Assembly (NCBI GenBank): GCA_902766835.1
Contig: CACXFC010000242.1
Location: 7,132 to 71,131, forward strand
DNA from: an uncultured Coriobacteriaceae bacterium
GTDB lineage: Bacteria; Actinomycetota; Coriobacteriia; Coriobacteriales; Atopobiaceae
DNA: 64,000 nucleotides
Direction: 5' to 3'
Positions within the stretch are counted from its first letter, which is position 1; each line of letters starts with the position of its first letter. A model generated the notes under the pieces. That model saw only the letters and a list, made by a program, of their open reading frames with translations. It searched no databases and had not been told where the DNA came from. This document shows, in pieces, positions 1-64,000 of the stretch. The translations under genes and the position numbers were made by a program.

Positions 1-347
1 GGAGGCTGCTGGGAGCTCGTGCCCTTGTAACCCACCTGCTTGCCATTGGTTGTCCAGGTGAGGGTGCCATCGCCGTTGACCTTAAAGCTCTGGTCCTCGT
101 CGGTGGCGCTTATGCCGGTGAGGTTCGAGCGGTCGTCAATGCGGTCTGCCTTGTCATCGTTGGAAAGCAGGTCCTCGACGGTGACGGACGAGACGGCGCC
201 CTCCGCATTGGTCTGCACGTGAACGGTCTCAGACTTCATGACCTTCGACGCTGCGTAGGCGAAGGTGGGGGAGAGGGGCGAGGTGGCAAGGGCGACGGCC
301 ACTAAAACGCCGCCTATCCTGCACCAGCTTGGACGAGTGTTGCGCAT
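1..347 (-). CDS. secreted protein, N-terminal part (partial, runs off window start)
   Basis: Reverse-strand ATG at 345-347 opens MRNTRPSWCRIGGVLVAVALATSPLSPTFAYAAS..., a signal-peptide-like N-terminus. The frame stays open to position 1. It is absent from the ORF track because no stop lies inside the window. Confidence 0.55.
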   Translation of the reverse strand, partial: MRNTRPSWCRIGGVLVAVALATSPLSPTFAYAASKVMKSETVHVQTNAEGAVSSVTVEDLLSNDDKADRIDDRSNLTGISATDEDQSFKVNGDGTLTWTTNGKQVGYKGTSSQQP

Positions 348-535
348 CTGTGCTCCTAACGCGTGCTTTCGGCAAAAAAGTTTACCACTTATAACACTTG
401 TTAAGTTGCACGGGGTAAATATACACGCGACTTTATGAGCGCCCTGTGCCCACTCTCCGATGCGGTCCCAATTATGTCGGTCCAACGTGTCATGATTGCG
501 TAAGCACAACCATTCGCAACGGGAGCAGAGCTACT

Positions 536-1129
536 ATGCAGTCAACCTTCTTCGCCATCGTCTCGCGCATGAAGCACATCGAGCGCTGGGCGCTCATGCG
601 CAGCACCCGCCCCGAAAACCTCAGCGAGCACTCGCTCGAGGTGGCCATGATCGCCCATGCGCTGGCAACCATTGGCAACGTTCGCTATGGGAAGCAGCTC
701 GACGCAAGCCGGGCGGCGCTCATCGGGCTCTATCATGATGCGTCTGAGATCATCACGGGGGACATGCCCACGCCGGTCAAGTACCAGAACAGCCGCATCC
801 GTGACGCATACAAGGAAGTTGAGCACGAGGCGGAGCGCACGCTTCTCTCTACGCTCCCCGACGACCTGCGCCCCACCTACGAGGAGCTGTTCTCCCAAGA
901 TGGGTCGAAGGGGGATGCTTACCTCTGGCGTCTGGTGAAGGCGGCCGACAAGCTAAGCGCGCTGATCAAGTGCGTGGACGAGGCACAGGCGGGCAACGCC
1001 GAGTTCAAGACGGCCGAGGCCTCTACTCGCAAGCGGGTGGAGGAGCTGGCCGAGGAGCTGCCCGAGGTGAGCGACTTCCTGCAGGAGTTCTTGCCACCGT
1101 ATGGAAGTACGCTCGACGAGCTGTTGTAA
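536..1129 (+). CDS. yfbR: HD-domain 5'-deoxynucleotidase (YfbR family)
   Basis: Internal ATG at 536 follows GGGAGCAGAG. MQSTFFAIVSRMKHIERWALMRSTRPENLSEHSLEVAMIAHALA...LYHDASEIITGDMPTPVKY closely parallels E. coli YfbR. Confidence 0.88.
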   Translation: MQSTFFAIVSRMKHIERWALMRSTRPENLSEHSLEVAMIAHALATIGNVRYGKQLDASRAALIGLYHDASEIITGDMPTPVKYQNSRIRDAYKEVEHEAERTLLSTLPDDLRPTYEELFSQDGSKGDAYLWRLVKAADKLSALIKCVDEAQAGNAEFKTAEASTRKRVEELAEELPEVSDFLQEFLPPYGSTLDELL

Positions 1130-1184
1130 CCTATCTGAGTGGTTTACGCGTGGCCGCACGGCCGCATAAGGAAAGGAAGTCACC

Positions 1185-3017
1185 ATGGATCTTGATATTC
1201 GCCGCGTCATCAAAAGCGTGCCCAAGGACCATGGTCCGGAAGATCTGAAGCCGCTGTGGACTCCTTGGGGCGAGACGATGGGCGAGGTCGCCTACACGAG
1301 CCATCCGCGCCCCCTGCTGGCGCGCGACACCTGGCAGACGCTCGATGGCTGGTGGGAGTGTGCGTTCGAGCCCTGCGCACAGGCGGCGCGGGCATGGCGC
1401 GACGCCGAGCCCCCCGCCGCCTTTACCCAGCGCATTCGCGTGCCGTTCTCGCCTGAGGCAGCGCTCTCCGGCGTGGGGCGCCAGCTGCAGCCCAACGAGC
1501 TTTTGTGGTATCGCCGCACCTTCCAGATGCCCGAGCTGCCCAGCCGTGGTGCATGTGTGCTGCACTTCGATGGCGTGGACTTTGCCTGCGCCGTGTATGT
1601 CAACGGCAGCAAGGTCGCCGAGCACGAGGGTGCCTACCTTCCCTTTGAGGCCGACATCACCCACCTGCTGGTTGAGGGCGACAACACGCTGATGCTTTGC
1701 GTGTACGACCCAAGCGAGACGGGCACGCAGCTGCGCGGCAAGCAGCGCCTCAAGCGCGGCGGCATGTGGTATACCGCGCAATCGGGCATCTGGCAGTCGG
1801 TGTGGCTCGAGCTCATGCCCCGAACGCATGTGGAGGAGCTGCTGCTGGAGCCCGATGTGACAACGGGCGAGCTGATCGTGTCGGTGCGGGCAAACGGCAT
1901 TGCCATGCTGAGCGTCGACGTGCTTTCCGGCGGGGAAGTGGTGGCCTCGGGCATCCAGTCGCGCCGCGTGGGCGGGCGCATGACCCTCTCGCTTTCCGTG
2001 CCAGACTATCACCTGTGGACCCCCGACGATCCCGCGCTGTACGACGTGGTAGCTACCTACGGCGACGATGTGGTGCGCAGTTACGTGGCATTTCGCACGG
2101 TGGGCCTCGAGGCCGACGAGCAGGGTGTCCTGCGGTTCTGCCTCAATGGCCAGCCCCTGTTCCTGCGCGGTCTGCTCGACCAAGGCTATTGGCCCGACGG
2201 CCTTCTTACGCCCCCTTCGCAGGAGGCAATGGCATTCGACCTGCGTGCCGTGCGCCGGGCCGGCTTCAACATGGTGCGCAAGCACATAAAGGTGGAGTCC
2301 GAGCGCTTCTATGCGCTCTGCGACCAGATGGGCGTGTTGGTGATGCAGGACATGCCTAGCGGAGGCGACCTGCCCTCCGACCGCTGGGCGCGCGACCTCC
2401 CCACGCTGTGGCGCAGGTCTTGGCATGCGCAGCGCGACGACACCGCCAAGGGTCGCGAGCGTCTTGGTGCCGCCGACGAGGCCTACCGTGACGAGTGGCT
2501 GCGGACCTGCGAGGACGTGGTCCAGCGGCTGTCCGCCCATCCCTGCATTGTCAGCTGGGTGCTCTTCAACGAGTCGTGGGGCCAGTTCGACTCGGCAAAG
2601 GCCACGCAGTTGGTCTGGGACCTCGATGCAACCAGGCCCGTGGTCTCTACCAGCGGCTGGTACGACCAGGGCTGCGGCGACTTCCATGCCGTGCACAACT
2701 ACTTCCGCGGCATGCACATGTTCGACGACCCCTTCGCCCCCACGGGCAAGCGTGGCGTTCGTGCGCAGATATACGGCGAGTTTGGCGGGCTTACCTGGAC
2801 GGTGCCCGAACACGCCTCGCTCGACCACTCGTATGGGTATGCCGAGTTCGAGACCTTCGGACAGTGGAAGGCAGCCCTGCACGAGCTGATTGCCAGCGTC
2901 GATGCGCTTGAGGCACAAGGGCTTTCCGGTTTCGTGTACACGCAGCTCACCGACGTGGAGGAAGAGACCAACGGCCTGCTCACCTACGACCGGCGCGTGG
3001 ACAAGCTAGAGGCATAG
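1185..3017 (+). CDS. glycoside hydrolase family 2 protein
   Basis: 610-aa ORF with SD AAGGAAAGGAAG. GH2-like blocks are present: NMVRKHIKVE, VMQDMP, WVLFNESWG (NE acid/base). No signal peptide. Confidence 0.75.
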   Translation: MDLDIRRVIKSVPKDHGPEDLKPLWTPWGETMGEVAYTSHPRPLLARDTWQTLDGWWECAFEPCAQAARAWRDAEPPAAFTQRIRVPFSPEAALSGVGRQLQPNELLWYRRTFQMPELPSRGACVLHFDGVDFACAVYVNGSKVAEHEGAYLPFEADITHLLVEGDNTLMLCVYDPSETGTQLRGKQRLKRGGMWYTAQSGIWQSVWLELMPRTHVEELLLEPDVTTGELIVSVRANGIAMLSVDVLSGGEVVASGIQSRRVGGRMTLSLSVPDYHLWTPDDPALYDVVATYGDDVVRSYVAFRTVGLEADEQGVLRFCLNGQPLFLRGLLDQGYWPDGLLTPPSQEAMAFDLRAVRRAGFNMVRKHIKVESERFYALCDQMGVLVMQDMPSGGDLPSDRWARDLPTLWRRSWHAQRDDTAKGRERLGAADEAYRDEWLRTCEDVVQRLSAHPCIVSWVLFNESWGQFDSAKATQLVWDLDATRPVVSTSGWYDQGCGDFHAVHNYFRGMHMFDDPFAPTGKRGVRAQIYGEFGGLTWTVPEHASLDHSYGYAEFETFGQWKAALHELIASVDALEAQGLSGFVYTQLTDVEEETNGLLTYDRRVDKLEA

Positions 3018-3155
3018 GGCAGCAGAGCGGTGTGCCCTCGTGCGCGCTGACTCATCTGCAGTTTCAAGCTGTGTCCCCTACATGCCCTGCTGTGGGAGCA
3101 GCTTGGCATCCATTACACTGTTGATGAATAAGGGTTAGGCTGAGAAGGAGCTTCA

Positions 3156-3175
3156 ATGGCAGAGTTCGTGTACCA
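3156..3175 (+). repeat. attL core (copy of ettA codons 1-7)
   Basis: Identical to 10331-10350. It is preceded by a strong SD, GAGAAGGAG (3142-3150), and now opens only a 15-codon ORF ending at TAG 3201-3203. Confidence 0.85.
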
Positions 3176-3247
3176 TTTACCGCTTCTAGAAAACAGCTGG
3201 TAGTAGGCTTAAAATGTTTTAATCGTAACAAACTACCAGATAAACTT

Positions 3248-3267
3248 ATGGCACAATCTATGGCACA
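3248..3267 (+). repeat. tandem ATGGCACA boxes (candidate integrase arm-type sites, left arm)
   Basis: ATGGCACAATCTATGGCACA. The same two-box arrangement occurs at 10283-10303 in the same orientation. The box also resembles the core start TATGGCAGAG. Confidence 0.5.
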
Positions 3268-3288
3268 AAAGAGAGCCGTAGGGGTGTG

Positions 3289-4449
3289 ATGGAAGTGTTC
3301 TACACAGGTGCAAGTTTGAAGCAAATGCACGATCGGAAGGGCAAGCCGTGGCGCGGAACCTTGCAGTACAAGGATCCCGAAACGCTCAGGTGGAGACAGA
3401 TCACCAAAGTCTTTCCTGATTGCAAGTACAAGAGCGAAGCCAAAAGGGCTTTGGCTGACTGGCAAGCCGAAATGGAAGAAAAGGCAGCTCTTAGAGACAC
3501 GGGAAGAACAGTCGAGACAGTCATTCGCGGATATCTGTCGAACCAAAGGAGCCTGAACAGGATCAGCGTAGTAACCTACCAGAACTCTTTGCGGCTAGCT
3601 GAGACGATCATCTTTCCTAGGATCGGTAAGAAGATCTTTATCGATCTGACGAAGCTAGAAGTCCAGAAGTTCGTGAACGATCTATCGAAGAAGGGCTACA
3701 AGCCTAGTTCTGTACGCACAATCTTTGCCATAGTTTCAAAGACTTACAAGGACTCATTTAGGCGTGACGAAGTTCTGAAGGATCCAACGAAGGGTGTGGA
3801 GCTACCAAGAAATCTCAAGGGACAGATTAACTATCTTGGAGCTGAAGGAAGGCGCAAATTCCTTGCACTAATGACTGGATCGAGCATCTTCTACCTACCG
3901 ACTATGATCGCCTATTACAGCGGCATGAGAGCGGGTGAGATCTGCGCTTTGCAATGGAAGGATATCAACCTTGCAATTGGCACGATCAATATTACAAAGA
4001 CGGCGAAAGACTACCGCACGGACTCAGGCAGGCATGAGGTGGAGATCTCTAACCCGAAGACTCCCAAGAGCGTAAGAACTATCCCAATAATCGATGAACT
4101 GGGCAAGATTCTTAAGGACGCGGCGAAAGATGCGAAGCCAAAGCCTACAGACTACGTGATCGAGTGGAGAAACCCTAGGCTCTTGTGCTCAAGCTTTCAG
4201 AAGTGGGCTACAAGAAACGAGGTAGCAGGAGAAGCGGGTAAGCCAATCACAATGCATGGTCTGAGACACACTTTTGCAACCTTGGGTGTGCAAAGCGGCA
4301 TGGATATCAAGAGCCTTTCATCCATCCTTGGGCACAGCAGCACGGCAATGACTCTAGACACGTACGCAAGCGACGATGAGCAAGCAAAGCGTTTTGCGAT
4401 GAACAACCTATCTAGGTTCTTTCAGAACGAGAGTGAGAATGATCTTTGA
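3289..4449 (+). CDS. tyrosine-type site-specific integrase
   Basis: Catalytic signature blocks MRAGEICALQWKDI (Arg), HGLRHTFATL (H-x-x-R) and LGHSSTAMTLDTYAS (His..Tyr). The N-terminal SAM-like region has VVTYQNSLRL. ATG at 3289 (GTG at 3286 is also possible). Confidence 0.9.
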   Translation: MEVFYTGASLKQMHDRKGKPWRGTLQYKDPETLRWRQITKVFPDCKYKSEAKRALADWQAEMEEKAALRDTGRTVETVIRGYLSNQRSLNRISVVTYQNSLRLAETIIFPRIGKKIFIDLTKLEVQKFVNDLSKKGYKPSSVRTIFAIVSKTYKDSFRRDEVLKDPTKGVELPRNLKGQINYLGAEGRRKFLALMTGSSIFYLPTMIAYYSGMRAGEICALQWKDINLAIGTINITKTAKDYRTDSGRHEVEISNPKTPKSVRTIPIIDELGKILKDAAKDAKPKPTDYVIEWRNPRLLCSSFQKWATRNEVAGEAGKPITMHGLRHTFATLGVQSGMDIKSLSSILGHSSTAMTLDTYASDDEQAKRFAMNNLSRFFQNESENDL

Positions 4450-5042
4450 TGGACTATCTAGAGTGGATGAAACTACAAGAGAGCATGATCAGCTATGCGG
4501 AACAGTTGCGTGAGAAGATCAGCTTTATCGACCCTGAAGGAAGGCGCAAGCTGGATCCGTACTACTTCCTTTCTGGTGAGGTTGCCGCCTACAAGCTTCT
4601 AAGCTCTTGGATCAACTCCATGAGAAGGGGAAACGACGTTGTAGATGAGAGGGTAGGAGATCTAGTAGACCTGATCAGGAAGTTGGTCGAAGAGGATTAC
4701 GAAGACTATCAGATCTACGAAGCGGAAATAAGCATGCCACTTTGGTATGAGCTTATGAAGGGCTTCAGTGGTGATGCATTATCTAACTTCAATTCAGAGA
4801 TCCTAGTGCTTGCAAGTATTGCGGAAGTGAGATCTGGAATCTCGCCTGAGAACACGATTATTTGCACAATGACCGACGATGAGCTAACAGACGCAAATCT
4901 TGTTTCCTATGCGTATAGCCTAGTTCATGACTACCTGTTAGGATTGTCGAGGGAAGATTTAGAGTCGTTCGCACAAAAGGGCTTTGGCCTGAATGCGGAA
5001 AAAGGCGAACTCTACAAGCTTCACTTCAACTTATTCCAATAG
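4449..5042 (+). CDS. hypothetical protein (element-encoded, helical, acidic)
   Basis: ATG at 4449 overlaps the integrase TGA (TGATG coupling). 197 aa with no motif I recognise. Confidence 0.6.
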   Translation: MDYLEWMKLQESMISYAEQLREKISFIDPEGRRKLDPYYFLSGEVAAYKLLSSWINSMRRGNDVVDERVGDLVDLIRKLVEEDYEDYQIYEAEISMPLWYELMKGFSGDALSNFNSEILVLASIAEVRSGISPENTIICTMTDDELTDANLVSYAYSLVHDYLLGLSREDLESFAQKGFGLNAEKGELYKLHFNLFQ

Positions 5043-5055
5043 AAGAGAAAGGGCT

Positions 5056-5400
5056 ATGGGAATGAATAAGAGCGAAGCACAGGCTAAGCTAAGGGAACTT
5101 GCACGTGAGATTGGTGATTTCGACTTGTATGATGCAGCACAGGACACAGATCTTGCCTTCAGTCTTCTAGAAAAGAAGTTTGAAGATGCGGCAACACCTA
5201 TTGTCGAGATTTCGGGCAAGCAACTCACAAACAAGAGTTGCTTTAAGAAGAATGCCGACAGAAGAAAGTTCCTTCAGAGGGTGATTCGCAAAGAGACCAA
5301 TGATGAGTTCAAGGTCTTGTATGAACAGGAACTAGAGCTAATTGAGACTTATGCGTTTCTTGCTTTGGAGTATCTGTTTGGTGAGATTGCCACAAAGTAG
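5056..5400 (+). CDS. hypothetical protein (element-encoded)
   Basis: ATG at 5056 follows AGAAGAGAAAGGG. 114 aa, MGMNKSEAQAKLRELAREIG..., no recognisable motif. Confidence 0.55.
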   Translation: MGMNKSEAQAKLRELAREIGDFDLYDAAQDTDLAFSLLEKKFEDAATPIVEISGKQLTNKSCFKKNADRRKFLQRVIRKETNDEFKVLYEQELELIETYAFLALEYLFGEIATK

Positions 5401-5465
5401 CCTTTATCAGGTCTTTACCGTTGGATGGTCGAGTTGCCGTCTAATGGAAATAGCACCTCTTTTCA

Positions 5466-5474
5466 TGCTACAAT
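5466..5474 (+). promoter_or_regulatory. extended -10-like box TGCTACAAT
   Basis: TGnTAcAAT lies about 8 nt upstream of the first base of the long stem at 5482. No convincing -35. Confidence 0.3.
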
Positions 5475-5481
5475 CCACATA

Positions 5482-5617
5482 ACCACAACCGCGGGAACTT
5501 GTCTGTAAAGGCAAGTGTTCGCATCTTTGACAATCCAGCTAGCTACCACCTTGGAGGGCACTCCTGCCTTTCGGGTGAATGCTAGCTGTTAAAGCTGCGA
5601 ACGCTCGCGGTTGTGGT
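5482..5617 (+). ncRNA. candidate structured RNA / 5' leader (multi-stem, ~136 nt)
   Basis: A perfect 12-bp closing stem pairs ACCACAACCGCG (5482-5493) with CGCGGTTGTGGT (5606-5617). Inner pairings: GTTCGC (5517-5522) with GCGAAC (5598-5603), and CAGCTAGC (5536-5543) with GCTAGCTG (5581-5588). Local hairpins at 5494-5516 and GGAG/CTCC at 5553-5564. No long ORF in the interval. Confidence 0.45.
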
Positions 5618-5696
5618 GACTGTGGTTGGAGTGTCCTCCAAAATGGTCTCGCACCCCTTCCATGGTGAATGTCGGAGTTCCTTGGAAGGAGTCGCT

Positions 5697-5786
5697 ATGA
5701 GTGGTTCTAACAACAGCGGTTGCAGCCTCGTAATTCTGGTCGCGCTGGGGGTCTTTTTGGGCCTCGTGCTCTTTGCTGTGGGATAA
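5697..5786 (+). CDS. 29-aa hydrophobic peptide (type I toxin-like or leader peptide)
   Basis: ATG at 5697 follows GGAAGGAG. Sequence MSGSNNSGCSLVILVALGVFLGLVLFAVG, then TAA at 5784-5786. The SD GGAAGG (5684-5689) can pair with CCTTCC (5656-5661). It is below the ORF-track size cutoff. Confidence 0.4.
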   Translation: MSGSNNSGCSLVILVALGVFLGLVLFAVG

Positions 5787-5789
5787 CGC

Positions 5790-6176
5790 ATGACAAAGGG
5801 CAGGGAAGGCTATGAAATACTATTAGACGCAACCATACTACTGGTGTATCTAATAAACAAGAATAGCGACATTCTGTATGGAATCCTTCCCCGCCCGTTC
5901 ATGCGTAACCATTTCAATGATCTGTTGGCAGGCTGCTTGTTTCCTTCATATGTCAACATCGTGCTAAGGACTGCCAGATTTGATTATCAGATAGACAGTC
6001 TACTTAGTGTCCTGATCACAGAAATGGTATGCAGCTTGTTCTGGGAAGTACTTGCGCCGCTGTATCTAGCTAGAAGTACGTGTGATCCTATAGATGTTAT
6101 CTGCTACATATTAGGTGGAATGTTGTATCTCATGTTCATCCTTATTGTTTCAAATAGAAGGGATTGCCAACAATGA
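5790..6176 (+). CDS. small integral membrane protein
   Basis: 128 aa with 3-4 hydrophobic segments (ILLVYLI, LLAGCLFPSYV, LITEMVCSLFWEVLAPL, ICYILGGMLYLMFILIV). Starts 3 nt after the peptide stop. Confidence 0.6.
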   Translation: MTKGREGYEILLDATILLVYLINKNSDILYGILPRPFMRNHFNDLLAGCLFPSYVNIVLRTARFDYQIDSLLSVLITEMVCSLFWEVLAPLYLARSTCDPIDVICYILGGMLYLMFILIVSNRRDCQQ

Positions 6177-6394
6177 CAGACAACGATAACAAGAGCGAGA
6201 ATAGTATCGGCATGTACATTGCTCTGCTTATCATTTTTCTTCTGATTGGCTTTATCAGCAACAGCTGCAACGCACGCTCAAAGCAACGATCCTATACACC
6301 CATGACTGATGATGAGAGGGTCGAGTTCTTCAACAACATATCTGACCCCAGCACACCAGAAGGCAAATGGTACGAGGAAACGTATGGGGACTGA
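6173..6394 (+). CDS. small single-pass membrane protein
   Basis: ATGA start/stop overlap with the preceding ORF. MTDNDNKSENSIGMYIALLIIFLLIGFISNS... has one TM segment. Confidence 0.5.
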   Translation: MTDNDNKSENSIGMYIALLIIFLLIGFISNSCNARSKQRSYTPMTDDERVEFFNNISDPSTPEGKWYEETYGD

Positions 6395-6416
6395 GTCTCT
6401 GAACTTTGGAGAACGG

Positions 6417-6441
6417 CTGGATGCCTACGCAGGGCATCCAG
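6417..6441. terminator. hairpin between convergent genes
   Basis: CTGGATGCC-tacgcag-GGCATCCAG sits between the stop at 6394 (+) and the stop at 6451 (-). Confidence 0.5.
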
Positions 6442-6450
6442 CTCGCCCAC

Positions 6451-7029
6451 CTATTCACGGACAATCCCACGCTCTTTCGCGTACTTGTAGAAGACCGCGC
6501 GGCTGATCCCAACGATCGAGCAGATATCGTTAACGCTCTTGTCGGTGTTCTGGTAGAGATCGAAGGCGGTTGCGAGCTTGTCTTCGCTGACCTTTGACCT
6601 ACCGCCACAACGCCCGTCCTTCTCGCGCTTGATTCTCTGGCCCTCAGCCCTTCTCTCTGCCAAGATCTCGCGTTCGTACTGAGCAAAGCAAGCGGTGATC
6701 CCAAAGAAGAGACGGCCTGTAGCCGTGCGCGTGTCGCATTCGCCTTCTTTGAGGGAAACGAGAGCCACGCCCTTTTCGTTAAGGGTATTGCACAGGCTGA
6801 GAAGATCAGAGAGGTTGCGGGAAAGACGGCTGAAGGATTCGATATAGAGTTCGTCACCCTCAGAGAGAACAGAGAGAAGCTTCTTAAGTTCAGCGCGGTT
6901 TGTGTCTTTGCCGCTCTTCTTTTCGCTGTAGATGTTATCAGCGGGAATGCCCAACTGATCAGCCATCTTCAGTTGGCGTGCAAGGTTCTGGCCCTGAGAA
7001 GAGACGCGGGAATAGAAGAACTTGGACAT
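6451..7029 (-). CDS. serine recombinase (small resolvase/invertase type)
   Basis: MSKFFYSRVSSQGQNLARQ (catalytic Ser block), GDELYIESFSRLSRN, and a C-terminal HTH (SVNDICSIVGISRAVFYKYAKE). Internal ATG at 7029 chosen. Confidence 0.85.
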   Translation of the reverse strand: MSKFFYSRVSSQGQNLARQLKMADQLGIPADNIYSEKKSGKDTNRAELKKLLSVLSEGDELYIESFSRLSRNLSDLLSLCNTLNEKGVALVSLKEGECDTRTATGRLFFGITACFAQYEREILAERRAEGQRIKREKDGRCGGRSKVSEDKLATAFDLYQNTDKSVNDICSIVGISRAVFYKYAKERGIVRE

Positions 7030-7051
7030 TTGGAACCCCCAAAAGGTCGAT

Positions 7052-7191
7052 GTTTTGTCGTTCAACTGTATTTTAACGTAGACAAACAAAAAAGACAATA
7101 TAGACAGTCAAAAAAGACAATCTTTTTTCTCAGCCCTAGCGGTCTACCTTGGCTTAGCCCTTGCGTCTATTTTCGTAGAGCAAAAAAGACA
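7052..7191. promoter_or_regulatory. iterated motifs upstream of the recombinase (candidate res/operator region)
   Basis: AAAAAAGACA occurs as a direct repeat at 7088-7097, 7110-7119 and 7182-7191. TTTGTC (7054-7059) and GACAAA (7081-7086) form an inverted pair 21 bp apart. Near-palindrome AAAAAAGAcaaTCTTTTTT at 7110-7128. Confidence 0.4.
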
Positions 7192-7367
7192 GTCCTTGCA
7201 ACGCGTAACGACAAAAAGTTGGGTCAACTTGAATGATCCGAAAGCCACAAAAACCATTTCTCAGTGAAGCCAAGAGTAAAGAAAGATCAGGGCTGTAGGG
7301 GTCTGCGGCCCTGCTTTTCTTTTGGCTGTTTTGTTTGAAAAATCCTTTGAAGAAAGAAGGTCTGGAT

Positions 7368-7532
7368 ATGACGAAAGAAAAGAGAGTGGATCGATCAAAG
7401 TACTTTTCCCATTTGGGCGTAGAGATCCCGCGCGATCAGCACGACAGAATCAGGGCGATAGCCAAGAGTAAAGAGATCTCGATCAGCCAACTTGTGCGGC
7501 GTGCGCTGAATGAGTACTTGGCTAAGTGCTAA
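7368..7532 (+). CDS. ribbon-helix-helix (CopG-like) DNA-binding protein
   Basis: ATG at 7368 follows GAAGG. MTKEKRVDRSKYFSHLGVEIPRDQHDRIRAIAKSKEISISQLVRRALNEYLAKC has an RHH-like strand plus two helices. Confidence 0.6.
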   Translation: MTKEKRVDRSKYFSHLGVEIPRDQHDRIRAIAKSKEISISQLVRRALNEYLAKC

Positions 7533-7544
7533 GGGGTGATCACC

Positions 7545-9140
7545 TTGGCTTCAAAGTATTTGAGTGAATCGGATTTGGAGCTAAGCCAATGGGATCGAGA
7601 AAGAGAGATCGGATTGATAGCCGTCCCGTGCGGCCTAGGTAAGACGTATGCAAGCGTTCATTGGTTGTGAAGGATCCTAGGGATTGATCCTAAAGAAACG
7701 CTGTTGCTATCGCCTAGACGTGGGATCAGGAAACAGACGCTTGATAGCTACCCCGATCAGGTTGAGCGATTCACGGTCAGCGGATCAGCCTTTTCTAGCA
7801 AAGTTCAGATCGAGACGGTTCACAAGATCGGCTGTTGGTATCGCTTGGATTATGCCTACCCCAAACCTAGGCTTGTGATCATCGATGAATTTCACACCCT
7901 GTTTAGCGAAACCCACTTTGCTAGGGATCTGATCTATTTCTATCAGCAGCTTCTAGAGTGGATCGATGATCCTAGCGTTACCCTGATCGCCCTAACGGCC
8001 ACGACAACGCTACCCCTAGAGTTTGTGAACCAACAGCCCTTCAAGGGCTTTGAATGGCTCTATCAGAGCTTTCAAGGATTTAGGATCCGCAAGATATCTA
8101 GGGATCTTGATCCGCCTTACAAAGCGCAAGTTGTGCAGATCGAGAGCGGCAAGAGCCTAGAGACAGTTCTTAGACAATGCCCCGCAAGCCCCGATAACAA
8201 ACAGCTTGTTTTCGTGCGGGGAACAGCCGCAAAGCTTGTTAGCTTGGCTGAGAGTGAGGATCGATCTAGTTGGCTTTGCTCTGAAGAATCCAAGAGAGAA
8301 GTAAATGGTATCAAGGCGGCTGATCTGATGGATCAGGATCATCTTTCATCGATTCTTAGCGGCTACCTACCTGAGACAGTAGATCGGATCTATCTAACTA
8401 GCGCCTATCGTGAGGGGATTAACATCCACGATGAAGCGGTGCAGGAAGTAATTATCGAGGGTGCAAGTGATATCGAGCTGATTCAGGCGTTAGGGCGTGT
8501 GCGGCACCCGATCAAACGTCTGATCATCGTCATTGATGCCCGCAAGTTTCAGAACGGTGATCGAAAGATCAGAGAAGCGCTTGATCTGTTGGATAGCGGG
8601 GATCTAGAAGCTTATTACAAAAGGCAAGAGAAGCAGGATTTAGAAGGTTTTGAAGGCGAGAGAGTGCCCAACTTAGTCTTTAGGAACAAGTACACAAGGG
8701 AACTGAGGTTCAACTACCTAGCGCTTTGCTTTTGGTTATTTGACTACTACAGTTCAGCTTGTGCCACTCAGCAGGATTGGAAAGAGATCGAGCTATCAGG
8801 GCGATTGTTTCCTAGCAAGAGAGATTACTTCAGCAGGATCCTAGATCCCTACTCTGAAGGGCCTATCACCTATGACCTGATCAGCTTTGGAAAGCCTAGT
8901 GTAGATCGAGAGAATGCGGAAAAGCTAGAGCGCTTCGATTGGAAAGCCTGAAGCGGAAAAGAGTTGTGCGCAAAGAGCGATCTAGCCTTAGAGTTTGTAA
9001 GCGCTTTGGATTTGCATAACGCAAGCGACTATTCGCAAATGGCACTATCAGGGATCTATGACAACTTTCCTAAGTACTTTGTAAGAAAGCACAGAGTTAA
9101 GAAAAATGGAAAGAGAAAAGTAGTTTATGAATTGGCTTAG
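7545..9140 (+). pseudogene. SF2-type helicase reading frame interrupted by two in-frame TGA codons
   Basis: One frame is open from 7533 to TAG 9138-9140 except for TGA at 7668-7670 and 8949-8951. Walker A AVPCGLGKTYA precedes the first TGA. After it come motif II VIIDEFH, TATT and motif VI QALGRVRH. The 62 codons after the second TGA look coding (..YDNFPKYFVRKHRVKKNGKRKVVYELA). TTG start at 7545 follows AAGGGG. Confidence 0.7.
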
Positions 9141-9152
9141 CCTTTGCGGTGC

Positions 9153-9218
9153 AAAGGCCATTTTTCCAACCAATTTTCCTATGGGATATTAAGAAGTTTG
9201 GTTGGAAAAATGGCCTTT
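9153..9218. repeat. perfect 21-bp inverted repeat directly after the helicase frame
   Basis: AAAGGCCATTTTTCCAACCAA (9153-9173) pairs with TTGGTTGGAAAAATGGCCTTT (9198-9218) across a 24-nt loop. An AT-rich core follows at 9249-9284, flanked by the direct repeat AAGAAAAGA (9240-9248, 9285-9293). Confidence 0.7.
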
Positions 9219-9433
9219 CATTCGCAATATCTGATCCAAAAGAAAAGAGTTTTCAGGATAAAAAATATATTTTATAATTAAATTAAGAAAAGAAATCAGG
9301 CCTGAAATCAAAGATCTATTAAGGAAACTACGTTTCCCTTAGCTTCGCTTGCTTCGCAAGCTTGCTAATTCCTTTCCTTGTGTCGGTTGCTGCGCAACCG
9401 CCACGCCTTTTCAAGAGAAAAGAGGTTTTAGAA

Positions 9434-9622
9434 ATGAATGAAGAGAGATTCAAGATAACGATCTATGCAGATGGTAAGACGCTTGAAGTGCTCGATCTGA
9501 TCTCTGATTGATCGGATCTAGGGATCGAGGAAACGGCTTCCTTACTTTTGGCGCATTCGACCGAAAGAATCAGCGATCTTTACAGGGCAATTTCTGCAAC
9601 GGCCCTAGGAGGTGATCGCTAA
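9434..9622 (+). pseudogene. 62-codon ORF with an in-frame TGA
   Basis: ATG at 9434 follows AAAGAGG. MNEERFKITIYADGKTLEVLDLISD-TGA(9509-9511)-SDLGIEETASLLLAHSTERISDLYRAISATALGGDR. The TAA at 9620-9622 overlaps the ATG of the next gene (TAATG). Confidence 0.35.
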
Positions 9623-10020
9623 TGAATTTGGTTCAGAGCATGGAAAGCTGGTATCTCGCAAGGGATAAGCAGCATCATCTATTGGGCTTAGCCAAGAGCC
9701 AACTAGAAGCGGCCTATGCGGCTGGAATTAATGACGCTAGTTTGGGCAACTACCTAACCAACAAATACTCTTTCTTGGCTAGTGATCTTCGCAAGTTCAG
9801 CCACTTTGAAGGGATCACATCAGCAGAGATCGAAAGACGGTTTGCGGACGATATCGATCACATCCACCACAAGCTAGAGAGCGATATCAGAGCCAATCAG
9901 GCGGATCAGGCTACAGATGAAGCTACGTTCAATGACGTTGTGTTGTGGCCTTTGGTTAAGGAAGAGCTAGAACAGATCGCCCCGCCTGAAGTTGTGATAG
10001 CGCTCGATCTGAAGGCGTAG
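9622..10020 (+). CDS. hypothetical protein (element-encoded)
   Basis: 132-aa ORF with SD TAGGAGGTG. No recognisable motif. Confidence 0.6.
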   Translation: MNLVQSMESWYLARDKQHHLLGLAKSQLEAAYAAGINDASLGNYLTNKYSFLASDLRKFSHFEGITSAEIERRFADDIDHIHHKLESDIRANQADQATDEATFNDVVLWPLVKEELEQIAPPEVVIALDLKA

Positions 10021-10282
10021 GAGCCTTTCTAAGGGCCTAGAAGTGCGGGGATCGATATCTAAGACGTTGGGATAGAAGGCACCCCGAAAACAGGCTTAAA
10101 AGTGCTCTAGTGATATTTTTTGACAGCCTGAGAGGGTTTTTGGTGCATGCTTGATGCTATTGCCCCAAACGTACCCCGCCCCCTACAATTAAATGCATGG
10201 GTTCTGTTGTGGCTCACGTAACGACGAAAGTACAACAAATGATGGATAGATCCCAATCATCCCGAACAATCCGAAAAGATAT

Positions 10283-10303
10283 GTGGCACATATCTATGGC
10301 ACA
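10283..10303 (+). repeat. tandem (G/A)TGGCACA boxes (candidate integrase arm-type sites, right arm)
   Basis: GTGGCACATATCTATGGCACA lies 28 nt before attR, in the same orientation as 3248-3267. Confidence 0.5.
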
Positions 10304-10330
10304 CTAATAGAAAGTGCAGGTAAAAGGCTT

Positions 10331-12010
<1,680 letters not shown>

Positions 12011-12030
12011 CTGTTGCGCGCACTGCAGGA

Positions 12031-12086
12031 AATTAAGGGACACGCCCTTTTTGCCCCGCGTGGCAAAAAGGGCGTGTCCCCTAGTT
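12031..12086. repeat. GGGACACGCCC-family palindromic element
   Basis: AATTAAGGGACACGCCCTTTTTGCC-ccgcgt-GGCAAAAAGGGCGTGTCCCCTAGTT. It sits between convergent genes, and its right arm contains the stop codon at 12081-12083. Confidence 0.8.
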
Positions 12087-13115
12087 CCTAGGCGTGAGTA
12101 GCTCCTCGAGGGGTAGGGCGTCTGGGCCCCAATAGCCCAGCTCAAGACCGCGCTCGTAGATTCCATAGGCCTGCGCGTAGTAGCCATACGAGTTGAAGTG
12201 GGTCCAGTCGTACCTCAGCTTGGTGGAGATACAACCCTTGTCTGCCATCGCGCGGTCGGCCCTGTTCCGCTTCAGGCCACACACATCCAGCCCGTGCTCT
12301 ATGAGGTAGACGCGCATGTTGATGAAGTGGTCGCCAAACTCCTTGCGCAGCGCTGCCTCCCAGGCCGTCTCGCCAGGACCGGTACCCGGCGCGAATGGCT
12401 GCTGGCGCAGGTCTGCGATGGAGGTTCCCGGGTCGTCGGTGTCACCGATTATGAGATAGTCCTTGCAGCCGGAGTGCTCGATCATGGCCCGATACTGCTT
12501 GATGAGGCGCTTGTACCTGTTGGCCCAGCCCCCGTTGCTGCCAATCTCAAGAATGAGGATGTCGCCGGGGTGCTGCTCTCCCTCGTGTGCGATGCGCGGC
12601 AGGAAGACCTCAAGCGGGCTGCGCAGCTCCTCGATGGAGAGGCCTCCCTGCATCAGGGCGATCTCTTCGGAAGTCGCACCTGCGATGCCAAAGTTGAAGG
12701 TCTTGAGGCCGGTCAGCTCCTGCAGGATCTGGGGATAGGCCTTGAAGCTGATGTTGTTCTTCTGCCCGCCCTTCTTGATGGTGGCAAGACCTGCGCCCAC
12801 GCCTTCGGTCATGCTGTCGCCCCAGCAGACGATCTCGCGCGAATCGGTTTCGGATACGCCCTCGTAGCTCTGGTTGGCATGCTCGCGCAGGGCGTCGTAC
12901 AGGTCGTTGTAGCCACGCTCGCGCGGGAAGCGGTCGTAGCGCTCTACCTGGTTCCAGGGAAGGCCGGAGATGTCCACCTTTTCCTGGGCGGTCTCCCCTG
13001 AGGCTTTGTCGTCTGCAAAGCGAGCGACCGCAGGTACGGGAGCGCCAAGCGCAAGACAGAGCGTGGCGCCAAGCAGCGCCTGCGCCCACAGCAACCCTGA
13101 GCGTCTCACCGTCAT
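12081..13115 (-). CDS. secreted SGNH/GDSL-family hydrolase
   Basis: Signal-like N-terminus MTVRRSGLLWAQALLGATLCLALGAPVPA. GDS block VCWGDSMTEG and later ILEIGSNGG. Confidence 0.7.
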   Translation of the reverse strand: MTVRRSGLLWAQALLGATLCLALGAPVPAVARFADDKASGETAQEKVDISGLPWNQVERYDRFPRERGYNDLYDALREHANQSYEGVSETDSREIVCWGDSMTEGVGAGLATIKKGGQKNNISFKAYPQILQELTGLKTFNFGIAGATSEEIALMQGGLSIEELRSPLEVFLPRIAHEGEQHPGDILILEIGSNGGWANRYKRLIKQYRAMIEHSGCKDYLIIGDTDDPGTSIADLRQQPFAPGTGPGETAWEAALRKEFGDHFINMRVYLIEHGLDVCGLKRNRADRAMADKGCISTKLRYDWTHFNSYGYYAQAYGIYERGLELGYWGPDALPLEELLTPRN

Positions 13116-13156
13116 TTCTCCCTTGCAGATTTGTCGAGCCTTGCGCGTGCGATCGC

Positions 13157-13798
13157 CTATAGGGTATCGCTTTCCCAGATTTCGTTCTTGAACGACTCGA
13201 CCTGCTCGAGCCAGGCATCGGTATCGCCTTCGGCGTAGCTTGCGGCGCCTTCGGGGGTGATGTCGTATCCGTAGCCCTCGGCCAGGCCCTTAACGTGGGC
13301 CCGAATGGCCTCGTTCCAGTTGGGCCACTCCGTATCGCCCCAGCCCCATGCGTTGTAGGCGTGATAGCAAACCATGCCCGACTGGCTTTCCACGCGCGCG
13401 ATGGCGGGGGAGAGGCGCGGATCTACGTGGTTGTCATAGGCGGCCTCGGCAAAGGTCCTTCCATAGCCTGCCAGGGGGTATCCCTCGTTGAAGGCATCGA
13501 TGCGCTCCGCCCATGTCGTGACGAATTGCTCGCGGTCGACCTGCTCCTCGGCGGGAGCGGCCTCGGCCGCAGGCTGTTGCGCCTCGTCACCCTCGGCCGG
13601 AGCCTGCTCGCCGGTCTGTGCGGCCTGATCGGTCTGCTCAGCTTGCTCGGTCTGCTCGGCCTGCTGCTCAGTCTGCGGGGCCTGCGATTGGGGCAGGGGG
13701 TTTGTGCGGGCAAGCGCGAGACACAGCTGGGTAAAGGATGCCATGGCCACCACGGCGGCGATGACGGTGGCAACGAGGGTCTGGATGGTCTTGTTCAT
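13157..13798 (-). CDS. membrane-anchored protein with Q/E/A-rich linker
   Basis: Internal ATG at 13798 follows AAGAGG. MNKTIQTLVATVIAAVVAMASF (TM), a low-complexity QAEQTEQAEQTDQAAQ linker, then a C-terminal domain with ARVESQSGMVCYHAYNAWGWG. Possibly cell-wall related, which is a guess. Confidence 0.55.
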   Translation of the reverse strand: MNKTIQTLVATVIAAVVAMASFTQLCLALARTNPLPQSQAPQTEQQAEQTEQAEQTDQAAQTGEQAPAEGDEAQQPAAEAAPAEEQVDREQFVTTWAERIDAFNEGYPLAGYGRTFAEAAYDNHVDPRLSPAIARVESQSGMVCYHAYNAWGWGDTEWPNWNEAIRAHVKGLAEGYGYDITPEGAASYAEGDTDAWLEQVESFKNEIWESDTL

Positions 13799-14032
13799 GG
13801 ACGCTACCTCTTTAGGCGGGTTGGGCAGCCATGGTGCCTGCCTCCCTGCAGTCGGCCTTACTTCTAGGTGCGATTGTACGTGAGCGGCGCGCGTTAGGTT
13901 GCGAAACATGCCTGCTAATGGCATCAATGAGCCATTTGGGGCAGTATTTGACAGCGCGGCATGGCTCTGCACGCGCGCGCAACGTACCATAGAGGGCGTC
14001 AGGTACGCATGTCACAACCAAAGGGGTGGCCC

Positions 14033-14398
14033 ATGTCTGCACGCGTTCTGTTCCTTCAGTATCCCAAGTGTTCGACCTGCCGCAAGGCCAAGAAGTGGCT
14101 CGACGAGCACGGTGTTGCCTACACCGACCGCCATATCGTCGAGGAGAATCCCTCTGCCGAGGAGCTGGCCGCATGGCAAAAGCTCAGCGGGCTGCCCGCG
14201 CGGCGCTTCTTCAACACGAGCGGCAAGCTCTACCGCGAGCTGGGCATCAAGGACAAGCTTGCCGAGGGCATGGCAGATGACGAGATCTTCGCGCTTCTTG
14301 CGACGGAGGGCATGCTCGTGAAGCGCCCCCTTGTGGTTGGAGACTCCTTCGTGCTTGTGGGCTTCAAGGAAGCCGCATGGGAGGATGCTCTGCTCTAG
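14033..14398 (+). CDS. ArsC/Spx-family protein
   Basis: ATG at 14033 follows AAGGGGTGG. YPKCSTCRKAKKWLDEHGVAYTDRHI is the typical ArsC-family CxxC/K N-terminus. Confidence 0.75.
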   Translation: MSARVLFLQYPKCSTCRKAKKWLDEHGVAYTDRHIVEENPSAEELAAWQKLSGLPARRFFNTSGKLYRELGIKDKLAEGMADDEIFALLATEGMLVKRPLVVGDSFVLVGFKEAAWEDALL

Positions 14399-14533
14399 GC
14401 AGGCGGCGGTGTTGCCCAAGAAGGGCTCCCAGCACGCAACACCCATGCACCTCTCGGTGCATGGGCCGGCGCGCGGGGCCCATCTCGTATACTCGATACA
14501 AGGTGTTATTGCCACATAAACTAGGAGGGGCAC

Positions 14534-15934
14534 ATGAAGGACGGACTGAAGATCTGTACCATCGGCGGCGGCAGCAGCTACACGCCTGAGCTGATGAACG
14601 GTTTCATCTCGCGTTACGACCGCCTGCCGATCAAGGAGATTTGGCTGGTTGATGTCGAGCGCGGCCGCGAGAAGCTCGAGATCGTGGGTGCCATGGCACA
14701 GCGCATGTGGGATGCCTCGGGTCACGATGTCAAGGTTCACCTGACGCTCGACCGCCGCGAGGCCCTCAAGGATGCCGACTTCGTGACCACGCAGTTCCGC
14801 GTGGGCCTGCTCGAGGCGCGCATCAAGGACGAGCGCATCCCCTTCAGCCACGGCATGCTGGGCCAGGAGACCAACGGCGCCGGTGGCATGTTCAAGGCTC
14901 TGCGCACCATCCCCGTTATACTCGACATCGTCGAGGAGATGAAGGAGCTCTGCCCCAACGCATGGCTCATCAACTTCACCAACCCCAGCGGCATGGTCAC
15001 CGAGTCGGTCATTCGCTACGGCAAGTGGAACCGCTGCATTGGCCTGTGCAACGTGCCTATTGGCGCCATGCTCAACGAGCCCAAGCTCATTGACAAGACA
15101 CTCGACGACCTGGTGTATCGCTTTGCGGGCATCGACCACTTCCACTGGCATCGCGTCTTTGACGCCGCAACGGGCGCCGAGGTCACGATGGACATCATCG
15201 ATGCCATGCTTAACCCCAAGACCGAGGACGACGGCACGCCGGCCAACATCCACAACATCCCGTTCTACCGCGAGCAGCTCGATCACCTGGGCATGATTCC
15301 GTGCGGCTACCATCGCTACTACTACCTGCAGTCCGACATGCTCGACGATGGCCTGAAGGAGTTCAACGGCGAGGGCACGCGCGCCCAGCAGGTCAAGAAG
15401 GTCGAGGAGGAGCTGTTTGAGCTCTACAAGGATCCCAACCTGGCCGAGATGCCCGAGCAGCTCTCGAAGCGCGGCGGCGCCCACTACTCCGACGTGGCAA
15501 CCGAGTCCATTGCCGCCATCTACAACAATGCCAACGAGCACATCGTCTGCTCCACGCTCAACAATGGTGCCATCCCCGACCTGCCCGATGACGCCGTGGT
15601 GCAGGTTTCCAGCTATGTGGGCGGCGCCGGTGCCCAGCCGGTGGCCTTTGGCCCCATGACCACCTCTGCCCGCGGCTACCTGCAGCTCATGTGGAACATG
15701 CAGCGCCTGGTGGAAGAGGCTGCCGTGTACGGCGACTACGGCGCACTGCTGGAGGCCGTGGCGCTCAATCCGCAGACGCCCAGTGGTTCTGAGGCCAAGC
15801 AGTGCATCGACGAGCTGCTGGTTGCCCACGAGCAGTACCTGCCGCAGTTTGCCGAGAAGATCGCCGAGCTCAAGGCTGCCGGCGTGACGCCCATCGATCC
15901 CGTGGTGCAGGAGCTGTTGGCAAAGGGCCTGTAA
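14534..15934 (+). CDS. GH4 6-phospho-beta-glucosidase
   Basis: MKDGLKICTIGGGSSYTPELMNGF (NAD-binding GGGS), NAWLINFTNPSG, CNVPIG. Confidence 0.85.
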   Translation: MKDGLKICTIGGGSSYTPELMNGFISRYDRLPIKEIWLVDVERGREKLEIVGAMAQRMWDASGHDVKVHLTLDRREALKDADFVTTQFRVGLLEARIKDERIPFSHGMLGQETNGAGGMFKALRTIPVILDIVEEMKELCPNAWLINFTNPSGMVTESVIRYGKWNRCIGLCNVPIGAMLNEPKLIDKTLDDLVYRFAGIDHFHWHRVFDAATGAEVTMDIIDAMLNPKTEDDGTPANIHNIPFYREQLDHLGMIPCGYHRYYYLQSDMLDDGLKEFNGEGTRAQQVKKVEEELFELYKDPNLAEMPEQLSKRGGAHYSDVATESIAAIYNNANEHIVCSTLNNGAIPDLPDDAVVQVSSYVGGAGAQPVAFGPMTTSARGYLQLMWNMQRLVEEAAVYGDYGALLEAVALNPQTPSGSEAKQCIDELLVAHEQYLPQFAEKIAELKAAGVTPIDPVVQELLAKGL

Positions 15935-16093
15935 GCTGCGCATCCCTGAGGGGCAGTGAGAGGCGCACCCTTTCGGCCTGACTGTTCGTGGAGAACCTCG
16001 CTGAGGTGCAGTAGAGTATGTATGAACGAGGGCCCCGTGAGGCATAGCCTTGCGGGGCCCTTTCCTAGCGATTCAATAGGGAGGGGAGCGCAT

Positions 16094-16243
16094 ATGAAGC
16101 AGGAAGCTTCCCTGAAGGTGACGCTGGTCATGCTGGCCCTTTCCATAACCATGTGTGGCTATGGGGTGCTCTACAACGACGAGGTCAAGATCGTCCTCAA
16201 GAAGGCCACTGCCATTTGCATGCAGTGCATAGGTCTGGGCTAG
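16094..16243 (+). CDS. small CXXC membrane protein (CD1871A-like)
   Basis: ATG at 16094 follows GGGAGGGGAG. 49 aa with a TM segment and C-terminal ATAICMQCIGLG. It directly precedes the 4Fe-4S membrane protein. Confidence 0.55.
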   Translation: MKQEASLKVTLVMLALSITMCGYGVLYNDEVKIVLKKATAICMQCIGLG

Positions 16244-16253
16244 GGGTACAGGC

Positions 16254-17150
16254 ATGAAGAAGAGCAATAGTCTGCGCACCCTGGTGCAGGCAGGATGGGG
16301 CATTCTGACCAACAGCTACGTGCAAGGTTGGATGCCGGGCCCTCCAGCCATCTATCAGGGTCCGCTCAAGAGGTTCTGCGTGCCTGGCATGAACTGCTAC
16401 TCGTGCCCCGGAGCCTTGGGCTCGTGCCCCATCGGTGCTATGCAGGCGGTATTCAACGGGCGTCGTCGCAAGTTTGCCTTCTATGTGGTGGGATATCTGG
16501 CCACCATCGGTCTTCTGGTGGGCCGCTTCATCTGCGGATGGCTCTGCCTGTTTGGCCTCATTCAAGAGCTTCTGTATAAGATTCCCACGCCCAAGCTCAC
16601 CGTGCCCGAGAAGATTGACCGCCCGCTACGCTACCTCAAGTATGTGATGCTGGGCGTGTTCGTGTTCGCCCTGCCGTTTTTCTATCGCACCAATCTGGGT
16701 ATGGGCGAGCCGTTCTTCTGCCAGTACATCTGCCCGGTGGGCACGCTCGAGGGCGGCATTCCGCTGGTGCTGCTCGATGCAACCATGCGCGGTGCCCTTA
16801 GCTGGCTATTCAGGTGGAAGTGTGCGCTCATGCTTGTGTGCGTAATCTCGTCCATCTTCATCTATCGCCCGTTCTGCAAGTACGTCTGTCCGCTGGGCGC
16901 CTTCTATGCGCTGTTCCAGAAGGTCAGCGTCATGCGCATGCGCTTTGACCAGGACAAATGTGTGAGCTGTGGCCTGTGCGCCAAGACCTGCAAGATGGGT
17001 GTGAACCCCGTGCTCAATCCCAACAGCGCGGAGTGCATCCGCTGCAGCGAGTGCGTGCATGCCTGTCCGAAGCAGGCGCTCTCGTTTGGGGTGGGTCCCA
17101 AGAAGGAGGCCAAGCCGGACGAGGTAGTTCCCGTGCGGCTCAACGTGTAA
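16254..17150 (+). CDS. membrane 4Fe-4S binding protein
   Basis: Several TM segments. CPGALGSCP, CVSCGLCAKTCKMG and CIRCSECVHACP ferredoxin motifs. Confidence 0.75.
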   Translation: MKKSNSLRTLVQAGWGILTNSYVQGWMPGPPAIYQGPLKRFCVPGMNCYSCPGALGSCPIGAMQAVFNGRRRKFAFYVVGYLATIGLLVGRFICGWLCLFGLIQELLYKIPTPKLTVPEKIDRPLRYLKYVMLGVFVFALPFFYRTNLGMGEPFFCQYICPVGTLEGGIPLVLLDATMRGALSWLFRWKCALMLVCVISSIFIYRPFCKYVCPLGAFYALFQKVSVMRMRFDQDKCVSCGLCAKTCKMGVNPVLNPNSAECIRCSECVHACPKQALSFGVGPKKEAKPDEVVPVRLNV

Positions 17151-17171
17151 TCCCGGGACACTTCTGTCGGA

Positions 17172-17296
17172 GGCAACTAAGGGACACGCTTTTTTGCCGA
17201 GACGGAGATATGAAATTAAGGGACACGCCCTTTTTTGCCCCGCGGGGCAAAAAAGGGCGTGTCCCTTAATTTCAAAAAGGCGCGTCCCTTAGTTGC
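17172..17296. repeat. nested pair of GGGACACGCCC-family palindromes
   Basis: The outer arms are GGCAACTAAGGGACACGCTTTTTTGCC (17172-17198) and CAAAAAGGCGCGTCCCTTAGTTGC (17273-17296). They enclose a complete inner palindrome at 17212-17273. Confidence 0.8.
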
Positions 17297-17328
17297 TCTC
17301 GTATACCACTGACGTTGACGCGCCTTTA

Positions 17329-18810
17329 TTAGCGGTGGTAGTAGGTGCGCTTCTCAAACTTGGGCTCGCAGCACACGTTGATGCCCAGCTGGCGGTAGGT
17401 GCGCTCGTCGGTGGGGGAGATGATGACAGAGAAGTAGGCATCGCAGCCCTTGAGCTGCTCGGCTGCATCAATGACGGCAGACGCCAGCGCATTGGTTGCC
17501 GAGCTGATGGAAAGCGCAATGAGGGTCTCGTCCGAATGCAGGCGCGGGTTTTTGCTGTGCAGGTGGGCAATCTTGAGCTTGCAGATGGGTTCAAGAGCAT
17601 CATTGCTTACCACATAGACGTCCTTGTCCACGCCTGCCACACGCTTGAGGGCGTTGAGCAGCAGCGACGAGGCGCAACCGAGGATGGTGGACGTCTTGCC
17701 TGTGACGACGCTTCCGTCGGGAAGCACCATGGCGGCAGCGGGCTGGCCCGTCTCTTCTTCCTTTTTCAGGGCAGCTTCGCGTGCGGGCGAGAAGTCCTTG
17801 TCCACGCCCACATCGTTCATGAGCAGGCGGATGGTCTGCAGCTCGCTCTCGCCCGTGCCGGTGCGCTCGAGGCGCTCAGCAGTGTTGAAGTAGCGGCGCA
17901 CGATCTCGGCCTTGGCGGCAGTGCGACACACCTCATCGTCGCAGATGCAGTTGCCCACCATGTTGACGCCCATGTCGGTGGGCGACTGGTAGGGGCTTTC
18001 GCCCACGATGCGCTCCATCATCGACTTGAGCACCGGGAAGGTCTCGACGTCGCGGTTGTAGTTGACCGTCACCTTGTCGTAGGCTTCAAGGTGGAACGGG
18101 TCGATGATGTTGCGGTCGTCGAGGTCGGCCGTGGCGGCCTCATAGGCAACGTTCACGGGATGCTTGAGAGGCAGGTTCCAGACGGGGAAGGTCTCGAACT
18201 TGGCATAGCCCGCCTGCACGCCATGGCTGTACTCGTGGTAGATCTGCGAGAGGCACACGGCAAGCTTGCCCGAGCCAGGGCCGGGAGCCGTGACCACAAC
18301 CAGGGGCTTGGTGGTCTGGGCAAACTCGTTTGCCCCAAAGCCTTCGTCGCTCACGATGAGGTCGACCGCAGTGGGGTAGCCCTCTATTGTGTAGTGGCAA
18401 TAGACGGGAATGCCAAGCGCTTCGACGCGGGCCTTGTACGCCTTTGCATGGGGCTGGCCAGCATAGCGCGTGATGACGATGCCGCCAATGCCGATGCCCA
18501 TTCCGCGGAAGATGTCGAGCAGGCGCAGCGCATCCTCTGCATAGGGAATGCCCAGGTCCGACCTGCGCTTATCCTGCTCTATGTCGTTGGCGTTCAGGGC
18601 CACAAGTACCTCGGCATCGTTAGCCAGACTCGAGAGCATGCGCGCCTTAAGATCGGGCTCGAAGCCGGGCAGCACACGCGAGGCGTGGTAGTCATCGAAG
18701 AGCTTTCCGCCAAACTCAAGATAGAGCTTTCCGCCAAACTGGTCGATGCGCTCGCGAATGCGCTTCGACTGCATCTGAATGTATTTGTCCTTGTCAAAGC
18801 CAATTTGCAT
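17329..18810 (-). CDS. DUF1846 (UPF0371) family protein
   Basis: MQIGFDKDKYIQMQSKRIRERIDQFGGKLYLEFGGKLFDDYHASRVLPGFEPD is the characteristic N-terminus. 493 aa. Confidence 0.8.
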   Translation of the reverse strand: MQIGFDKDKYIQMQSKRIRERIDQFGGKLYLEFGGKLFDDYHASRVLPGFEPDLKARMLSSLANDAEVLVALNANDIEQDKRRSDLGIPYAEDALRLLDIFRGMGIGIGGIVITRYAGQPHAKAYKARVEALGIPVYCHYTIEGYPTAVDLIVSDEGFGANEFAQTTKPLVVVTAPGPGSGKLAVCLSQIYHEYSHGVQAGYAKFETFPVWNLPLKHPVNVAYEAATADLDDRNIIDPFHLEAYDKVTVNYNRDVETFPVLKSMMERIVGESPYQSPTDMGVNMVGNCICDDEVCRTAAKAEIVRRYFNTAERLERTGTGESELQTIRLLMNDVGVDKDFSPAREAALKKEEETGQPAAAMVLPDGSVVTGKTSTILGCASSLLLNALKRVAGVDKDVYVVSNDALEPICKLKIAHLHSKNPRLHSDETLIALSISSATNALASAVIDAAEQLKGCDAYFSVIISPTDERTYRQLGINVCCEPKFEKRTYYHR

Positions 18811-19075
18811 GAAGCTCTCCTTGGGATGGTGGCTCGGCTCAACCGCACTATTTTAGCAAGTAGGGCAATAGCATCGGAAGCGTATCAAGCTTTATGTCTC
18901 GCATATGCATGAGCTGTGCACATGCCCTGATAAGCATGCCAAGGTTGGCACGAGCTGCGTTCGTAATATAAATGTAAGCTAAATTGATTTAACCAAAGAG
19001 AGATTGCCTAGGTCAGCCGCCAGCGTTCGCTCTGCCCTACCCACGCGCTCGAAGCCATGGACGAGAGGACCCAGC

Positions 19076-19624
19076 GTGTCGTTTGTGTCGACTCTCAACG
19101 AGTATTGCAACTTGCTCGAGTGCTCGAGCAAGGACCTCGCTGAGCGCAGCGGCATCTCACCGTCTACCCTCAGTAGATACCGCAGCGGAAGGCGCACCCC
19201 CGCCTATGAAGGCGAGAGCGTGCGCAAGCTTGCGGCGGGCATTGTTGCTATTGCCCAAGAGCGCGGTATCGATGGCCTCGACGAGCAGCGCGTTACGTCA
19301 GATCTGCTTGCCGGTCTCAACCATAGTTCAACGGTGTTTTCTCGCAGGCTTGATGCGCTCATGCGCACCTTGCAGATCTCCAATGTCGAGATGGCACGGC
19401 ATGTTGCCGTTGATCCGTCATACCTCTCACGCATACGCAACGGTCGCAGGTCTCCGGCCGATCCCCAGGGGTTGGCACAGAGGTGCGCTGAATACGTTGT
19501 GAGCCATCGCCAAGACCGTGAGCTTCTTCGCGATGCCCTTGGCGTTACCACGGGCGACGATCCCCATGTACGAACAGAAGCTGAGCTCCAAGAGCTGATT
19601 ACGCGCTGGTTGCTCGAGCGGTAG
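19076..19624 (+). CDS. helix-turn-helix (XRE-like, two HTH units) protein
   Basis: GTG at 19076 follows GAGAGGA. SSKDLAERSGISPSTLSRYRSGRRTP and SNVEMARHVAVDPSYLSRIRNGRRSP. Confidence 0.55.
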   Translation: MSFVSTLNEYCNLLECSSKDLAERSGISPSTLSRYRSGRRTPAYEGESVRKLAAGIVAIAQERGIDGLDEQRVTSDLLAGLNHSSTVFSRRLDALMRTLQISNVEMARHVAVDPSYLSRIRNGRRSPADPQGLAQRCAEYVVSHRQDRELLRDALGVTTGDDPHVRTEAELQELITRWLLER

Positions 19625-19645
19625 TCGTAATAGATGCGACATTGA

Positions 19646-19674
19646 GGGGCGGACCTCCAGGTCCGCCCCTTTTT
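19646..19674 (+). terminator. intrinsic terminator
   Basis: GGGGCGGACC-tcca-GGTCCGCCCC followed by TTTTT. Confidence 0.8.
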
Positions 19675-19676
19675 GT

Positions 19677-19952
19677 GAATCGGGGACGGTCCTCGTTTCT
19701 CATCCGCGTGAATCGGGGACGGACCTCGGGCGCGGGGCAGATTGCGGCCGCCGACGCGGACCGTGTGCGACTGGTCCGCGCACATGGCCGGAATCAGGCC
19801 GCCGGCGCGGGCCAGTGCGCGACTCATCCGCGTGCATAGCCGGAATCCGGGCGGCGGCGCGGACCAGTGGACAACTCGTCCGCGCGCGCGTTCGGAATCG
19901 GGGCGGCGGCGCGGACCAGTGCATGCCACCCGAAGCGAGGACCGTCCCCGAT
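19677..19952. repeat. TIR-bounded repeat region with 52-bp tandem units
   Basis: GAATCGGGGACGGTCCT at 19677-19693, a variant at 19710-19726, and the inverted copy AGGACCGTCCCCGAT at 19938-19952. Inside, three CCGGAATCnGG..GCGG(A/G)CCAGTG units start at 19788, 19840 and 19892. Confidence 0.7.
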
Positions 19953-20064
19953 GCACATGGGTTCAAAACCGTCCGTTCGCATAGGAGTGGTGCGGGTTGG
20001 CCCAAATGGCTTGGGAGCTCGCCTACAATGGAAGGCCATCCATGCTGCCGAGGAGGAGTTGGGA

Positions 20065-21552
20065 ATGGCTACACGCAGCGAATCGTCACGTAAACGTACT
20101 ACCGCTCGAGGCCGCGGCACCGCTGCCGGCAAGCGTCGCAAGCCATTGGAAGGCGCCAACCGCGCCAGGCGGGCAAGCTCTGCCTCGTCGCAAAAAGCCC
20201 AGCGTCCGGTACGCAAGACCAATGTGCGCACAGAGGGCCCGAAGGGTATCTGGGACCTTGTTCGTCCCTGGATCCCGCTTGTGGTGATGGTGCTTCTGGC
20301 ACTTGCCGCGCTCTTTTGCGTGGTGAAGCTGGTCTCTTGCGCAGGCAACGCGCTTCGAGGGGGATCGGAAGAGCCCAAGGAAGAGCAGATAGTGGAGAAG
20401 GATGGCGCTCCCGCGCAGGAAGTTGCTGCCGAGGATGGCAAGCCTGCCATCAAGCTTCTTGACGAGGGTCGCGTCACGCAAAGCGGCAAGGGCCACGTTA
20501 CCTTCGCTGCCTTTGGCGATAACCTTGCCAACGACAACATCCTCGCGTTTGCCGACGCCTGGGGTGGCTCGGGCGAGGGTGATGGTGTCTACGACTTTGC
20601 ACCGCTCTATCAGAATGTGCGCGATGAGATTGCCTCCTACGACATTGCCTTCGTGAATCAGGAGACGACGCTGGGTGGCACGGGCGGTGACGAGCGCGAG
20701 TGGTCTGGTTACCCCAGCTACAACACGCCCGACTCAATGGCCGATGCCCTCGTAGGCGCGGGCTTCCGCGTTATCAACACCAACTCGAACCACACCTACG
20801 ACTGGTGGACCGACGCCATCAAATACGCGCAGAAGCTGTGGAACGGCTACGGTGGCGTGCTGACCATCGGCAGCTACGAAGACCAGCGCGACCGCGACAC
20901 CATTCGCGTTGTGGAGTGCAACGGCGTGCGCCTGGCATTCCTCTCGTACAGCTACGGGCAGAACGGCTACGAGCAGTCCGACTTACCCAACGACTACTAT
21001 GCGGTGCCCTTCAGTGAGGCAGCGCTGAAGAAGGACGTGGAAGCTGCGCGCGAGGTGGCTGACGTTGTGGTGGTGTACCTGCACGCCGGCACCGAGTACA
21101 CCAACGAGCCTGACGAGGACCAGGTGGCATGGGCGCAGGCTTGTGCCAACAACAACGTGGACCTAGTCATCGGAAGCCACGTGCATGTCATCCAGCCCAT
21201 GCGCTGGCTCGATCGTGCCGATGGTGGCAAGATGCTTGCGGTTTATGGCATGGGCGACTTCGTGTCGGGCTACGAGGACTATCCCGATACCATCCTCTCG
21301 GGTGAGTTTAGCTGTGAGTTTGTGGTGGGAAAGAAGGGCAAGGTCTCGGTTGAGGATATCGTGTGGCACCCGCTGATCGAGCATCGCGAGGGGACGACCG
21401 ACACGGTCTATCTCATGCGCGACTATACGACGGAGCTCGCCGAGAACAATGAGCTGCTCGACGAGCTGGACGATCCCTACGGATGGATCATCGAGACCAC
21501 ACGCGGCGTCATGGGCGACGACTTTGCGGCCGACGTGCGCCGCGCCGTCTAG
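20065..21552 (+). CDS. CapA-family metallophosphatase-like membrane-anchored protein
   Basis: ATG at 20065 follows AGGAGGAG. Basic N-terminus, TM (PLVVMVLLALAALFCVV), then FAAFGDNL, NQETTLGG, NTNSNHTYDW, LHAGTEYT, GSHVHVIQP. Confidence 0.75.
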   Translation: MATRSESSRKRTTARGRGTAAGKRRKPLEGANRARRASSASSQKAQRPVRKTNVRTEGPKGIWDLVRPWIPLVVMVLLALAALFCVVKLVSCAGNALRGGSEEPKEEQIVEKDGAPAQEVAAEDGKPAIKLLDEGRVTQSGKGHVTFAAFGDNLANDNILAFADAWGGSGEGDGVYDFAPLYQNVRDEIASYDIAFVNQETTLGGTGGDEREWSGYPSYNTPDSMADALVGAGFRVINTNSNHTYDWWTDAIKYAQKLWNGYGGVLTIGSYEDQRDRDTIRVVECNGVRLAFLSYSYGQNGYEQSDLPNDYYAVPFSEAALKKDVEAAREVADVVVVYLHAGTEYTNEPDEDQVAWAQACANNNVDLVIGSHVHVIQPMRWLDRADGGKMLAVYGMGDFVSGYEDYPDTILSGEFSCEFVVGKKGKVSVEDIVWHPLIEHREGTTDTVYLMRDYTTELAENNELLDELDDPYGWIIETTRGVMGDDFAADVRRAV

Positions 21553-21586
21553 GAAGCTGCTGGTCAATTTTGCCGGCGCGTACTGA

Positions 21587-21650
21587 GGCAATCAAGGGAC
21601 ACGCCCTTTTTTGCCCCGCGGGGCAAAAAAGGGCGTGTCCCTTGATTGCC
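21587..21650. repeat. perfect 64-bp palindrome (GGGACACGCCC family)
   Basis: GGCAATCAAGGGACACGCCCTTTTTTGCCCCG followed by its exact reverse complement. Between convergent genes. Confidence 0.9.
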
Positions 21651-21747
21651 CGCTGAGTTAGCCCAAGCAGTCGCCCCTTTGAGCTAAGAGTATGCGGGCC
21701 TGGCAGGTTTGCTGCCAGGCCCGCACTGGTTGATTGCGTGGTGCCGT

Positions 21748-22773
21748 CTAGTCGGTGCAGATGGCATCGACCATGCGGTCGATGGCCCATTTGGCCTCGG
21801 GGATGGGGTAGAGCGGATAGTTGTGGTTGAGTCCGCGCCCAATGTAGAGCTCCGCGTGCGCGCCCGTTGCGTTGACGCGGTCGTAGAAGAGCTTCGCATC
21901 GGGGAAGAGAATCTCGCGCGTGCCCACGAACACCATGACGTTGCGGAGGTTGCGAACCTCTCCGTTCACCGGGCTGACGCGATAGTCGTTGACGTCGAGG
22001 TCCTTTGCCCAAGTGAGGCCGAGCTTCTGCAGGCCTTGGGCGCCCAGCATGGGGTCAGACGCCTCGTAGGCGATGATGTCGGGGTTGCGCATCGTGATGT
22101 CCACGAGCGGGGAGATGAGGATGAGGCGCGCGGGCTGCTCAAGGCCAATCTGGGCAAGATGCTCGGCAAAGCTGGCGGCTATGCCTCCGCCGCAGGAGTC
22201 GCCCATGATGGTCACGTTCGAGGCGCCATACTTGTCGATGGTCTTGCGGTACACCTTCTCGATGAAGTCGAGTGCCTCCGTGGCGCCATGGACGGGCGTG
22301 AGGGGGTAGAGGGGCACGATGACCTCGGCACGCGTACGCTGTGCGATGGTGTCCAGGAACTTCCAGTGATCGGCGGTGGGCTGGTTGATGAAGCAGCCGC
22401 CGTGGATGTAGATGACCGCGCGGTCGTTGATGGGGCGCCGGTTCAGGCAGAACAGCTGACGTCCTTCGAGCATCTCCTCGGTCACGCCAACCTTGAGCGT
22501 GACGGTGGAGGGAATCGTGTAGCGGCGGTCGTTTGACTCGGCGCTCTCGAGGATGGTGTTGTCAAGCAGCACCATGTCTTTGAGGAGCTTCTTGCCGCCA
22601 CCGGTTGCCCTGAAGTAGACCTCGGAGGCCGTGCTGAGGTTGGAGCGATGGAACACGAGGTGCGAGACGAGCGTGTATCCGAGCGCAGCGGCGGCGGGCA
22701 CGCCGGTGACCGTGCCGAGCACCTTGACGATCTTGGGTGCCTTGCGCAGCGTTGCTAAGCCAAGTAATGACAT
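21748..22773 (-). CDS. alpha/beta hydrolase (HSL-type esterase/lipase)
   Basis: ATG at 22773 follows GAGAAGGAA. HGGCF oxyanion motif and GDSCGGG nucleophile elbow. N-terminal TM. Confidence 0.8.
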   Translation of the reverse strand: MSLLGLATLRKAPKIVKVLGTVTGVPAAAALGYTLVSHLVFHRSNLSTASEVYFRATGGGKKLLKDMVLLDNTILESAESNDRRYTIPSTVTLKVGVTEEMLEGRQLFCLNRRPINDRAVIYIHGGCFINQPTADHWKFLDTIAQRTRAEVIVPLYPLTPVHGATEALDFIEKVYRKTIDKYGASNVTIMGDSCGGGIAASFAEHLAQIGLEQPARLILISPLVDITMRNPDIIAYEASDPMLGAQGLQKLGLTWAKDLDVNDYRVSPVNGEVRNLRNVMVFVGTREILFPDAKLFYDRVNATGAHAELYIGRGLNHNYPLYPIPEAKWAIDRMVDAICTD

Positions 22774-23225
22774 GGTTCCTTCTCTCGTCAGCATGTTGGG
22801 TCATACGGTCTCATTATCCTCCAGCCTAGCAGGAAGGAAGCCTTCTGTTGGGCTGTTTGATGGAAGAGTGATGTACGGGTGCTGCTAGATTGATTGTATA
22901 GTTTGAGCATTTTAACGGAAACATACACCCATCACCCTTAGAAGGGCTATTCATAGCTTCAGGGCACTTTGTATAATTGATGCGCAGAGCGACTATCCAA
23001 ATATGGCTAGTACCATGCACTATCTTAGATGCCCAATTTGTAGATATTCATTTCTCAAACCCTTTGACTTGCAGAATTCTTCGGCTTTGTACCAAATTGA
23101 ATAACAGGGTATTGGAAATATAAGACAAAAGATGCCGAAAGGTTTTCCGGCCATGCTATGATGCTAGAGGTCCAATCAACCGTTCGGCACCGCTTGCCGT
23201 GCGATTCGCCCCAAAGGAGGCGCAA

Positions 23226-23945
23226 ATGAAGTTCGTCTGCGAGGATTCGTTCTGGGAGATCTTCCCCGATGCATCGATTGGCGTTGTTGTTGCCGATGGC
23301 ATTCTGCCCACGAGCGAAGTGAGCGAGGAGAACGCCGCCAAGGCCGCCAAGCTGCTTGATCGTGCTAACGTGCTTGCCCAGAAGTGGGTCCCCAACAACA
23401 CCATCTCGAAGAACGAGGTGCCCGCGGTCTGGCGCGAGGCCTATCGCAAGTTCAAGACCAAGAAGGGCGTGCGCAGCTCCGTCGAGAACCTCCTGAAGCG
23501 CGTCCTCAAGGACAACCCCGTTGGTCACATCAACCCCTCCGTGGACATCTCCAACGCCATCTCGCTGAAGTACGCCATTCCCATGGGCGCCGAGAACGTC
23601 GATGCGTTTGAGGGAACCTTCCGCCTCAAGGTGACTGAGGGCGGCGATTACTTCCTGCCCATTGGTGCCGAGGAGAACGACCCCACGCTTGAGGGCGAGC
23701 TTTGCTATGTGGACGACGCCGGCGCGGTCTGCCGTTGCTGGAACTGGCGCGACGGCCAGCGCACCGAGGTCACCGACGAGACCCCGCATTGCGTCTTCAT
23801 CATGGAGAACATCCAGCCCGAGCGTCTGGGCGACCTGCAGGACGCCGTTGACGAGCTGGCCGGCCAGCTCGAGGAGATTCTTGGCGCCACGGTCACGCAC
23901 AAGGAGATCCTGACGCGCGAGCATCCCGAGATGGAGCTCTGCTAG
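23226..23945 (+). CDS. B3/B4 (tRNA-binding-like) domain protein
   Basis: ATG at 23226 follows AAAGGAGG. GELCYVDDAGAVCRCWNWRDGQRT resembles stand-alone B3/4 domain proteins. Called from memory of the family. Confidence 0.5.
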   Translation: MKFVCEDSFWEIFPDASIGVVVADGILPTSEVSEENAAKAAKLLDRANVLAQKWVPNNTISKNEVPAVWREAYRKFKTKKGVRSSVENLLKRVLKDNPVGHINPSVDISNAISLKYAIPMGAENVDAFEGTFRLKVTEGGDYFLPIGAEENDPTLEGELCYVDDAGAVCRCWNWRDGQRTEVTDETPHCVFIMENIQPERLGDLQDAVDELAGQLEEILGATVTHKEILTREHPEMELC

Positions 23946-23974
23946 CAAGGCAAAGAAGCTTGCACGCACATTGG

Positions 23975-24013
23975 GGCGCCCACATGGCCAAGGCTGTGTG
24001 GGCGCCTTCTTCT
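23975..24013 (+). terminator. intrinsic terminator
   Basis: GGCGCCCACA-12 nt-TGTGGGCGCC followed by TTCTTCT. Confidence 0.6.
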
Positions 24014-24083
24014 GACTTGTTGGCGCGGCCTGTGCGCGCCCGTTAGAATACTCGCGACAGGACAACCGTGAGAGGAGAGGCTC

Positions 24084-24701
24084 ATGAAGGTACTGATGCT
24101 CAATGGCAGCCCAAAGGCCAAGGGCAACACGGCAATCGCGCTGAACGAGATGCGCGCCGTCTTTGAGGCGGAGGGCATAGAGGTGGAGTGCGTGCAGGTG
24201 GGAAACCAGGCGGTGCGTGGCTGCATTTCGTGCGGCACGTGCGCAAAGAAGGGCGCCTGCGTCTTCGACGACGTGGTGAACGAGCTGGCGCCCAAGTTTG
24301 AGGCTGCCGACGGACTGGTTGTTGGCTCGCCGGTGTACTACGGTTCTGCCAACGCAACGCTGGTTGCGGTGCTCGACCGCCTTTTCTATTCCAAGCAGTT
24401 CGACACCACCATGAAGGTTGGCGCAGCCGTGGCAGTTGCGCGCCGCGGTGGCCTGACGGCAACCTTTGACGAGCTGAACAAGTACTTCACCATCAGCGGC
24501 ATGCCGGTTGCCTCCGGGCAGTATTGGAACGGCGTCCACGGAGCGGCTCCCGGCGAGGCTGAGCAGGATGCCGAGGGCCTGCAGCAGATGCGCACACTGG
24601 CACGCAACATGGCCTTCCTCATGAAGTCCATTGCGCTGGGCCGCGCAGAGTACGGCCTGCCCGAGGTCGAACCGTTCCAGCGCACCAACTTCGTGCGCTA
24701 G
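24084..24701 (+). CDS. flavodoxin-like FMN reductase / iron-sulfur flavoprotein
   Basis: MKVLMLNGSPKAKGNT, CISCGTCAKKGACVF, VVGSPVYYGS. Confidence 0.75.
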   Translation: MKVLMLNGSPKAKGNTAIALNEMRAVFEAEGIEVECVQVGNQAVRGCISCGTCAKKGACVFDDVVNELAPKFEAADGLVVGSPVYYGSANATLVAVLDRLFYSKQFDTTMKVGAAVAVARRGGLTATFDELNKYFTISGMPVASGQYWNGVHGAAPGEAEQDAEGLQQMRTLARNMAFLMKSIALGRAEYGLPEVEPFQRTNFVR

Positions 24702-24720
24702 GCGTAGCACTAAAGAGTGC

Positions 24721-24754
24721 GATGCACCCCAAGTCGTGAGGCTTGGGGCGCATC
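24721..24754. terminator. bidirectional hairpin between convergent genes
   Basis: GATGCACCCCAAG-tcgtgag-GCTTGGGGCGCATC. Confidence 0.55.
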
Positions 24755-24775
24755 TATATCTAAGTCCGCAGCGGG

Positions 24776-26188
24776 TTAGGCGAGGGGCAGGCCGCCTGCA
24801 GCCTGGATGCCGGGAACGGCGGGGATGGTGGCAAAGCCGAGCTCGAGCTCCTCGTCGGTGGGCACATGATCCACCATCGTGCCCGTGTTATACGCCTCGT
24901 AGGCGGTCAGGTCGAAGTAGCCGGTGCCGGTGAGGCCGAACAGGATCACCTTCTCCTCGCCAGTCTCCTTGCACTTCAGCGCCTCGTCGATGGCCACGCG
25001 GATGGCGTGGGCGCTCTCGGGGGCGGGCAGGATGGTCTCGAGCTTGGCAAACTGCTCGGCGGCGGCGAACACATCGGTCTGGGCGACGGCCACGGCATCG
25101 AGGAAGCCGTCGTGCTTCAGCTGGCTGATGATGGGGCTCATGCCGTGGTAGCGCAGGCCGCCGGCATGGTCGGGGCTGGGGATGAAGCCATTGCCCAGCG
25201 TGTACATCTTCACCAGCGGGCAGGTCTGGCCGGTATCGGCAAAGTCGTAGGCAAAGCGGCCGCGCGTGAGCGAGGGGCAGCTCTTGGGCTCGACGGCGAT
25301 GAAGCGCGTGTTGGGCCGCTCACCCGTCAGCTTGTCGCGCATGAACGGGGCGATGAGGCCGCCCAGGTTGGAGCCGCCACCCGCGCAGCCAATGACAACG
25401 TCGGGATACTCGCCCAGCTGCTCGAGGGCCGCATAGCTCTCCAGGCCAATGATGGACTGGTGCAAAAGCACCTGGTTCAAGACCGATCCCAGCTGGTAGC
25501 GGCCACGGTTTTCGGGTACGTGCAGCGCGCGCTCGACGGCCTCGCTGATGGCCGTTCCCAGGCTGCCGGAACGGTTGGCCTCATCGGCGTACATCTTGCG
25601 GCCAATCTCGGTTTCCTGGCTGGGGGAGGCGGTCACGTGCGCGCCGAAGGTCTGCATCACCGAGCGGCGGAAGGGCTTCTGCTCGTAGCTTGCGCGCACC
25701 ATGAACACGTCGCAGTCAAGGCCAAAGCGCGCGGCTGCCTCGGAGAGAGCGGTGCCCCACTGGCCAGCGCCGGTCTCGGTGGTAATGGTGGAAAGGCCCT
25801 GCTCATAGGCATAGTAGGCCTGCGCCAGCGCGGAGTTGAGCTTGTGCGAGCCGCTCGTGTTGTTACCCTCAAACTTGTAATAGATCTTGGCGGGGGTGCC
25901 CAGCGCCTGCTCAAGGCTGTAGGCACGGCACAGGGGGCTGGGCCGGTAGATCTTGTACATCTCGCGGATGCCCTCGGGAATGGGGGTGTAGGCGGTGTCG
26001 TCGTCAAGCTCTTGGCGAACCAGCTCGCTGGCAAAGACCGGTGCGATGTGCTCGAACTCTGCCACGACGCCGTTGGGCAGGCGCATGGGCTCGGGCTTTG
26101 TGGGCATGTCGGCCCTCAGGTTGTAGTACTGGGTGGGGATTTGGTCCTCGGACAGGTAGATGCGGTACGGATCCTTGTTGGCGGCCAT
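24776..26188 (-). CDS. TrpB-like PLP enzyme (tryptophan synthase beta, TrpB2 type)
   Basis: ATG at 26188 follows GGGAGG. YKFEGNNTSGSHKLNSALAQAYYA (PLP Lys block), GCAGGGSNLGG. No trpA nearby. Confidence 0.85.
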   Translation of the reverse strand: MAANKDPYRIYLSEDQIPTQYYNLRADMPTKPEPMRLPNGVVAEFEHIAPVFASELVRQELDDDTAYTPIPEGIREMYKIYRPSPLCRAYSLEQALGTPAKIYYKFEGNNTSGSHKLNSALAQAYYAYEQGLSTITTETGAGQWGTALSEAAARFGLDCDVFMVRASYEQKPFRRSVMQTFGAHVTASPSQETEIGRKMYADEANRSGSLGTAISEAVERALHVPENRGRYQLGSVLNQVLLHQSIIGLESYAALEQLGEYPDVVIGCAGGGSNLGGLIAPFMRDKLTGERPNTRFIAVEPKSCPSLTRGRFAYDFADTGQTCPLVKMYTLGNGFIPSPDHAGGLRYHGMSPIISQLKHDGFLDAVAVAQTDVFAAAEQFAKLETILPAPESAHAIRVAIDEALKCKETGEEKVILFGLTGTGYFDLTAYEAYNTGTMVDHVPTDEELELGFATIPAVPGIQAAGGLPLA

Positions 26189-26251
26189 GATGGGCCTCCC
26201 TTCTGCGCCGTCTGGCGCTTGCTTGAGGAAGGGCTGGTCCGTCTGACCATG

Positions 26252-26512
26252 AAAAAACGCCCGTCCTCGACCTATGGGTCTCGAGGACAAGCGTCATGCG
26301 TATGCACGTCTGCCTGCGGTGCCACCTCGATTAGCGGACGCGCAGGTCCGCTCTCTCTGTGGGAGCCATCACTCCCTGCCCGGTAACGGCGAGCTGCCGT
26401 CGCGACTTCCGCCCAACGTTCGGGTTTCTTCGCGCCCTCAGCGGGTCCATTATGCTTGCCAGCTACCGCTCGGATCTCAGCTGCCCGTGCTCTCTGTAGG
26501 CGCCTCAGCAAG
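26252..26512 (-). promoter_or_regulatory. T-box leader, probable Trp specifier (UGG)
   Basis: On the minus strand: AGAGA and GAGA elements, a specifier-like CAUAA-UGG-A (CCA at 26447-26449 on the plus strand), and the T-box core AAUCGAGGUGGCACCGCAGG (26312-26331). The terminator is GTCCTCGA..TCGAGGAC plus U6 (26252-26288), about 60 nt before the trpB2 ATG. Confidence 0.7.
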
Positions 26513-26725
26513 TTTTACTTCCGCTTCAAAGGTTTGGTGGTGCTATGCGATTGGGACGTAGTGTAAACGAGATTGACGTTTCTTGCCTAGATGTAGCAAC
26601 AAGCTTGTAACTTGGGCGTCTGCGTTGGCAGCGAGGTGCCGCGTAACCTAGGTTCTGACGAAAATGCGGGACTGGGTATATGTCCCAGTCCCGCCCGAAA
26701 GAAGAGTTTGGTGTCTGTGCCAGTC

Positions 26726-28033
26726 CTATGCCTCGGCAGCTGCCTTCTCTGCGGCAAGGGCGCGCTCTTCCTCAAGGGCCTGGTTGTCAGCGATCTTGAA
26801 GAAGGGGTACCAGACGACGCAGGTAACGGCGATGCAGGCCAGGATGATGAGCATGTAGAGCGGACCACCCTGCATGAAGGCTGTGATGAAGGTGGGCATG
26901 ACCCAAGGAAGCTGCACGGTGGGGTTGTAGGCGATGGGCAGGATGTTAAGCAGCAGCATGCCCACGACGCCGGGGACGATGCAGGAGAGCAGCATGGGGA
27001 CGAAGAAGAGCGGGTTGAGCATGACGGGCACGCCGAAGATGACCGGCTCGGTGATATTGAAGAGGTTGGGCAGCAGCATCAGCTTGCGCATGGCCTTGAA
27101 CTTCTCAGACTTGGCAAAGAGCATGTCGAGGCAGAGGCAGATGGTGTTTCCCGTGCCACCAAAGTAGAGGCAGTTGTAGAGCATGAGGTACTTGGCATCG
27201 GGCAGGGGATCGCCAGCCTGGTAGGCAGCGATGTTGGCCATGGTGACCGTGATGAAGACGGGCACATAGACCGAGGTGACCGAGCTGGGATGCACACCAA
27301 AGCACCAAACGATGTTGGCGATGGTCATGATGGCGATCATGGCGGTGGGGGTGGCGCCAAAGTTCATGAGTGGCGCAGAGATAACCTGCTTGATGAGCTC
27401 GAAGATGTTGCCAAAGGAAGTCATGTTGAGGCCCCACTTGACGAAGAACACGACGGCGAAAATGATCATGGCCGTGAATGCGGGAGAAAGCGAGTCAGCT
27501 ACCATGGGCGGCACAGAATCGGGAAGCTTGAGCTTGATGTCTTTGCGGGTGAGCCAGCCAAAGGCGGCTGCAACAAGAATCGCTAGGATGATTGCCACGA
27601 ACAGGCCGTCAGATCCCAGATAGTTCTGCTGGTAAGCGTTGAGCGTGGTCTCCTCGTCAATCTGGATGGTGGAAGGTACCAGCATGAGGAAGCTTGCCAT
27701 TGAGAGCACGCCTGCGGTGACACCGTTCATGCCGTCGTTCTTGGCGTAGACGTAGGCAATGAGGAATGAGACATAGATTGCCAGCAGCGACATGGTCGAG
27801 TTGATCATCTCGTTAGCCGTGGCGGTGACGCCCGAGGCAACCATCCAGTCGGAGAGGCCTGGGATGGGGAGGTTGATGACGATGGCGACGACAGCCATGC
27901 CAATGGTGAGCGGCATGGTCATGACCATGCCCTGTGAGATTGCCTGCAGGACCTTGCTCTGACCCATGCGACCGGCGAGTGGAGCTAGATGCTCGTTCAT
28001 CCAGTTGGTCATGTTCTCCATAACGCTTGCCAT
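26726..28033 (-). CDS. PTS EIIC, lactose/cellobiose family
   Basis: 435 aa, polytopic. NEHLAPLAGRMGQSKVLQAISQG is a typical CelB N-terminus. ITEPVIFGVPVMLNP. Confidence 0.85.
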   Translation of the reverse strand: MASVMENMTNWMNEHLAPLAGRMGQSKVLQAISQGMVMTMPLTIGMAVVAIVINLPIPGLSDWMVASGVTATANEMINSTMSLLAIYVSFLIAYVYAKNDGMNGVTAGVLSMASFLMLVPSTIQIDEETTLNAYQQNYLGSDGLFVAIILAILVAAAFGWLTRKDIKLKLPDSVPPMVADSLSPAFTAMIIFAVVFFVKWGLNMTSFGNIFELIKQVISAPLMNFGATPTAMIAIMTIANIVWCFGVHPSSVTSVYVPVFITVTMANIAAYQAGDPLPDAKYLMLYNCLYFGGTGNTICLCLDMLFAKSEKFKAMRKLMLLPNLFNITEPVIFGVPVMLNPLFFVPMLLSCIVPGVVGMLLLNILPIAYNPTVQLPWVMPTFITAFMQGGPLYMLIILACIAVTCVVWYPFFKIADNQALEEERALAAEKAAAEA

Positions 28034-28335
28034 GACGCCCTTCCTTTCGTACGGTGGCTCGTGCTCTTTGGTGCCCGTGCCAGCTTTGCGTTGCTGGCAT
28101 AGCTATACCGCGGAGCGTGCGGCCACCTAAAGGCCTCGAGAACGGTCTGGTCCTCGTTCCCAGTGTTTGCCGGTATGTAGGGGAGAAATCTGATGCCGCA
28201 GTTTCAATCCTGATAGCCTGATGCGCTCCCGAGTAGTGCCACAAAAGAGCATGCCGTTTGCGATTTTGATATCGTCTGGATGGATGGCTCCCGATGTGCG
28301 GCGATACTATGAGACTGAAAACGAGGGAGGAACCT

Positions 28336-29175
28336 ATGGCTCTTGTCCAGCAGCTGCGACAAAAACGTGACTTTACCAGTACAGAGGCTGAGATTGCCGA
28401 CTACATACTGAGTCATCGAGATGACATTGCGAGCATGACTATCACTGAGCTTGCCGAAGCAACCTATACCTCAAAGGCCGCTGTGGCGCGCATGTGTCGC
28501 AAGCTGGGTCTTGACGGATACCGCACGTTCAAGGTCAATTTTGCGGTTGAGCTTGAGCGACAACGCTTTGAGCAACGCGACGTGGACGTCGACCGTCCGT
28601 TTGTCCAGCACGACGGTGCCGGTGCGGTCATGCGGAGCATCAGCCTTATCGAGAAGGAAGCGCTCGATGCGTGCTATGCGGCCATCTCGCCGGGCAGCAT
28701 CGATCGCGCTTCGCGCATGCTGCTGCGTGCGGGACATATCTACTGCCATGCCATCGGTGACACATACATCTCGGTGACTGCCTTCGCAAACATGCTCATG
28801 AAGCTGGGCATCCATTGCCTGATGATGGATCGGTATGGCGAACGCATGAGCATGGCCCGTGGCATGCAGCCGGGTGACCTTGCCCTTATCGTCTCGTATT
28901 CAGGGGGGACCCTGCCTTACCTACGCCCTGAAATCGACACTATCAAGGCGCGCGGAGGGAAGATCATCCTTGTCTCAACCTTGGACGAATGCCCGGGCGT
29001 CGATCACTTTGTGACCCTGCCAGATCGAGAGAGCTCCATGGGCAAGGCTGGTGGATTCTTCTCGCAAACGGCAATCCGCTATGTGCTGGACTCGCTCTAC
29101 GGAACAATCTATGCCTTAGACCTCGAGCGCAACCAAGAGCGCAAAGACCGCATCGAGGCGGCTTGGCAGGTGTAA
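28336..29175 (+). CDS. MurR/RpiR-family transcriptional regulator
   Basis: ATG at 28336 follows GAGGGAGG. An HTH (ITELAEATYTSKAAVARMCRKLG) plus a SIS domain. Confidence 0.85.
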   Translation: MALVQQLRQKRDFTSTEAEIADYILSHRDDIASMTITELAEATYTSKAAVARMCRKLGLDGYRTFKVNFAVELERQRFEQRDVDVDRPFVQHDGAGAVMRSISLIEKEALDACYAAISPGSIDRASRMLLRAGHIYCHAIGDTYISVTAFANMLMKLGIHCLMMDRYGERMSMARGMQPGDLALIVSYSGGTLPYLRPEIDTIKARGGKIILVSTLDECPGVDHFVTLPDRESSMGKAGGFFSQTAIRYVLDSLYGTIYALDLERNQERKDRIEAAWQV

Positions 29176-29326
29176 CCTAACCCCCCTAGTTGCGGGAGAA
29201 AGGTCCATCAGAGGGGTTCAACGTGGCTTTGAAGCTGAAACCGGGGCCCCATGTGCATACTGCATGCTGTTTCGTCATTTCCGTGCTGGCACACTCTTGT
29301 CTAGGTTACGACAGAAGGAGGCTGGC

Positions 29327-30226
29327 ATGGACAAACGACTTGCAATCGACGTGGGAGGAAGCTCCATTAAGTACGCATTGGTGGGGGAGGGACACCTAAT
29401 CCTCGAACAGGGGAAGGTTCCCGCACCGCGCGAGGTCAAAGAGGAGTTCATCGAGGCAATCGGTCAGCTCTATGACCGTTACGCGCTGCAGATTAGCGGC
29501 ATGGGCGTCTCGATGGCTGGTAAGGTGAACCCCCACACCGGCTACGTGGTCTCGGCAGGGAGCTTCCCCTTCTTCACGGGCACCAATATGGTCGAGGCTC
29601 TGTACGAACGCTGCCCAACGCACATTACCGTAGACAATGATGCTCGCTGCGCCGCACTGGCAGAGCTTTATTACGGATCTCTGACCGAGGCAAACAACGC
29701 ATTAGTCATCGTGCTGGGTACCGGTATTGGCGGTGCTGTGGCCATCAATCGGCAGCTACTCGATGGCGCACGCTACTGCGCTGCCGAGCTGTCGTTCCTG
29801 CGCGTAAGCGGCAACGAGGATACTTCCGACTGTTGGTTGTGGCGTGGCGGAGCACAGGGGCTGTGCCTGATGGCAAAGCAAGCCCTGGGTGTCGAAGATG
29901 ATGTCGACGGCTTCAAGGTCTTTGAATTGGCTGATGCCGGCGACGAGCGTATCCTCAATATGCTCGATGAATATGCGCGCATAGCTGCCGTGCAGATTTA
30001 TAACCTGCAGTGCCTGCTCGATGTGGAAGCGGTAGCCATTGGTGGCGGCATCTCTGCGCGCGAGGACCTCATCGACCGCATTCGCACCAAGCTTCAAGCC
30101 ATATATGATGCCGAGGCGGCATATCAGATTCCGCCGGCGATGCCGCGTGTGGTAGCCTGCCAGTTCCGCAATGATGCCAACCTCATTGGCGCATGGCATG
30201 ACAACGTGAGTAGGGTCTTGCCGTAG
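29327..30226 (+). CDS. ROK-family protein (sugar kinase-like)
   Basis: ATG at 29327 follows GAAGGAGG. LAIDVGGSSIKYALV, DNDARCAALAE, LGTGIGGAV. Confidence 0.8.
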   Translation: MDKRLAIDVGGSSIKYALVGEGHLILEQGKVPAPREVKEEFIEAIGQLYDRYALQISGMGVSMAGKVNPHTGYVVSAGSFPFFTGTNMVEALYERCPTHITVDNDARCAALAELYYGSLTEANNALVIVLGTGIGGAVAINRQLLDGARYCAAELSFLRVSGNEDTSDCWLWRGGAQGLCLMAKQALGVEDDVDGFKVFELADAGDERILNMLDEYARIAAVQIYNLQCLLDVEAVAIGGGISAREDLIDRIRTKLQAIYDAEAAYQIPPAMPRVVACQFRNDANLIGAWHDNVSRVLP

Positions 30227-30246
30227 GCAACCTTGGCGCCAATGGC

Positions 30247-30544
30247 ATGTTCACGGGCATGATTCAGACTCCCCTTGTGTGCAGGTTTTGTCCTGGCACC
30301 GCTTGCCAGCTACGTGATCTTCTATGTGCTGACGGCTATCGGCTTCTGCCCTGTGATGTACATCAACGTGCCGTGGACCACACCCATCATCCTTTCGGGC
30401 TTCCTGGCCTCGGGTGGCAACATCATGGGTTTGGTTACCCAGCTCATCTGCCTGGCAGCCGCTGTGCTCATTTACATCCCCTGCGTGAGGGTACACGTGG
30501 CCAACCAGAACAACAATGACGCCAAAGAGGAACAGGCTGCATAA
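30247..30544 (+). pseudogene. C-terminal remnant of a cellobiose-type PTS EIIC
   Basis: MFTGMIQTPL (frame of 30247), then after a frame change ..AGFVLAPLASYVIFYVLTAIGFCPVMYINVPWTTPIILSGFLASGGN.. . This parallels the C-terminus of the intact EIIC at 26726-28033. The first ~330 aa are missing. Confidence 0.6.
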
Positions 30545-30611
30545 GGTGGCAGCGTAGAGAGCCTTCCCTTCCTGTGGCACGCCGCCAGAGTTCTGGTGGC
30601 GTGCCGTTTGA

Positions 30612-32162
<1,551 letters not shown>

Positions 32163-32180
32163 CCTGCTGCCGTCATAGGA

Positions 32181-32278
32181 CAAACTACTCACAATTTGGA
32201 ATGTTGTGAGTAGTTTGGCTACAAAATGCCTGTTGAAATTGAGAAGCTACTCACAACGTACAAGGTTGTGAGTAGTTT
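32181..32278. repeat. twin hairpins with ACTACTCACAA arms
   Basis: CAAACTACTCACAA (32181-32194) pairs with TTGTGAGTAGTTTG (32204-32217). AAGCTACTCACAAC (32244-32257) pairs with GTTGTGAGTAGTTT (32265-32278). Between convergent genes. Confidence 0.75.
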
Positions 32279-32386
32279 CTCGGCATGGCTGAGATGCCCC
32301 AAGACAGCGGATGTCAAATTCTACTGCGCCATAAGAAGGGCGTGCAGCTTGCCGCGGCGGATGCGGAGCGAACTGTCCGGAGAAGC

Positions 32387-33217
32387 TTATGCACCGTGGA
32401 GCTTGAGCTGCTTCAGCAGCTGCTTGGCCATCTCGTCAAAGCCCGAACCTGTGATGACGCCCGACACGATGCCGCCAACTATTGGTATGGCTTTGCCTGC
32501 CACTTGTCCGCCAAGGCGCTTTGCCATGCGCATGGTGAGGTCGTCCGAGATCCTGCGCAGGTCATCTGCCAATGCCTGTTCGGTGAAGACCGTGCGCAGC
32601 GTCTGGTCGCTCGCGCCAGCCGCACGCAGACGCGCTAGGCGGGCCAACACGGCATTTGCCTGCTCGTTGCCAGCCATCACGCCCAACATGACTACCAGTG
32701 CACCGCTGGCCGCGCGGTCGGGCACGCCAGCTTCGATATGCGCAAGGTCGCGCCACCCATAGAGGTAGGTGAGCTTCTGAATGGCGCGGATGAGGTAGCC
32801 ATAGAACTGCACAAGGTCGGCGGGGATGGTCACGGCGCCCGCAACGCCGCCGGGGATTCCTGCGGCAAACGAGAGGGCCGTGGTACGCCGGCCATCCTTG
32901 CCTAGCGACTTCTTGGCAATCTTCTCAATCTGGCGGTCTGTGAGTCCGGCCTTTGCGGGAGTGGTCTGGCAGGCTGCGTGCACAATGACGGGGGCAAACT
33001 TGCCGCGGAGCACCTCGGTGAGGAAGTCTGCGCGATTCACGCTGGTTCCGGGGAGGCGGATGGCCTGCGCTATGACCTCGTCAAAGGACGGAAGCTTCTG
33101 CTGAAACTCACGAAGCGTCTCGAGATAGGCGTCGCCAGCCCCATCGAGGGCAGTCTTGGTGGCATCTGCTACCTGGGAGAACAGGTCGTCCTGTGGCTTT
33201 TGCGGGCTATCGCTCAT
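32387..33217 (-). CDS. EcsC-family protein
   Basis: ATG at 33217 follows GAGAGGAG. GIPGGVAGAVTIPADLVQFYGYLIRAIQKLTYLYG resembles EcsC family proteins. Called from memory. Confidence 0.55.
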   Translation of the reverse strand: MSDSPQKPQDDLFSQVADATKTALDGAGDAYLETLREFQQKLPSFDEVIAQAIRLPGTSVNRADFLTEVLRGKFAPVIVHAACQTTPAKAGLTDRQIEKIAKKSLGKDGRRTTALSFAAGIPGGVAGAVTIPADLVQFYGYLIRAIQKLTYLYGWRDLAHIEAGVPDRAASGALVVMLGVMAGNEQANAVLARLARLRAAGASDQTLRTVFTEQALADDLRRISDDLTMRMAKRLGGQVAGKAIPIVGGIVSGVITGSGFDEMAKQLLKQLKLHGA

Positions 33218-33228
33218 GGCAGCTCCTC

Positions 33229-34083
33229 TCACGCGCTGTGCATGAAGGCAGGAAGGGTGTCGATGCCGGTCTCTTGCGTGATGCGTGCGGCTTCGGCAAT
33301 CTGCTCAAGTGCGATGGCCACGCCGTCGTCGGCAGAGGCGCCTATGTGCCAGCGAGCTGCGGCGGTTGCCTCGGGCGTGGCATTTGCCACGGCGCACGAG
33401 TGCGTTACGTGCGCGAACATGGCAAGGTCGTTCGAGGCATCACCGAAGACGCAGATTTCGTCTGAGGTAAGCCCAAGCTCCTGCTCGAGTACCTCGATGC
33501 CGCGAACCTTGCTCCATCCGTGGGGGATGACGTCAAACCACTGGGGCGCCGTATTGGGAAAGTCGAGCTCAGGGCAGGCGTCAGCGAGCTCAGCCTGCAA
33601 TGCTAGCTCGTCCTCGCGTGGAAGCATCGCCACGACGCCCGCCTTAACCACGGGGTAGGAGGGGAGCGTCTTGTGGCGGACCGACCCGTTGTGCATGGCG
33701 TTGAAGGTGAAGTCGCCCAGGTTTTCGGGGTCGTCTCCTACCCAGTCACAGGCGCCGTCTGGGCGATAGATCAGGAGTGCACAGTGCGCTCTGGCGTGCA
33801 GGAGCTCTTCGGCGTGCCGCAGGGCACCTTCGTTGAGCGTAACTTCGCGTAGGAGCTTCCCGCGCAGGTAGACTTGCTGACCGTTGACGAGCACCGCCGT
33901 CTGATAAGCTGCATCGTCATGCAGAAAGCCTGCTGCCTCGGCAAGGCTGCGCCCGCTGGCGGGGCCAAAGGCCACTCCGGTGTCCAGACAGGCATGGATG
34001 GCCTTGAGGGTGCGCTCGGAAGCGTTTGTCTGACCGAAGGGGATGAGCGTGTTGTCCATGTCCGCGAGAACGAGCTTAATCAT
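33229..34083 (-). CDS. Cof-type HAD-IIB phosphatase
   Basis: VLADMDNTLI (DxD), GPASGRS, FGDASNDLAMF. Confidence 0.8.
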   Translation of the reverse strand: MIKLVLADMDNTLIPFGQTNASERTLKAIHACLDTGVAFGPASGRSLAEAAGFLHDDAAYQTAVLVNGQQVYLRGKLLREVTLNEGALRHAEELLHARAHCALLIYRPDGACDWVGDDPENLGDFTFNAMHNGSVRHKTLPSYPVVKAGVVAMLPREDELALQAELADACPELDFPNTAPQWFDVIPHGWSKVRGIEVLEQELGLTSDEICVFGDASNDLAMFAHVTHSCAVANATPEATAAARWHIGASADDGVAIALEQIAEAARITQETGIDTLPAFMHSA

Positions 34084-34173
34084 GCAGTGACCCTAACGCT
34101 GTCAGTGGATACCTCTCGTATTGTGCCCGAAGTTTTACGCAGGATATCTTCCTACAGTTGGATTCTTGCGGCC

Positions 34174-34995
34174 CTACGCAAAAAAGCGCTCGATGACTTC
34201 TGCGACGCCGTCGTGGTCGTTGTCTGACACCACAAGGTCGGCAGCTCGCTTTACCTCTGGCGTCGCATTGCCCATGGCAACGGCCAGCCCTGCCACGCGC
34301 AAGGCATCAAGGTCGTTGGGCGCGTCGCCCACGGCCACGCATTCGGCAAGCGAGCAGCCGACATGGGCGCAAAGGCGCTCGAGCCCCATGGCCTTGGTGA
34401 CGCCGGCGGGTGTTATCTCGAGCGAGGTCTCCTCCGCGTAGGTGAGCTGTGCTCCCAACGAGCCAAGCCGCTCGCGTGAGCGTTCGCGCGATGCTCCCGA
34501 GGTGTGGTATAGGTTGATCTTGCAGATCTCGCCCGCAGGGGCATCCACAAACTGGCCTATGTCATCGACGATGGTGCAGAGCTCACGGAACATGGGCTGG
34601 TACACGCCCATGCCCACCTCACCCATACGTGCGACGTCGCGCTTAGCGGCGGCGGTTGTTGCAGTGGTGAGGACGTGGACCATCGCGTCCTCCCTGCGCC
34701 CTTGGGCGATGATGGCCTGCACGGTATTGGCGTCGAGTGGCTCGGCGGCAATGGTCGTGTTGCAGCTAAGGTCATAGACGTGCCCGCCGCTCAAAAGCGA
34801 GGCGTATCGCACGGCACCTGCCAGCTGTGGCCTGAACTCGGCCAGCTCGTTGACAGCGCGTCCCGTGCAGAGTGCGATGGCGGCGCCACCTTTGGCGGCG
34901 GCTTTTATGGCCTGCAGCGTGCGGGGCAGGATGTGCTTGCTCGATGAGAGCATGGTTCCGTCCATGTCCAATGCCAACAGCTTGTACGTGCCCAT
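34174..34995 (-). CDS. Cof-type HAD-IIB phosphatase
   Basis: ATG at 34995 follows GGGAGG. LLALDMDGTML, LCTGRA, VGDAPNDLDAL. Confidence 0.8.
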   Translation of the reverse strand: MGTYKLLALDMDGTMLSSSKHILPRTLQAIKAAAKGGAAIALCTGRAVNELAEFRPQLAGAVRYASLLSGGHVYDLSCNTTIAAEPLDANTVQAIIAQGRREDAMVHVLTTATTAAAKRDVARMGEVGMGVYQPMFRELCTIVDDIGQFVDAPAGEICKINLYHTSGASRERSRERLGSLGAQLTYAEETSLEITPAGVTKAMGLERLCAHVGCSLAECVAVGDAPNDLDALRVAGLAVAMGNATPEVKRAADLVVSDNDHDGVAEVIERFFA

Positions 34996-35128
34996 GCGGC
35001 CTCCCAACTTCGTCGTGAGCGTAACTGTACCCGACTGGTGTGTGGCATATGTTGGGACGTATGCGCGCCAGTGCTGCTGGCCAATCCTGAGGGTGTAAGG
35101 TTTTAGGCGGGGGAACGAGAGGAGTAAC

Positions 35129-36280
35129 ATGAGATATCGCAGACTTGGCCGTACCGACCTTCAGGTTTCAGAGATTGGCTTCGGCGGCGAGTGGCTCGAC
35201 CGCATGAGCGCGCAGGAGGCGCACGACATTACGGTTCGTGCAGCAGAGCTGGGCGTCAACATCGTCGACTGCTGGATGAGCGACCCTGAGGTGCGTACCA
35301 GGCTGGGAGATGCGTGCGCCCAGAATCCTGGTCACTGGATTGTGCAGGGCCACATTGGATCCACCTGGCAGAATGGCCAGTATGTGCGCACGCGCGACGT
35401 GGAGAAGTGCAAGGTGGCCTTCGACGACCTGCTGACCCGCTTTCACACCGACCACGTCGAGCTGGGCATGATGCACTACATCGACGACCTGGAAGAGCTC
35501 AAGCGCTGCCTTGAGGGGCCGTACCGCGACTATGTGGAGCAGCTCAAGGCCGAGGGCACCATTCGGCACATTGGCATGTCCACGCACAGCGCCGTATGCG
35601 GAAGCTATGCCGTTGAGCAGGGTGCTGTGGAGATGATGCTCTTCTCCATCAATCCCGCCTACGACATGCAGCCGGGATCGTATGACATCAACACGCTGAC
35701 GAGTGCTGCCGATGCCGAGTTTGCAGGCTTTGACCCCGATCGTCTGGAGCTCTATCGCGCCTGCGAGCGTGCGGACGTGGGCCTGACTGTGATGAAGGCC
35801 TTTGCGGGCGGCCGCCTGCTTGATGCAGATCGCAGTCCCTTCGGCGTGGCCATGACCCCCGCCATGTGTATCCACTATGCGCTCACGCGGCCAGCGGTGG
35901 GCAGCGTCATGTGCGGGTTTGGCAGCATCGCAGACCTTGAGGCGGATGCGGCCTATTGCGACGCCACGGAGGAGGAGCGCGACTACGCGAGCGTGCTCGC
36001 CACGGCTCCCCGCAACAACGCGAGCGGGCTCTGCACCTACTGCGGGCACTGCGCTCCGTGCCCCATGGGCATCAGCGTTGCCCAGGTCAACAAGTTCTAC
36101 GACCTGGCCGAGGTGCAGGTGGTCAAGGGTGGCGAGGTACCTCCGCTGGTGCGCGACCACTACCTGGCGCTGGAGCACCATGCGGACGAGTGCATTGGCT
36201 GCGGGGGCTGCGAGAGCCGCTGCCCGTTTGGCGTGGGCGTCATCGAGCGCATGGCAAAGACGGCGGAGCTGTTTGCCTAG
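35129..36280 (+). CDS. aldo/keto reductase with C-terminal 4Fe-4S domain
   Basis: MRYRRLGRTDLQVSEIGFGG. C-terminal CTYCGHCAPCPMG and CIGCGGCESRCPFG. Confidence 0.75.
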   Translation: MRYRRLGRTDLQVSEIGFGGEWLDRMSAQEAHDITVRAAELGVNIVDCWMSDPEVRTRLGDACAQNPGHWIVQGHIGSTWQNGQYVRTRDVEKCKVAFDDLLTRFHTDHVELGMMHYIDDLEELKRCLEGPYRDYVEQLKAEGTIRHIGMSTHSAVCGSYAVEQGAVEMMLFSINPAYDMQPGSYDINTLTSAADAEFAGFDPDRLELYRACERADVGLTVMKAFAGGRLLDADRSPFGVAMTPAMCIHYALTRPAVGSVMCGFGSIADLEADAAYCDATEEERDYASVLATAPRNNASGLCTYCGHCAPCPMGISVAQVNKFYDLAEVQVVKGGEVPPLVRDHYLALEHHADECIGCGGCESRCPFGVGVIERMAKTAELFA

Positions 36281-36322
36281 CGGCAAAAGAGGACACAGGA
36301 CCGCAAGAGGGGAGCGGCCGTC

Positions 36323-36796
36323 ATGGAATACACGTTTGGGAGGGCAAGCCTCAGCGACATAGCGCAGCTGGTGCAGTTGCGCATCGGGTATCTTACGGCA
36401 GACTTTGGCGCACTCAACCCTCAGCAGGAAGAGGCCTTGTGGCGCGAGCTTCCGGCCTATTTCGAGCTCCATCTGGACTTTGACCTGCTGGCGTTTGTCG
36501 CGCGTGACGAAGAGGGCACCATCGTCTGCTGCGCCTGGCTGCTGCTGGTGACCAAACCGCCAAGCCCGCGCTTCCCGCATGGCCAGACCGGCACGCTGTT
36601 CAACGTGTACACGCTGCCTGAGCATCGCAGGCGGGGCCTGGCAAGGAAGGTCATGCAGTACCTGATAGACACGGCGCGCGAGCTGAACCTCGATGTGATC
36701 GAGCTGCATGCCACCGAAGACGGCTATCCGCTCTATGCCAGCCTGGGCTTTGCGGACGACAGCACAACGCACAAGGCCATGCGCCTCATGCTGTAG
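36323..36796 (+). CDS. GNAT-family N-acetyltransferase
   Basis: LFNVYTLPEHRRRGLARKVM is the acetyl-CoA binding motif A (RRxGxA). Confidence 0.75.
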   Translation: MEYTFGRASLSDIAQLVQLRIGYLTADFGALNPQQEEALWRELPAYFELHLDFDLLAFVARDEEGTIVCCAWLLLVTKPPSPRFPHGQTGTLFNVYTLPEHRRRGLARKVMQYLIDTARELNLDVIELHATEDGYPLYASLGFADDSTTHKAMRLML

Positions 36797-36866
36797 TGGT
36801 GTGCACAGGGGCAATGATGTGAACTTGTACGCTGGATTGCGCTGGCTGCCACTCCTCGGCAGCAGC

Positions 36867-36930
36867 GGCAATTAGGGGACACGCCCTTTTTTGCCCCGCG
36901 GGGCAAAAAAGGGCGTGTCCCCTAATTGCC
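36867..36930. repeat. perfect 64-bp palindrome (GGGACACGCCC family)
   Basis: GGCAATTAGGGGACACGCCCTTTTTTGCCCCG plus its exact reverse complement. Followed by CGTATACCACTG, as is the copy at 17296. Confidence 0.9.
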
Positions 36931-37080
36931 GCCCGTATACCACTGCACTTGACTTGTCTTTAGGAGCAGGGATGTCGCCCCTTTGAAATGGCCACAGCGC
37001 GCGTCAGTGCCAAAAGAGGGCCGACTGCCTGCGGGAATCCCGCGGGCAGCCGGCCCTTGCAAGCTGAATTGACAGGCCCG

Positions 37081-37554
37081 CTACTCCTCGGCGGCGGCGA
37101 GCTTCTGGGTCTTCTGGATCTCGTCGATCATGTCGATGCGCACCTGATGGCGACCGCCCTCGTACTCGGCACCGAGCCATGCGTCGACGATGTCCTTGGC
37201 GGTCTCGACGCCAATGACGCGCGCGCCGAAGGCAACGATGTTGGTGTTGTTGTGCTGGCGGGAGAGGCGAGCGGAGTAGGGCTCGGAGCATACGACGGCA
37301 CGGATGCCCTCGACCTTGTTGGCCGAGAGGCTGATGCCCACGCCGGTTCCGCAGATGAGGATGCCACCATCAACCTCACCGTCGGCAACCATGCGCGCAA
37401 CCTTGTAGCCGCTGATGGGGTAGTTGAAGCGCTCGGTACTGTCGGTTCCCACGTTGATGACCTCGATGCCCTTCTCCTGGACGTAGGCCATGATTTCGTT
37501 CTTCATGTCGACGGCGGTGTGGTCGTTGCCAATTGCGAGCTTCTTGAATGCCAT
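37081..37554 (-). CDS. rpiB: ribose-5-phosphate isomerase B (RpiB/LacAB family)
   Basis: ATG at 37554. LAIGNDHTAVDMKNEI, GILICGTGVGISLSANK, RQHNNTN. Confidence 0.85.
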   Translation of the reverse strand: MAFKKLAIGNDHTAVDMKNEIMAYVQEKGIEVINVGTDSTERFNYPISGYKVARMVADGEVDGGILICGTGVGISLSANKVEGIRAVVCSEPYSARLSRQHNNTNIVAFGARVIGVETAKDIVDAWLGAEYEGGRHQVRIDMIDEIQKTQKLAAAEE

Positions 37555-37630
37555 GATGGGTCCTTTCTGTTGGCGTGATACTAATGGTATCGCAGTCTGC
37601 GTGGCTGCGCTTGCTTTCTCGTGAGCTTGC

Positions 37631-38299
37631 TTACAGGGCGCGCAGGGCTGCCATGCTCTGCTCGTAGGGGCCATGGCCAAAGAGGCCGGCGGTGCCCAGT
37701 ACGAAGCCCTTGACACCCATGGCGCTTGCCTGCGCGATGCGCTCGGGGCTGCAGTTGCCGTCGACGACGACCTCGTAGTTGTTGCCGTCCTTGTGGCTTG
37801 CGTCAACAAGCTTCTGGAGCTTGGGGTTCACGAAGTCGATCCACTTCTGGCCGGCGAAGCCGGGGCTGACTGTCATGGCCAGCACATAGTCGCAGAGGGG
37901 AAGGACGTCCTCGACGGTGGCAAAGCTCGTACCCGGGTTGATGGCGATACCGGCCTTGACGCCCAGCTCCTTGATGGTGGCCAGCGTGCGGGCCACGTGG
38001 GTGTCTGCCTCGGGGTGCACGTAGATGACCTTGGCGCCGTACTCGGCGAACTTGGCAACGTAGCGCCCCGGGTCGGCCGCCATCATGTGAACGTCGCAGG
38101 GAACGGTGGCGTTCTTGCAGATCCACTCGATGTCCTGCAGGCCCATGCCGTAGTTGGGAACGAAGTTGCCGTCCATGAGGTCGAGGTGGAAGCCATCGGC
38201 GCCTGCGGCCTCAAGCGTGGCAACCTCATCACGCAGGCAGCCAAAGTCGGCACACATCATCGAGGGGAGGAGGAGCTTTTCGCTTGAGGTCGCACTCAT
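37631..38299 (-). CDS. ribulose-phosphate 3-epimerase family (allulose-6-P epimerase-like)
   Basis: PSMMCADFGCLRDEV, FHLDLMDGNFVPN, DVHMM, MTVSPGFAGQ. Confidence 0.8.
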   Translation of the reverse strand: MSATSSEKLLLPSMMCADFGCLRDEVATLEAAGADGFHLDLMDGNFVPNYGMGLQDIEWICKNATVPCDVHMMAADPGRYVAKFAEYGAKVIYVHPEADTHVARTLATIKELGVKAGIAINPGTSFATVEDVLPLCDYVLAMTVSPGFAGQKWIDFVNPKLQKLVDASHKDGNNYEVVVDGNCSPERIAQASAMGVKGFVLGTAGLFGHGPYEQSMAALRAL

Positions 38300-38334
38300 G
38301 GGGAGATCCTTTCTTTCTGGTTGCGCTGTTCTTT

Positions 38335-38519
38335 ACGTAACCGTTTAACTGAGTGCATAGTAAGCGCCTATCGCAGTGAATTAACCGATTACGTAACAGT
38401 TCATAAGATGTTCACAACTCAGAGTCAAACTTCTCATGCCTTCAGTCGAAAAACCAAAGGTAATGGCCGATATAAGCCGCTTATATGGGACTTTTTCACA
38501 GCATATAAACCGTTTACGT
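38335..38519. promoter_or_regulatory. three related ~14-16 nt boxes (candidate LacI-family operators)
   Basis: ACGTAACCGTTTAA (38335-38348), TTAACCGATTACGT (38381-38394, reverse complement ACGTAATCGGTTAA) and TAAACCGTTTACGT (38506-38519). All lie in the divergent spacer between the epimerase operon and the LacI gene. Confidence 0.45.
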
Positions 38520-38560
38520 GCTAGGATGCACACAGGCACTAGAGAGAAACGGATTGTCCC

Positions 38561-39583
38561 ATGGCTAAGCGAACGGTCTCCATCTATGACATAGCCAAGC
38601 TTGCTGGCGTGAGCACGGCAACGGTAAGTAACGTGCTCAACAACAAGGGCAGCTATTCCGAGAAGACCAAGGAGCTTGTGCTCAAGATTGCGCATGAACA
38701 GGGCTATGTGGCCAACTTTGCGGCCAAGAGCCTGCGTGAGGCCTCTACCAAGACCGTCGCCATCATCACGCCCGACGTGAGCAATGACTTCTTCTCCAAC
38801 CTTGTGTTGCAGGTTGAGGGGCACCTTCGTGAGGCGGGCTACTCGTCGTATATCTGCAACACTGCCAACGATCCGGAGCGAGAGTCCTCCTATGTGTTTG
38901 ACCTGCTCTCCAAGCAGGTGGATGGCATCGTCTTTATCGGTGGCACCGCGCGGGTGCCCATCGAGGCCCGCGTGGACGTTCCGGTTGTGCACATAGACCA
39001 CACGGGGCGCTCGGGCGTGCGGCGCGAGGTGTTCGTGGGCAACGACCTTCCGCGCCTGAGCTACGACATGACGGCCACGCTCTTTGGACACGGGTGCAAG
39101 CAGGTGGCGCTGGCAAGCGTCTCCGCCTCGCTCTATCGCACCGCCGAGCACGACCAGGCGGCAGGCTACTACAACTACCTCCAGGACCACGGCATTCGTC
39201 TGGACAAGAACCTTGTGCTGGAGGGCCCTTACAGGCAGACGAGCTTGGTGGAGGCAGAGCAGCTGGTTACGGAGTGCCTGGAGAGCGGCTATGCCTTCGA
39301 CGGCGTGGTGGCGCTGGGCGACCGCGTTGCCTTGGGCGTGGCCAATGCCCTCAAGAAGCATGGCGTCGACGTGGGTCGCGAGGTACGGGTCATTGGCATG
39401 GACGATTCCATCTATTCGCGCATCTCCACACCCGCCATCTCCACCGTCAACCGCCATACGTCAGAGATGGCGGAACGCGGCGTGCAGGCACTTCTGGCGT
39501 TGTTGCGCGGAGAAGAGCTTAATGAGAGCACCATCGTGATCGGCCACGAGGTGATTGAGCGTGCAACGACGCTGGGGGCATAA
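38561..39583 (+). CDS. LacI-family transcriptional regulator
   Basis: VSIYDIAKLAGVSTATVSNVLNNKG HTH plus a periplasmic-binding-like core. Confidence 0.88.
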   Translation: MAKRTVSIYDIAKLAGVSTATVSNVLNNKGSYSEKTKELVLKIAHEQGYVANFAAKSLREASTKTVAIITPDVSNDFFSNLVLQVEGHLREAGYSSYICNTANDPERESSYVFDLLSKQVDGIVFIGGTARVPIEARVDVPVVHIDHTGRSGVRREVFVGNDLPRLSYDMTATLFGHGCKQVALASVSASLYRTAEHDQAAGYYNYLQDHGIRLDKNLVLEGPYRQTSLVEAEQLVTECLESGYAFDGVVALGDRVALGVANALKKHGVDVGREVRVIGMDDSIYSRISTPAISTVNRHTSEMAERGVQALLALLRGEELNESTIVIGHEVIERATTLGA

Positions 39584-39745
39584 CTCGGTAGGTCAATCAG
39601 CGCCTGTGTTGGAACAAATCTTCGCGTTTCCCATAAGGTCTAGCGCTCTCATTGGAACCATTTTCCAGATTGATGGACGCCGAGTCGGCTGGCCTCACGC
39701 ATGAGGCACAATGCAGTTGAAGCAGTCGAGCGAGAGGAGCGTCTC

Positions 39746-40732
39746 ATGAAGGTTGGAATCGTCGGAACGGGTGCCATCGTGCGTTGGGTTGCTCCCAACA
39801 TGGCAAGCTGGGGAATTGAGGTCGTGGCCGTAGCCGGCACTCCCAACACGATGGATCAGGTCAACGAGCTGGCAGACGCCTATGGCGCCAGCGGCCGCTA
39901 CGGTGATTACCACGAGCTGGTAAACGATCCCGAAGTCGATACGGTCTATGTAGCCGTTCCCAACTTCCTGCACTTTGCCGTAAGCGAGGCGGCGCTGCGC
40001 GCGGGCAAAGACGTCGTCTGCGAAAAGCCCCTTGCCTCGAACTACCGCGAGGCGCAGAAGCTGGCCGAGATTGCTAAGGAGGAGGGGCGCTTCCTCTGGG
40101 AGGCAGTCGTGACCACGCGCCAGCCGAACTTCAAGCTGGTTCGCGACGAGCTTCTGCCCAAGATTGGCACCGTCAAGATGGTGACCGTCAACTACAGCCA
40201 GTATTCGAGCCGCTACGATGCCTTCCGTGCCGGCGAGGTGCTGCCCGCCTTCGATCCCGCCAAGTCCGGTGGCGCCATCATGGATCTTGGTCTGTACTGT
40301 CTCACCTATACCATCGGCCTGTTCGGCGAGCCCAAGGCGGCCACCTACCTGCCCAACATCGAGCGCGGTATCGACACGAGCGGCATTGCCCTGCTTGAGT
40401 ACGAGGGCTTCCGTGCTGTCAACATCTGCGCCAAGGACTGTGGCGCCCCCAGCGTCATGCAGGTTCAGGGAACCGATGGCTATATCGTCTCGAACTCGCA
40501 GCCCAACCAGTGCGGCGCAGTGACCTTGCACCTCAACGACGGTACCGAGGAGACCTACGATCGCAGTCTTCCGGTGATGTGGGAGGGTGAGTTCCGCGAG
40601 TTCCTGCGCCAGCAGCAGGCGGGCGACCTGGAAGAGTGCTACCGCCAGCTCGACGAGAGCCTTGTGGTGAGCCGCGTGCAGAACACCATTCGTTACGAGA
40701 GCGGCGTGGTGTTCCCGGCCGACGAGGCGTAA
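39746..40732 (+). CDS. Gfo/Idh/MocA-family oxidoreductase
   Basis: ATG at 39746 follows GAGAGGAG. MKVGIVGTGAIVRW Rossmann start and EKPLASN motif. Confidence 0.8.
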   Translation: MKVGIVGTGAIVRWVAPNMASWGIEVVAVAGTPNTMDQVNELADAYGASGRYGDYHELVNDPEVDTVYVAVPNFLHFAVSEAALRAGKDVVCEKPLASNYREAQKLAEIAKEEGRFLWEAVVTTRQPNFKLVRDELLPKIGTVKMVTVNYSQYSSRYDAFRAGEVLPAFDPAKSGGAIMDLGLYCLTYTIGLFGEPKAATYLPNIERGIDTSGIALLEYEGFRAVNICAKDCGAPSVMQVQGTDGYIVSNSQPNQCGAVTLHLNDGTEETYDRSLPVMWEGEFREFLRQQQAGDLEECYRQLDESLVVSRVQNTIRYESGVVFPADEA

Positions 40733-40805
40733 GCCATAGGCCGGGGGCACATCCCTACCTAAAGATGAGTCAAGGGCAAGACGTGCCACGGGCCTGCAGG
40801 AGCCC

Positions 40806-40892
40806 GCAAACAAGGGACACGCCCTTCTTTGCCGTGTCAGCCGGAGCCGCAGCCCGGTACGGAGGGCAAAGAAGGGCGTGTCCCTTGTTTGC
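40806..40892. repeat. GGGACACGCCC-family element with 31-nt loop
   Basis: GCAAACAAGGGACACGCCCTTCTTTGCC (40806-40833) pairs with GGCAAAGAAGGGCGTGTCCCTTGTTTGC (40865-40892). Confidence 0.8.
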
Positions 40893-41268
40893 CGGCACTG
40901 GAAGCGCGTGGGAGCGTGCCATAGGGAAGCCTTCCCATTGGCAGACATCGAATTTCGTCGGCTGAGGCCATATTTGGCAGGTGGGACATCCGTTTCACCC
41001 CGCATATCCGGCCTCATTTCGTCAGCTGAGGCCGGAACCGTCGGGTGAGACGAATGACTCACCCGGCAGACCCTGCCACGCCGTGAACCGGGTAGCCAGC
41101 CGTTCCAGTCAGAACACCTCGCTTGCTGCGTTATACTTGTCCACAGCTTGTGGGCTGGCAGCGGTTTGACGGGAGGCTGTTTGCCCAGGCAGAAAAAGCA
41201 CTGCTGTTCTCAGGGCCGCGTTCTCACATTGCGAGCGTGGCCTGAAACCGCTGCAAAAGGAGATGCCC

Positions 41269-42114
41269 ATGAAACGCTGCACAACCCTTGCCTTGTCACT
41301 TGCTGCTGCCGTCGCCCTTGTCGGCTGCGGCGGCTCCGCGCCTGCTTCCAGCACCCCCGCAACTGATGAAGCTCCAGCCGAGGAGACCACCTCTACCACA
41401 AGCGAAGAAACCACCGTAACCTGGCTCGACGCCGTCGACTGGTCCAAGTATCAGGTACAGGACAACCCCTTCGAGCTGGGCGAATCGAGGCTTACGGCCC
41501 CGTTCACCTTCGACAGCCTGTTTGCGGCTGCCACAGAGGTGGAGCTCAGCAGCGTGGACGACACCGGCGCTCACGTAGATGTGGATGCGTCACAGCTTGC
41601 GCAGAGCACCGCAAAGCCCAGTGACACCACCAACACCGAGCCGCGTCTGGGCAAAAGCAGCTTGGTCATTGATGGTGACACGTACGCCCTGGGTTACTAC
41701 GACCTTGCGAACGCGAAGACCTACCAGGAGCTGTATGCGGCCAACCAGTTCGAGCTCAGCAGCGAGAACGTTTATCGTTCCTATTGGCTGGTAGATGTGG
41801 AAGATCCCGAGGATGGCAGGGGAGAGGCCTACCTGTTTGAGGCCCTGCTCGACAAGTACGGCAGGCCGTCGTGGGTTATCACCATGGACAACTGGTCGAT
41901 TCCCGAAATCTATTGGGAGCGCGACGGCTACAAGTTTGGCCTGTACATCGAGGACCTTTCCGGTGTGTGGAACGAGATCAATTACAGCCCCAAGTGCTTC
42001 TACTACGTCACGGACGCCGCATGGGACGGCCTGGTGGAGTCGAAGCTCTCCGACACGAAGTACAAGCAATCCGTAATGACCTTCGACGAGTTCCTAGCAG
42101 CCAACGGCAAGTAG
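41269..42114 (+). CDS. lipoprotein, unknown function
   Basis: MKRCTTLALSLAAAVALVGCGG lipobox. The second ATG (41269) has better SD spacing than 41263. Confidence 0.6.
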   Translation: MKRCTTLALSLAAAVALVGCGGSAPASSTPATDEAPAEETTSTTSEETTVTWLDAVDWSKYQVQDNPFELGESRLTAPFTFDSLFAAATEVELSSVDDTGAHVDVDASQLAQSTAKPSDTTNTEPRLGKSSLVIDGDTYALGYYDLANAKTYQELYAANQFELSSENVYRSYWLVDVEDPEDGRGEAYLFEALLDKYGRPSWVITMDNWSIPEIYWERDGYKFGLYIEDLSGVWNEINYSPKCFYYVTDAAWDGLVESKLSDTKYKQSVMTFDEFLAANGK

Positions 42115-42239
42115 CGACGTCTGACAATCGTGCGCGTGTACTGGGGGTATGCCCCCAGTACACGCGCAGAGCTATTGAAGGAGCGATAGAGTTAGAAACG
42201 TTGTTCAACATCCCCGTGCCAAAGTTGAGGGTGGTGCCC

Positions 42240-42935
42240 ATGCAGTTCGACAAGACGTGTCTCCCTGAAGACGTGAAGGGGTATTTGAGGGAGATTTACA
42301 GCGATGATGGTCTGAGAGAGGCCTTCCGCTACTTCGATGTCGAGGTGATGGACGAGGAATGGGTAGCCAGGGAGTATGAGCAGGACAGAACCTGGCTGGA
42401 GTGCGCCATGGGTCCCAACCCTGAAGAGCATTGCAGCTACGGTGGCAACATCAAGGCGTTTGCCTTCGAGGCCGGTGGCGGGGTGTGGGTGGTCATAGAT
42501 GACAGTCTCGTCGGCTATATCGGATCCGAGGGCGAGTGCGGATTCGTGTCACGGAACATCCACGAGTTCATGAACATCGTTTCCGTCTGGGGCGGGTATC
42601 TGGACGATTACTGGCGTGAGGATGTGCTGGCAAGTGAGAAGGCATTCTACGGCGTCATGAACGATCCCGAAAGGCTAGGCGGATACATGCCGGAGCTCGA
42701 GAGCCACAGAGAGGCGCTGCGAGGCTTCATCGAAAGGCACGACTTCACCAGAGAGATCTACGAGATAGCCCTGGAGGGCATGACGGTGACCCCCTTCTTG
42801 GTCTTCGAGGCTACGGCCGATGGTGAGTACGGGCCTTCGTACTCTGTGCTGCGTGGTCCCGACGGATCCGCCGAATTCATCGGCAACGGGCAGGAAGTAT
42901 TACAGCGACTGATACGGCGTGTGACGACACGGTAG
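42240..42935 (+). CDS. SMI1/KNR4 (SUKH)-like protein, possible immunity protein
   Basis: ATG at 42240 follows GAGGGTGG. FAFEAGGGVWVVIDDS resembles the FA.dGGGn..clD core of SUKH-1 domains. Weak, called from memory. Confidence 0.45.
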   Translation: MQFDKTCLPEDVKGYLREIYSDDGLREAFRYFDVEVMDEEWVAREYEQDRTWLECAMGPNPEEHCSYGGNIKAFAFEAGGGVWVVIDDSLVGYIGSEGECGFVSRNIHEFMNIVSVWGGYLDDYWREDVLASEKAFYGVMNDPERLGGYMPELESHREALRGFIERHDFTREIYEIALEGMTVTPFLVFEATADGEYGPSYSVLRGPDGSAEFIGNGQEVLQRLIRRVTTR

Positions 42936-42955
42936 CGTGCGCTGGCGAGACCGTA

Positions 42956-43046
42956 CATTTCAAAGGGACGACACCCTTTTGAAATGGGAATATGTGTCGA
43001 CCTCGTAATTATCCACGATTTCAAAAGGGTATCGCCCTTTTGAAAT
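42956..43046. repeat. twin hairpins CATTTCAAAAGGG/CCCTTTTGAAATG
   Basis: Hairpins at 42956-42986 and 43018-43046. A partial third copy at 43049-43065. Confidence 0.7.
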
Positions 43047-43078
43047 GGTCCCTTTGAAATGAAATCTTTAGATGGGGG

Positions 43079-43495
43079 ATGAACATGCCGAACATCATTG
43101 GATACGAGAACGCACTTCGCACGACGGGAACCATCGTTGCGTTCCACGAGGGATCGGTGGGCCACAACGAGGTGGGGGAGAATGTCCTGTCCTCCGCCCG
43201 GCCTAGGATTGAGGTCGAATTCACCGACTTCGAGGGCTCTCTCGCGGTTGGCTATGCCGGCCAGACAAAGGAGCACAGCCCGGCAACGATGAGGGTTTCT
43301 CAGGAGGTGGAGATAGAGTACTGGGACGTCTCCGAGGACAAGAAGGCAGCCATGGGCGCCGCTACGTCGGTGGTGACTGCCATGATGGGCGGCATGCTGA
43401 AGCTCTTCGGCCAGCGCAACGTCTCTGAGCGTTTCGTCGAGCTCGCAACAGAAGGCAACGGCAGAAGGCACTACCAGGTTCGCATAGTCGGCTAG
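43079..43495 (+). CDS. hypothetical protein
   Basis: 138-aa ORF (alternative ATG at 43085). No recognisable motif. Confidence 0.45.
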   Translation: MNMPNIIGYENALRTTGTIVAFHEGSVGHNEVGENVLSSARPRIEVEFTDFEGSLAVGYAGQTKEHSPATMRVSQEVEIEYWDVSEDKKAAMGAATSVVTAMMGGMLKLFGQRNVSERFVELATEGNGRRHYQVRIVG

Positions 43496-43508
43496 GGCGC
43501 ACGCGGAC

Positions 43509-43636
43509 GACATGTGGGGCAATTAAGGGACACGCCCTTTTTTGCCTGGGGAGACACCCAAGGCAAAAAAGGCGTGTCCCTTAATTGCCCCACATGTCGT
43601 TCGGATGGCAAAAAAGGCGTGTCCCTTAATTGCCCA
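43509..43636. repeat. GGGACACGCCC-family element with duplicated right arm
   Basis: GACATGTGGGGCAATTAAGGGACACGCCCTTTTTTGCC (43509-43546) pairs with GGCAAAAAAGGCGTGTCCCTTAATTGCCCCACATGTC (43562-43598). A second right-arm copy lies at 43608-43636. Confidence 0.8.
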
Positions 43637-43845
43637 GGTGGGACAGATGCCTCCGGCATAACTGTCCCAAAACACGGCCCAATCGGACCCCAAACGGCCG
43701 ATATGAGTCAAAGACGGCCGTCCTGTGCGGACCCCTTCTCAACGCATCCGCAGAATCCGGCTGGGAGTATACTGGCGGGTGCAGTGCACGCTGACGCAAT
43801 CCTGAGAATATCAGTGACGCAATCCAGAGTCGATCGGGAGAGACC

Positions 43846-44871
43846 ATGAGGGCGGGCGACATCGTCGGCTGGACCGACTACACCGAACACGGCTCAACTG
43901 TACGCTGGAAGATCGATGGCGAGGGCGCGCTCGTCGTCGAGTCGCTCTCCGGCACAGTGGGCGTGCTGGATTACTCGGGCTACCCGCCGTGCTACCCGCC
44001 CTACTACCCGCCATGGTACTCAAGCGCCAGCTCCGTTGCTTCGTTTAGGGTCTCGGATGGCTGCACCATTGAGTGCCGGAATTCGCTCGGCCTAATGTTT
44101 GACAGCTGCTGCTCACTCGCGTCTCTCGACCTCACGGGCCTCGACACCTCGGCGGTGACCAACATGTGCTGCACTTTCTGCGATTGTCACTCGCTCGCGT
44201 CGCTCGACCTCACGGGCCTCGACACCTCGGCGGTGACCAACATGTGCGGCACTTTCTGCAACTGCTCAGCCCTCACGTCTCTCGACCTCTCCGGCATCGA
44301 CACTTCGGCGGTTGCGGACATGAGCGACATGTTCGCCGGCTGCATGTCTCTCGCCTCGCTCGACCTCTCCGGCATCGACACCTCGGCGGTGACCGACATG
44401 AGCCAGATGTTCGAAGACTGCCCGGCACTCGTCTCGCTCGACCTCTCGTCGTTCGACACGGGCGCCGTGACCGAAATGTTCCAGATGTTCGAAGACTGCC
44501 CGGCACTTCTCTCGCTCGACCTCTCGTCCTTCGACACGTCACGGGTGGGGGAAATGTCCTACATGTTCTCTGGTTGCACCTCCCTTGTGGCGCTCGACCT
44601 CTCGTCCTTCGACACCTCGGCGGTGACGAACATGGGCGGCATGTTCTCCGGCGACCAATCGCTGCGCGAGGTGAGGCTGGGCGGTGCGTTCGGCTTCGTG
44701 GCAGGGGAGACCTCCACGATGCTGCCCGATCCGCGGGGCGACGGCTATACGGGCAGGTGGGTGCGCGTGTCTCCCGACGGCTCGTACGTGGAGCCGGCGT
44801 ACGCCCCCGAAGAGCTTCGGGACAACTGGGCCCCCGAGCTTGCCGGCACGTGGGTGTGGGAGCGTCAATGA
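43846..44871 (+). CDS. BspA-type leucine-rich repeat protein
   Basis: Repeated units ..C.SLASLDLSGIDTSAVT.M..MF... About eight units of ~26 aa. No obvious signal peptide. The N-terminal region is Pro/Tyr rich (YPPCYPPYYPPWY). Confidence 0.75.
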   Translation: MRAGDIVGWTDYTEHGSTVRWKIDGEGALVVESLSGTVGVLDYSGYPPCYPPYYPPWYSSASSVASFRVSDGCTIECRNSLGLMFDSCCSLASLDLTGLDTSAVTNMCCTFCDCHSLASLDLTGLDTSAVTNMCGTFCNCSALTSLDLSGIDTSAVADMSDMFAGCMSLASLDLSGIDTSAVTDMSQMFEDCPALVSLDLSSFDTGAVTEMFQMFEDCPALLSLDLSSFDTSRVGEMSYMFSGCTSLVALDLSSFDTSAVTNMGGMFSGDQSLREVRLGGAFGFVAGETSTMLPDPRGDGYTGRWVRVSPDGSYVEPAYAPEELRDNWAPELAGTWVWERQ

Positions 44872-44875
44872 GCGC

Positions 44876-45008
44876 TTAAGGGAAACTAAGGCCGTGTCCC
44901 CCTGCCCCAAAAGTGAGTCGGGGCAACTAAGGGACACGCCCTTTTTTGCCCCCTAAGTTGGTATGCCTCCAGCACACCCTGAAAATTAGGAGACACGCCC
45001 TAATTCCC
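44876..45008. repeat. cluster of half and degenerate GGGACACGCCC-family copies
   Basis: Half element GGGGCAACTAAGGGACACGCCCTTTTTTGCCCC at 44920-44952. Degenerate pieces at 44876-44908 and AATTAGGAGACACGCCCTAATT at 44984-45005. Confidence 0.65.
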
Positions 45009-45034
45009 AGGGCAAGCTGCGCTATGAAGCGCCT

Positions 45035-45913
45035 CTAGCGACCGGCGTCTTCCTGCCTGTTCTCCCAGTGATCGAGTTTGGTGTAGTTGCGGTTCGATTC
45101 CATGCTGTGCTGCCAGTTGCGCGAGAAGATCTCGCCGTAGATGCAGTTGAGGGCATAGCGTATGCAGGCCTGGCTGTAGAACGTCGCAACGCGCCCACTG
45201 CGGGTCTCGCGCTTGGGCAGGGCGATCGTGCACTCAATGCCCGGGACGTAGCTCTCAGACTTTTCGTACGAGGTGATGGCAATGACCTTGCAGCCTCTGC
45301 TGCGCAAGTTCTTGAGTGGCTCCTCAAGTTGCGAGAACAACAGACCAGAGTGTGTGACAAGCACCGCTACGTCGCGCGCAGAGAGGATGTTGCTCACCAC
45401 GAGGTTGTCGCCATTGCGCATCCCCTCGAGGCAGGGGATGTCGACTTTGGTGAGCAGGTTCATGAACCCATTGACCGAGACGGCGCTGTCACCGACGGCA
45501 TAGATCGCCACGCGACGTGCCTCGCAAATGAGCCGCGCAGCCAGACTGACCGATTCAGGCGTTATGGTTTGGTGAGCTTCCTCCAAGGCATTGCGGGAGA
45601 GGTTGAGGATAGAATCCATGGTCTCCTGCGTGGTGGCATTCTCCATGAAGGGAAGATCGGGGTTGACGTCAAACACGTGCAGGCGAGCACGCTCGCGCTC
45701 GCGGGTGAGCTCGAGGCGGGAGGCGCGGTAGCCCTCAAGTCCAAGCTTGTGGCAGAAGCGCGTCACGGCAGCGTTGGATGTGTGGGTTGCCTTTGCCAGC
45801 TCTCCGATGTTGAGCTCTGCGACCTCGTCAGGGTGCTCCATCACATACTGCGCGATTGCCTGGTCGGTATCGGTGAAGCCATCGGTGGTTCTTAGGAGGT
45901 CAAAGAGTGCCAT
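45035..45913 (-). CDS. MurR/RpiR-family transcriptional regulator
   Basis: An HTH (IGELAKATHTSNAAVTRFCHKLG) plus a SIS domain. Confidence 0.85.
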   Translation of the reverse strand: MALFDLLRTTDGFTDTDQAIAQYVMEHPDEVAELNIGELAKATHTSNAAVTRFCHKLGLEGYRASRLELTRERERARLHVFDVNPDLPFMENATTQETMDSILNLSRNALEEAHQTITPESVSLAARLICEARRVAIYAVGDSAVSVNGFMNLLTKVDIPCLEGMRNGDNLVVSNILSARDVAVLVTHSGLLFSQLEEPLKNLRSRGCKVIAITSYEKSESYVPGIECTIALPKRETRSGRVATFYSQACIRYALNCIYGEIFSRNWQHSMESNRNYTKLDHWENRQEDAGR

Positions 45914-46033
45914 GGCAACCTCTTTCAGCTGGCGTTGAAATTGATTTCCAACATTAATACTAGTTGCTCATTGAGGGTATTGCCTGTTGTAGGATTACCT
46001 TAATCGATTAAGCTCGTGAGAGGGGAGTGTGTC

Positions 46034-47485
46034 ATGGCGTTTCCGGAAGGTTTTCTCTGGGGTGGTTCTATCAGTGCGGCCCAGGTTGAGGGTGGCTGGA
46101 ACGAGGGCGGCAAGAGCCCTGTGCAGATAGACTATGCCGGCCCCGATGCGGGCATTGGCCTGCGCTCCATCTACTACCGCGCGGCCGATGGCAGCCGTGG
46201 CGTAATGCAGCAGTTCGACCGCCTTCCCGAAGGCGCCACCTACGAGCTCTTCGACGACATCGACTACACCAACCATGAGGCGAGCGACTTCTACCACCAT
46301 TGGCGCGAGGACCTCGACCTCTTCGCTGAGATGGGCTTTACCACTTTCAACACCACGGTCAGCTGGGCGCGCATCTACCCGCAGGGCGTGGCAGGCGGTG
46401 TCAATGCCGAGGGAGTGGAGTTCTATCGCCAGGTGTTTGCCTATGCCCGCGAGCTGGGTATGGACCCGGTCATCACGCTCTACAAGTATGACGAGCCTAC
46501 CTACTTTGAACTTACCTATGGCGACTGGACCAACCGCGCCATGATCGACGAGTTCGTTACCTTCGCCACCACCTGCTTCCGCGAGTACCAGGGCCTCGTG
46601 AACAAGTGGCTCACCTTCAACGAGATCAACGTGCTCACGCACTTCCGCGACATTCCCGAGAACTACGTCAAGATTCACAACCAGATGGTGGCCTCGGCGC
46701 GCTCGGTGCTGGCGGCGCACGAGATCGATTCTTCCATTAAGGTGGGCTGCATGATCGCGGGCATGTGCATCTACCCGCTTACCTGCGATCCCGAAGACGT
46801 GTTTGCGGCATACAAGGCGTTCCAGGACGGCTTTGCCTATTGTGCCGACACCATGGTGCGCGGCGTCTATCCGGACTTTGCCGCTCGCCTGTGGGCCGAG
46901 AAAGGCGTGGACACCTCAACCTTTGCGCAGGATGCTGACGTGCTTGCTGCGGGCACAAGCGACTTCCTCGCATTCTCGTATTACAGCTCCAGCGTGGTGA
47001 CCACCCACGACGTGGAAGCCAACCTTGCGGGTAACCTGGTCTCCAGCGTGAAGAACCCCTACATCGAGGCCTCCGAGTGGGGCTGGCAGATTGACCCCAA
47101 GGGGTACCGCTACTTCGTGAACGTGCTCAACGACCGCTACGACGTGCCGCTCTTTGACGTCGAGAACGGCTTGGGCGCCATCGACGAGCTAGTGGTGGAG
47201 GATGGCGAAGAGCGTGTACACGACCCGTACCGCATCGATTACCTGCGTCGCCACATCCAGAACCTGAGGGCTGCCGTGGAAGAGGACGGCGTGCGCCTGT
47301 TTGGGTATACGACCTGGGGCCCCATCGATTTGGTGGCCTTCACCACCGGTCAGATGAAGAAGCGCTACGGCTTCATCTATGTTGACCGCAACGACGATGG
47401 CACGGGTGACCTGCACCGCGTGCGCAAGGACTCCTTCTTCTGGTATAAGAAGGTGTTGGCCAGCAACGGAGCCGAGCTCGACTAG
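46034..47485 (+). CDS. GH1 6-phospho-beta-glucosidase
   Basis: ATG at 46034. FPEGFLWGGSISAAQVEGG, LTFNEI, ENGLG. Confidence 0.9.
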   Translation: MAFPEGFLWGGSISAAQVEGGWNEGGKSPVQIDYAGPDAGIGLRSIYYRAADGSRGVMQQFDRLPEGATYELFDDIDYTNHEASDFYHHWREDLDLFAEMGFTTFNTTVSWARIYPQGVAGGVNAEGVEFYRQVFAYARELGMDPVITLYKYDEPTYFELTYGDWTNRAMIDEFVTFATTCFREYQGLVNKWLTFNEINVLTHFRDIPENYVKIHNQMVASARSVLAAHEIDSSIKVGCMIAGMCIYPLTCDPEDVFAAYKAFQDGFAYCADTMVRGVYPDFAARLWAEKGVDTSTFAQDADVLAAGTSDFLAFSYYSSSVVTTHDVEANLAGNLVSSVKNPYIEASEWGWQIDPKGYRYFVNVLNDRYDVPLFDVENGLGAIDELVVEDGEERVHDPYRIDYLRRHIQNLRAAVEEDGVRLFGYTTWGPIDLVAFTTGQMKKRYGFIYVDRNDDGTGDLHRVRKDSFFWYKKVLASNGAELD

Positions 47486-47506
47486 GACGGTCACGGTACG
47501 CGCGTT

Positions 47507-47552
47507 GGGGCGCACCCCTTTCCTCACGCATGTGAGGAAAGGGGTGCGCCCC
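47507..47552. terminator. 46-bp palindrome between convergent genes
   Basis: GGGGCGCACCCCTTTCCTCAC-gcat-GTGAGGAAAGGGGTGCGCCCC, a 21-bp perfect stem. Confidence 0.7.
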
Positions 47553-47580
47553 ATGCGTATGTCCCTAGTCTTGTTCCGAC

Positions 47581-48288
47581 TTACTGCTTGGCAACCAGCT
47601 TTGCGGCGCTGGTGCAGCCAACGCCCGCACGGTCCATGCCCATGTCGATGAGCTCGAAGAAGTGCTCCTGCGTGCGGATGCCGCCCGAGCCCTTCACCTT
47701 GATGCGTCCCTCTGCTGCCTCAATCATCGTGCGCACGACCTCCACCGTTGCCCCGTGCTGCGGGCCACCGGTGTAGAAGCCCGTGGAGCTCTTGATGAAG
47801 TCGGCGCCGGCGTTGGCTGCGCAGCGGGTGCCGTCGGCTACCTGCTCGAGGGTGAGGGCATCGCTCTCGATGATGACCTTCACGGCAACGCCGTGCGCAT
47901 GGCACGCCTCGACCACGCCACGGATGTCCTCGGTCACATACGCAAGGTCACCGTCGACGAGCTTGCCGAAGTTGGCCACCATGTCGAGCTCCAGCAGCGG
48001 AAACTCCTCAGCGTAGATCTTTGCCTGGGCGGCCTTTGCCTTGGGCGTCGACTGGCCGAAGGGGAAGTCGCATACGCAGCACAGGTCCGTCTCGGTCCCC
48101 TCTACAAGGGGAGCCACCAGGGGCAGGGCGGCGGGGTTTACGCACACGGTCCTGCAACCAAGTTCAACGGCCTCGGCTACGTACGAGCGAATCTGCTGCT
48201 CGGAGAACTCCGGCTTGAGGATGGCATAGTCGATGTAGGCTGCCAGCTCTCGGCTGGTCATGGCGGCAGCGGGCTTGCTTGGTGTCAC
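47581..48288 (-). CDS. deoC: deoxyribose-phosphate aldolase
   Basis: GTG at 48288 follows AAGGAG. YIDYAILKPE, CVNPA, FIKSSTGF (Schiff-base Lys), KVKGSGGIRT. Confidence 0.85.
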   Translation of the reverse strand: MTPSKPAAAMTSRELAAYIDYAILKPEFSEQQIRSYVAEAVELGCRTVCVNPAALPLVAPLVEGTETDLCCVCDFPFGQSTPKAKAAQAKIYAEEFPLLELDMVANFGKLVDGDLAYVTEDIRGVVEACHAHGVAVKVIIESDALTLEQVADGTRCAANAGADFIKSSTGFYTGGPQHGATVEVVRTMIEAAEGRIKVKGSGGIRTQEHFFELIDMGMDRAGVGCTSAAKLVAKQ

Positions 48289-48450
48289 GATGGACTCCTT
48301 CGGACGAGTTGAATGGTTGCCAAGAAGTATAGTGCGAGTGGTGGCAACTGGCGAAGAGGTCGGAGCTCAACCTCGTAGGCGCGAGGCCTATGGTTGAGGC
48401 CAGCTCAAAAATGGCTTTCAACTTGCGTGGCCCTTGTTTGCCCCTAAGAT

Positions 48451-49497
48451 CTAGTGCATGCCTGCTGTGGCCTCTTCCAGGATGCGCAGCTGGGCGATGG
48501 TCTCCTCGGGCTTAACCAGCTGCGGGGCGCCGTTGACCAGCGTCTCGTAGAGCGCCTCGTAGAAGCCACTGTAGGTGCTGCGCACCGTCTCCACGCGCTC
48601 CTCGTGCATGACGCCGTCCTCGTCGTAGTAGCGCAACGTGCCCCACTGCTCGGGCGTGTCCAGGCCAAAGTCGGGATGGCCTGCGGGCAGATAGAACTTC
48701 TTGAGGTCGCGCTCCTGCTGGTCCTTCTCCACCTTGATGAAGGTGCCGCGCTCGCCGTAGACCTCAAAGCTGGGGCGCAGGATGGCCGCGTGGTAGTTGG
48801 AGGCTGCGGTGGCCTTGATGCCCAGCTCGTCGTAATACAGGTCGAAGTCGTAGTAGGTCTCGGGATGGCCCTCGCCATAGAGCTGCTTGGCCTCGGCGCG
48901 CCAGTGGTCGGGGATGCCCAGCCAGCTGATGAGCTGGTCGACGCTGTGGCAGGCATGGCCGTAGCAGATGCCCATCAGGCGATCGTAGGTGCCCTCCTTG
49001 GCATAGCGCAGGTACTCCTCGCGCCAGTAGTCGTAGTGCGTCACAATCTCGAAGACGCGGCCCAGCTTGCCGGAGGCCATGACCTTCTGGGCGGTGAGGA
49101 AGTCGGAGTCGAAGCGGCGGTTCTGGTAGCACTGGACGGTCACGCCCTTGGCCTCGGCGAGGGCGTAGAGTTCCTCGGCCTCGGCCACCGTGCCCACGAA
49201 GGCCTTGTCGCACACCACGTGCTTGCCTGCCTCGAGCGCCTGCTTGGTGAGGGCGTAATGGGTGTTATGCGGGGTGGAGATCTCCACGATGTCAATCTCG
49301 GGGTCGCTCAACATGGCCTCGAGGTCGGTGGTGTACTCCACGCCGGGCAGGGCGGGCCATGCCGTGTGGTTGATGTGGCGGGCATAGATGGTCTTCACGC
49401 GGAACTTGTCGGGCAGGGCCTGGCTGAAGGGGATGTGGTAACGGTTGGAGCCCTTGCCGTTGCCGATGAAGCCGATGTTCAAGATGCGGTCTGCCAT
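48451..49497 (-). CDS. Gfo/Idh/MocA-family oxidoreductase
   Basis: ATG at 49497 follows AAGGAG. NIGFIGNGKGSNRYHIPF and CDKAF motif. Confidence 0.8.
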   Translation of the reverse strand: MADRILNIGFIGNGKGSNRYHIPFSQALPDKFRVKTIYARHINHTAWPALPGVEYTTDLEAMLSDPEIDIVEISTPHNTHYALTKQALEAGKHVVCDKAFVGTVAEAEELYALAEAKGVTVQCYQNRRFDSDFLTAQKVMASGKLGRVFEIVTHYDYWREEYLRYAKEGTYDRLMGICYGHACHSVDQLISWLGIPDHWRAEAKQLYGEGHPETYYDFDLYYDELGIKATAASNYHAAILRPSFEVYGERGTFIKVEKDQQERDLKKFYLPAGHPDFGLDTPEQWGTLRYYDEDGVMHEERVETVRSTYSGFYEALYETLVNGAPQLVKPEETIAQLRILEEATAGMH

Positions 49498-49522
49498 AGT
49501 GTTTCTCCTTGTCCTGTAAGGG

Positions 49523-50206
49523 TTAGTCGACCAATTCGGGATCGAGTGCCGCGTTGGACAGGTTGCCAAAACTGTCGATGGCCGTCACTTTGGCACCCAT
49601 GACGGCGGCTCCCTCGTCCTCGGTCTGGCTCTCGTCCACGTGCGTATCGAAGGTCATGTCGTATGCGAAATATCCCTTGCCCATGTTGGCGCCGGTCTGC
49701 TCGCCACCGTAGAGGGAGTAGCTTTCGAAGACGAATCCGTCGTCTACCAGCTCCTGCCCGGTCTTGCCCACAAGGGCATCGAGCTCTTCTTGGCTCAGCT
49801 GGTCACCTGAGATATCCTCGGCGCTTACCAGCTTGAGGCCGCTCACGACCTCCGCGAACTTCTGGGCGTAGTCTTCCGCACCCATGTCGAGGTCGGCAAA
49901 CTTGCCCTCCAGGGCCATGTCCATCTTGGCCACTGCACGGACGCGGGCCCCATTGGCTGCAAACACGCACACGAAGTACTTGTCGTTGTAGCTGTAGCTG
50001 ATGTCCTGGCTCTCTATGCCTGCGAGTGCGTCGCCCAGCGTCGTCCATGTGGACGTGTCGACCTTGGCAGGTTGGCTGGCGGCGGCAGATGAGCTGGCGG
50101 CGGATGTATCCGCCTGCGACGAGCTGCCTCCACAGGCGGCAAGGGGCGCGGTGGCAAGGGCCATGGAAAGCGCGAGCGCGGCGATGCGAAGGGTAGGACT
50201 CCTCAT
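49523..50206 (-). CDS. lipoprotein, unknown function
   Basis: ATG at 50206 follows GAAGGAG. MRSPTLRIAALALSMALATAPLAACGG lipobox. Confidence 0.6.
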   Translation of the reverse strand: MRSPTLRIAALALSMALATAPLAACGGSSSQADTSAASSSAAASQPAKVDTSTWTTLGDALAGIESQDISYSYNDKYFVCVFAANGARVRAVAKMDMALEGKFADLDMGAEDYAQKFAEVVSGLKLVSAEDISGDQLSQEELDALVGKTGQELVDDGFVFESYSLYGGEQTGANMGKGYFAYDMTFDTHVDESQTEDEGAAVMGAKVTAIDSFGNLSNAALDPELVD

Positions 50207-50273
50207 GAATGGCTCCTTCTCAACAGGGGCTTTGGGCAAACTCTAGTGTACGGCGTCGGTACGCTGGGTGACG

Positions 50274-50305
50274 GGGGCAATTAGGGGATACGCCCGGTTT
50301 GCCCC
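50274..50305. repeat. half element of the GGGACACGCCC family (degenerate)
   Basis: GGGGCAATTAGGGGATACGCCCGGTTTGCCCC, with stem GGGGCAA/TTGCCCC. Confidence 0.55.
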
Positions 50306-50338
50306 ACCTGGTGACATGCCGCCCAGCGCCTTGTCGCC

Positions 50339-51574
50339 CTAGGCCAGAGAGTCCTTCTCGTTTACTCCCATGTAGGAGAGCATGCCATCGACTGCCACCT
50401 TGGCTGCGGCGACGGCGTGCACCACGGTATTGGGTCCGGTAACCACATCGCCCGCGGCAAATACCCCCGGCACGGTGCACATGCCGTGTTCGTCCACAAT
50501 CAGCAGGCCGCGGTCGTCGCCCTTGAGGCCCTCGGTGGTGAGGATGAGCTTGTTCTTGGGCTTCTGCGAGACGGCCACTATAACCGTGTCGCAGGTTACC
50601 TGGTCGAGCTCCTCTTCGTAGCCCGTCACGCGATCGTTCTCGTCGAAGATGGCGGTCTTGAAGACGGGCCCCTTCTCGTTGATCTCGCAGATGGCCTTGC
50701 CCTGCACCAGCTCGGCACCGTCGAGCAGGGCATACTCAAGCTCGTCGGTGCTTGCGGAAATGTGCTTGCTGCGGGCGTAGAGCGTGACCTCATTGGCGCC
50801 CTGACGGATGGCGGTGCGCGCCACGTCCATGGCGGTGTTGCCAGCACCGATGACGGCCACGCGGTCGCCAATCTCTGCGGTCTCGGGGCTCATGAGGTAG
50901 TCGAGGCCAAACAACACGTTGCCTCCCGCCTCTCCCGAGACGCCCAGCGTCTGCGCGCGCCAGGTTCCCGTGCCGACGAAGATTGTATCGTAGCCATCGC
51001 GGAAGAGGTCAGGGATGGTGAGCGATGAGCCGATGGCCGTGTTGTGTCGAATCTTGACGCCGAGGACCTCCAAGATTTCCTGATAACGGTCGAGCACGCG
51101 CTTGGGCAGGCGGTACTCCGGGATGCCGTAGCGCATGACGCCGCCGAGGCGCGGGTTTTGGTCGAAGATCGTGACGGCCACACCCATCTGTGCGAGGCGC
51201 ATTGCCGCGACGATACCAGCGGGGCCACCGCCAATGACGGCCGCGCGCTTGCCGGTGGGCTCGGGCTTCTTGAAGCGGACGCGCTCGAGGTATGTGCTTG
51301 ACACGTAGTTCTCAATGGCGGAGAAGTGGATGGGCGTTCCCTTGCGGCCGCGCACGCAATGACCCTCGCACTGTGCGCCATGGTTGCAGATGAGCGAGCA
51401 GACGGCGCTCATGGGGTTGTTCTGGAAGAGCACTGCTCCCGCCTCGTCCATCCTGCGTTCGCGGAACAGCTGTATCACCAGGGGAATGGACGTGCTGACG
51501 GGGCATCCCTTCTGGCAGAGGGGCTTCTTACAGTTGAGGCAGCGCTCTGCCTCTTCGACGATATGCAGTGCCAT
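50339..51574 (-). CDS. GltD-like NAD(P)-dependent oxidoreductase (glutamate synthase small-subunit family)
   Basis: ATG at 51574 follows GAAGGAG. CLNCKKPLCQKGCP, CNHGAQCEGHC, two dinucleotide folds (AVIGGGPAG, VAVIGAGNTAMD). Confidence 0.8.
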   Translation of the reverse strand: MALHIVEEAERCLNCKKPLCQKGCPVSTSIPLVIQLFRERRMDEAGAVLFQNNPMSAVCSLICNHGAQCEGHCVRGRKGTPIHFSAIENYVSSTYLERVRFKKPEPTGKRAAVIGGGPAGIVAAMRLAQMGVAVTIFDQNPRLGGVMRYGIPEYRLPKRVLDRYQEILEVLGVKIRHNTAIGSSLTIPDLFRDGYDTIFVGTGTWRAQTLGVSGEAGGNVLFGLDYLMSPETAEIGDRVAVIGAGNTAMDVARTAIRQGANEVTLYARSKHISASTDELEYALLDGAELVQGKAICEINEKGPVFKTAIFDENDRVTGYEEELDQVTCDTVIVAVSQKPKNKLILTTEGLKGDDRGLLIVDEHGMCTVPGVFAAGDVVTGPNTVVHAVAAAKVAVDGMLSYMGVNEKDSLA

Positions 51575-51806
51575 GGTGCTCCTTCGATATGTGATGTGCC
51601 GTTGCTCTCTAAGATAGCCTGTGAAGCTTCTCTTTTTGGGCGTGGTCCACAAGTTTGGAACTGAGTTTTGGAGCAAGGGGCAAAGAGGGTCACTTTTCTG
51701 GACTTGTGTTGAGTGGCGACAGCTTGCGATTGGCTCCGGGTGAACCTATCGTTATGTCGAACGTGCGATGCAAGTAGCGTGCGCAAGGAGCAATGGGGGA
51801 GAGACG

Positions 51807-52250
51807 ATGCGTCATCACGTGAAGGTAACCGTGCTCGACAAGAAGTGTTTCTGTGACCTGCAAAAGACCTATCTGGCCGATCCTGAGAGCGGCCCCTGTG
51901 GGGTCTTTGAGGTGGGGGACACCTTCGAGTTCTGGCGTGATGGCGGGCGCGACGACTTCTGGCACTTTGGTGCCACGGCGGGGCCGGATGGGCGTGCCTT
52001 CCCCTGCGCGGAGGCGTGGGACTGCATCAGCCGCTACGTGTACACGGCGCTGCAGGGTGGCTCCATCATGCACAAATGGACGGCCGATGACCGTCAGATG
52101 GTGGCCTGCTGCAACGATGGCACGCGTCCGGTGGTCTTTCTCATCGAGCGCGAGGATCTGCCCGACACGCCCGAGGAGGAGGCGTGGCTTGCCGAGGCCG
52201 AGCGCACGGGCTACTTCCGCAACGGGAGCGAGGAAGCCTACACGGGATAG
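51807..52250 (+). CDS. TIGR04076-like small Cys-rich protein
   Basis: ATG at 51807 follows GGGGAGAG. VKVTVLDKKC.C, GPCGVFEVGDTFEF, FPCAEAWDCI, ACCNDGTRPVVFLIER. Called from memory of the family pattern. Confidence 0.6.
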   Translation: MRHHVKVTVLDKKCFCDLQKTYLADPESGPCGVFEVGDTFEFWRDGGRDDFWHFGATAGPDGRAFPCAEAWDCISRYVYTALQGGSIMHKWTADDRQMVACCNDGTRPVVFLIEREDLPDTPEEEAWLAEAERTGYFRNGSEEAYTG

Positions 52251-52348
52251 GGCGTGAGGAAGGCCTCAGCCCAGCTTGGGAGGCAGCACGTACTCTGGTG
52301 CAACATGCGCGCATACCCTACAATCCCTACATTACGAAGGGATGAGTC

Positions 52349-53005
52349 ATGAGCAAATCGCGCATTGTGCTGGAGTGGTTCCAGATTGCCTTTGGCCTTC
52401 TGGTGTTCTCGTTTGGCGTGCACTTGACCATATTTGCCAACATTGGCGTGGCACCGTGGGACTGCTTGGGCATGGGCATTGCTGCGCACACCCCGCTCAA
52501 CTATGGGCTGGCAATGACGGTAACGAGCGTCATCATCCTCTTCATCGACCTGGCCATGCGCGAGCGCATCGGGTTTGGCACCATCATCGACGCCTTGCTT
52601 ACCGGCAACTTCGTGCAGTTCTTCAACGACCTTAACCCCCTGGCACCCAATCAGAATATGCTTGTGGGCGTGGCGCTCATGCTCGTGGGCTTTGTGTTCA
52701 TGGCCGTGGGAATGTGGATTTACATGCGTGCGGCACAGGGCTGTGGCCCTCGTGACGCCTTGCTGGTGGGGTTGGGCAAGCGCTTCCCCAAGGTTCCCAT
52801 CGGTGTGGTGCAGATCGTGCTTTGGGTGGCAGTGACGGCAGTCGGTTGGCTGCTGGGAGGCCCCGTGGGTGTGGGCACGCTGCTCTCCGCCTTTGTTGCC
52901 GGCGCCGTGACGCAATTGGTGTATCAGGCGCTGCATTTCGAACCGCGCGACGTGGTGCATCGCGATGTGTTTGAGGTGAGCCGAGCGCTGGCCGAGCGTT
53001 CCTAG
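52349..53005 (+). CDS. YczE/YitT-like integral membrane protein
   Basis: 218 aa, 5-6 TM. GVHLTIFANIGVAPWDCL motif. Confidence 0.6.
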   Translation: MSKSRIVLEWFQIAFGLLVFSFGVHLTIFANIGVAPWDCLGMGIAAHTPLNYGLAMTVTSVIILFIDLAMRERIGFGTIIDALLTGNFVQFFNDLNPLAPNQNMLVGVALMLVGFVFMAVGMWIYMRAAQGCGPRDALLVGLGKRFPKVPIGVVQIVLWVAVTAVGWLLGGPVGVGTLLSAFVAGAVTQLVYQALHFEPRDVVHRDVFEVSRALAERS

Positions 53006-53101
53006 ACGCCGTATGTTCCGCTTCTTGTTGCAGGATAGCTAAATAGCTAATATATTATCTATAAATTGCTGTTTACTAGTATTATGGATAATATAATAGC
53101 T

Positions 53102-53389
53102 ATGATAACGCTTACTAAAAAGACCCCTGATGTCATTCAGGCAGAGTTGGCCGAGCGAGTTCGTGCGCGGCGCAGGGAACTTCGTTATTCACAGGCCGAA
53201 TTGGCTGAGAGGTCTGGGGTCTCGCTCGGCTCGCTCAAGCGGTTTGAGCGTACACATGAGATATCGCTTGCCTCGCTCGTCAAGCTCTCCATCGCGCTCG
53301 ATTGCCGTGAAGATTTCGAAACGCTTTTTGCCCGCAGGCGATATGGTTCAATCGAAGAGGTGATTGCCGATGTCGAACATACTGCCTAA
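53102..53389 (+). CDS. hipB: XRE-type HTH antitoxin (HipB-like)
   Basis: RRRELRYSQAELAERSGVSLGSLKRFE HTH. The 3' end overlaps the HipA start. Start uncertain (ATG at 53084 or 53102, no clear SD). Confidence 0.6.
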   Translation: MITLTKKTPDVIQAELAERVRARRRELRYSQAELAERSGVSLGSLKRFERTHEISLASLVKLSIALDCREDFETLFARRRYGSIEEVIADVEHTA

Positions 53390-54509
53390 ACAGCTTGCTG
53401 GATTAAAGCACCTCTCGGTCAACCTGAGTGGTGCGCGTGTGGGCACGCTAGCCCTCAGCAGGCAGGGCACAGTGTTGTTCGAGTATGCTCCCGAATGGCT
53501 CGCAAGGGGTTTCTCCATCAGCCCCTTTTCTCTTCCCCTTCGATCTGGGTTGTTCGAGGCATTACCGGATATGCCCGACGGACTGTTTGGCATCTTTCGC
53601 GACAGTCTCCCCGATGACTGGGGGAGACTTCTTCAGGATCGCGCGCTTGCCGAGGCGGGTGTTCGTCCCGGTTCTCTATCGAGCTTGGCCCGCTTGGCGC
53701 TGGTGGGTACGATGGGACTTGGCTCCCTTGAGTATGAGCCTTGCTGTGCGATTGGTGCTCGCGAAACACCGGAGAGCGACTGGGATTACGTCTCACGGGA
53801 GTGCCAGCGGCTCATGGAGGGTAATACTTCAGAAGCATTGGACATGCTCTATGCACGAGGCTCCTCTTCTGGCGGTGCTCGGCCCAAGGTAATGGTCGAC
53901 ATGGATGGCGAACCATGGATTGTCAAATTCCCCTCGAATTTCGATGGTCCAAATGCGGGAATACGGGAATACAAACTTGCACAAGCTGCACGGAAGTGTG
54001 GCATCACCATGTCGGAAGTCAAACTCATCCCCTCGAAAGCTTGCGGCGGCTACTTTGCAACCAAACGCTTTGACCGTTCTGTGGACGATTTCGGTGTGAC
54101 GCATAAGGTTCACATGGCGAGTGCCGCGGCGCTGCTCGAGGCCTCGCCCTTCGATGTGCTCGATTACCGCGATCTCATGCAGCTGACTCTCGAGTTGACC
54201 GGTAGCGTGTCAGACTGTGAGCAGCTCTATCGCGTCATGTGCTTTAACGTACTGGTAGGCAACTGCGACGATCATGCCCGCAACTTCTCCTATATATGCC
54301 ATGACGGTTTGTGGAGATTGGCGCCGGCGTACGACCTGACCCAGGATGAGGGGTTTCTGGGTGAGCATGCCACGCTTGTGAATGGCAAGGGTGCCGACAT
54401 TACCGAAGAAGACCTGCTTGCAGTAGGCAGGACGGGTGGCGTTGCCATGCACAAAGGCCGTGAGATACTGAGGCAGACCGCAGCGTGCGTGGCTGACGAT
54501 TTGGGTTAG
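53370..54509 (+). CDS. hipA: HipA-family Ser/Thr kinase toxin
   Basis: N-terminal coupling domain (VGTLALSRQGTVLFEYAPEWL), SSGGARPK, and the catalytic block GNCDDHARNFS. Confidence 0.85.
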   Translation: MSNILPKQLAGLKHLSVNLSGARVGTLALSRQGTVLFEYAPEWLARGFSISPFSLPLRSGLFEALPDMPDGLFGIFRDSLPDDWGRLLQDRALAEAGVRPGSLSSLARLALVGTMGLGSLEYEPCCAIGARETPESDWDYVSRECQRLMEGNTSEALDMLYARGSSSGGARPKVMVDMDGEPWIVKFPSNFDGPNAGIREYKLAQAARKCGITMSEVKLIPSKACGGYFATKRFDRSVDDFGVTHKVHMASAAALLEASPFDVLDYRDLMQLTLELTGSVSDCEQLYRVMCFNVLVGNCDDHARNFSYICHDGLWRLAPAYDLTQDEGFLGEHATLVNGKGADITEEDLLAVGRTGGVAMHKGREILRQTAACVADDLG

Positions 54510-54584
54510 TGAATGTATGCGGCCATGCGATGATTGTTCGACTGTAATATGCTGTGAGCATCGCAGCCTTCCAGAGGAGCCCCC

Positions 54585-55541
54585 ATGCCCATCGCATCCA
54601 TCGATGTTCACAGCCATGCCTTGCCACAAGCCTACCTTGACGCTCTTGCCGAGCTGGGCGTAGACCCGGTTGCGGAGGACGGCTTCCCCACGCCTGCATG
54701 GAGCGAGGAGGCCCACCTGCGCTTCATGGAGGAGACAGGGCAGGAGTTCTGCATCCTTTCCCTCTCCACGCCGCACATCCACCGGGGTGACGACGCTGCC
54801 GCCGCGCGTCATGCACGGGCCATCAACGACGAACTGGCTGCGGTATGCCGCCGCCATCCCGGCCGCTTGGGCTTTGCCACTACGCTGCCGGTTCCTGCTG
54901 TGGAGGCCTCCATCGAGGAGGCGCGGCGCGGCTTTGACGAGCTGGGTGCACGTGGCGTCAAGCTGCCCAGCAATGGCAACGGCATCTACCTGGGCGATCC
55001 TGTGCTCGAGCCGCTCATGGCCTTTCTCGACGAACGCGCTGCGGTGGTGACCATCCATCCCTCGCTGCCCTCCGCTGTGCCGCAGGGCATCTTCACGGCG
55101 GGCCCCGCGCCGCTCTTTGAGTACATCGCCGATACCACGCGTGCCGTGCTCAACCTCATGGCGCATGGCGTCATCGAGCGCTATCCGCATATCCGCTGGG
55201 TCGTGCCGCATGCGGGCTCGTTTATGCCCGCCATCGCGCACCGGCTTACTGGCATCTCGCGCGTGCTGGTGCCTGCGGGCATGATGGAGTCCATCGACGT
55301 GATGGGCAACCTGCGCAGCCTGTACTGGGACCTTGCCGGCGACGCGCGCCCCGTCATGCTCGAAGGCCTCATGCACATCGCCGACCCCACACATCTGCTC
55401 TATGGCAGCGACACGCCCTACACGCCTACGCCCATCACGGCGCGCAACAAGGAGGGCCTTGCGGAAGACCCGCTCATCGCACCCGTTGCCCGGGCGGTGT
55501 TCCACGACAATGCCGCGCGACTGTACGGATTGGATGCCTAG
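54585..55541 (+). CDS. amidohydrolase-2 family protein (ACMSD/decarboxylase-like)
   Basis: IDVHSHALP metal-binding start. VTIHPS, VPHAGSF, YGSDTPY. Confidence 0.75.
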   Translation: MPIASIDVHSHALPQAYLDALAELGVDPVAEDGFPTPAWSEEAHLRFMEETGQEFCILSLSTPHIHRGDDAAAARHARAINDELAAVCRRHPGRLGFATTLPVPAVEASIEEARRGFDELGARGVKLPSNGNGIYLGDPVLEPLMAFLDERAAVVTIHPSLPSAVPQGIFTAGPAPLFEYIADTTRAVLNLMAHGVIERYPHIRWVVPHAGSFMPAIAHRLTGISRVLVPAGMMESIDVMGNLRSLYWDLAGDARPVMLEGLMHIADPTHLLYGSDTPYTPTPITARNKEGLAEDPLIAPVARAVFHDNAARLYGLDA

Positions 55542-55651
55542 AGCCGGACAAAAAGTACACCCTTTACAACGCAATCCCGCACTCCCATTTCGAGAGTGCG
55601 GGATTGCGCTACAAAGGGTATGAATTGCGCGTTTGCTCGCAGCGCTTCGGC

Positions 55652-57082
55652 CTAGCCCAGCTCGGCTCCGTTGCTCTTGCAGACCTTCTGGTACCAGAAG
55701 AAGGAGTCCTTGCGGTAGCGCTTCATCTCCTTGAGGTCGAACTCGTCGCGGTCCACGTAGATGAGACCGTAGCGCTTGGTGATGCCCTGGTGCGTGGAGA
55801 TGAGGTCGAAGGCGCTCCAGGGGCTGTAGCCCATCAGATCCACGCCATCGGTGATGGCCTGCTGGCAGGCCTTGATGTGCTGGCGCAGGTAGTCGATGCG
55901 GTAGTCGTCGTGAATGCGTGGCTCGCCATCCTCCCACACAAGCTCATCGGGCACGCCGCAGCCGTTCTCGGTGATGAGCAGCGGCAGCTGGTAACGCTCC
56001 CACAGCTGACGCAGCGTGACGCGCAGACCAACCGGATCTATGCCCATGCCGTAGCTGGTCTGCTGCTGCAGCGGGTTGCTGACGTTGGCGGCAAGGCCGG
56101 GGAAGGTCATGAGGCCGGTCATGAAGGCGATCGCGCCACCCTTCGCCTTGGCTTCCTCTATGCGGCGCTCGCCCTCCTCAAAGGAGACGTACTCGGCGCA
56201 GCCGGCGCCGTAGTAGTTGAAGGCAATGAAGTCCGGCTTGGCGTCCTTGAGGGCGACCCAGTCCTCGTCCTCCACGTCGGGGGCGATGCCCTGGTCGCTC
56301 CACCAGTTCCAGAGGGCCTCGGGATACTCGCCAAAGACGGCGGTGTCCAGGAACAGGCGGTTGCGCAGCTGGTCCCAGTCCATGGCCGCGAGGTTGTCCT
56401 CGGGCTTCGAGCTCGCCGGGTAGATGGCCGTGATGTTGGGCGCCGGGGCAATCCAGGCATCGGGGCACATCTCGTGACAGAGAATCATGGCCTTGGCCTG
56501 TGCCACCAGCATGTGGTGGTTGGCCTGCCACTGACCCTTCGGGCCACCGTACTGGGCGCCTTGGAAGAGGGCCATCATGTTCTGCTCGTTGATGGTGAGC
56601 CAGTACTTGACCTTGTCGCCGTATGCCTCAAAGCAGACGCGGCAGTACTCGATGAAGTCGTCGATGCACTGGCGGCTCGCCCAGCCACCGTACTCGTCCT
56701 GCAGGCACTGCGGCAGGTCGAAGTGGTAGAGCGTCACCACGGGCTCGATGCCGTGATCATGGCACTCGTCGATGACCTCGTGGTAGTGCTGGATGCCAAG
56801 CGGGTTGGGCTCGCCCTTGCCGGCGGGCAGGATGCGCGGCCAGGCGATGGAGAAGCGGAACTCCGTGAAGCCCATCTCGGCCATGAGGGCGATGTCCTCG
56901 CGGAAGTGGTGGTAGTGGTCGACGCCGTCATTGAAGTTGGTCGTGCCCTCGGGGACCGGTGCGGTATCGCTCACGCAGAGCGTGCGGCCGTCATCAAGAT
57001 AGGCACCCTCGCACTGGTAGGCTGACGACGAAGCGCCCCAGAGGAACCCGTCGGGAAACGGCTTGAGTTGCTTGTAATCCAT
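55652..57082 (-). CDS. GH1 6-phospho-beta-glucosidase
   Basis: ATG at 57082 follows AAGGGAGAAAGGG. FPDGFLWGASSSAYQCEGA, LTINEQ, ENGCG. Confidence 0.9.
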   Translation of the reverse strand: MDYKQLKPFPDGFLWGASSSAYQCEGAYLDDGRTLCVSDTAPVPEGTTNFNDGVDHYHHFREDIALMAEMGFTEFRFSIAWPRILPAGKGEPNPLGIQHYHEVIDECHDHGIEPVVTLYHFDLPQCLQDEYGGWASRQCIDDFIEYCRVCFEAYGDKVKYWLTINEQNMMALFQGAQYGGPKGQWQANHHMLVAQAKAMILCHEMCPDAWIAPAPNITAIYPASSKPEDNLAAMDWDQLRNRLFLDTAVFGEYPEALWNWWSDQGIAPDVEDEDWVALKDAKPDFIAFNYYGAGCAEYVSFEEGERRIEEAKAKGGAIAFMTGLMTFPGLAANVSNPLQQQTSYGMGIDPVGLRVTLRQLWERYQLPLLITENGCGVPDELVWEDGEPRIHDDYRIDYLRQHIKACQQAITDGVDLMGYSPWSAFDLISTHQGITKRYGLIYVDRDEFDLKEMKRYRKDSFFWYQKVCKSNGAELG

Positions 57083-57257
57083 GGTGTCCCTTTCTCCCTT
57101 ATGACAAACCAGCACCCTGAGAGTAGCAAAGCCAAACGAAACGTGTGCGTCTGTTCCTTCAGTGGTTGAGCGAGACGCGTTTTGCCGCGGTGTTAGTCAC
57201 GCAGATGCAACACGCAGGCGCTAGGCTGTGAGGTAATCCCCGTAGATCGGAGCTGCC

Positions 57258-57779
57258 ATGTCCTTCATAGACCTTGCCACTGCCCGCTACTCTTGCCGCG
57301 CCTTTACGGACGAGCCGGTGACCCAGGCCGAGCTCGACCAGCTGCTTGAGGCCGTGCGCGTTGCCCCTACCGCCAAGAACACCCAACCGGTCAAGGTGTG
57401 GGTCTTCCGCAGCGAGGAAGCGCTTGAGAAGATTCGCGCCTGCACGCGTTGCCACTTCGGCGCACCGCTGCTGGTGCTCTTTGGTGCGGACTCTGCTGAC
57501 GAGGGGGTCTTCGTGCGTCCCTCCGACGGGCAGAACGCCGCCATTGGCGACGCCTGCATCGTGGCCACCCACTACATGCTGGAAGCCGAAGATCTGGGAC
57601 TCAACACCACATGGGTGGGGTTCTTCGACACCAAGCTCATCAACGAGGCCTTCCCGCAGACGGTGGGCTACGACCTGGTGGGCCTGTTCCCCACGGGTCA
57701 TGCGGCACCGGAAAAGGGTGGCCCAAGCCCTCGTCACACCGAGCGCAAGGCGCTCTCGGAGTACGTTGAGGAGCTCTAG
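57258..57779 (+). CDS. nitroreductase-family protein
   Basis: ARYSCRAFTDEPV, APTAKNTQP. 173 aa. Confidence 0.8.
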   Translation: MSFIDLATARYSCRAFTDEPVTQAELDQLLEAVRVAPTAKNTQPVKVWVFRSEEALEKIRACTRCHFGAPLLVLFGADSADEGVFVRPSDGQNAAIGDACIVATHYMLEAEDLGLNTTWVGFFDTKLINEAFPQTVGYDLVGLFPTGHAAPEKGGPSPRHTERKALSEYVEEL

Positions 57780-57784
57780 GAATT

Positions 57785-57850
57785 CATCGGAATCGGGGAC
57801 GGTCCTTGATTCCGATGGACCGGAAACGAGGACCGTCCCCGATTCCGATG
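57785..57850. repeat. 22-bp perfect inverted repeat (same family as 19677-19952)
   Basis: CATCGGAATCGGGGACGGTCCT (57785-57806) and its reverse complement (57829-57850), with a 22-nt spacer. Confidence 0.85.
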
Positions 57851-58007
57851 CTCTGGTGACCAGCGCGGAAGACCTCATCCAGAAGGACACACTCAAGCTC
57901 GCCGCCCTGAAGACCTGCGTCTGCAGCTCAACGACTGGATTCGCAGCAGCCTGCCACTGCGCAAGCAGCGCGTTGGGGCCAGCGCCTGTGGTGCTGGCCC
58001 CTGCATG

Positions 58008-58370
58008 CTAGAACTGGCCGTTGTCGTTGGCAGGCACCTGATTGGGGTCAAGGTGCTGCACGACATCCCAGTGCTCGGCTAGCTTGCCATCCTGCATGCG
58101 GTAGATGTCGCACACCTTGTTGACGCCCATGTCCACTGTGCACTTGAAGAAGACCATCACGAGGTCTCCCTCCTCCACGATATGGACGATCTCCATCTTG
58201 GGATGGGCGGCAAAGAACTTCTCGCAGAAGCGCACGAAGCCGTCGCGGCCATCTTCGACGGTGGGGTTGTGCTGCTTGTAGCTGGGCAGCAGGTATTCGT
58301 CAATCTTACTTACGTCCCATGCGTTAAAGACCTCCGCGTAGAACTTCTCAACGATCTGCTTGTTGGTCAT
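58008..58370 (-). CDS. SnoaL-like / NTF2-fold protein
   Basis: 120 aa. VEKFYAEVFNAWDVSKIDEYL..YKQHNP..DIYRMQDGKLAEHWDV pattern. Confidence 0.7.
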   Translation of the reverse strand: MTNKQIVEKFYAEVFNAWDVSKIDEYLLPSYKQHNPTVEDGRDGFVRFCEKFFAAHPKMEIVHIVEEGDLVMVFFKCTVDMGVNKVCDIYRMQDGKLAEHWDVVQHLDPNQVPANDNGQF

Positions 58371-58645
58371 GACTCGCCCCTTTTCGTTGTGGTCAAACGG
58401 TTTCTTGTGTGCTGGGTGCCGTCTCGCAAAGCTCTATACCATTTTTGATTAACCATGCGTGCGACTTCTCTGGTGGCTGGGAACGGTAGATTATTAATGA
58501 CAAATGGTTTGCGACTCGCCGTTTTTCCCGATATCCAGTCATGCTTTTTCGAAAATCGATACAAGCATCTTTTGAGTACTTACCGCCCCTCTGCGCTCCG
58601 TTGTATAAAACGGTTAACAGCAGATACAACAGTGCGGAGGGCAAC

Positions 58646-61426
58646 ATGAAGATCACAAGGATGCGCATCAATCACTTGCAAGACCCGCTCGGCTTTCGCC
58701 TTTCCAACACCATGTTCTCTTGGGTGGTGGAGGAATCGGCTGGCAAGGTGGCAACGCAGTCGCGCATCGTTGTGACAAGCCAGGGTGCAACCGTCATCGA
58801 CACCGGCTGGGAGCAGCTCGACTCGCTCGCGGCCAATGTGGGCGTACCCCTGCGTCCGCGCACGTGCTACGAGTGGACGGTTGCCGTGCGCACCGACGCA
58901 GGCGAGGAAGCCATCTCTCCTGTTGCCTCCTTCGAGACGGGCAAGATGGATGAGCCCTGGCAGGCCCAGTGGCTGGTGTGCGACGGTGCAGAGTCGCCTC
59001 GCCACCCCATCTTCCAGACGGAGCTTGCCCTTGCGGGCGAGGTTGCCTCCGCTCGCCTGTACACCTGCGGCCTTGGCTTCTACGATGCGAGCATCAACGG
59101 CGAGCGTGTGGGTGACGAGTACCTGGCACCTGGTACCAACGCCTACGACCGCTGGCTGCAGGTGCAGACCTACGACGTCACCGAGCAGCTCCGCGCGGCA
59201 GGCGAGACGGCTGCCCTTGCCTTCCGCATGGGCAACGGCTGGTGGAAGGGCCGCTTTGGTTTCATCCCCGAGGACCGTGGCTTCTACGGCAACGACTGGC
59301 GTCTGATTGCCGAGCTGCATGTGACCTACGCCGACGGCACCAAGCAGGTGTTTGCCACCGGCGAGGGCTGGCAGATGACCCGCTCCACCACCTACGCCTC
59401 CAACATCTACGATGGCGAGTACGTTGACGACACCCTGCCAAAGACGGAGCCCGTGCCGGCCGAGCTGCTGGGTGCCGAAGAGGCCGCCGCCGCAACGGCC
59501 AAGCTCACCGACCGCCTCTCCCTGCCCGTGCGCGCACATGAGACCTTTGCGCCCACGGCGGTTGAGGTACCCTCGGGCGACCTCGTCCTCGACATGGGCC
59601 AGGAGTATGCCGGCACCTTCCGCCTGCGCGTGCACGAGCCGGCAGGCACCAAGATCCACGTGCAGCTGGGCGAGCTTTTGCAGGGTGGCGAGTTCTATCG
59701 CGACAACCTGCGCTCGGCCAAGCAGGAGTACGTGTATGTGAGCGATGGCGCAGAGCATGTGCTGGAGCCGCGCTTCACCTACTACGGCTACCGCTTCGTG
59801 CGCATCAGTGGCCTCACTTCCTTCGACCCCGCGGACTTCACGGGCGTGGCGCTCTACTCCAGCTTTGAGGAGGCGGGCACCCTCACCACGGGTCACGCCC
59901 TGGTCAACAAGCTCATCTCAAACTCGCGCTGGGGCATGAAGAGCAACTTCGTAGACACACCCACCGACTGCCCGCAGCGTGACGAGCGCATGGGCTGGAC
60001 GGGCGACGCGCAGGTGTTTGCTCCCACGGCCCTCTATCTGGCCGACCAGCTGCCCTTCTATCGCAAGTTTGCCTACGACATGGCGCAGGAGGCTGCCAAG
60101 CACGATGGCGGTGCGCCGCTGGTGGCCCCTTCGTTCATGCTCGACGGCCCGGGTTGCGCCGTGTGGGGCGATGCGACCTGCTTCATCCCCTGGCAGAACT
60201 ACGTCTTCTCGGGTGACCCCTCGGTGCTTGCGGAGCACTACGACACCATGAAGGCATGGGTCGACTACATCGAGCGCACCGACGAGGGCGACAAGCACCT
60301 TTGGGGCGGCCTGCATCAGCTGGGCGACTGGCTGGCCCTCGACGCACCCAAGAACGATCGCACCGGCGCCACCGATCCCGATTTCATCTCGTACCTGTAC
60401 TGGTGGCGCAGCACGCGCGAGGTGGTGGAGGCTGCCCGCGTCCTGGGCTTTGAGGACGACGTGCGCACCTACGAGGCAATGGCCCAGCGTATCTCCGACT
60501 ACATCTACGCCGAGTACTTCTCTCCCAACGGGCGCTGCGCCGTCACCACGCAGACCGCCTATGCGCTGTGCATCGCCTTCGGCTTTGGCTCCCCGGAGTT
60601 CAGCGCCTTCGCACTCGATCGCGCGCTTACCCGCAACGAGGGCAAGCTGCTCACGGGCTTTGTGGGGACCAACTTCCTCACCCGCGCCCTCTGTATGGCG
60701 AACATGCCCTCCAAGGCCTACGACCTGCTGCTCAACGAGGAGTACCCCGGGTGGCTGCGCGAGGTCAAGCTGGGTGCAACCACCATCTGGGAGCGCTGGA
60801 ACTCGCTGGATGACAACGGCGTCATCACCGGCATTGGCATGAACTCCATGAACCACTACTCCTATGGGTCGATTACCGAGTGGCTCTTTGGGTATGCGGC
60901 GGGCCTGCGTCCCGTGGAGAGCGTGCCGGGATTCCGCCGTGCGATTGTGGCGCCGCTTCCCACCTGGCGTCTTGGCCACCTGGAGTGTGAGCGTACCAGC
61001 TCGGCAGGCACCTGGCGCGTGGCTTGGAGCTGCGTTGACGAGCGTCACCTGCGCTTCGAGCTGACCGTGCCCTTTGGCTGCGTGGCCGAGGTCGAGCTGC
61101 CCCTGGCACCCCAGAGTGCCTACGACGAGCTGGGCGGACGTGAGCTGGGAGCCGGCACCTACGCGATTGAGTACGAGACCACCGCGCCGCTGCGTCGCGT
61201 TCCCTCGGTCGACTGGCCCATTGGCGACCTGCTTGCCGCGCCTGACACCGACGCCATCGTGCGCGCCCACTGCAAGCCCGACTGGGTTGCCCCGGACGAG
61301 CTGGGTATGCCCATGCGCGACCTTGCCTACAAGCTGGCTCGCGGATCGCGCCAGATGAGCGACGAGGCGCTTGCCGCCTGCGACCAAGAGCTCCGTGCGC
61401 TGGCAGAGAAGGGGCCCGAGGCCTAG
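58646..61426 (+). CDS. GH78 alpha-L-rhamnosidase
   Basis: ATG at 58646 follows GCGGAGG. RINHLQDPLGF..FSW at the N-terminus, DTPTDCPQRDERMGWTGDAQVF, TIWERW. 926 aa, no signal peptide. Confidence 0.85.
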   Translation: MKITRMRINHLQDPLGFRLSNTMFSWVVEESAGKVATQSRIVVTSQGATVIDTGWEQLDSLAANVGVPLRPRTCYEWTVAVRTDAGEEAISPVASFETGKMDEPWQAQWLVCDGAESPRHPIFQTELALAGEVASARLYTCGLGFYDASINGERVGDEYLAPGTNAYDRWLQVQTYDVTEQLRAAGETAALAFRMGNGWWKGRFGFIPEDRGFYGNDWRLIAELHVTYADGTKQVFATGEGWQMTRSTTYASNIYDGEYVDDTLPKTEPVPAELLGAEEAAAATAKLTDRLSLPVRAHETFAPTAVEVPSGDLVLDMGQEYAGTFRLRVHEPAGTKIHVQLGELLQGGEFYRDNLRSAKQEYVYVSDGAEHVLEPRFTYYGYRFVRISGLTSFDPADFTGVALYSSFEEAGTLTTGHALVNKLISNSRWGMKSNFVDTPTDCPQRDERMGWTGDAQVFAPTALYLADQLPFYRKFAYDMAQEAAKHDGGAPLVAPSFMLDGPGCAVWGDATCFIPWQNYVFSGDPSVLAEHYDTMKAWVDYIERTDEGDKHLWGGLHQLGDWLALDAPKNDRTGATDPDFISYLYWWRSTREVVEAARVLGFEDDVRTYEAMAQRISDYIYAEYFSPNGRCAVTTQTAYALCIAFGFGSPEFSAFALDRALTRNEGKLLTGFVGTNFLTRALCMANMPSKAYDLLLNEEYPGWLREVKLGATTIWERWNSLDDNGVITGIGMNSMNHYSYGSITEWLFGYAAGLRPVESVPGFRRAIVAPLPTWRLGHLECERTSSAGTWRVAWSCVDERHLRFELTVPFGCVAEVELPLAPQSAYDELGGRELGAGTYAIEYETTAPLRRVPSVDWPIGDLLAAPDTDAIVRAHCKPDWVAPDELGMPMRDLAYKLARGSRQMSDEALAACDQELRALAEKGPEA

Positions 61427-61549
61427 GCCTTCAGGCGCGTCGCGCCGCGCACCACAACAAACCGATTCACCCATGCAAGGCACTGCTCGCGCAGTGAGGA
61501 GACACTGCGCGCGAGAAACCGGAAAAACCGGATGGAAAGGAAGGGAATC

Positions 61550-62935
61550 ATGGCACAAGATTGGAACAAGCTCGCTACTGACATCATCGAGCTGGTGGGC
61601 GGGGAGGACAACATCACCTCCATCACGCACTGCGTCACGCGCCTGCGCTTCATGCTCAAGGACGAGAGCAAGGCCGACGACCAGAAGATCGGCCAGCTGA
61701 ACGGGGTCATTCAGGTGATGCATGCCTCCGGCCAGTACCAGGTGGTCATTGGCAACAAGGTCGGCGAGGCCTATGACGCCGTGGTAGCGCAGCTACCCGG
61801 TCTGGCTGCCGGCGAGGTGGCAGCCGATGCGGCCGAGGAGAAGAAGAAGGGATTCAGCCTCAACGCGCTCTTCGACATCGTCTCGGGCATCTTCGTTCCC
61901 TTCATCGGCATCTTCACTGCCTCGGGTCTTGCGCGCGCCCTTGTGACCATGGCCGTCACCCTGGGCTGGCTCGACCAGGCAAGCTCCACCTACGTGGTGC
62001 TCAACGCCATCGGCGACGGCGTCTTCCAGTTCCTGCCCATCTTCATTGCCCGCACTGCTGCCAAGAAGTTCAACTGCAACGAGTGGATTGCCATGGGCGT
62101 GGCTGCCTTCTTGGTCACCCCGTCGATGGTGGGCCTGAAGGACGCCTTTGCCGAGGCAGGCGGCCCGACCCTCTTCGGCCTGCCCGTCATTCTGCCCGAC
62201 TCCGGCTACCTGCAGGCGGTGTTCCCCATCATCTTTGCCGTCTACCTGCAATCTTGGCTCGAGAAACCCATGAAGCTGCTGCCGGGCGTGCTGCGTGACC
62301 TTCTGGGCAACATGCTGGTCTTGGTGTGCACCTCCCTCATTACCCTCATGGTTGTGGGTCCCGTGATCAACACCGTCTCTGGCTGGATTGCCGCTGGCCT
62401 CATGGCCATCCTGGACGTCGCTCCCGTGGTTGCCGGCTTCCTCATCGCCGCCCTTTGGCCCGTCCTCATCATCTTCGGCATGCATTGGGGCATCATCCCC
62501 ATCATGATCTCCAACCTCATGACGCTGGGCTATGACGTCATCGGCCCCATCACCAATGGCACCAACTACGTCATCGGCGCCGTCGTGCTGGCCATCCTGC
62601 TTAAGACCAAGAAGCAGGGCGTGCGTTCCACCGCAACCGAGTGCCTTGCCTCTGCCTGGCTGGGTGCCATCACCGAGCCTGCCATCTACGGCCTGCTTCT
62701 GAAGTTCAAGCGTCCGTTCCTTACCATGGCCCTCTCCTGCGGCATCTCGGGCGCCATCACCGCAGCCGTCGGCGTGCATCAGGTGGGCATCCTGACCACC
62801 TCGATCCTCACGCTGCCCGTGCTGGCTGCCACCAACGGCGTGCCCCACGTGGTTGGCATCATCGTGGCCGCAATCGTTGGCTTCGTGAGCACCTACCTCG
62901 TTGGCTTCAACGACAGCATGGTGGTAGACGAGTAG
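61550..62935 (+). CDS. PTS EIIBC, glucose/beta-glucoside family
   Basis: ATG at 61550. NITSITHCVTRLRF (EIIB Cys) followed by a polytopic EIIC. No EIIA domain. Confidence 0.85.
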   Translation: MAQDWNKLATDIIELVGGEDNITSITHCVTRLRFMLKDESKADDQKIGQLNGVIQVMHASGQYQVVIGNKVGEAYDAVVAQLPGLAAGEVAADAAEEKKKGFSLNALFDIVSGIFVPFIGIFTASGLARALVTMAVTLGWLDQASSTYVVLNAIGDGVFQFLPIFIARTAAKKFNCNEWIAMGVAAFLVTPSMVGLKDAFAEAGGPTLFGLPVILPDSGYLQAVFPIIFAVYLQSWLEKPMKLLPGVLRDLLGNMLVLVCTSLITLMVVGPVINTVSGWIAAGLMAILDVAPVVAGFLIAALWPVLIIFGMHWGIIPIMISNLMTLGYDVIGPITNGTNYVIGAVVLAILLKTKKQGVRSTATECLASAWLGAITEPAIYGLLLKFKRPFLTMALSCGISGAITAAVGVHQVGILTTSILTLPVLAATNGVPHVVGIIVAAIVGFVSTYLVGFNDSMVVDE

Positions 62936-63067
62936 CCCTCCCTTCCTCGGCCGGGACGTCTGCGGGCGTCCCGGCCCTTGGGCTAGGCGCAACCTTTCGC
63001 ACGACCTGTGGCGAACAACGAATCTGACCGGGCATCTGGTGACGGACTGTGGCAAAAGGAGAAGAAG

Positions 63068-63961
63068 ATGGGCAAGAAGTTTCTGTGCATGGACGTGGGT
63101 GGCACCAATACGCGCGTTGGGGTGGTGAGCGACGAGCTTGAGGTCTTGGGCTCTGCGATCGAGCGTACGCCCGAGCTGGCAGCCAAGGGCATTGGCGTGG
63201 GCCTGTGCGACCTGGTACTGCGCTGGGTTGCCTTGGCCGAGGCCGAGGGCAACGCAATCGATGGCGTGATTGTTGGTGTGCCGGCAACTGTGGATGCGTC
63301 CTGTCGTGTGGTGTTGCAGGCTCCCAATGTGGATGGTCTCACCGGCCTTCCCCTGGCCGACCTGATTGAGCAGGCTACCGGTATTCCCACCACGGTGGAG
63401 AAGGACGTCAACCTCCTGATTCTCTCCGACATGCATGCGCTGGGTATCGATGCGTCTGCCACGGTGTGCGGTGTCTACTTTGGCACCGGCATCGGCAACG
63501 CGCTCTACCTGGGCGGCCGCGTGTGGCATGGAGCCCATGGCTCTGCAGGCGAGCTGGGCCACGTGCCCGCCCTTGGCCGCACCGAGACCTGCGGATGTGG
63601 CAACCCGGGCTGCCTCGAGTGCTTTGGCGGCGGGCATCACCTGGCGAGCGTGGTGAAAAACAACTATCCCGATACCCCCATCGGCCGCGCGTTTGCCGAG
63701 CTGTCTGATGCTCCCGAGGTCATCGAGGTGCTGGAGGCCATGGCCATCGCCGTGGCGGCAGAGGCCAACATCATCGACCCCGACGAGGTCATCATCGGCG
63801 GTGGTCTACCGTTGATGGAGGGCTTCGACCGCGAGGCGTTTGGCCGTCGGGTGTACACGCATCTGCGCAAGCCCTATCCGGCCGAGACGCTCGAGCTGCG
63901 TTACTCAAAGCAGGGCCAGCTCAGCGGGCTTATCGGCGGTGCCATCCGTCTGAGGGGTTAG
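63068..63961 (+). CDS. ROK-family protein
   Basis: ATG at 63068 follows AAAGGAG. LCMDVGGTNTRVG, GELGHVP, CGCGNPGCLEC zinc motif. Confidence 0.8.
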   Translation: MGKKFLCMDVGGTNTRVGVVSDELEVLGSAIERTPELAAKGIGVGLCDLVLRWVALAEAEGNAIDGVIVGVPATVDASCRVVLQAPNVDGLTGLPLADLIEQATGIPTTVEKDVNLLILSDMHALGIDASATVCGVYFGTGIGNALYLGGRVWHGAHGSAGELGHVPALGRTETCGCGNPGCLECFGGGHHLASVVKNNYPDTPIGRAFAELSDAPEVIEVLEAMAIAVAAEANIIDPDEVIIGGGLPLMEGFDREAFGRRVYTHLRKPYPAETLELRYSKQGQLSGLIGGAIRLRG

Positions 63962-64000
63962 CGCTCGCGCAGGCTCCGGTAGGCACGTGGCGTGGTGCTG
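63958..64000 (-). CDS. C-terminal end of an AraC-type regulator (partial)
   Basis: The reverse strand reads ..STTPRAYRSLRER-TAA, an ending typical of AraC/XylS HTH proteins. Only 14 codons are visible. Confidence 0.3.
   Translation of the reverse strand, partial: STTPRAYRSLRER

Follow-up and report, generated by a model that had tools for sequence, protein, structure and literature searches.

The ettA locus and its inserted segment

The 64-kb window, the whole stretch of DNA analysed here, comes from an uncultured gut member of the Atopobiaceae (Coriobacteriia). The 20-mer ATGGCAGAGTTCGTGTACCA occurs in it exactly twice, at 3156–3175 and 10331–10350, both times on the + strand; 100 dinucleotide-preserving shuffles yielded no match, even with up to three mismatches. 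The segment bracketed by the two copies is 7,155 bp long and has about 47% GC, compared with about 62–65% for the host. Along the window, GC is about 0.62–0.68 outside the repeats and 0.38–0.54 between them. The first-pass annotation had proposed a low-GC integrative element at the start of ettA, flanked by a perfect direct repeat of the first 20 nt of that gene. Both proposals held: the two copies match at 20 of 20 positions, and the drop in GC coincides with a segment that is precisely absent from seven conspecific contigs. The features of the locus are as follows.

3018–3155, + strand: host intergenic region running from a GH2-family gene to the native start of ettA; unoccupied conspecific sites have the same 138-bp sequence here
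3156–3175, + strand: attL core, first 20 nt of ettA (direct repeat)
3156–3203, + strand: residual 15-codon ORF, MAEFVYHLPLLENSW, with its stop at 3201–3203, behind the native Shine–Dalgarno sequence (SD)
3247–3267, + strand: putative left arm-type direct repeat pair, TATGGCACA at 3247–3255 and 3259–3267 (repeat search)
3295–4449, + strand (ORF opens at 3286): tyrosine integrase (PF00589, E 3e-23; PHROG 1, E 1.5e-61)
4449–5042, + strand: p197, 197 aa, all-alpha; its start overlaps the integrase stop codon
5056–5400, + strand: p114, conserved hypothetical protein, 80–83% identical in L040, L035, L207 and L210
5613–6394, + strand: variable cargo slot with three small hydrophobic ORFs (5613–5786, 5790–6176, 6164–6394)
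6451–7029, − strand (ORF opens at 7098): small serine recombinase of the resolvase/invertase type (PF00239, E 5e-34; PF02796, HTH_7; PHROG 125)
7335–7532, + strand: ribbon-helix-helix (RHH) protein of the CopG/ORF56 plasmid copy-control type (PF01402, E 6e-6)
7536–8951, + strand: SF2 helicase-like candidate replication protein, with an in-frame TGA at 7668–7670
9132–9239, no strand assigned: long imperfect inverted repeat (hairpin) with 50-nt arms, 76% complementary; candidate replication origin
9622–10020, + strand: p132, conserved hypothetical protein, the last gene before attR; 86–97% identical in L035, L207, L210 and L040
10160–10189, + strand: promoter-like TTGCCC-N18-TACAAT directed to ettA, matching the consensus at 9 of 12 positions; a candidate only
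10282–10303, + strand: putative right arm-type repeat pair, TGTGGCACA at 10282–10290 and TATGGCACA at 10295–10303 (repeat search)
10309–10330, + strand: conserved element-borne block AGAAAGTGCAGGTAAAAGGCTT, with the motif GCAGGTAAA at 10316–10324 (right-end comparison)
10331–10350, + strand: attR core, first 20 nt of the resident ettA (direct repeat and unoccupied-site comparison)
10331–12010, + strand: intact ettA (energy-dependent translational throttle, ABC-F family), 559 aa (NCBIfam/TIGRFAM and Pfam)

Occupied and unoccupied sites

Some strains have a 7.2-kb mobile element exactly at the ettA start codon, and others cleanly lack it. Seven contigs of the same species (L214, L217 and L219–L223) carry the 20-mer only once and precisely lack the 7,155 bp, their site reading ...GAGAAGGAGCTTCA ATGGCAGAGTTCGTGTACCA GATGTAC.... 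This is the empty site that had been predicted beforehand, with the host promoter region followed by the core and the continuation of ettA. Two observations had been named that would speak against an insertion, namely unoccupied relatives without the 20 bp at the ettA start, or a 7-kb segment that is ancestral and syntenic in all relatives and leaves no excision junctions. All seven unoccupied contigs have one copy of the repeat, and attP junctions are present in relatives of the element. Contig L214 is 100% identical to the window over 1–3175 and 99.35% identical over 10331–16000, with 3176–10330 precisely missing, and this near-identity of the flanks implies a recent gain or loss of the element. 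The occupied arrangement has 100% identical counterparts in three other contigs, derived from different samples; occupancy of the ettA site is thus polymorphic in the population. The segment 3176–10330, together with one copy of the 20-bp core, is very probably a small, strain-variable, site-specific integrative element, and it has both the catalytic residues and the flanking repeats that mark such elements of the tyrosine-recombinase type.

Attachment core and arm repeats

The core can be read as three heptamers, ATGGCAG, AGTTCGT and GTACCA(T). Two relatives narrow down the point of exchange. In L207 the attL core begins with ATGG and the attR core with ATGT, a difference at position 4, and in L200 the two cores differ at position 20. 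The crossover can therefore be placed within core positions 5–19, and the same differences indicate that the element contributes the start of the resident gene. Most likely, the strands are exchanged over a 7-bp overlap formed by the middle heptamer AGTTCGT, with ATGGCAG and GTACCAT as imperfect inverted 7-mers on either side.

The 64-kb window has three exact copies of TATGGCACA, none of them more than about 100 bp from an att core. In relatives the repeat sequence changes together with the integrase (ATGGCACA, ATCACACA, CTGACACA and TTTGTGTCT), and the pairs on both sides of the core may well be arm-type integrase binding repeats.

At the left end, the native SD GAGAAGGAG at 3142–3150 was retained within the host intergenic region, its AAGGAG lying 6 nt from the ATG. 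As the first-pass annotation had noted, this strong SD now opens only the 15-codon ORF. Residual ORFs of the same length are found in L034, L207, L208 and L200. In the last three, the stop lies inside a conserved GCAGGTARA motif, of which L034 (GTAGGTAGA) and the window (GCTGGTAGT) have degenerate copies at this position.

Gene content of the element

The expected tyrosine integrase was indeed found beside attL. The family consensus MFYT places its start at the GTG at 3295, and 33 relatives all retain R215, K258, H324, R327, H350 and Y360. The neighboring p197 gene adjoins the integrase gene in most relatives, including a phage and relatives that do not target ettA; no p197 match was found in L201, L041 and L042. 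An AF2 model of p197 (pLDDT 89) had no fold match in PDB and a single match in BFVD, an uncharacterised gut siphovirus protein. Such conservation suggests that p197 is an integrase partner, a candidate directionality or accessory factor.

The content of the cargo slot differs among relatives: L035 and L040 have lipoprotein-like genes there, whereas L208 encodes an N6/N4 methyltransferase. Searches of Pfam, PHROGs and NCBIfam returned no family matches for p114, p132 or the cargo ORFs, and the AF2 model of p132 (pLDDT 49) was unusable. The serine recombinase likely starts with MSKFFYSR at 7029, and it is called as 192 aa in L215.

Several features resemble a plasmid replicon. The RHH protein scores 50.2 bits against NCBIfam NF041793, barely over the cut-off of 50, and its gene lies upstream of the helicase-like gene. 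When the single stop codon is read through, the helicase matches ResIII (E 1.2e-10) and DEAD (28.9 bits). The TGA falls between Walker A (GLGKT) and DEFH; it is also present in L040, and the intact L206 homolog has Pro at that position. Autonomous replication of the window copy is doubtful because of this in-frame stop. The hairpin, folded as DNA, has an energy of −28.5 kcal/mol (z = −6.3) and lies where the element is richest in AT (GC 0.38 at 9001–9500). No virion structural or packaging genes (terminase, portal, capsid, tail) were detected in the element by Pfam, PHROGs and NCBIfam, no FtsK/SpoIIIE-like Tra or relaxase domain was detected in any of its ORFs, and no relaxase, Tra or packaging function for transfer was found.

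Relatives and circular forms

Other Atopobiaceae, and one Eggerthellaceae genome, carry integrases 51–96% identical to that of the window at the first 20 nt of ettA. Independent relatives integrated at these same 20 nt include L034–L037 and L207 (integrase 80% identical), L200 (68%), L201 (56%) and the Eggerthellaceae representative L203 (51%). The elements of this family measure 6.5–8.5 kb. The earlier suggestion to look for a circular attP junction bore fruit in part: right end, core and left end are joined in L040 (integrase 95% identical), L208, L210 and L033, of which L210 is a circular 6.7-kb contig whose ends overlap by 30 nt. The exact window element yielded no attP junction, the closest being that of L040.

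The site is also targeted by a siphovirus of about 22.1 kb (L211), which encodes TerL, an SPP1-type portal, capsid and tail. Its integrase is 53% identical to that of the window, with a p197 homolog adjoining, and its attP contains the ettA core ATGGCAGAATTCATCTACCAGATGTA with an AGGAG SD of its own directly before it. The window element is one of a group of small elements, apparently not described before, that together with at least one phage all target the start of ettA. No paper describing ettA as an att site was found, in agreement with the first-pass annotation, and the sole mention is the name that TIGER gave to an island, '12.DUF756|ettA', of a 2026 preprint.

A replacement 5′ region for ettA

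The intact gene at the right end encodes EttA, as had been annotated. Its product passes both EttA equivalog cut-offs, reaching 903 bits with NCBIfam NF008775 (599 required) and 878 bits with TIGR03719 (806.75 required), and falls short of the Uup model with 450 bits, under the cut-off of 900. Its Pfam domains are two copies of ABC_tran and one ABC_tran_Xtn.

The gene is split from its native SD, which stays at attL as had been recognized, and presumably from its native promoter too. In place of the native SD the resident ettA has AAAGG at 3 nt or AGGT at 12 nt. The original description of the upstream DNA, a weak SD with no obvious promoter, has to be amended, since that DNA is a conserved attP block, GAAAGTGCAGGTAAAAGG, and a candidate promoter lies before it. 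The central bases of the block are invariant across element right ends whose integrases are 68–96% identical, and its motif recurs after the core in the left ends of relatives. The GAAAGTGCAGGTAAAAGG block is therefore part of the att architecture, and after integration it provides ettA with a new 5′ UTR and SD region. L040, a close relative, and the decayed element of L018 share the promoter-like sequence; such sites are no more numerous than in shuffled sequence. With the block directly upstream and the promoter-like site before it, the element supplies a replacement 5′ region for ettA, as elements inserting at gene 5′ ends are known to do. Each of the ettA-targeting elements brings its own replacement upstream sequence; in L201, L203 and the phage this sequence includes an ordinary strong SD. 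As the first-pass annotation suggested, the element may alter or even control EttA expression.

Proposed mechanism and alternatives

In the proposed mechanism, the tyrosine integrase would recombine the attP core with the first 20 nt of ettA, leaving the EttA coding sequence unchanged and swapping everything upstream of it. The native SD and any native promoter upstream would remain at attL, facing the 15-codon ORF and then the integrase gene, and the resident ettA would gain the right end of the element as its 5′ region, comprising two arm-type repeats, the GAAAGTGCAGGTAAAAGG block and the candidate promoter. When not integrated, the element is probably maintained as a small plasmid-like circle, for which the CopG/ORF56-like RHH protein, the SF2 helicase-like candidate Rep and the AT-rich hairpin, a possible origin, could form the replication kit; the serine resolvase would resolve multimers of this circle.

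Instead of being a plasmid-like episome, the element might be a phage satellite resembling a minimal PICI, with an integrase type and ettA site in common with temperate siphoviruses of Coriobacteriia, one of which would package and transfer it as a helper. The 22.1-kb siphovirus, with its related integrase, adjoining p197 homolog and ettA core in attP, fits this picture, as do the small size of the elements, their lack of conjugation genes and the sole fold match of p197. However, phage and element have just the integrase and p197 in common, the phage core is inverted relative to the integrase gene, unlike in the element, and IMG/VR and INPHARED contain no close match to the element. Moreover, PHROG, Pfam and NCBIfam gave no match to terS, capsid-size redirection, phage-interference or repressor genes, and the element carries a plasmid-type CopG/resolvase set. 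We consider a satellite unlikely. It is less probable still that the window copy is a defective, immobile relic whose presence and absence reflect old events only. The interrupted helicase gene, the missing attP for the exact sequence and the existence of decayed relatives (L018, for instance, retains about 220 bp of right end and a low-GC acyltransferase-like gene) would agree with decay. On the other hand, the integrase is intact with all catalytic residues, the repeats are identical and both arm-repeat pairs are preserved, the identical occupied contigs come from different samples, the flanks of the unoccupied L214 imply a recent event, and L040, which has the same TGA, was nevertheless assembled as an attP-containing contig.

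A further possibility concerns function: the insertion could be a reversible regulatory switch for EttA, like active lysogeny or SpyCIM1 at mutL. In the integrated state, ettA would be driven by an element-borne promoter with a weaker SD and the integrase by the host promoter of ettA, and excision would bring native expression back, coupling EttA dosage and element mobility to host physiology. Consistent with this, the native SD is exchanged, neither the stretch from attL to the integrase nor that from p132 to ettA has a predicted terminator, almost all element genes are oriented towards ettA, occupancy is polymorphic, and an element-type 5′ block is kept before ettA in three genomes without the integrase (L002, L018 and L022). 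Yet the integrase has the opposite orientation in the phage relative, so that its coupling to the ettA promoter is not conserved. The strong SDs of L201, L203 and the phage look like simple gene restoration rather than down-regulation, and conservation of the block is at least partly explained by its role in the att site. A dedicated switch therefore seems improbable, and we favor a site-specific, probably plasmid-like integrative element that replaces the 5′ region of its target.

Comparison with known systems

Integrating plasmids or AICEs of actinomycetes (pSAM2, pMEA, pSE) are small, encode a tyrosine integrase and a replication module, and exist in integrated and circular forms. They encode an FtsK/SpoIIIE-like transfer protein, and their usual target is the 3′ end of a tRNA gene. 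The window element resembles these small elements of Actinomycetota in its integrase and candidate replication module; it differs in its target, the 5′ end of a protein-coding gene, and in having no detected FtsK/SpoIIIE-like gene. With neither such a Tra nor a relaxase domain detected among its ORFs, its identity as an AICE or an integrative mobilisable element was rejected.

Insertion at or near the 5′ end of a housekeeping gene severs it from its promoter in SpyCIM1 at mutL, other streptococcal phage-like chromosomal islands and Listeria comK phages (active lysogeny). The target gene is silenced as a result, and reversible excision can serve as a switch. The position of integration and, presumably, the separated promoter are the same here, but the element brings a replacement 5′ region and leaves ettA intact. 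PICI/PICMI satellites are likewise small, with an integrase, a replication-type gene, and an integrase relationship and attachment site in common with a temperate phage. The window element matches them in size, in these two genes and in the site used by the temperate siphovirus. It differs in that no packaging-hijack, interference or helper-responsive repressor genes were recognized by PHROG or Pfam among p197, p114, p132, p58 and the cargo, searches in which divergent genes could be missed. It was also rejected as a prophage, as Pfam, PHROGs and NCBIfam detected no virion genes in it; these are present only in the 22-kb relative L211.

The island '12.DUF756|ettA' of a soil consortium isolate, reported to excise after mitomycin C, is likewise a genomic island with a site named after ettA (bioRxiv 10.64898/2026.09.08.750204). 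Compared by name only, it differs in being a 12-kb (defective) prophage in the DUF756/ettA intergenic region of a soil isolate.

The closest parallel is provided by the dusA islands, whose tyrosine-integrase clade is dedicated to the 5′ end of a conserved, translation-related housekeeping gene (Farrugia et al. 2015, PMC4482086). These islands supply a new 5′ end and putative promoter and leave the original 5′ end at the far boundary; they form circular intermediates, carry diverse cargo and have a site used by both prophages and non-phage islands (PMC4482086). The ettA elements have the same traits: a dedicated integrase clade, a replacement 5′ end with a putative promoter, an original 5′ end left at the far boundary, circular forms, diverse cargo, and phage as well as non-phage members. 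The target is ettA (NF008775, 903 bits), so the window element is not itself a dusA-associated island, and the hosts are Coriobacteriia rather than Proteobacteria; the likeness is one of mechanism only. Unlike the dusA islands, the ettA elements are much smaller (6.5–8.5 kb) and have a plasmid-like gene set, and their crossover within the first 20 nt would leave the protein unchanged or alter residue 2 only (L207). The ettA system thus appears to work like the dusA-specific islands, at a new target.

A precise insertion at the 5′ end of ettA

The 20-mer ATGGCAGAGTTCGTGTACCA is present in the window as two exact copies, at 3156-3175 and 10331-10350, both on the + strand; in shuffled sequence no copies are expected, even with three mismatches tolerated. 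The left copy lies behind the native SD region GAGAAGGAG (3142-3150) and begins an ORF of 15 codons with its stop at 3201-3203. The right copy is the start of an intact 559-aa EttA, the ABC-F energy-dependent translational throttle (10331-12010), which reaches 903 bits with NF008775 (cut-off 599) and 878 bits with TIGR03719 (cut-off 806.75) and scores far under the cut-offs of other ABC-F families. An exact look-up of this protein matched no record. GC content is 0.62-0.68 on either side of the repeats as opposed to 0.38-0.54 between them; the 64-kb window holds no second low-GC island, and a scan of it found neither tRNA nor tmRNA. The repeat, the residual ORF, the SD, the intact ettA and the drop in GC content described in the first-pass annotation are all present.

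That annotation also predicted that an empty site would run from the host promoter side through the 20-mer directly into the continuation of ettA. We retrieved conspecific contigs from independent gut metagenome assemblies by exact-sequence look-up of the GH2-family protein encoded on the left (1185-3017). In seven of them (L214, L217, L219-L223) an intergenic region of 138 bp separates the GH2 gene from the ettA gene behind it, the 20-mer is found in one copy, and the site reads ...ggctgagaaggagcttca ATGGCAGAGTTCGTGTACCA gatgtacaagg..., exactly as predicted. L214 matches the window at 100% identity over 1-3175 and at 99.35% over 10331-16000, with 3176-10330 precisely missing. Three other contigs (L215, L216, L218) agree with the window at 100% identity across 11-13 kb, element included. 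Farther Atopobiaceae genomes retain the GH2-ettA synteny with short intergenic regions, such as 85 bp in L028. Since conspecific sites are unoccupied and these more distant intergenic regions are short, the alternative of an ancestral 7 kb kept in synteny by all relatives is refuted; the segment is a precise insertion, the presence of which varies between strains. For the window element, the predicted attP junction is ...GCAGGTAAAAGGCTT ATGGCAGAGTTCGTGTACCA TTTACCGCTTCTAG... and the predicted attB junction is ...GAAGGAGCTTCA ATGGCAGAGTTCGTGTACCA GATGTAC.... As a separate observation, the ettA gene of L028 (about 4019-4030) shows an apparent gap of ~90 bp against window 10478-10560, which an in-frame deletion or an assembly error may explain.

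Gene content of the element

The features recognized between the repeats are as follows.

3295-4449: tyrosine integrase; catalytic R, K, H, R, H and Y invariant in 33 relatives
4449-5042: p197 (197 aa); start overlaps the integrase stop codon
5056-5400: p114 (114 aa); conserved hypothetical protein
Variable cargo slot: three small hydrophobic ORFs in the window; lipoprotein-like genes or a methyltransferase in relatives
Minus strand: small serine resolvase
RHH protein: narrowly reaches the cut-off of the ORF56/CopG model for plasmid copy control (50.2 bits, cut-off 50)
7536-8951: SF2 helicase-like gene; one in-frame TGA (7668-7670) between Walker A (GLGKT) and DEFH
9132-9239: hairpin (z = -6.3); imperfect inverted repeat with 50-nt arms in the most AT-rich segment (GC 0.38)
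9622-10020: p132 (132 aa); conserved, uninformative; structural model unusable (pLDDT 49)

The p197 gene lies beside the integrase in most relatives, including phage and elements that do not target ettA, and is conserved whatever the target site; no match to it was found in three relatives, L201, L041 and L042. Its model is all-alpha and confident (pLDDT 89). The one BFVD match is an uncharacterised protein of a gut siphovirus, and searches against PDB gave neither a fold nor a sequence match. We consider p197 a candidate directionality or accessory factor. The in-frame TGA of the helicase-like gene, which also had no sequence match in PDB, is common to L040, a relative in attP form with ~90% DNA identity, and corresponds to Pro in the intact homologue of L206; it may be a nonsense mutation that the two elements share, or else a read-through site. 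The hairpin is a candidate replication origin, and Rfam returned for it only sub-threshold, spurious microRNA matches. We rejected the idea that p132 corresponds to a phage 132-aa ORF upstream of terminase (a possible small terminase), as the two have no similarity. Among the genes of the element none was recognized as having a virion, packaging, relaxase, Tra or defence function, and PADLOC found no defence-system matches among the element and cargo proteins.

Related elements, circular forms and a phage

Relatives of the integrase number in the hundreds, and many lie on 6.5-8-kb contigs. The first-pass annotation had proposed looking for a circular attP junction, and in relatives of the element such junctions, with right end, core and left end contiguous, do exist on four contigs: L040 (integrase 95% identical, attP core ATGGCAGAGTTCATATACCA), L208 (77%), L210 (79%) and L033. 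L210 has a 30-nt terminal direct overlap and is therefore a circular contig of about 6.7 kb. L033 carries an element that is circularly permuted relative to the integrated copy in L035 at 100% identity. On this 32-kb metagenome scaffold the permuted L035-type element with its attP is joined at 6340-6520 to host hypA within the resolvase gene; the join may be a chimeric assembly or a real, unrelated second insertion.

Integrated copies were found at the same site. L034-L037 lie between copies of the first 20 nt of ettA (integrase 80%), as does L200 (68%). L207 (80%) is integrated at the ettA 20 nt, its attL flank equal to that of the window over the 10 bp available at the contig end. In L201 (56%) the repeat reaches about 60 nt into ettA, and L203 (51%), an Eggerthellaceae genome, has its copy at the ettA start. 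P0061, a distant integrase only 43% identical, adjoins a gene other than ettA; the ettA specificity is therefore that of a clade at roughly 50% identity and above.

The clade extends to a siphovirus. Its genome of ~22.1 kb (L211-L213; 22,093-22,140 bp across several samples) encodes large terminase, SPP1-type portal, capsid and tail, together with an integrase 53% identical to that of the window. The phage attP (L211, 9700-10020) contains the ettA start ATGGCAGAATTCATCTACCAGATGTA, preceded by its own AGGAG SD, and with respect to the integrase gene its core has the opposite orientation to that in the small elements. The 22-kb phage has no match in INPHARED, and the whole element, compared by blastn with the plasmids of PLSDB and the phages of INPHARED, has none either. 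The 20-mer did not occur in IMG/VR when this was scanned for it. The family is unrepresented in IMG/VR, because the integrase relatives there are at most 39% identical.

Family members differ in their cargo and replication modules. L208 carries an N6/N4 DNA methyltransferase with a 357-aa partner (2588-4433), L203 a DUF4145 protein (11904-12581), and in L201 a D5-type primase-helicase (12957-15116) replaces the SF2 helicase. All share a backbone of integrase and resolvase, and p197 too is constant except in L201, where it had no match.

Architecture of the attachment site

The layout of attP is legible from sequence: a core of 20 bp, arm repeats in pairs, and a GCAGGTARA motif on either side. 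The attL core of L207 starts ATGG and its attR core ATGT, and in L200 attL and attR differ at position 20; the crossover therefore lies within positions 5-19. Residue 2 of EttA becomes Ser in L207, which shows that the resident ettA start there is element-derived. A classical 7-7-7 layout is one possible reading of the core: ATGGCAG / AGTTCGT / GTACCAT. Both arms (3247-3267 and 10282-10303) have paired direct repeats of 8-9 nt; TATGGCACA has three exact copies in the 64-kb window, each of them at an arm position, and the corresponding repeats of relatives (ATCACACA, CTGACACA, TTTGTGTCT) vary together with the integrase. Every right end of a small element has GCAGGTARA about 15 nt ahead of the core (10316-10324 in the window), and a second copy lies ~20 nt past the core in the left ends of L207, L210, L200, L208 and L034. 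In several relatives the residual attL mini-ORF has 15 codons because its stop codon is inside this second copy. The minimal attB would be the 21-bp ATGGCAGAGTTCGTGTACCAG.

Genomes of Bacteroidales, Hydrogenophaga, Dehalococcoidia, Lachnospiraceae and Treponema (L001, L003, L006, L014, L020, L023, L027, L029) also contain the 20-mer, there on the strand opposite to an unrelated gene and in every case followed by CCAC or CGAC. Its reverse complement codes there for a VHELCH-like sequence that is probably a conserved motif for metal binding, and the likeness to the att site is coincidental.

A replacement 5′ region for ettA

At the native site AAGGAG lies 6 nt from the ATG; at the occupied site ettA is preceded by AGAAAGTGCAGGTAAAAGGCTT. 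The first-pass annotation held that the insertion had separated ettA from its promoter and SD and left it behind a weak SD. It was right about the poorer SD, but the sequence in front of ettA is not arbitrary element DNA: it is a conserved right-end block, so that the upstream swap is better described as the element bringing its own conserved replacement 5′ region. The central bases of the block are invariant in all right ends with integrases 68-96% identical. The more distant L201, L203 and the phage supply ordinary strong SDs.

A promoter-like TTGCCC-N18-TACAAT is located at 10160-10189, about 140 nt upstream, and is also present in L040 and in the decayed element of L018; in a promoter scan, sites of this type were not separable from chance. 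The interval from p132 to ettA has no predicted terminator, and the element's right-half genes are oriented towards ettA, so that read-through transcription into ettA from the element is possible. An Rfam scan of 2800-10600 found no riboswitch or leader family ahead of ettA.

An element-type block, GAAAGYGCAGGTARARGG, is found directly upstream of ettA in three genomes with no integrase at the site. In L002 (1384-1600) it lies in a 177-bp intergenic region, in L018 (3263-4916) it belongs to ~220 bp of element right end accompanied by a low-GC (0.45) acyltransferase-like gene (396 aa), and L022 carries it at 7118-7185. The block also lies on the host side of attL in L034 (240-283), and vestigial arm repeats occur upstream of ettA in integrase-free genomes. 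The remaining Atopobiaceae ettA loci have canonical GGAG-type SDs. In these few genomes the blocks are probably scars of earlier elements that now serve as the ettA 5′ UTR, rather than native sequence, because the block has att architecture and is absent from unoccupied conspecific sites. The occurrence of GAAAGTGCAGGTARAAGG ahead of ettA in L002, L018 and L022 had suggested the opposite, namely that the right ~170 bp is native host DNA and the boundary lies elsewhere. This was rejected, since unoccupied conspecifics do not have GAAAGTGCAGGTARAAGG, attP contigs do, and the motif recurs in left ends.

Nature and significance of the element

The precise insertion, the empty sites and the attP forms of relatives together support the original interpretation of an integrative element at the 5′ end of ettA, in which any effect on EttA expression is only putative. 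The element is best read as plasmid-like, integrative and small. That it lives as a phage satellite is an alternative to be taken seriously, since a temperate phage has a related integrase-p197 module and the same attB.

Beyond this, the comparisons allow a broader proposal, which we put forward tentatively and regard as rather unlikely. The first 20 nt of ettA in Coriobacteriia would be a dedicated landing pad for an integrase clade carried by small plasmid-like or satellite elements and by at least one temperate siphovirus, and these would actively rewire EttA: promoter, 5′ UTR and SD would be replaced by an att-derived block, the integrase would come to lie behind the host ettA promoter, and a 5′ scar would persist after decay (L002, L018, L022 and the host side of attL in L034). 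If so, the amount of EttA in these gut bacteria would be determined by which mobile elements the site has received in the past. Public metagenomes contain strains with and without the element that otherwise hardly differ, and circular relatives have already been assembled, which makes this a clean natural system for the question of mobile-element rewiring. It becomes testable whether element DNA serving as the 5′ region of a translation factor alters expression or host fitness. The 20-21-bp att site and compact integrase are also possible tools for Coriobacteriia.

Comparison with known systems

The element lacks those hallmarks of prophages, PICIs, AICEs and IMEs for which it was examined. 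In a literature search, which was not exhaustive, ettA (yjjK) was nowhere described as an attachment site; the lone mention of an ettA site is a 12-kb island of a soil isolate named by TIGER as '12.DUF756|ettA'. The element is of a known kind, a 5′-end site-specific integrative element that restores the gene it enters; new are the target and a previously unnoticed family in gut Coriobacteriia. ettA joins a short list of protein-coding genes with the 5′ end as a dedicated target of an integrase family, and the site is used by both small non-phage elements and phage across two gut Coriobacteriia families. The precedent is dusA, a conserved translation-related gene with a dedicated integrase clade at its 5′ end, where elements provide a new 5′ end and a putative promoter, form circular intermediates and share the site among prophages and islands (PMC4482086). 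The ettA system resembles it mechanistically in its dedicated integrase clade, the gene 5′ end as target, the replaced 5′ region, the circles and the phage and non-phage users. However, its target is ettA and it is not a member of the dusA system, so the likeness is mechanistic only.

Follow-up and report, generated by a model that had tools for sequence, protein, structure and literature searches.

We have analyzed a stretch of 64,000 nucleotides from an uncultured Coriobacteriaceae bacterium (the window from here on), in which an RNA leader and the gene of a short hydrophobic peptide had been pointed out on a presumed mobile element. The mobile setting is borne out: the region lies in a low-GC island of 7,175 bp (47% GC vs. 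60–65% for the host genome) bounded at both ends by a perfect 20-nt direct repeat (3156-3175 and 10331-10350). In the contig L012 the right end is joined to the left end via a single copy of this 20-nt repeat, and therefore the element is integrative and has also a circular form; the related contigs are circularly permuted. The family to which it belongs consists of integrative, plasmid-like elements of 7 kb from Coriobacteriia of the rumen and gut. The element itself is present in ten metagenome contigs (99.7–100% identity) that, being near-identical copies without variation, provide no covariation information. The genes and the parts of the leader are listed in Table 1. A search with PADLOC gave no match for any cargo or backbone protein of the element. 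The resolvase gene is found downstream at every locus studied, including the divergent one of Adlercreutzia caecimuris (L040, see below). We considered the protein ORF112, encoded just before the leader, as the RNA-binding partner of the latter and discarded it. Its AlphaFold2 model is confident (pLDDT 91.5) and has no fold match in PDB, and ORF112 is also found without the leader (in L012, L015, L024 and L039), so that it offers no mechanism.

Table 1. Features of the integrative element and of its leader, in positions of the window.
Feature	Position	Strand	Characteristics
Integrative element, 7.2 kb	3156-10350	+	Low GC, direct repeats, Pfam and NCBIfam matches
Tyr integrase	3286-4449		
ORF197	4446-5042		
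ORF112	5056-5400		
Terminator-like hairpin	5409-5464 (core 5418-5447)	+	Stable; U-rich tail; follows the stop codon of ORF112
Promoter	5445-5474	+	-35-like TGGAAA (5445-5450), 18-nt spacer, extended -10 TGCTACAAT (5466-5474)
Y-shaped domain	5482-5617	+	MFE fold and consensus fold; helices P1-P6
P1	5482-5495 with 5604-5617	+	
P2 hairpin	5497-5504 with 5509-5516	+	Loop GUAA
P3	5517-5523 with 5596-5602	+	
P4	5525-5532 with 5587-5594	+	
P5	5538-5543 with 5581-5586	+	
P6	5547-5560 with 5565-5577	+	Loop CUCC
Linker and P7a/P7 region	5618-5653	+	Opens with the sequence-invariant linker GAC
P7a	5621-5625 with 5649-5653	+	UGUGG with UCGCA; encloses P7
P7 hairpin	5626-5631 with 5636-5641	+	UUGGAG, loop UGUC, CUCCAA
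P8, predicted SD-occluding helix	5653-5692	+	Anti-SD (A)CCCCUUCC (5653-5661) with SD GGAAGGAG(U) (5684-5692)
pep29	5697-5786 (stop 5784-5786)	+	29 aa, single TM (MSGSNNSGCSLVILVALGVFLGLVLFAVG); ATG 5 nt after the SD
TM128	5790-6176	+	4-helix membrane protein; start codon 3 nt after the pep29 stop
TM73	6173-6394	+	73 aa, single TM; ATG overlaps the TM128 stop (ATGA); gene calls of L001-L010
Ser resolvase	6451-7098	-	Convergent
RHH protein, ORF56 copy-control type	7335-7532		
Split helicase-like gene	7536-8951		
ORF132	9622-10020		

The interval between ORF112 and pep29 (5401-5696) has no credible ORF, as initially annotated: none longer than 46 aa is found there and none is conserved in the homologues. 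On the + strand the region 5466-5700 folds with a minimum free energy (MFE) of -113.2 kcal/mol, to be compared with -72.3 ± 4.6 kcal/mol for the shuffled sequences (z = -8.85). Not one among 200 dinucleotide shuffles matched this value, and the - strand folds more weakly (z = -6.79). The fold is well beyond chance. Over 5482-5692 it consists of a 136-nt Y-shaped domain, the small hairpin P7 and the SD helix P8. The observation made in the initial annotation is confirmed. The perfect 12-bp stem is there, with 5482-5493 (ACCACAACCGCG) being the exact reverse complement of 5606-5617 (CGCGGTTGTGGT), and the sequence allows it to reach the 14 bp of P1 via G5494-U5605 and G5495-C5604. The segment 5536-5543 is likewise the reverse complement of 5581-5588. 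For the helix at 5517-5522 (GTTCGC) the pairing holds and the coordinates of the partner do not: they are 5597-5602, not 5598-5603, and the complete helix is P3. In the consensus fold an alternative local hairpin is also possible in the P7 region. The fold had not been assigned by eye to an RNA family and the comparison with Rfam did not provide one. With Rfam 15 at the gathering thresholds there was no match in the window, L011, L025 or L040, and at E ≤ 10 only chance matches to snoRNAs and miRNAs appeared. A search of the literature found nothing relevant to the leader.

Just upstream of the fold is the extended -10 already noticed before, and its consensus TGnTA[C/G]AAT is present in the seven leader variants that we have collected (see below). 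In all of them 6–7 nt separate the -10 from the first base of P1, a spacer of fixed length and variable sequence, like a discriminator. Promoter scans called the leader promoter both in the window and in L040. The hairpin that follows the stop codon of ORF112 (-21.3 kcal/mol, z = -4.1) looks like a terminator, one that would separate this gene from the transcription unit of the leader; L011, L037, L025 and L028 have counterpart hairpins of differing sequences, each one followed by a U tract. From the kept spacing of the -10 and these terminator-like hairpins upstream we infer that the leader has its own transcription unit. The start of transcription is predicted at ~5481-5482, and therefore the 5' end of the mRNA would lie within P1. 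Scanning of the window detected no terminator after the Y domain, so that the leader runs into the coding region without a break. A further helix proposed by RNAalifold (P0), in which the -10 box would pair with the linker, was rejected. Both of its sides are invariant and the spacer behaves like a discriminator; besides, a C-to-G change in L023 keeps the -10 consensus yet breaks the proposed pair.

Homologues of the leader were sought in contigs bearing relatives of ORF197 and ORF112, and later through the TM128 family. We found five further distinct versions (L023, L011, L037/L038, L025-L027 and L028-L034), 80–94% identical to that of the window and each located directly downstream of an ORF112 homologue; the source of L011 is a rumen Coriobacteriaceae MAG. 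A covariance model made with these six variants finds one copy per element and none elsewhere in the window. It also detects a divergent copy in A. caecimuris (L040, 2351-2621; 26.5 bits, E ~1e-7) that folds by itself (z = -6.5 to -6.9). The extended -10, the helices and the anti-SD/SD pairing are kept in all 7 leaders. Across the six close variants 97.5% of the cells are paired, vs. 39–47% when the partners are slid by 1–3 columns. Both-sided changes affect six pairs, five in P2 and one in P8, and the covariation score was equalled by one in 500 shuffles. When L040 is included the compensatory pairs are four in P1 (where CGCG/CGCG becomes UGUU/AACA), six in P2, two in P3 (with U-A flipped to A-U), one in P6 and one in P7a, the 3' strand of which varies yet remains paired. 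The helices had been put forward as something that covariation in homologues should show, and compensatory changes are indeed found in P1, P2, P3, P6 and P7a. These numbers come from 7 distinct sequences, 6 of them close, too few for a formal covariation test, and outside P2 they depend mostly on L040, which was aligned by hand, helix by helix, and is the weakest link of the structure support. All the one-sided changes give G-U pairs (A-C mismatches on the other strand) and the covariance model scores 20–40 bits on the reverse strand vs. 252–274 bits on the forward one; therefore the structure belongs to the + strand.

Conservation is higher in the leader than in the flanking genes. The identity between variants is 82–98% for the Y domain and P7, 72–88% for the ORF112 gene and 57–87% for the lipoprotein gene that most variants have downstream. 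Not a single change is found among the six variants over 39 nt (alignment columns 143-181) that comprise the linker GACUGUGGU together with the P1 3' strand before it and P7 after it, and the outer 8 bp of P1 and the motif GACUGYGGU are kept even in L040. This divergent copy lacks the P2 arm and P4/P5 or has other elements in their place, so that the three-way junction is not conserved. Conservation peaks in the stems and the linker, not in the loops, a distribution which says that something in them is probably recognized in a sequence-specific manner. An upstream ORF coding through the invariant stretch (frame GCGDCGW) was tried as an explanation and rejected: its ATG is ACG in L025 and L028, there is no start in L040, and its frame relative to the downstream gene differs among the loci. 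We found no match of the leader region by blastn in plasmids and phages. Of three DNA-pattern scans of viral contigs two were empty, and the third, with a 16-nt pattern, gave 40 matches of which none fitted the covariance model and which are therefore due to chance. Complements of the invariant linker that could pair with it in trans were no more frequent in the window than expected by chance.

The pairing of CCTTCC (5656-5661) with the Shine-Dalgarno GGAAGG (5684-5689) had been suggested as well, and we found it embedded in the longer helix P8; the occlusion of the SD is both predicted and conserved. For five of the six close variants the predicted pairing probability of the SD is ~1, whereas L011 has it partly paired. 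By itself P8 contributes -14 to -20 kcal/mol. The two arms of this helix are conserved, with one compensatory pair at the outer end in the six variants, and its loop differs in sequence and length. L040 retains a 9-nt anti-SD, CUCUCCUUC against GAAGGAGAG, with a loop of ~100 nt. In this case the anti-SD/SD helix is absent from the MFE structure, lying 2.7 kcal/mol above it, and the SD is only partly paired, another CCUCC segment being in competition for it.

What is found behind the SD is not always the same. In five of the six close variants (all but the window) it is a gene for a lipoprotein of ~370 aa (lipobox LFGCG). These lipoproteins are 45–91% identical to one another, have no Pfam family match and match only phrog_806, a family without assigned function. 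In the window this gene is replaced by pep29, TM128 and TM73. The window loses its homology to L023 close to the SD and regains it at 6467, next to the resolvase gene, at the 3' end of the latter. In relatives of the element that have no leader the same slot contains restriction-modification genes or other lipoproteins, and therefore the slot is a cargo site; the cassette boundaries in these leader-less loci are at the ORF112 stop codon and not inside the hairpin. The operon behind the divergent leader of L040 codes for ORF102, homologues of pep29 and TM128, and two small TM proteins. Together with the lipoprotein loci, this indicates that related leaders are native to both cargo types. The lineage of the window has the pep29/TM128/TM73 cargo behind a leader of the lipoprotein type, with a switch point near the SD, an arrangement that probably arose by recombination within or beside the leader.

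The 29-codon ORF with a single TM helix is a real gene, as the initial annotation had taken it to be. In L040 the region 2943-3032, in the same position, encodes the homologue MANGNGGCGQVVIIALGIFCGLVLFAFIG, with 58% identity along 24 residues. In the window pep29 comes first among three cistrons and, judging from the sequence, pep29-TM128-TM73 is a translationally coupled operon. The pair formed by a peptide and a 4-TM protein recurs in Adlercreutzia and on a Clostridioides difficile plasmid, where a 21-aa peptide (MGFWKMVGAMLVALVIFGLCG) overlaps the start of the TM128 homologue and both genes are unannotated. At E ≤ 1e-3 the relatives of TM128 number about 600. Its residues D44, E86, D99 and D102 are invariant, and its four-helix AlphaFold2 model is a confident one (pLDDT 94.5). 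It had no match in Pfam, NCBIfam, PADLOC or PDB, fold search included, and when viral contigs, phages and plasmids were searched for the lipoprotein and TM128 the C. difficile plasmid was the only match. KdpF, CydX and AcrZ are small hydrophobic accessory subunits of membrane complexes. Like pep29, they are single-TM peptides of 20–50 aa, encoded in the same operon as their membrane partner and conserved together with it; in contrast, TM128 is a partner without known function and its contact with pep29 is only presumed. Given the coupled operon, the simplest view is that pep29 is a partner of TM128, and we consider it most likely to be a small subunit or partner of this protein and not a type I toxin.

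As a second option, the initial annotation saw the RNA as a leader controlling the three small membrane proteins at 5697-6394, and this is what fits best. We think it fairly probable that we are dealing with a new cis-acting leader that keeps the translation of the cargo off by default, that is a probable stabilizer of the mRNA, and that is opened by a factor reading the base of P1 and the linker. In such a model the cargo operon of the element would have its promoter and 5' leader at 5466-5696. Transcription would start at the base of P1, with the 5' end of the mRNA buried in the 14-bp stem and, after the invariant linker and a hairpin, the SD that serves the first cargo gene would be paired with an anti-SD of the CUCCUUCC type. 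Acting in cis, the leader would block ribosome binding by default, and translation would need the opening of the anti-SD/SD helix; the paired 5' end probably also shields the mRNA from 5'-end-dependent decay. Candidate triggers are a trans-acting protein or RNA that recognizes the invariant P1 base and the GACUGYGGU linker, the cleavage of the long duplex by RNase III, or a ligand. As a portable module, the leader would be common to at least two cargo types: the ~370-aa lipoprotein and the operon of pep29, the 4-TM protein and small TM proteins.

The same features may be read in other ways. If the Y domain were the aptamer of a translational riboswitch, the binding of a small molecule or ion would shift the pairing between UGUGGU and CCRCA and free the SD of the envelope-protein genes, which might encode transporters. 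As in known riboswitches of this kind, a structured domain abuts an SD-occluding helix, there is no terminator, and repeats (three copies of UGUGGU and two of CCRCA) permit alternative pairings; moreover, the acidic residues of TM128 that are invariant and lie in the membrane recall those of small ion transporters. We consider this quite improbable, however, given that the junctions are nearly fully stacked and the loops variable, that in the 7 sequences, a small number for a judgement on this point, conservation lies in the stems and linker and not in a pocket, and that L040, where the P2 arm and P4/P5 are lost or replaced, does not retain the three-way junction. Moreover, no Rfam class matches and the cargo is non-metabolic, including as it does a 370-aa lipoprotein without metabolic link.

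The leaders of lambda cIII, T7 0.3, ompA (its 5' UTR) and Bacillus subtilis aprE are activated by RNase III or act as 5' stabilizers. The one described here resembles them in its long irregular 5' duplexes, which would control stability and ribosome access, a control that is presumed in our case. It differs in having no sequence or family relationship with them and in that RNase III processing is only putative here. It could be that the leader is a stabilizer of the mRNA and nothing else, with the 5'-terminal helix guarding against 5'-end-dependent nucleases and the SD pairing being incidental or lowering expression. The predicted start is the first paired base of the 14-bp helix in all variants, which is what such a role would require. 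We regard this as somewhat more improbable still, because a stabilizer needs structure and not sequence, yet 39 nt are invariant and the P1 base and GACUGYGGU are kept in L040. Both the sequence and the location of the anti-SD are conserved as well.

The reading put first in the initial annotation, a type I toxin-antitoxin locus, does not hold up well. According to it pep29 would be a membrane-damaging toxin, its translation blocked by the folded leader, and the antitoxin would be a small RNA, either antisense or divergent, the whole stabilizing the element. The resemblance to hok/Sok, tisB/IstR-1 and zorO/OrzO is real. In these systems, like here, a long folded 5' UTR has its 5' end in a helix, an upstream anti-SD occludes the SD, and the ORF is small and hydrophobic and carried by a mobile element; pep29 is in fact a fully hydrophobic single-TM peptide, conserved in L040. 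However, the leader described here is not dedicated to the peptide, as it precedes the lipoprotein gene in five of the six close variants, and pep29 does not stand alone. It heads a multi-gene membrane operon in which it is coupled to TM128 and TM73, and the peptide/4-TM pair is found again in Adlercreutzia and C. difficile. Nor was an antitoxin RNA found by scanning for promoters. On the minus strand of the window the consensus scan gave no promoter-like site between 5400 and 6400. L040 has one consensus-level match on this strand (2652-2623) that faces the SD and would favor an antisense RNA, but it has no counterpart in the window. A conserved antisense promoter was thus not found, with the reservation that a consensus scan is insufficient to exclude an antisense RNA. 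Altogether we hold the toxin-antitoxin reading to be very improbable.

Hardly credible is that the structure acts as folded single-stranded DNA (a replication origin of the single-strand type, a site with a role in transfer, or an attC-like recombination site for cassette exchange beside the serine recombinase gene): the nested inverted repeats sit in a variable cargo slot of an element with a circular form and a resolvase gene downstream at every locus, L040 included, and single-stranded DNA tolerates G-T wobbles, but the conserved -10 with its fixed distance and the conserved anti-SD/SD pairing belong to the RNA level, the Pfam and NCBIfam searches of the element proteins yielded neither a rolling-circle Rep nor a relaxase, the leader-less cassettes end at the ORF112 stop codon and not in the hairpin, and the integrase scores 52.8 bits against the integron integrase model TIGR02249, whose cut-off is 265. 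Three more specific candidates were rejected. CCACAAC and GTTGTGG do not fit the RYYYAAC / GTTRRRY core sites of an integron attC, the element has no reverse transcriptase in the Pfam and NCBIfam searches as a retron ncRNA would need, and an invertase switch or a res site would have two terminal sites, whereas the repeats here form nested helices containing G-U pairs.

The cis-acting leader that we favor adds a structured RNA family that was undescribed, is absent from Rfam and has covariation support. The conservation of this RNA exceeds that of the neighboring protein genes, which implies a specific partner or signal. A more far-reaching version, which we put forward as speculative and on balance unlikely, would see in it a new class of sensor RNA on the cargo of mobile elements. 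In it a signal acting on the P1 base and linker would switch on an envelope-modifying cargo, the leader would serve as a patch of homology for cassette exchange, and the pep29/4-TM pair would be a widespread membrane effector silenced by RNA. If this were true, a factor of the host or of the element, or a ligand, would read the leader, and the cargo, be it an exclusion-type lipoprotein or the pep29/4-TM module, would be on only under a defined condition. For the annotation of such loci our analysis is also a warning, since a hydrophobic mini-ORF with an occluded SD is by itself insufficient to call a type I toxin. It reveals as well a conserved module of a peptide and a 4-TM protein, the latter with its several hundred relatives, that had no annotation. 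Finally, the examples collected here indicate that in this family of 7-kb integrative elements one regulatory leader can serve unrelated cargo cassettes.

We have found that the integrative element, 7,175 bp long, is bordered by a perfect 20-nt direct repeat, ATGGCAGAGTTCGTGTACCA (see table). In a related contig (L012, 2935-2954), a single copy of this repeat links both element ends, and this end-to-end junction is a circular or excised form of the element. Circular permutation or concatemers were also detected in four other contigs (L018, L024, L037 and L038). One of the ten near-identical metagenome copies, L008, has no match to the window over its initial 138 nt (1-138), the rest of the contig being identical; this mismatch could correspond to a different junction or to a chimeric assembly.

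Coordinates of the features in the window and in two related contigs
Feature	Window	L040 (Adlercreutzia caecimuris)	L086 (C. difficile plasmid CP103805.1)
20-nt direct repeat, bordering the element	3156-3175 and 10331-10350		
ORF197	4446-5042		
ORF112	5056-5400		
TM128 and homologues	5790-6176	3001-3435	2462-2878
Helicase-like gene, two ORFs	7536-7670 and 7704-8951		

The helicase-like gene carries its Walker A motif (GLGKT) in a 44-aa ORF, followed in a different frame by one of 415 aa. Its relative in contig L022 is an unsplit 568-aa DEAD/ResIII protein. The split is the same in every metagenome copy covering the region and is therefore either a fixed frameshift or a genuine two-gene arrangement.

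ORF112 and ORF197, the products of the genes upstream of the structured RNA leader, belong to the conserved protein backbone of the element family and match nothing in Pfam, NCBIfam, PHROG or PADLOC. The predicted model of ORF112 was confident (pLDDT 91.5), helical with a small beta-hairpin, and matched no fold in the PDB. A cargo hot spot extends from the ORF112 stop codon to the resolvase gene's 3' end (window 5400-6464). Among relatives (L018, L019, L024, L012 and L039), this slot contains a PvuII-like endonuclease together with an N4/N6 methyltransferase and a RelB-like gene, or else unrelated lipoproteins or small ORFs.

Within the leader, window 5610-5650 contains three UGUGGU segments (the P1 3' strand, the linker and 3' of P7) and two CCRCA segments, while helices P6, P7 and P8 hold three SD-like and three anti-SD-like segments, so that several alternative pairings are possible. 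For none of these pairings could conservation as a switch be demonstrated. In L040, which has a divergent leader copy, a promoter match at consensus level (TTGACC, 16-18 nt, GATATT/TATTTT) is located on the minus strand (2652-2623), inside the gene that opens the Adlercreutzia operon and pointing toward the SD and the leader; its counterpart is absent from the window.

TM128, encoded behind the 29-aa peptide, has about 600 relatives. The family, made up of small 4-TM proteins, carries no annotation, and D44, E86, D99 and D102 are invariant in it. In the C. difficile plasmid both the homologue and its peptide gene are without annotation. A gene for a hydrophobic peptide of 21-29 aa precedes the TM128 gene in all three contexts inspected (window, L040 and L086).

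Follow-up and report, generated by a model that had tools for sequence, protein, structure and literature searches.

To date, stop codon recoding in mobile elements is known from phages, and reassignment of UGA to Trp at the level of the whole organism is known from a few reduced or candidate-phylum bacteria. Leaky reading of UGA by tRNA-Trp produces the A1 read-through protein of Q-beta, and low-level UGA-to-Trp decoding occurs in Bacillus subtilis. tRNA-Trp variants with a 4-bp anticodon stem or of the Hirsh type have been linked to leaky UGA (PMC13092985 and, in part, general knowledge), and the organism-level reassignment (translation table 4) is found in Mycoplasmatales, insect endosymbionts, and the Patescibacteriota family JAKLIH01 (PMC13092985). 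In gut phages, recoding of TGA to Trp (code 4) and of TAG to Gln (code 15) has been described by Borges et al., who propose that recoding regulates expression; a detectable suppressor tRNA is present in only 35 to 40% of the recoded phages (bioRxiv 10.1101/2021.08.26.457843). Furthermore, conserved in-frame stops with low dN/dS occur in bacteria and have been proposed to lower expression (Belinky et al. 2021, PMC7918605).

The locus examined here lies in a window of 64,000 nucleotides (contig CACXFC010000242.1) from an Atopobiaceae metagenome-assembled genome (MAG). Like the recoded phages, the element is mobile and its host uses the standard code; a single type of in-frame stop occurs in some genes only, TGA aligns with Trp, close relatives exist with and without recoding, and TGA terminators are few. 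Different from those phages, we are dealing with small plasmids and an integrative element in an actinomycetotal host, which match no viral collection and whose three complete replicons are devoid of suppressor tRNAs and of other genes for a code change; moreover, the recoded module is of the helicase/replication type, which phages usually keep in standard code. In-frame TGA at conserved Trp positions, interchanging with TGG, is shared with the table 4 organisms, but here the host keeps TGA as a stop, has no internal TGA, and TGA also ends plasmid genes. As in leaky UGA systems, host tRNA-Trp would compete with RF2, inserting Trp and leaving less full-length product. However, the TGA codons fall within the catalytic core (e.g., between Walker A and DEFH) instead of forming, as in Q-beta A1, a single stop that closes a complete open reading frame (ORF). 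There are up to five to seven TGA codons per gene, no special context is seen, and the needed efficiency would be far above classical leakiness. Finally, nonsense codons are kept under purifying selection as in the cases of Belinky et al., from which the locus differs by a whole-family pattern of TGA only, with several stops per gene, in one plasmid module.

In the literature searched, stop recoding turned up neither for a plasmid nor for Coriobacteriia, and queries combining Atopobiaceae, Olsenella, or Coriobacteriia with stop codon or RF2 returned nothing relevant. Up to a dozen translated TGA codons per replicon, on elements with no tRNA of their own, would imply either ambiguous reading of UGA in a widespread gut actinobacterial family or the reliance of plasmids on the suppressor tRNAs of other elements.

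The integrated element and its three in-frame TGA codons

The 7.2-kb element has a GC content of 45 to 48%, against 60 to 63% in the host, and has its insertion site at the start of ettA within the chromosome of an uncultured gut Atopobiaceae bacterium (Table 1). The chromosome/element junctions recur in independent assemblies, and thus the element is truly resident in Atopobiaceae. An integrase near one end, direct repeats of 20 nt flanking both ends, and an insertion that is reproducible across assemblies place it among tyrosine-recombinase integrative elements. It is an integrated member of a family of small resolvase/RHH/helicase plasmids, which entered the start of ettA by means of its tyrosine integrase. 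Free circular plasmid relatives were found at 97% and 89% protein identity, the latter value applying to L004, L005, and L019; L001 to L003 correspond to a single circular 9,048-bp plasmid found in three samples. The free plasmids carry a 450-aa helix-turn-helix (HTH) gene that is missing from the integrated copy. The complete circles are L001, L008, and L024, and in several samples, assemblies yielded the plasmids as free circles with no evident phage linkage. SRR28154266 and SRR29911655 are examples of samples in which these plasmids are abundant. A nucleotide search of PLSDB and phage records with the island gave no match, nor did a scan of IMG/VR and a phage tblastn search, and a scan of GTDB genomes retrieved a single distant copy, devoid of TGA, in a Clostridia MAG. 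PHROG matches in the element were limited to the integrase, the repressor-like RHH protein, and the helicase, and no virion, packaging, lysis, or phage-interference genes were found in the elements with PHROG or viral collections.

Table 1. Features of the integrated element, in positions of the 64,000-nucleotide window
Feature	Position	Strand	Basis or remark
attL, left copy of a perfect 20-nt direct repeat, ATGGCAGAGTTCGTGTACCA	3156..3175	+	Repeat analysis (family D7); equals the first 20 nt of ettA
Tyrosine integrase	3289..4449	+	Pfam Phage_integrase 3e-23, PHROG 1; gene call in L010
Four small genes (197, 135, 128, and 73 aa), function not assigned	4449..6394	+	
Serine recombinase (resolvase), TAG end	6451..7029	-	Identical gene in L010 matches Pfam Resolvase
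Iteron-like repeats CAAAAAAGACAAT, 3-4 copies, between resolvase and RHH genes	7079..7197	+	Repeat families D2 and D8
Ribbon-helix-helix (RHH, CopG-type) gene, TAA end, directly upstream of helicase	7368..7532	+	Pfam RHH_1; gene calls
SF2 helicase gene, 534 codons, TAG end	7536..9140	+	ResIII/DEAD N-terminal domain; Walker A, DEFH, QxxGRxxR
TGA 1, ..ASVHWL*RILG..	7668..7670	+	Column 45: Pro in homologues, Ser/Ala in a few
TGA 2, ..FDWKA*SGKEL..	8949..8951	+	Column 488: conserved Trp in homologues
Terminator-like hairpin, then long hairpin	9140..9227	+	Inverted repeat I1; conserved in relatives
Promoter-like site TTTTCA-17-TATAAT in AT-rich stretch upstream of small ORF	9250..9278	+	Consensus match only
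Small 62-codon gene, full-length 62-aa homologues	9434..9622	+	TAA end overlaps next ATG (TAATG)
TGA 3, in the small ORF	9509..9511	+	Homologues P0159/P0161: Glu/Thr
132-aa core gene, function not assigned, TAG end	9622..10020	+	
attR, right copy of the 20-nt repeat	10331..10350	+	Also the start of ettA (10331-12010)

The helicase belongs to SF2, with PF04851 at 41.6 bits (cutoff, 22.5); its Walker A, DExH box, and motif VI are invariant across the homologue alignment, and a full-length homologue (P0003) counts 533 aa. Pfam, PADLOC, and a PDB sequence search provided no helicase function beyond SF2 and no function for the small, the 132-aa, or the ~150-aa protein (the last encoded by a neighbouring gene of the plasmid relatives). 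The long hairpin downstream of the helicase (~21 paired positions, -28.5 kcal/mol, z = -6) possibly acts, together with the preceding one, as a terminator or origin element.

Direct reading of the DNA bore out the earlier description of three in-frame TGA codons with no frameshift. The helicase frame is open up to the TAG at 9138-9140 except for TGA 1 and TGA 2; it begins with GTG 7536, and the TTG 7545 considered previously shares that frame. TGA 1 does lie between Walker A (PCGLGKT) and DEFH, and 62 codons do follow TGA 2. It follows from the position of Walker A upstream of TGA 1 that an active ATPase needs read-through of the latter. The small ORF bearing TGA 3 likewise ends at the TAA that overlaps the next ATG, and the terminal stops at 7530, 9138, 9620, and 10018 are all TAA or TAG, as had been noted. 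The overlaps noted at 4447 (TGATG) and 6174 (ATGA) in the left part of the element are present as well. In particular, the integrase ends in TGA, in a TGATG overlap with the next gene and with a TAG three codons further on, and the 128-aa and 73-aa genes also stop at TGA, with an ATGA overlap at 6173-6176; reading through these last two stops would add 118 and 31 residues, respectively.

An origin of the TGA codons in sequencing error was discarded, as the 415-aa ORF between the two helicase TGA codons is identical on eight to nine contigs from independent NCBI, ENA, and Logan assemblies and the TGA codons recur in diverged relatives. If nonsense mutations arose in these genes at random, only 21 to 25% of them would be TGA (75 to 79% TAA or TAG), and three of three being TGA has p ~0.016. 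With Trp inserted, the peptides spanning the sites would be TYASVHWLWR (TGA 1), AWSGK or FDWKAWSGK (TGA 2), and TLEVLDLISDWSDLGIEETASLLLAHSTER (TGA 3).

Conservation of TGA across the plasmid family

Comparison with other copies, which had been proposed as a check, revealed the same TGA codons in the plasmid relatives, diverged copies included. Both helicase TGA codons and the same TAG end are kept in L001 to L003, L004, L005, and L019, with TGA 1 conserved in L001, L004, and L019 and a TGA in the column of TGA 2 also in L006, L020, and L024. TGA 3 is kept in L001 and, by eye, occurs at the matching position of the clearly diverged L004/L005 orthologue. The shared TGA codons persist over a helicase dS of up to 0.5 to 0.7, and the frame stays open in the relatives even over an in-frame 3-codon indel. 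Upstream of TGA 1, dN/dS is 0.12 to 0.28, and downstream of TGA 2, it is 0.17 to 0.28 with a dS of 0.57 to 0.71 (Fisher p = 2e-4); along the branch leading to the integrated copy, 22 synonymous codon changes stand against 7 nonsynonymous ones (p = 1e-9). The earlier note had proposed, as one of two explanations, three independent knock-outs that disable the replication functions of a domesticated element. This is refuted: the TGA codons are common to circular plasmids and to relatives at 89% identity, they are conserved, purifying selection acts on both sides of them, and the family pattern is of TGA only.

In 13 helicase copies, in-frame stops occupy 12 alignment columns, all of them TGA and none TAA or TAG (p ~6e-8), and no frameshift occurs in any copy. 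By lineage, the stop columns number two in the window, five in L006/L020, two in L007, and seven in L022/L024. Trp is dominant in 6 of the 12 columns (p ~4e-8), and Phe/Tyr is dominant in 2. No TGA column is dominated by Cys or Gly, the nearest being column 105 with one Cys and column 43 with one Gly; the others are Trp, Phe/Tyr, or variable. Beyond the helicase, the TGA codons are concentrated in the small or ~150-aa gene and in the 132-aa gene. The ~150-aa gene (L008, L006, and L020) contains five TGA codons per copy, at a dN/dS of 0.18 and a dS of ~1, and features a swap of TGG with TGA (RVMRWIDYS versus RVER-TGA-ISYS); its product matched nothing in our searches and is absent from a database of 5.8 billion proteins. 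Between L008 and L006, conservation of TGA itself over TGG was not significant (Fisher p ~0.14, calculated by hand). In the 132-aa gene, the Tyr codon of the window copy is matched by an in-frame TGA in the L020 orthologue. Other Trp-rich plasmid genes are free of TGA (hand tallies of 0/23 in L008 and 0/25 in L001), no consistent downstream context was found (+4 base: A, 9; T, 7; G, 7; C, 4), and the lower-GC plasmids (38 to 45%; among them L006 and L024) hold more TGA codons.

Thus, the TGA codons of the plasmid family are evidently translated, and the amino acid inserted is most likely Trp. Of the two readings considered previously, Trp or Gly, it is Trp that is supported family-wide, but only one of the three sites in the window, TGA 2, falls on a conserved Trp; homologues carry Pro at the site of TGA 1 and, at that of TGA 3, Glu or Thr.

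TGA is at the same time a terminator on these replicons, where ~8 of 40 plasmid genes end in it. For one such gene end, the orthologue has TAG, and full read-through of the terminal TGA codons would lengthen some plasmid proteins by 73 to 118 residues.

The code of the host and the source of the decoding activity

The host, at 62% GC, ends its genes with TAG in 39 cases, TAA in 16, and TGA in 5 (~60 genes), the last found in ATGA/TGATG overlaps or just ahead of the ribosome-binding site of the next gene. No internal TGA occurs in the ~57 GC3-supported host ORFs of the window. Thermophilibacter and Lancefieldella are equally TAG rich and TGA poor, and so are the plasmid genes (46 to 48% GC); the share of TGA among stops is 3/50 in the window versus 5/30 in relatives (p = 0.14). 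TGA-poor stop usage is a trait of the family, and other causes of it are possible. We tested the idea that TAG-rich, TGA-poor usage marks this particular host as recoded and dropped it, the related named genera being the same and the host ending genes in TGA. Measured against table 4, the plasmid genes alone show in-frame TGA at conserved Trp positions; TGA does serve as a terminator in host and plasmid genes, and in-frame TGA is missing from the GC3-supported host ORFs of the window. The other explanation in the earlier note, a TGA-recoded donor as the source of the module, is improbable: the plasmids share the TAG preference of a host that is not recoded, and TGA ends genes on the same replicons. 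The suppressor tRNA that had been proposed as a check did not turn up either: ARAGORN detected none on L001, L008, and L024, all complete circles, and the window has none. More generally, there are no tRNA genes in the window, the host flanks, or any plasmid searched, and Rfam gave no SECIS or other RNA family in the window, apart from chance miRNA-like matches to the long hairpin. Since the elements have no tRNA, the decoding activity must come in trans.

Our leading hypothesis, to which we give roughly even credence, is that UGA is decoded in an ambiguous, leaky manner in a host family poor in TGA and rich in TAG stops, and that this keeps the output of the helicase module low. The three TGA codons would be old, conserved codons read through by ribosomes in two core genes, those of the SF2 helicase and the 62-aa protein, and the most likely decoder would be the host's own translation apparatus. 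UGA would be a poor terminator in this bacterial family, so that tRNA-Trp could compete with RF2; the codon would have a dual meaning, ending some genes and yet being read often enough for full-length helicase, with the consequence that expression of the helicase module would be low or conditional. We infer the host apparatus as the decoder, the efficiency of decoding, and any regulatory role. The ATGA overlaps, the TAG/TGA swap at one gene end, and the 73- to 118-residue extensions fit a codon of dual meaning better than a clean reassignment. Against host decoding, the five to seven TGA codons per gene in L006 and L024 demand high read-through at each; ordinary bacterial UGA leakiness amounts to a few per cent or less and would thus leave essentially no product. 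Moreover, with no in-frame TGA of their own, the host genes lend no direct support to decoding of UGA by the host, and uniform decoding at the host level does not by itself predict the concentration of TGA in the helicase module.

The main rival, which we consider unlikely, is that a tRNA(UCA) from another mobile element, e.g., a TGA-recoded phage, decodes the TGA codons. The module of helicase and small protein would stay silent until a helper arrives, in a satellite-like manner, and the maintenance functions (integrase, resolvase, and HTH protein) would remain in standard code and could end in TGA. Such gating accounts for the clustering of TGA in particular genes while TGA terminates others on the same replicon, and the lack of tRNA on any complete plasmid and a host that uses TGA only as a stop agree with it. 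A distant plasmid, pRGI00100, speaks for it as well: its helicase homologue has five in-frame TAG codons, one at the invariant Gln of motif VI. To our knowledge, TAG decoding of this kind has been described only for phages, and TAG-to-Gln decoding is not known from any bacterial host; this favours a suppressor that comes in trans. On the other hand, no helper phage was identified, the plasmids are recovered as free circles from several samples with no evident phage linkage, and in the elements, genes for virions, packaging, or phage interference are missing, as are matches in viral collections. Gene-specific TGA/TAG recoding with suppressor tRNAs is known in gut phages from the same kinds of animals, but recoded phages usually leave their replication genes unrecoded, and the survey makes no mention of Actinobacteria (bioRxiv 10.1101/2021.08.26.457843).

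A complete reassignment of TGA to Trp (code 4), be it in the real plasmid hosts or in this Atopobiaceae lineage, is improbable; the TGA codons would in that case be synonymous Trp codons accumulated by drift in a low-GC replicon. The interchange of TGA with TGG, the bias toward Trp columns, the excess of TGA in the lower-GC plasmids, and the scarcity of TGA among host stops would all follow, but the terminal TGA codons of host genes, in classic overlaps or just before a ribosome-binding site, and the ~57 host genes free of internal TGA speak against it. Plasmid genes, too, end in TGA where an orthologue has TAG and read-through would add 73 to 118 residues, the reproduced junctions place the element in Atopobiaceae, and large-scale screens of genetic codes list nothing of the kind for the group (PMC8629427, PMC13092985).

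Also improbable is the possibility that the helicase and the small gene are inactive relics, dead or dispensable, with TGA codons arisen as passive nonsense mutations from TGG or CGA. These changes are single transitions and would therefore affect Trp and Arg columns preferentially, the integrated copy lacks the 450-aa HTH gene of the free plasmids, and bacteria are widely reported to have in-frame stops in genes with low dN/dS (PMC7918605). Yet none of the 13 copies has a TAG, a TAA, or a frameshift, although 75 to 79% of random nonsense changes would be TAA or TAG; purifying selection is strong in the regions flanking the stops and along the branch to the window, and the same TGA codons are kept over a helicase dS of 0.5 to 0.7 and in replicating circular plasmids. 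The marks of a pseudogene, i.e., mixed stop types, frameshifts, and relaxed selection, are absent from the family, and we discarded this classification. Lastly, although UGA is also the selenocysteine codon and code 25 bacteria are present in rumen and gut communities, recoding to selenocysteine or glycine, or termination with re-initiation giving split polypeptides, is scarcely credible in view of the missing SECIS/Rfam match, of TGA columns in which neither Cys nor Gly dominates, of the inconsistent downstream context, and of stops at many places within the RecA-like core, unsuited to split subunits.

Returning to ambiguous decoding by the host, we tentatively put forward a wider hypothesis, itself somewhat doubtful, that UGA is efficiently decoded as Trp in Atopobiaceae, a family of Actinomycetota common in gut and rumen and annotated under the standard code, and is kept there as a rare terminator, which would be a cryptic ambiguous code visible only in their low-GC plasmids. 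On a wider view, single-type stops (TGA in this family, TAG in pRGI00100) may serve small gut plasmids to gate the expression of helicase modules, which would then depend on decoding in trans. Programs that call genes under the standard code break these genes up or omit them, the helicase being stored as a 415-aa fragment, and as a result such modules are invisible or labeled pseudogenes in current annotations.

In-frame TGA codons and their genomic setting

Direct reading of the window sequence bore out all the coordinates reported in the earlier note. The frame of the SF2 helicase (ResIII/DEAD) opens with a GTG, in the same frame as the TTG at 7545 chosen there, and its only interruptions are TGA 1 (ASVHWL-TGA-RILG), located 3' of Walker A (PCGLGKT) and 5' of DEFH, and TGA 2 (FDWKA-TGA-SGKEL), downstream of which 62 more codons follow. 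With its Walker A motif encoded upstream of TGA 1, the protein needs read-through to be a working ATPase. TGA 3 falls within an ORF of 62 codons, whose end overlaps the next gene as TAATG. Independent assemblies (NCBI, ENA and Logan) contain the 415-aa ORF between both helicase TGAs in identical form on 8-9 contigs, which rules out an assembly error as the source of the helicase TGAs.

These codons lie in a plasmid that has integrated into an Atopobiaceae chromosome. Positions about 3000-10100 form an island of 45-48% GC in a genome of 60-63% GC, and a perfect 20-nt direct repeat occurs in two copies, the right one being the first 20 nt of ettA. The element begins with a tyrosine integrase gene, four small genes and a resolvase gene (minus strand); next come iteron-like repeats and the genes of an RHH protein and the helicase. 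Downstream of the helicase are two hairpins, first a terminator-like one and then a long one (-28.5 kcal/mol, z = -6), followed by a promoter-like site and, last, the genes of 62 and 132 aa. Its chromosomal junctions are the same in two independent metagenome assemblies (L010, L011). The host EttA shares 87-88% identity with EttA of Thermophilibacter, Olsenella, Paratractidigestivibacter and Lancefieldella, and exact matches to its proteins have been deposited under the title 'MAG: ... [Atopobiaceae bacterium]'.

Coordinates of the features in the window and in related contigs
Feature	Contig	Coordinates	Detail
Direct repeat, perfect, 20 nt	window	3156-3175 and 10331-10350	ATGGCAGAGTTCGTGTACCA
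Iteron-like repeats	window	7079-7197	CAAAAAAGACAAT; upstream of RHH gene
17-mer	window	7149-7165 and 9132-9148	TTGGCTTAGCC(C/T)TTGCG; upstream of RHH gene and at end of helicase gene
Helicase frame	window	7536 to 9138-9140	GTG to TAG
TGA 1	window	7668-7670	
TGA 2	window	8949-8951	
Long hairpin	window	9132-9239	3' of helicase gene
62-codon ORF	window	9434-9622	
TGA 3	window	9509-9511	
About 150-aa gene	L008	7362-7847	
About 150-aa gene	L006	3796-4245	
About 150-aa gene	L020	3949-4407	
Helicase homologue	pRGI00100	6008-7699	
HipA-type kinase gene	window	53364-54509	ORF within 53109-54509; Pfam Couple_hipA, HipA_C
PTS EIIBC gene	window	61550-62935	
Split PTS EIIBC gene	L027	8487-9868	317-aa and 151-aa ORFs

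Conservation across the plasmid family

Three relatives (L001, L002 and L003) share one sequence, rotated relative to each other, whose ends overlap by 30 nt; this indicates a free circular 9,048-bp plasmid present in three samples. Its helicase, 97% identical to that of the window, carries both TGAs, and the third TGA is present in its small ORF. Both helicase TGAs and the same TAG end are also kept in L004, L005 and L019 (89% protein identity), with the frame still open across an in-frame 3-codon indel; the small ORF of L004 and L005, clearly diverged from that of the window as judged by eye rather than by formal alignment, has a TGA at the equivalent site and overlaps the next gene in the same way.

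The Nei-Gojobori dN/dS is 0.12-0.28 in the 41 codons before TGA 1, 0.06-0.12 in the middle of the helicase gene and 0.17-0.28 in the 59-62 codons after TGA 2, where dS relative to the L004 lineage is 0.57-0.71 (Fisher p = 2e-4). Furthermore, with L004 as outgroup, the branch of the integrated copy shows 22 synonymous versus 7 non-synonymous codon changes (p = 1e-9 versus neutrality). The comparison with other copies proposed in the earlier note thus found the window TGAs again in a free circular plasmid and in diverged relatives and, with purifying selection around the shared codons, it excludes the alternative raised there, that three separate knock-outs disabled a domesticated element.

In the DNA-level comparison of 13 helicase copies, we could count two in-frame stops in the window lineage and in L007 (54% identity), five in L006/L020 (60% identity), seven in L022/L024 (a circular 6,646-bp plasmid, 38% GC) and none in L008, L021, L023 and L009. 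All of them are TGA; since only 21-25% of the single-base nonsense changes simulated in these genes give TGA, its occurrence in 12 of 12 distinct columns has p about 6e-8. Trp dominates in the other sequences at six of these columns (p about 4e-8) and Phe/Tyr at two, the remaining ones having Arg/Lys, Ala/Val, Pro or, in one case, variable residues. As for the residues replaced in the window, a Trp reading is upheld by TGA 2, a conserved Trp column with TGA also in L006, L020 and L024, and not by TGA 1 (Pro in homologues, Ser or Ala in a few) or TGA 3 (Glu or Thr in both full-length 62-aa homologues).

L008, L006 and L020 have, in place of the 62-aa gene that separates the helicase from the 132-aa gene, a gene of about 150 aa, which has five in-frame TGAs per copy, ends with TAA and shows dN/dS of 0.18 at dS about 1 (L008 versus L006) and 0.05 (L006 versus L020). 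One of its columns is TGG in L008 versus TGA in L006, and no counterpart of the gene was found among 5.8 billion standard-code protein predictions. Moreover, the L020 132-aa gene has a TGA at a Tyr position of the window gene, and the L022 RHH-like gene has one TGA (LIQA-TGA-IDT). In the core module of this Atopobiaceae-associated plasmid family the TGAs are an ancestral trait; judging from these sequence comparisons, they are very probably translated, most likely as Trp.

Possible sources of TGA decoding

The elements themselves are not the decoder. ARAGORN detected no tRNA gene in the window, its relatives or the three complete circles, and the search for a suppressor tRNA(UCA) suggested in the earlier note was therefore negative there; Rfam returned no SECIS or other RNA family, and no base is favoured directly after TGA (A9 T7 G7 C4).

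Among the host genes of the window and of the flank to its right, 39 end with TAG, 16 with TAA and 5 with TGA at 62% GC, where TGA is normally the dominant stop; this usage is very unusual and opposite to the high-GC trend. Thermophilibacter (TAG 11, TGA 3, TAA 2) and Lancefieldella (TAG 7, TAA 5, TGA 2) share the bias, and it follows that TAG-rich, TGA-poor usage is a family trait, on which we found no literature for Atopobiaceae. The share of TGA stops is 3/50 in the window versus 5/30 in the relatives (p = 0.14). The host TGA ends look genuine: some form ATGA or TGATG overlaps, another falls just before the ribosome-binding site and ATG of the next gene, and no host gene of the window has an internal TGA.

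About 8 of 40 plasmid genes are TGA-terminated. One ends LHFNLFQ-TGA, its orthologue having TAG at that position, and the HTH-protein genes of L001 (450 aa) and L022 (457 aa) both end with TGA, the latter in an ATGA overlap by coordinate arithmetic; full read-through of terminal TGAs would lengthen three proteins by 73, 118 and 31 residues. Together with the in-frame TGAs, these ends make TGA appear to be both stop and sense codon in a single replicon. TGA codons are spread unevenly over the genes: in L008, TGA represents 5 of 8 Trp-type codons in the about 150-aa gene versus 0 of 23 in all its other genes, and in L001 it accounts for 3 of the 12 such codons of the helicase module versus 0 of 25 outside it (hand tallies; exact tests by hand, p about 3e-4 to 0.03, depending on the grouping of genes).

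We favour ambiguous host decoding as the source of the activity, and give it about an even chance. In this TAG-preferring family, UGA would terminate weakly and would therefore often be read by tRNA-Trp; host genes would then avoid TGA both as stop and as sense codon, and low-GC plasmid genes needing little product could tolerate or exploit it. The main weakness is that genes with five to seven TGAs demand high efficiency per codon. The main rival, which we consider unlikely, has another element, e.g., a TGA-recoded phage, provide a suppressor tRNA: it would account for the gene-specific distribution of TGA and for its persistence as a stop in maintenance genes, and it draws some support from the in-frame TAGs of a plasmid helicase homologue described below. 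Fully code-4 hosts are improbable, dead genes marginally more so, and Sec, Gly or split-gene readings hardly credible, all of them fitting the data poorly.

The only relative in PLSDB is pRGI00100 (HG796260.1; 7.6 kb, 34.5% GC), from an uncultured bacterium; its record names no source, and we take the pRGI series to be a rat-caecum plasmidome (rat gut). Its helicase homologue (25% identity) has five in-frame TAGs, one of them on the invariant Gln of motif VI, and zero in-frame TGA or TAA. Other ORFs also contain in-frame TAG, the two longest (about 280 and 180 aa) having none, and no tRNA gene was found on the plasmid, which looks like a TAG-recoded one. To our knowledge, TAG-to-Gln decoding has been described for phages and for no bacterial host.

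Gene-specific TGA-to-Trp and TAG-to-Gln recoding is documented in gut phages, where it is found mainly in late genes, the genes for DNA replication often keep the standard code and a suppressor tRNA can be detected in 35-40% of recoded genomes (bioRxiv 10.1101/2021.08.26.457843). Bacterial UGA-to-Trp reassignment involves four phyla and about 30 genera in a report whose main text makes no mention of Coriobacteriia or Actinomycetota (PMC13092985), and these are likewise without mention in the Codetta screen of 250,000 genomes (PMC8629427). In bacteria generally, conserved in-frame stops have been noted in genes with low dN/dS (PMC7918605), and no report of recoded plasmids was found in the literature searched. 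Either a common gut family has a so far unrecognised UGA ambiguity, or its plasmids rely on decoders supplied in trans, and the case is of real interest to specialists.

Further features of the element and its host

The element is inserted exactly at the start-codon region of ettA, whose ORF is intact and whose native upstream region is now the right end of the element. The long hairpin is conserved and, like the iteron-like repeats and the 17-mer, is a candidate origin, operator or res site. GATC is 3.8-fold over-represented in the island (3156-10350; 105 observed versus 27.5 expected), 4.5-fold in L001 and 4.1-fold in L022, with zero in L007 and L009, and CCGG is missing from the island (0 versus 21 expected); these skews are probably restriction-modification or methylation footprints differing among lineages.

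In two chromosomal contigs of the host species (L026 and L027), an HTH_3 (HipB-like) gene overlaps and precedes the HipA-type kinase gene, which suggests that the host chromosome encodes a toxin-antitoxin pair; in the window, the segment upstream of the HipA-type ORF (53109-53360), in a frame other than that of the L026 gene, has no Pfam match. The PTS EIIBC gene is split in L027, the assembly of another strain, by a frameshift and not by an in-frame TGA.
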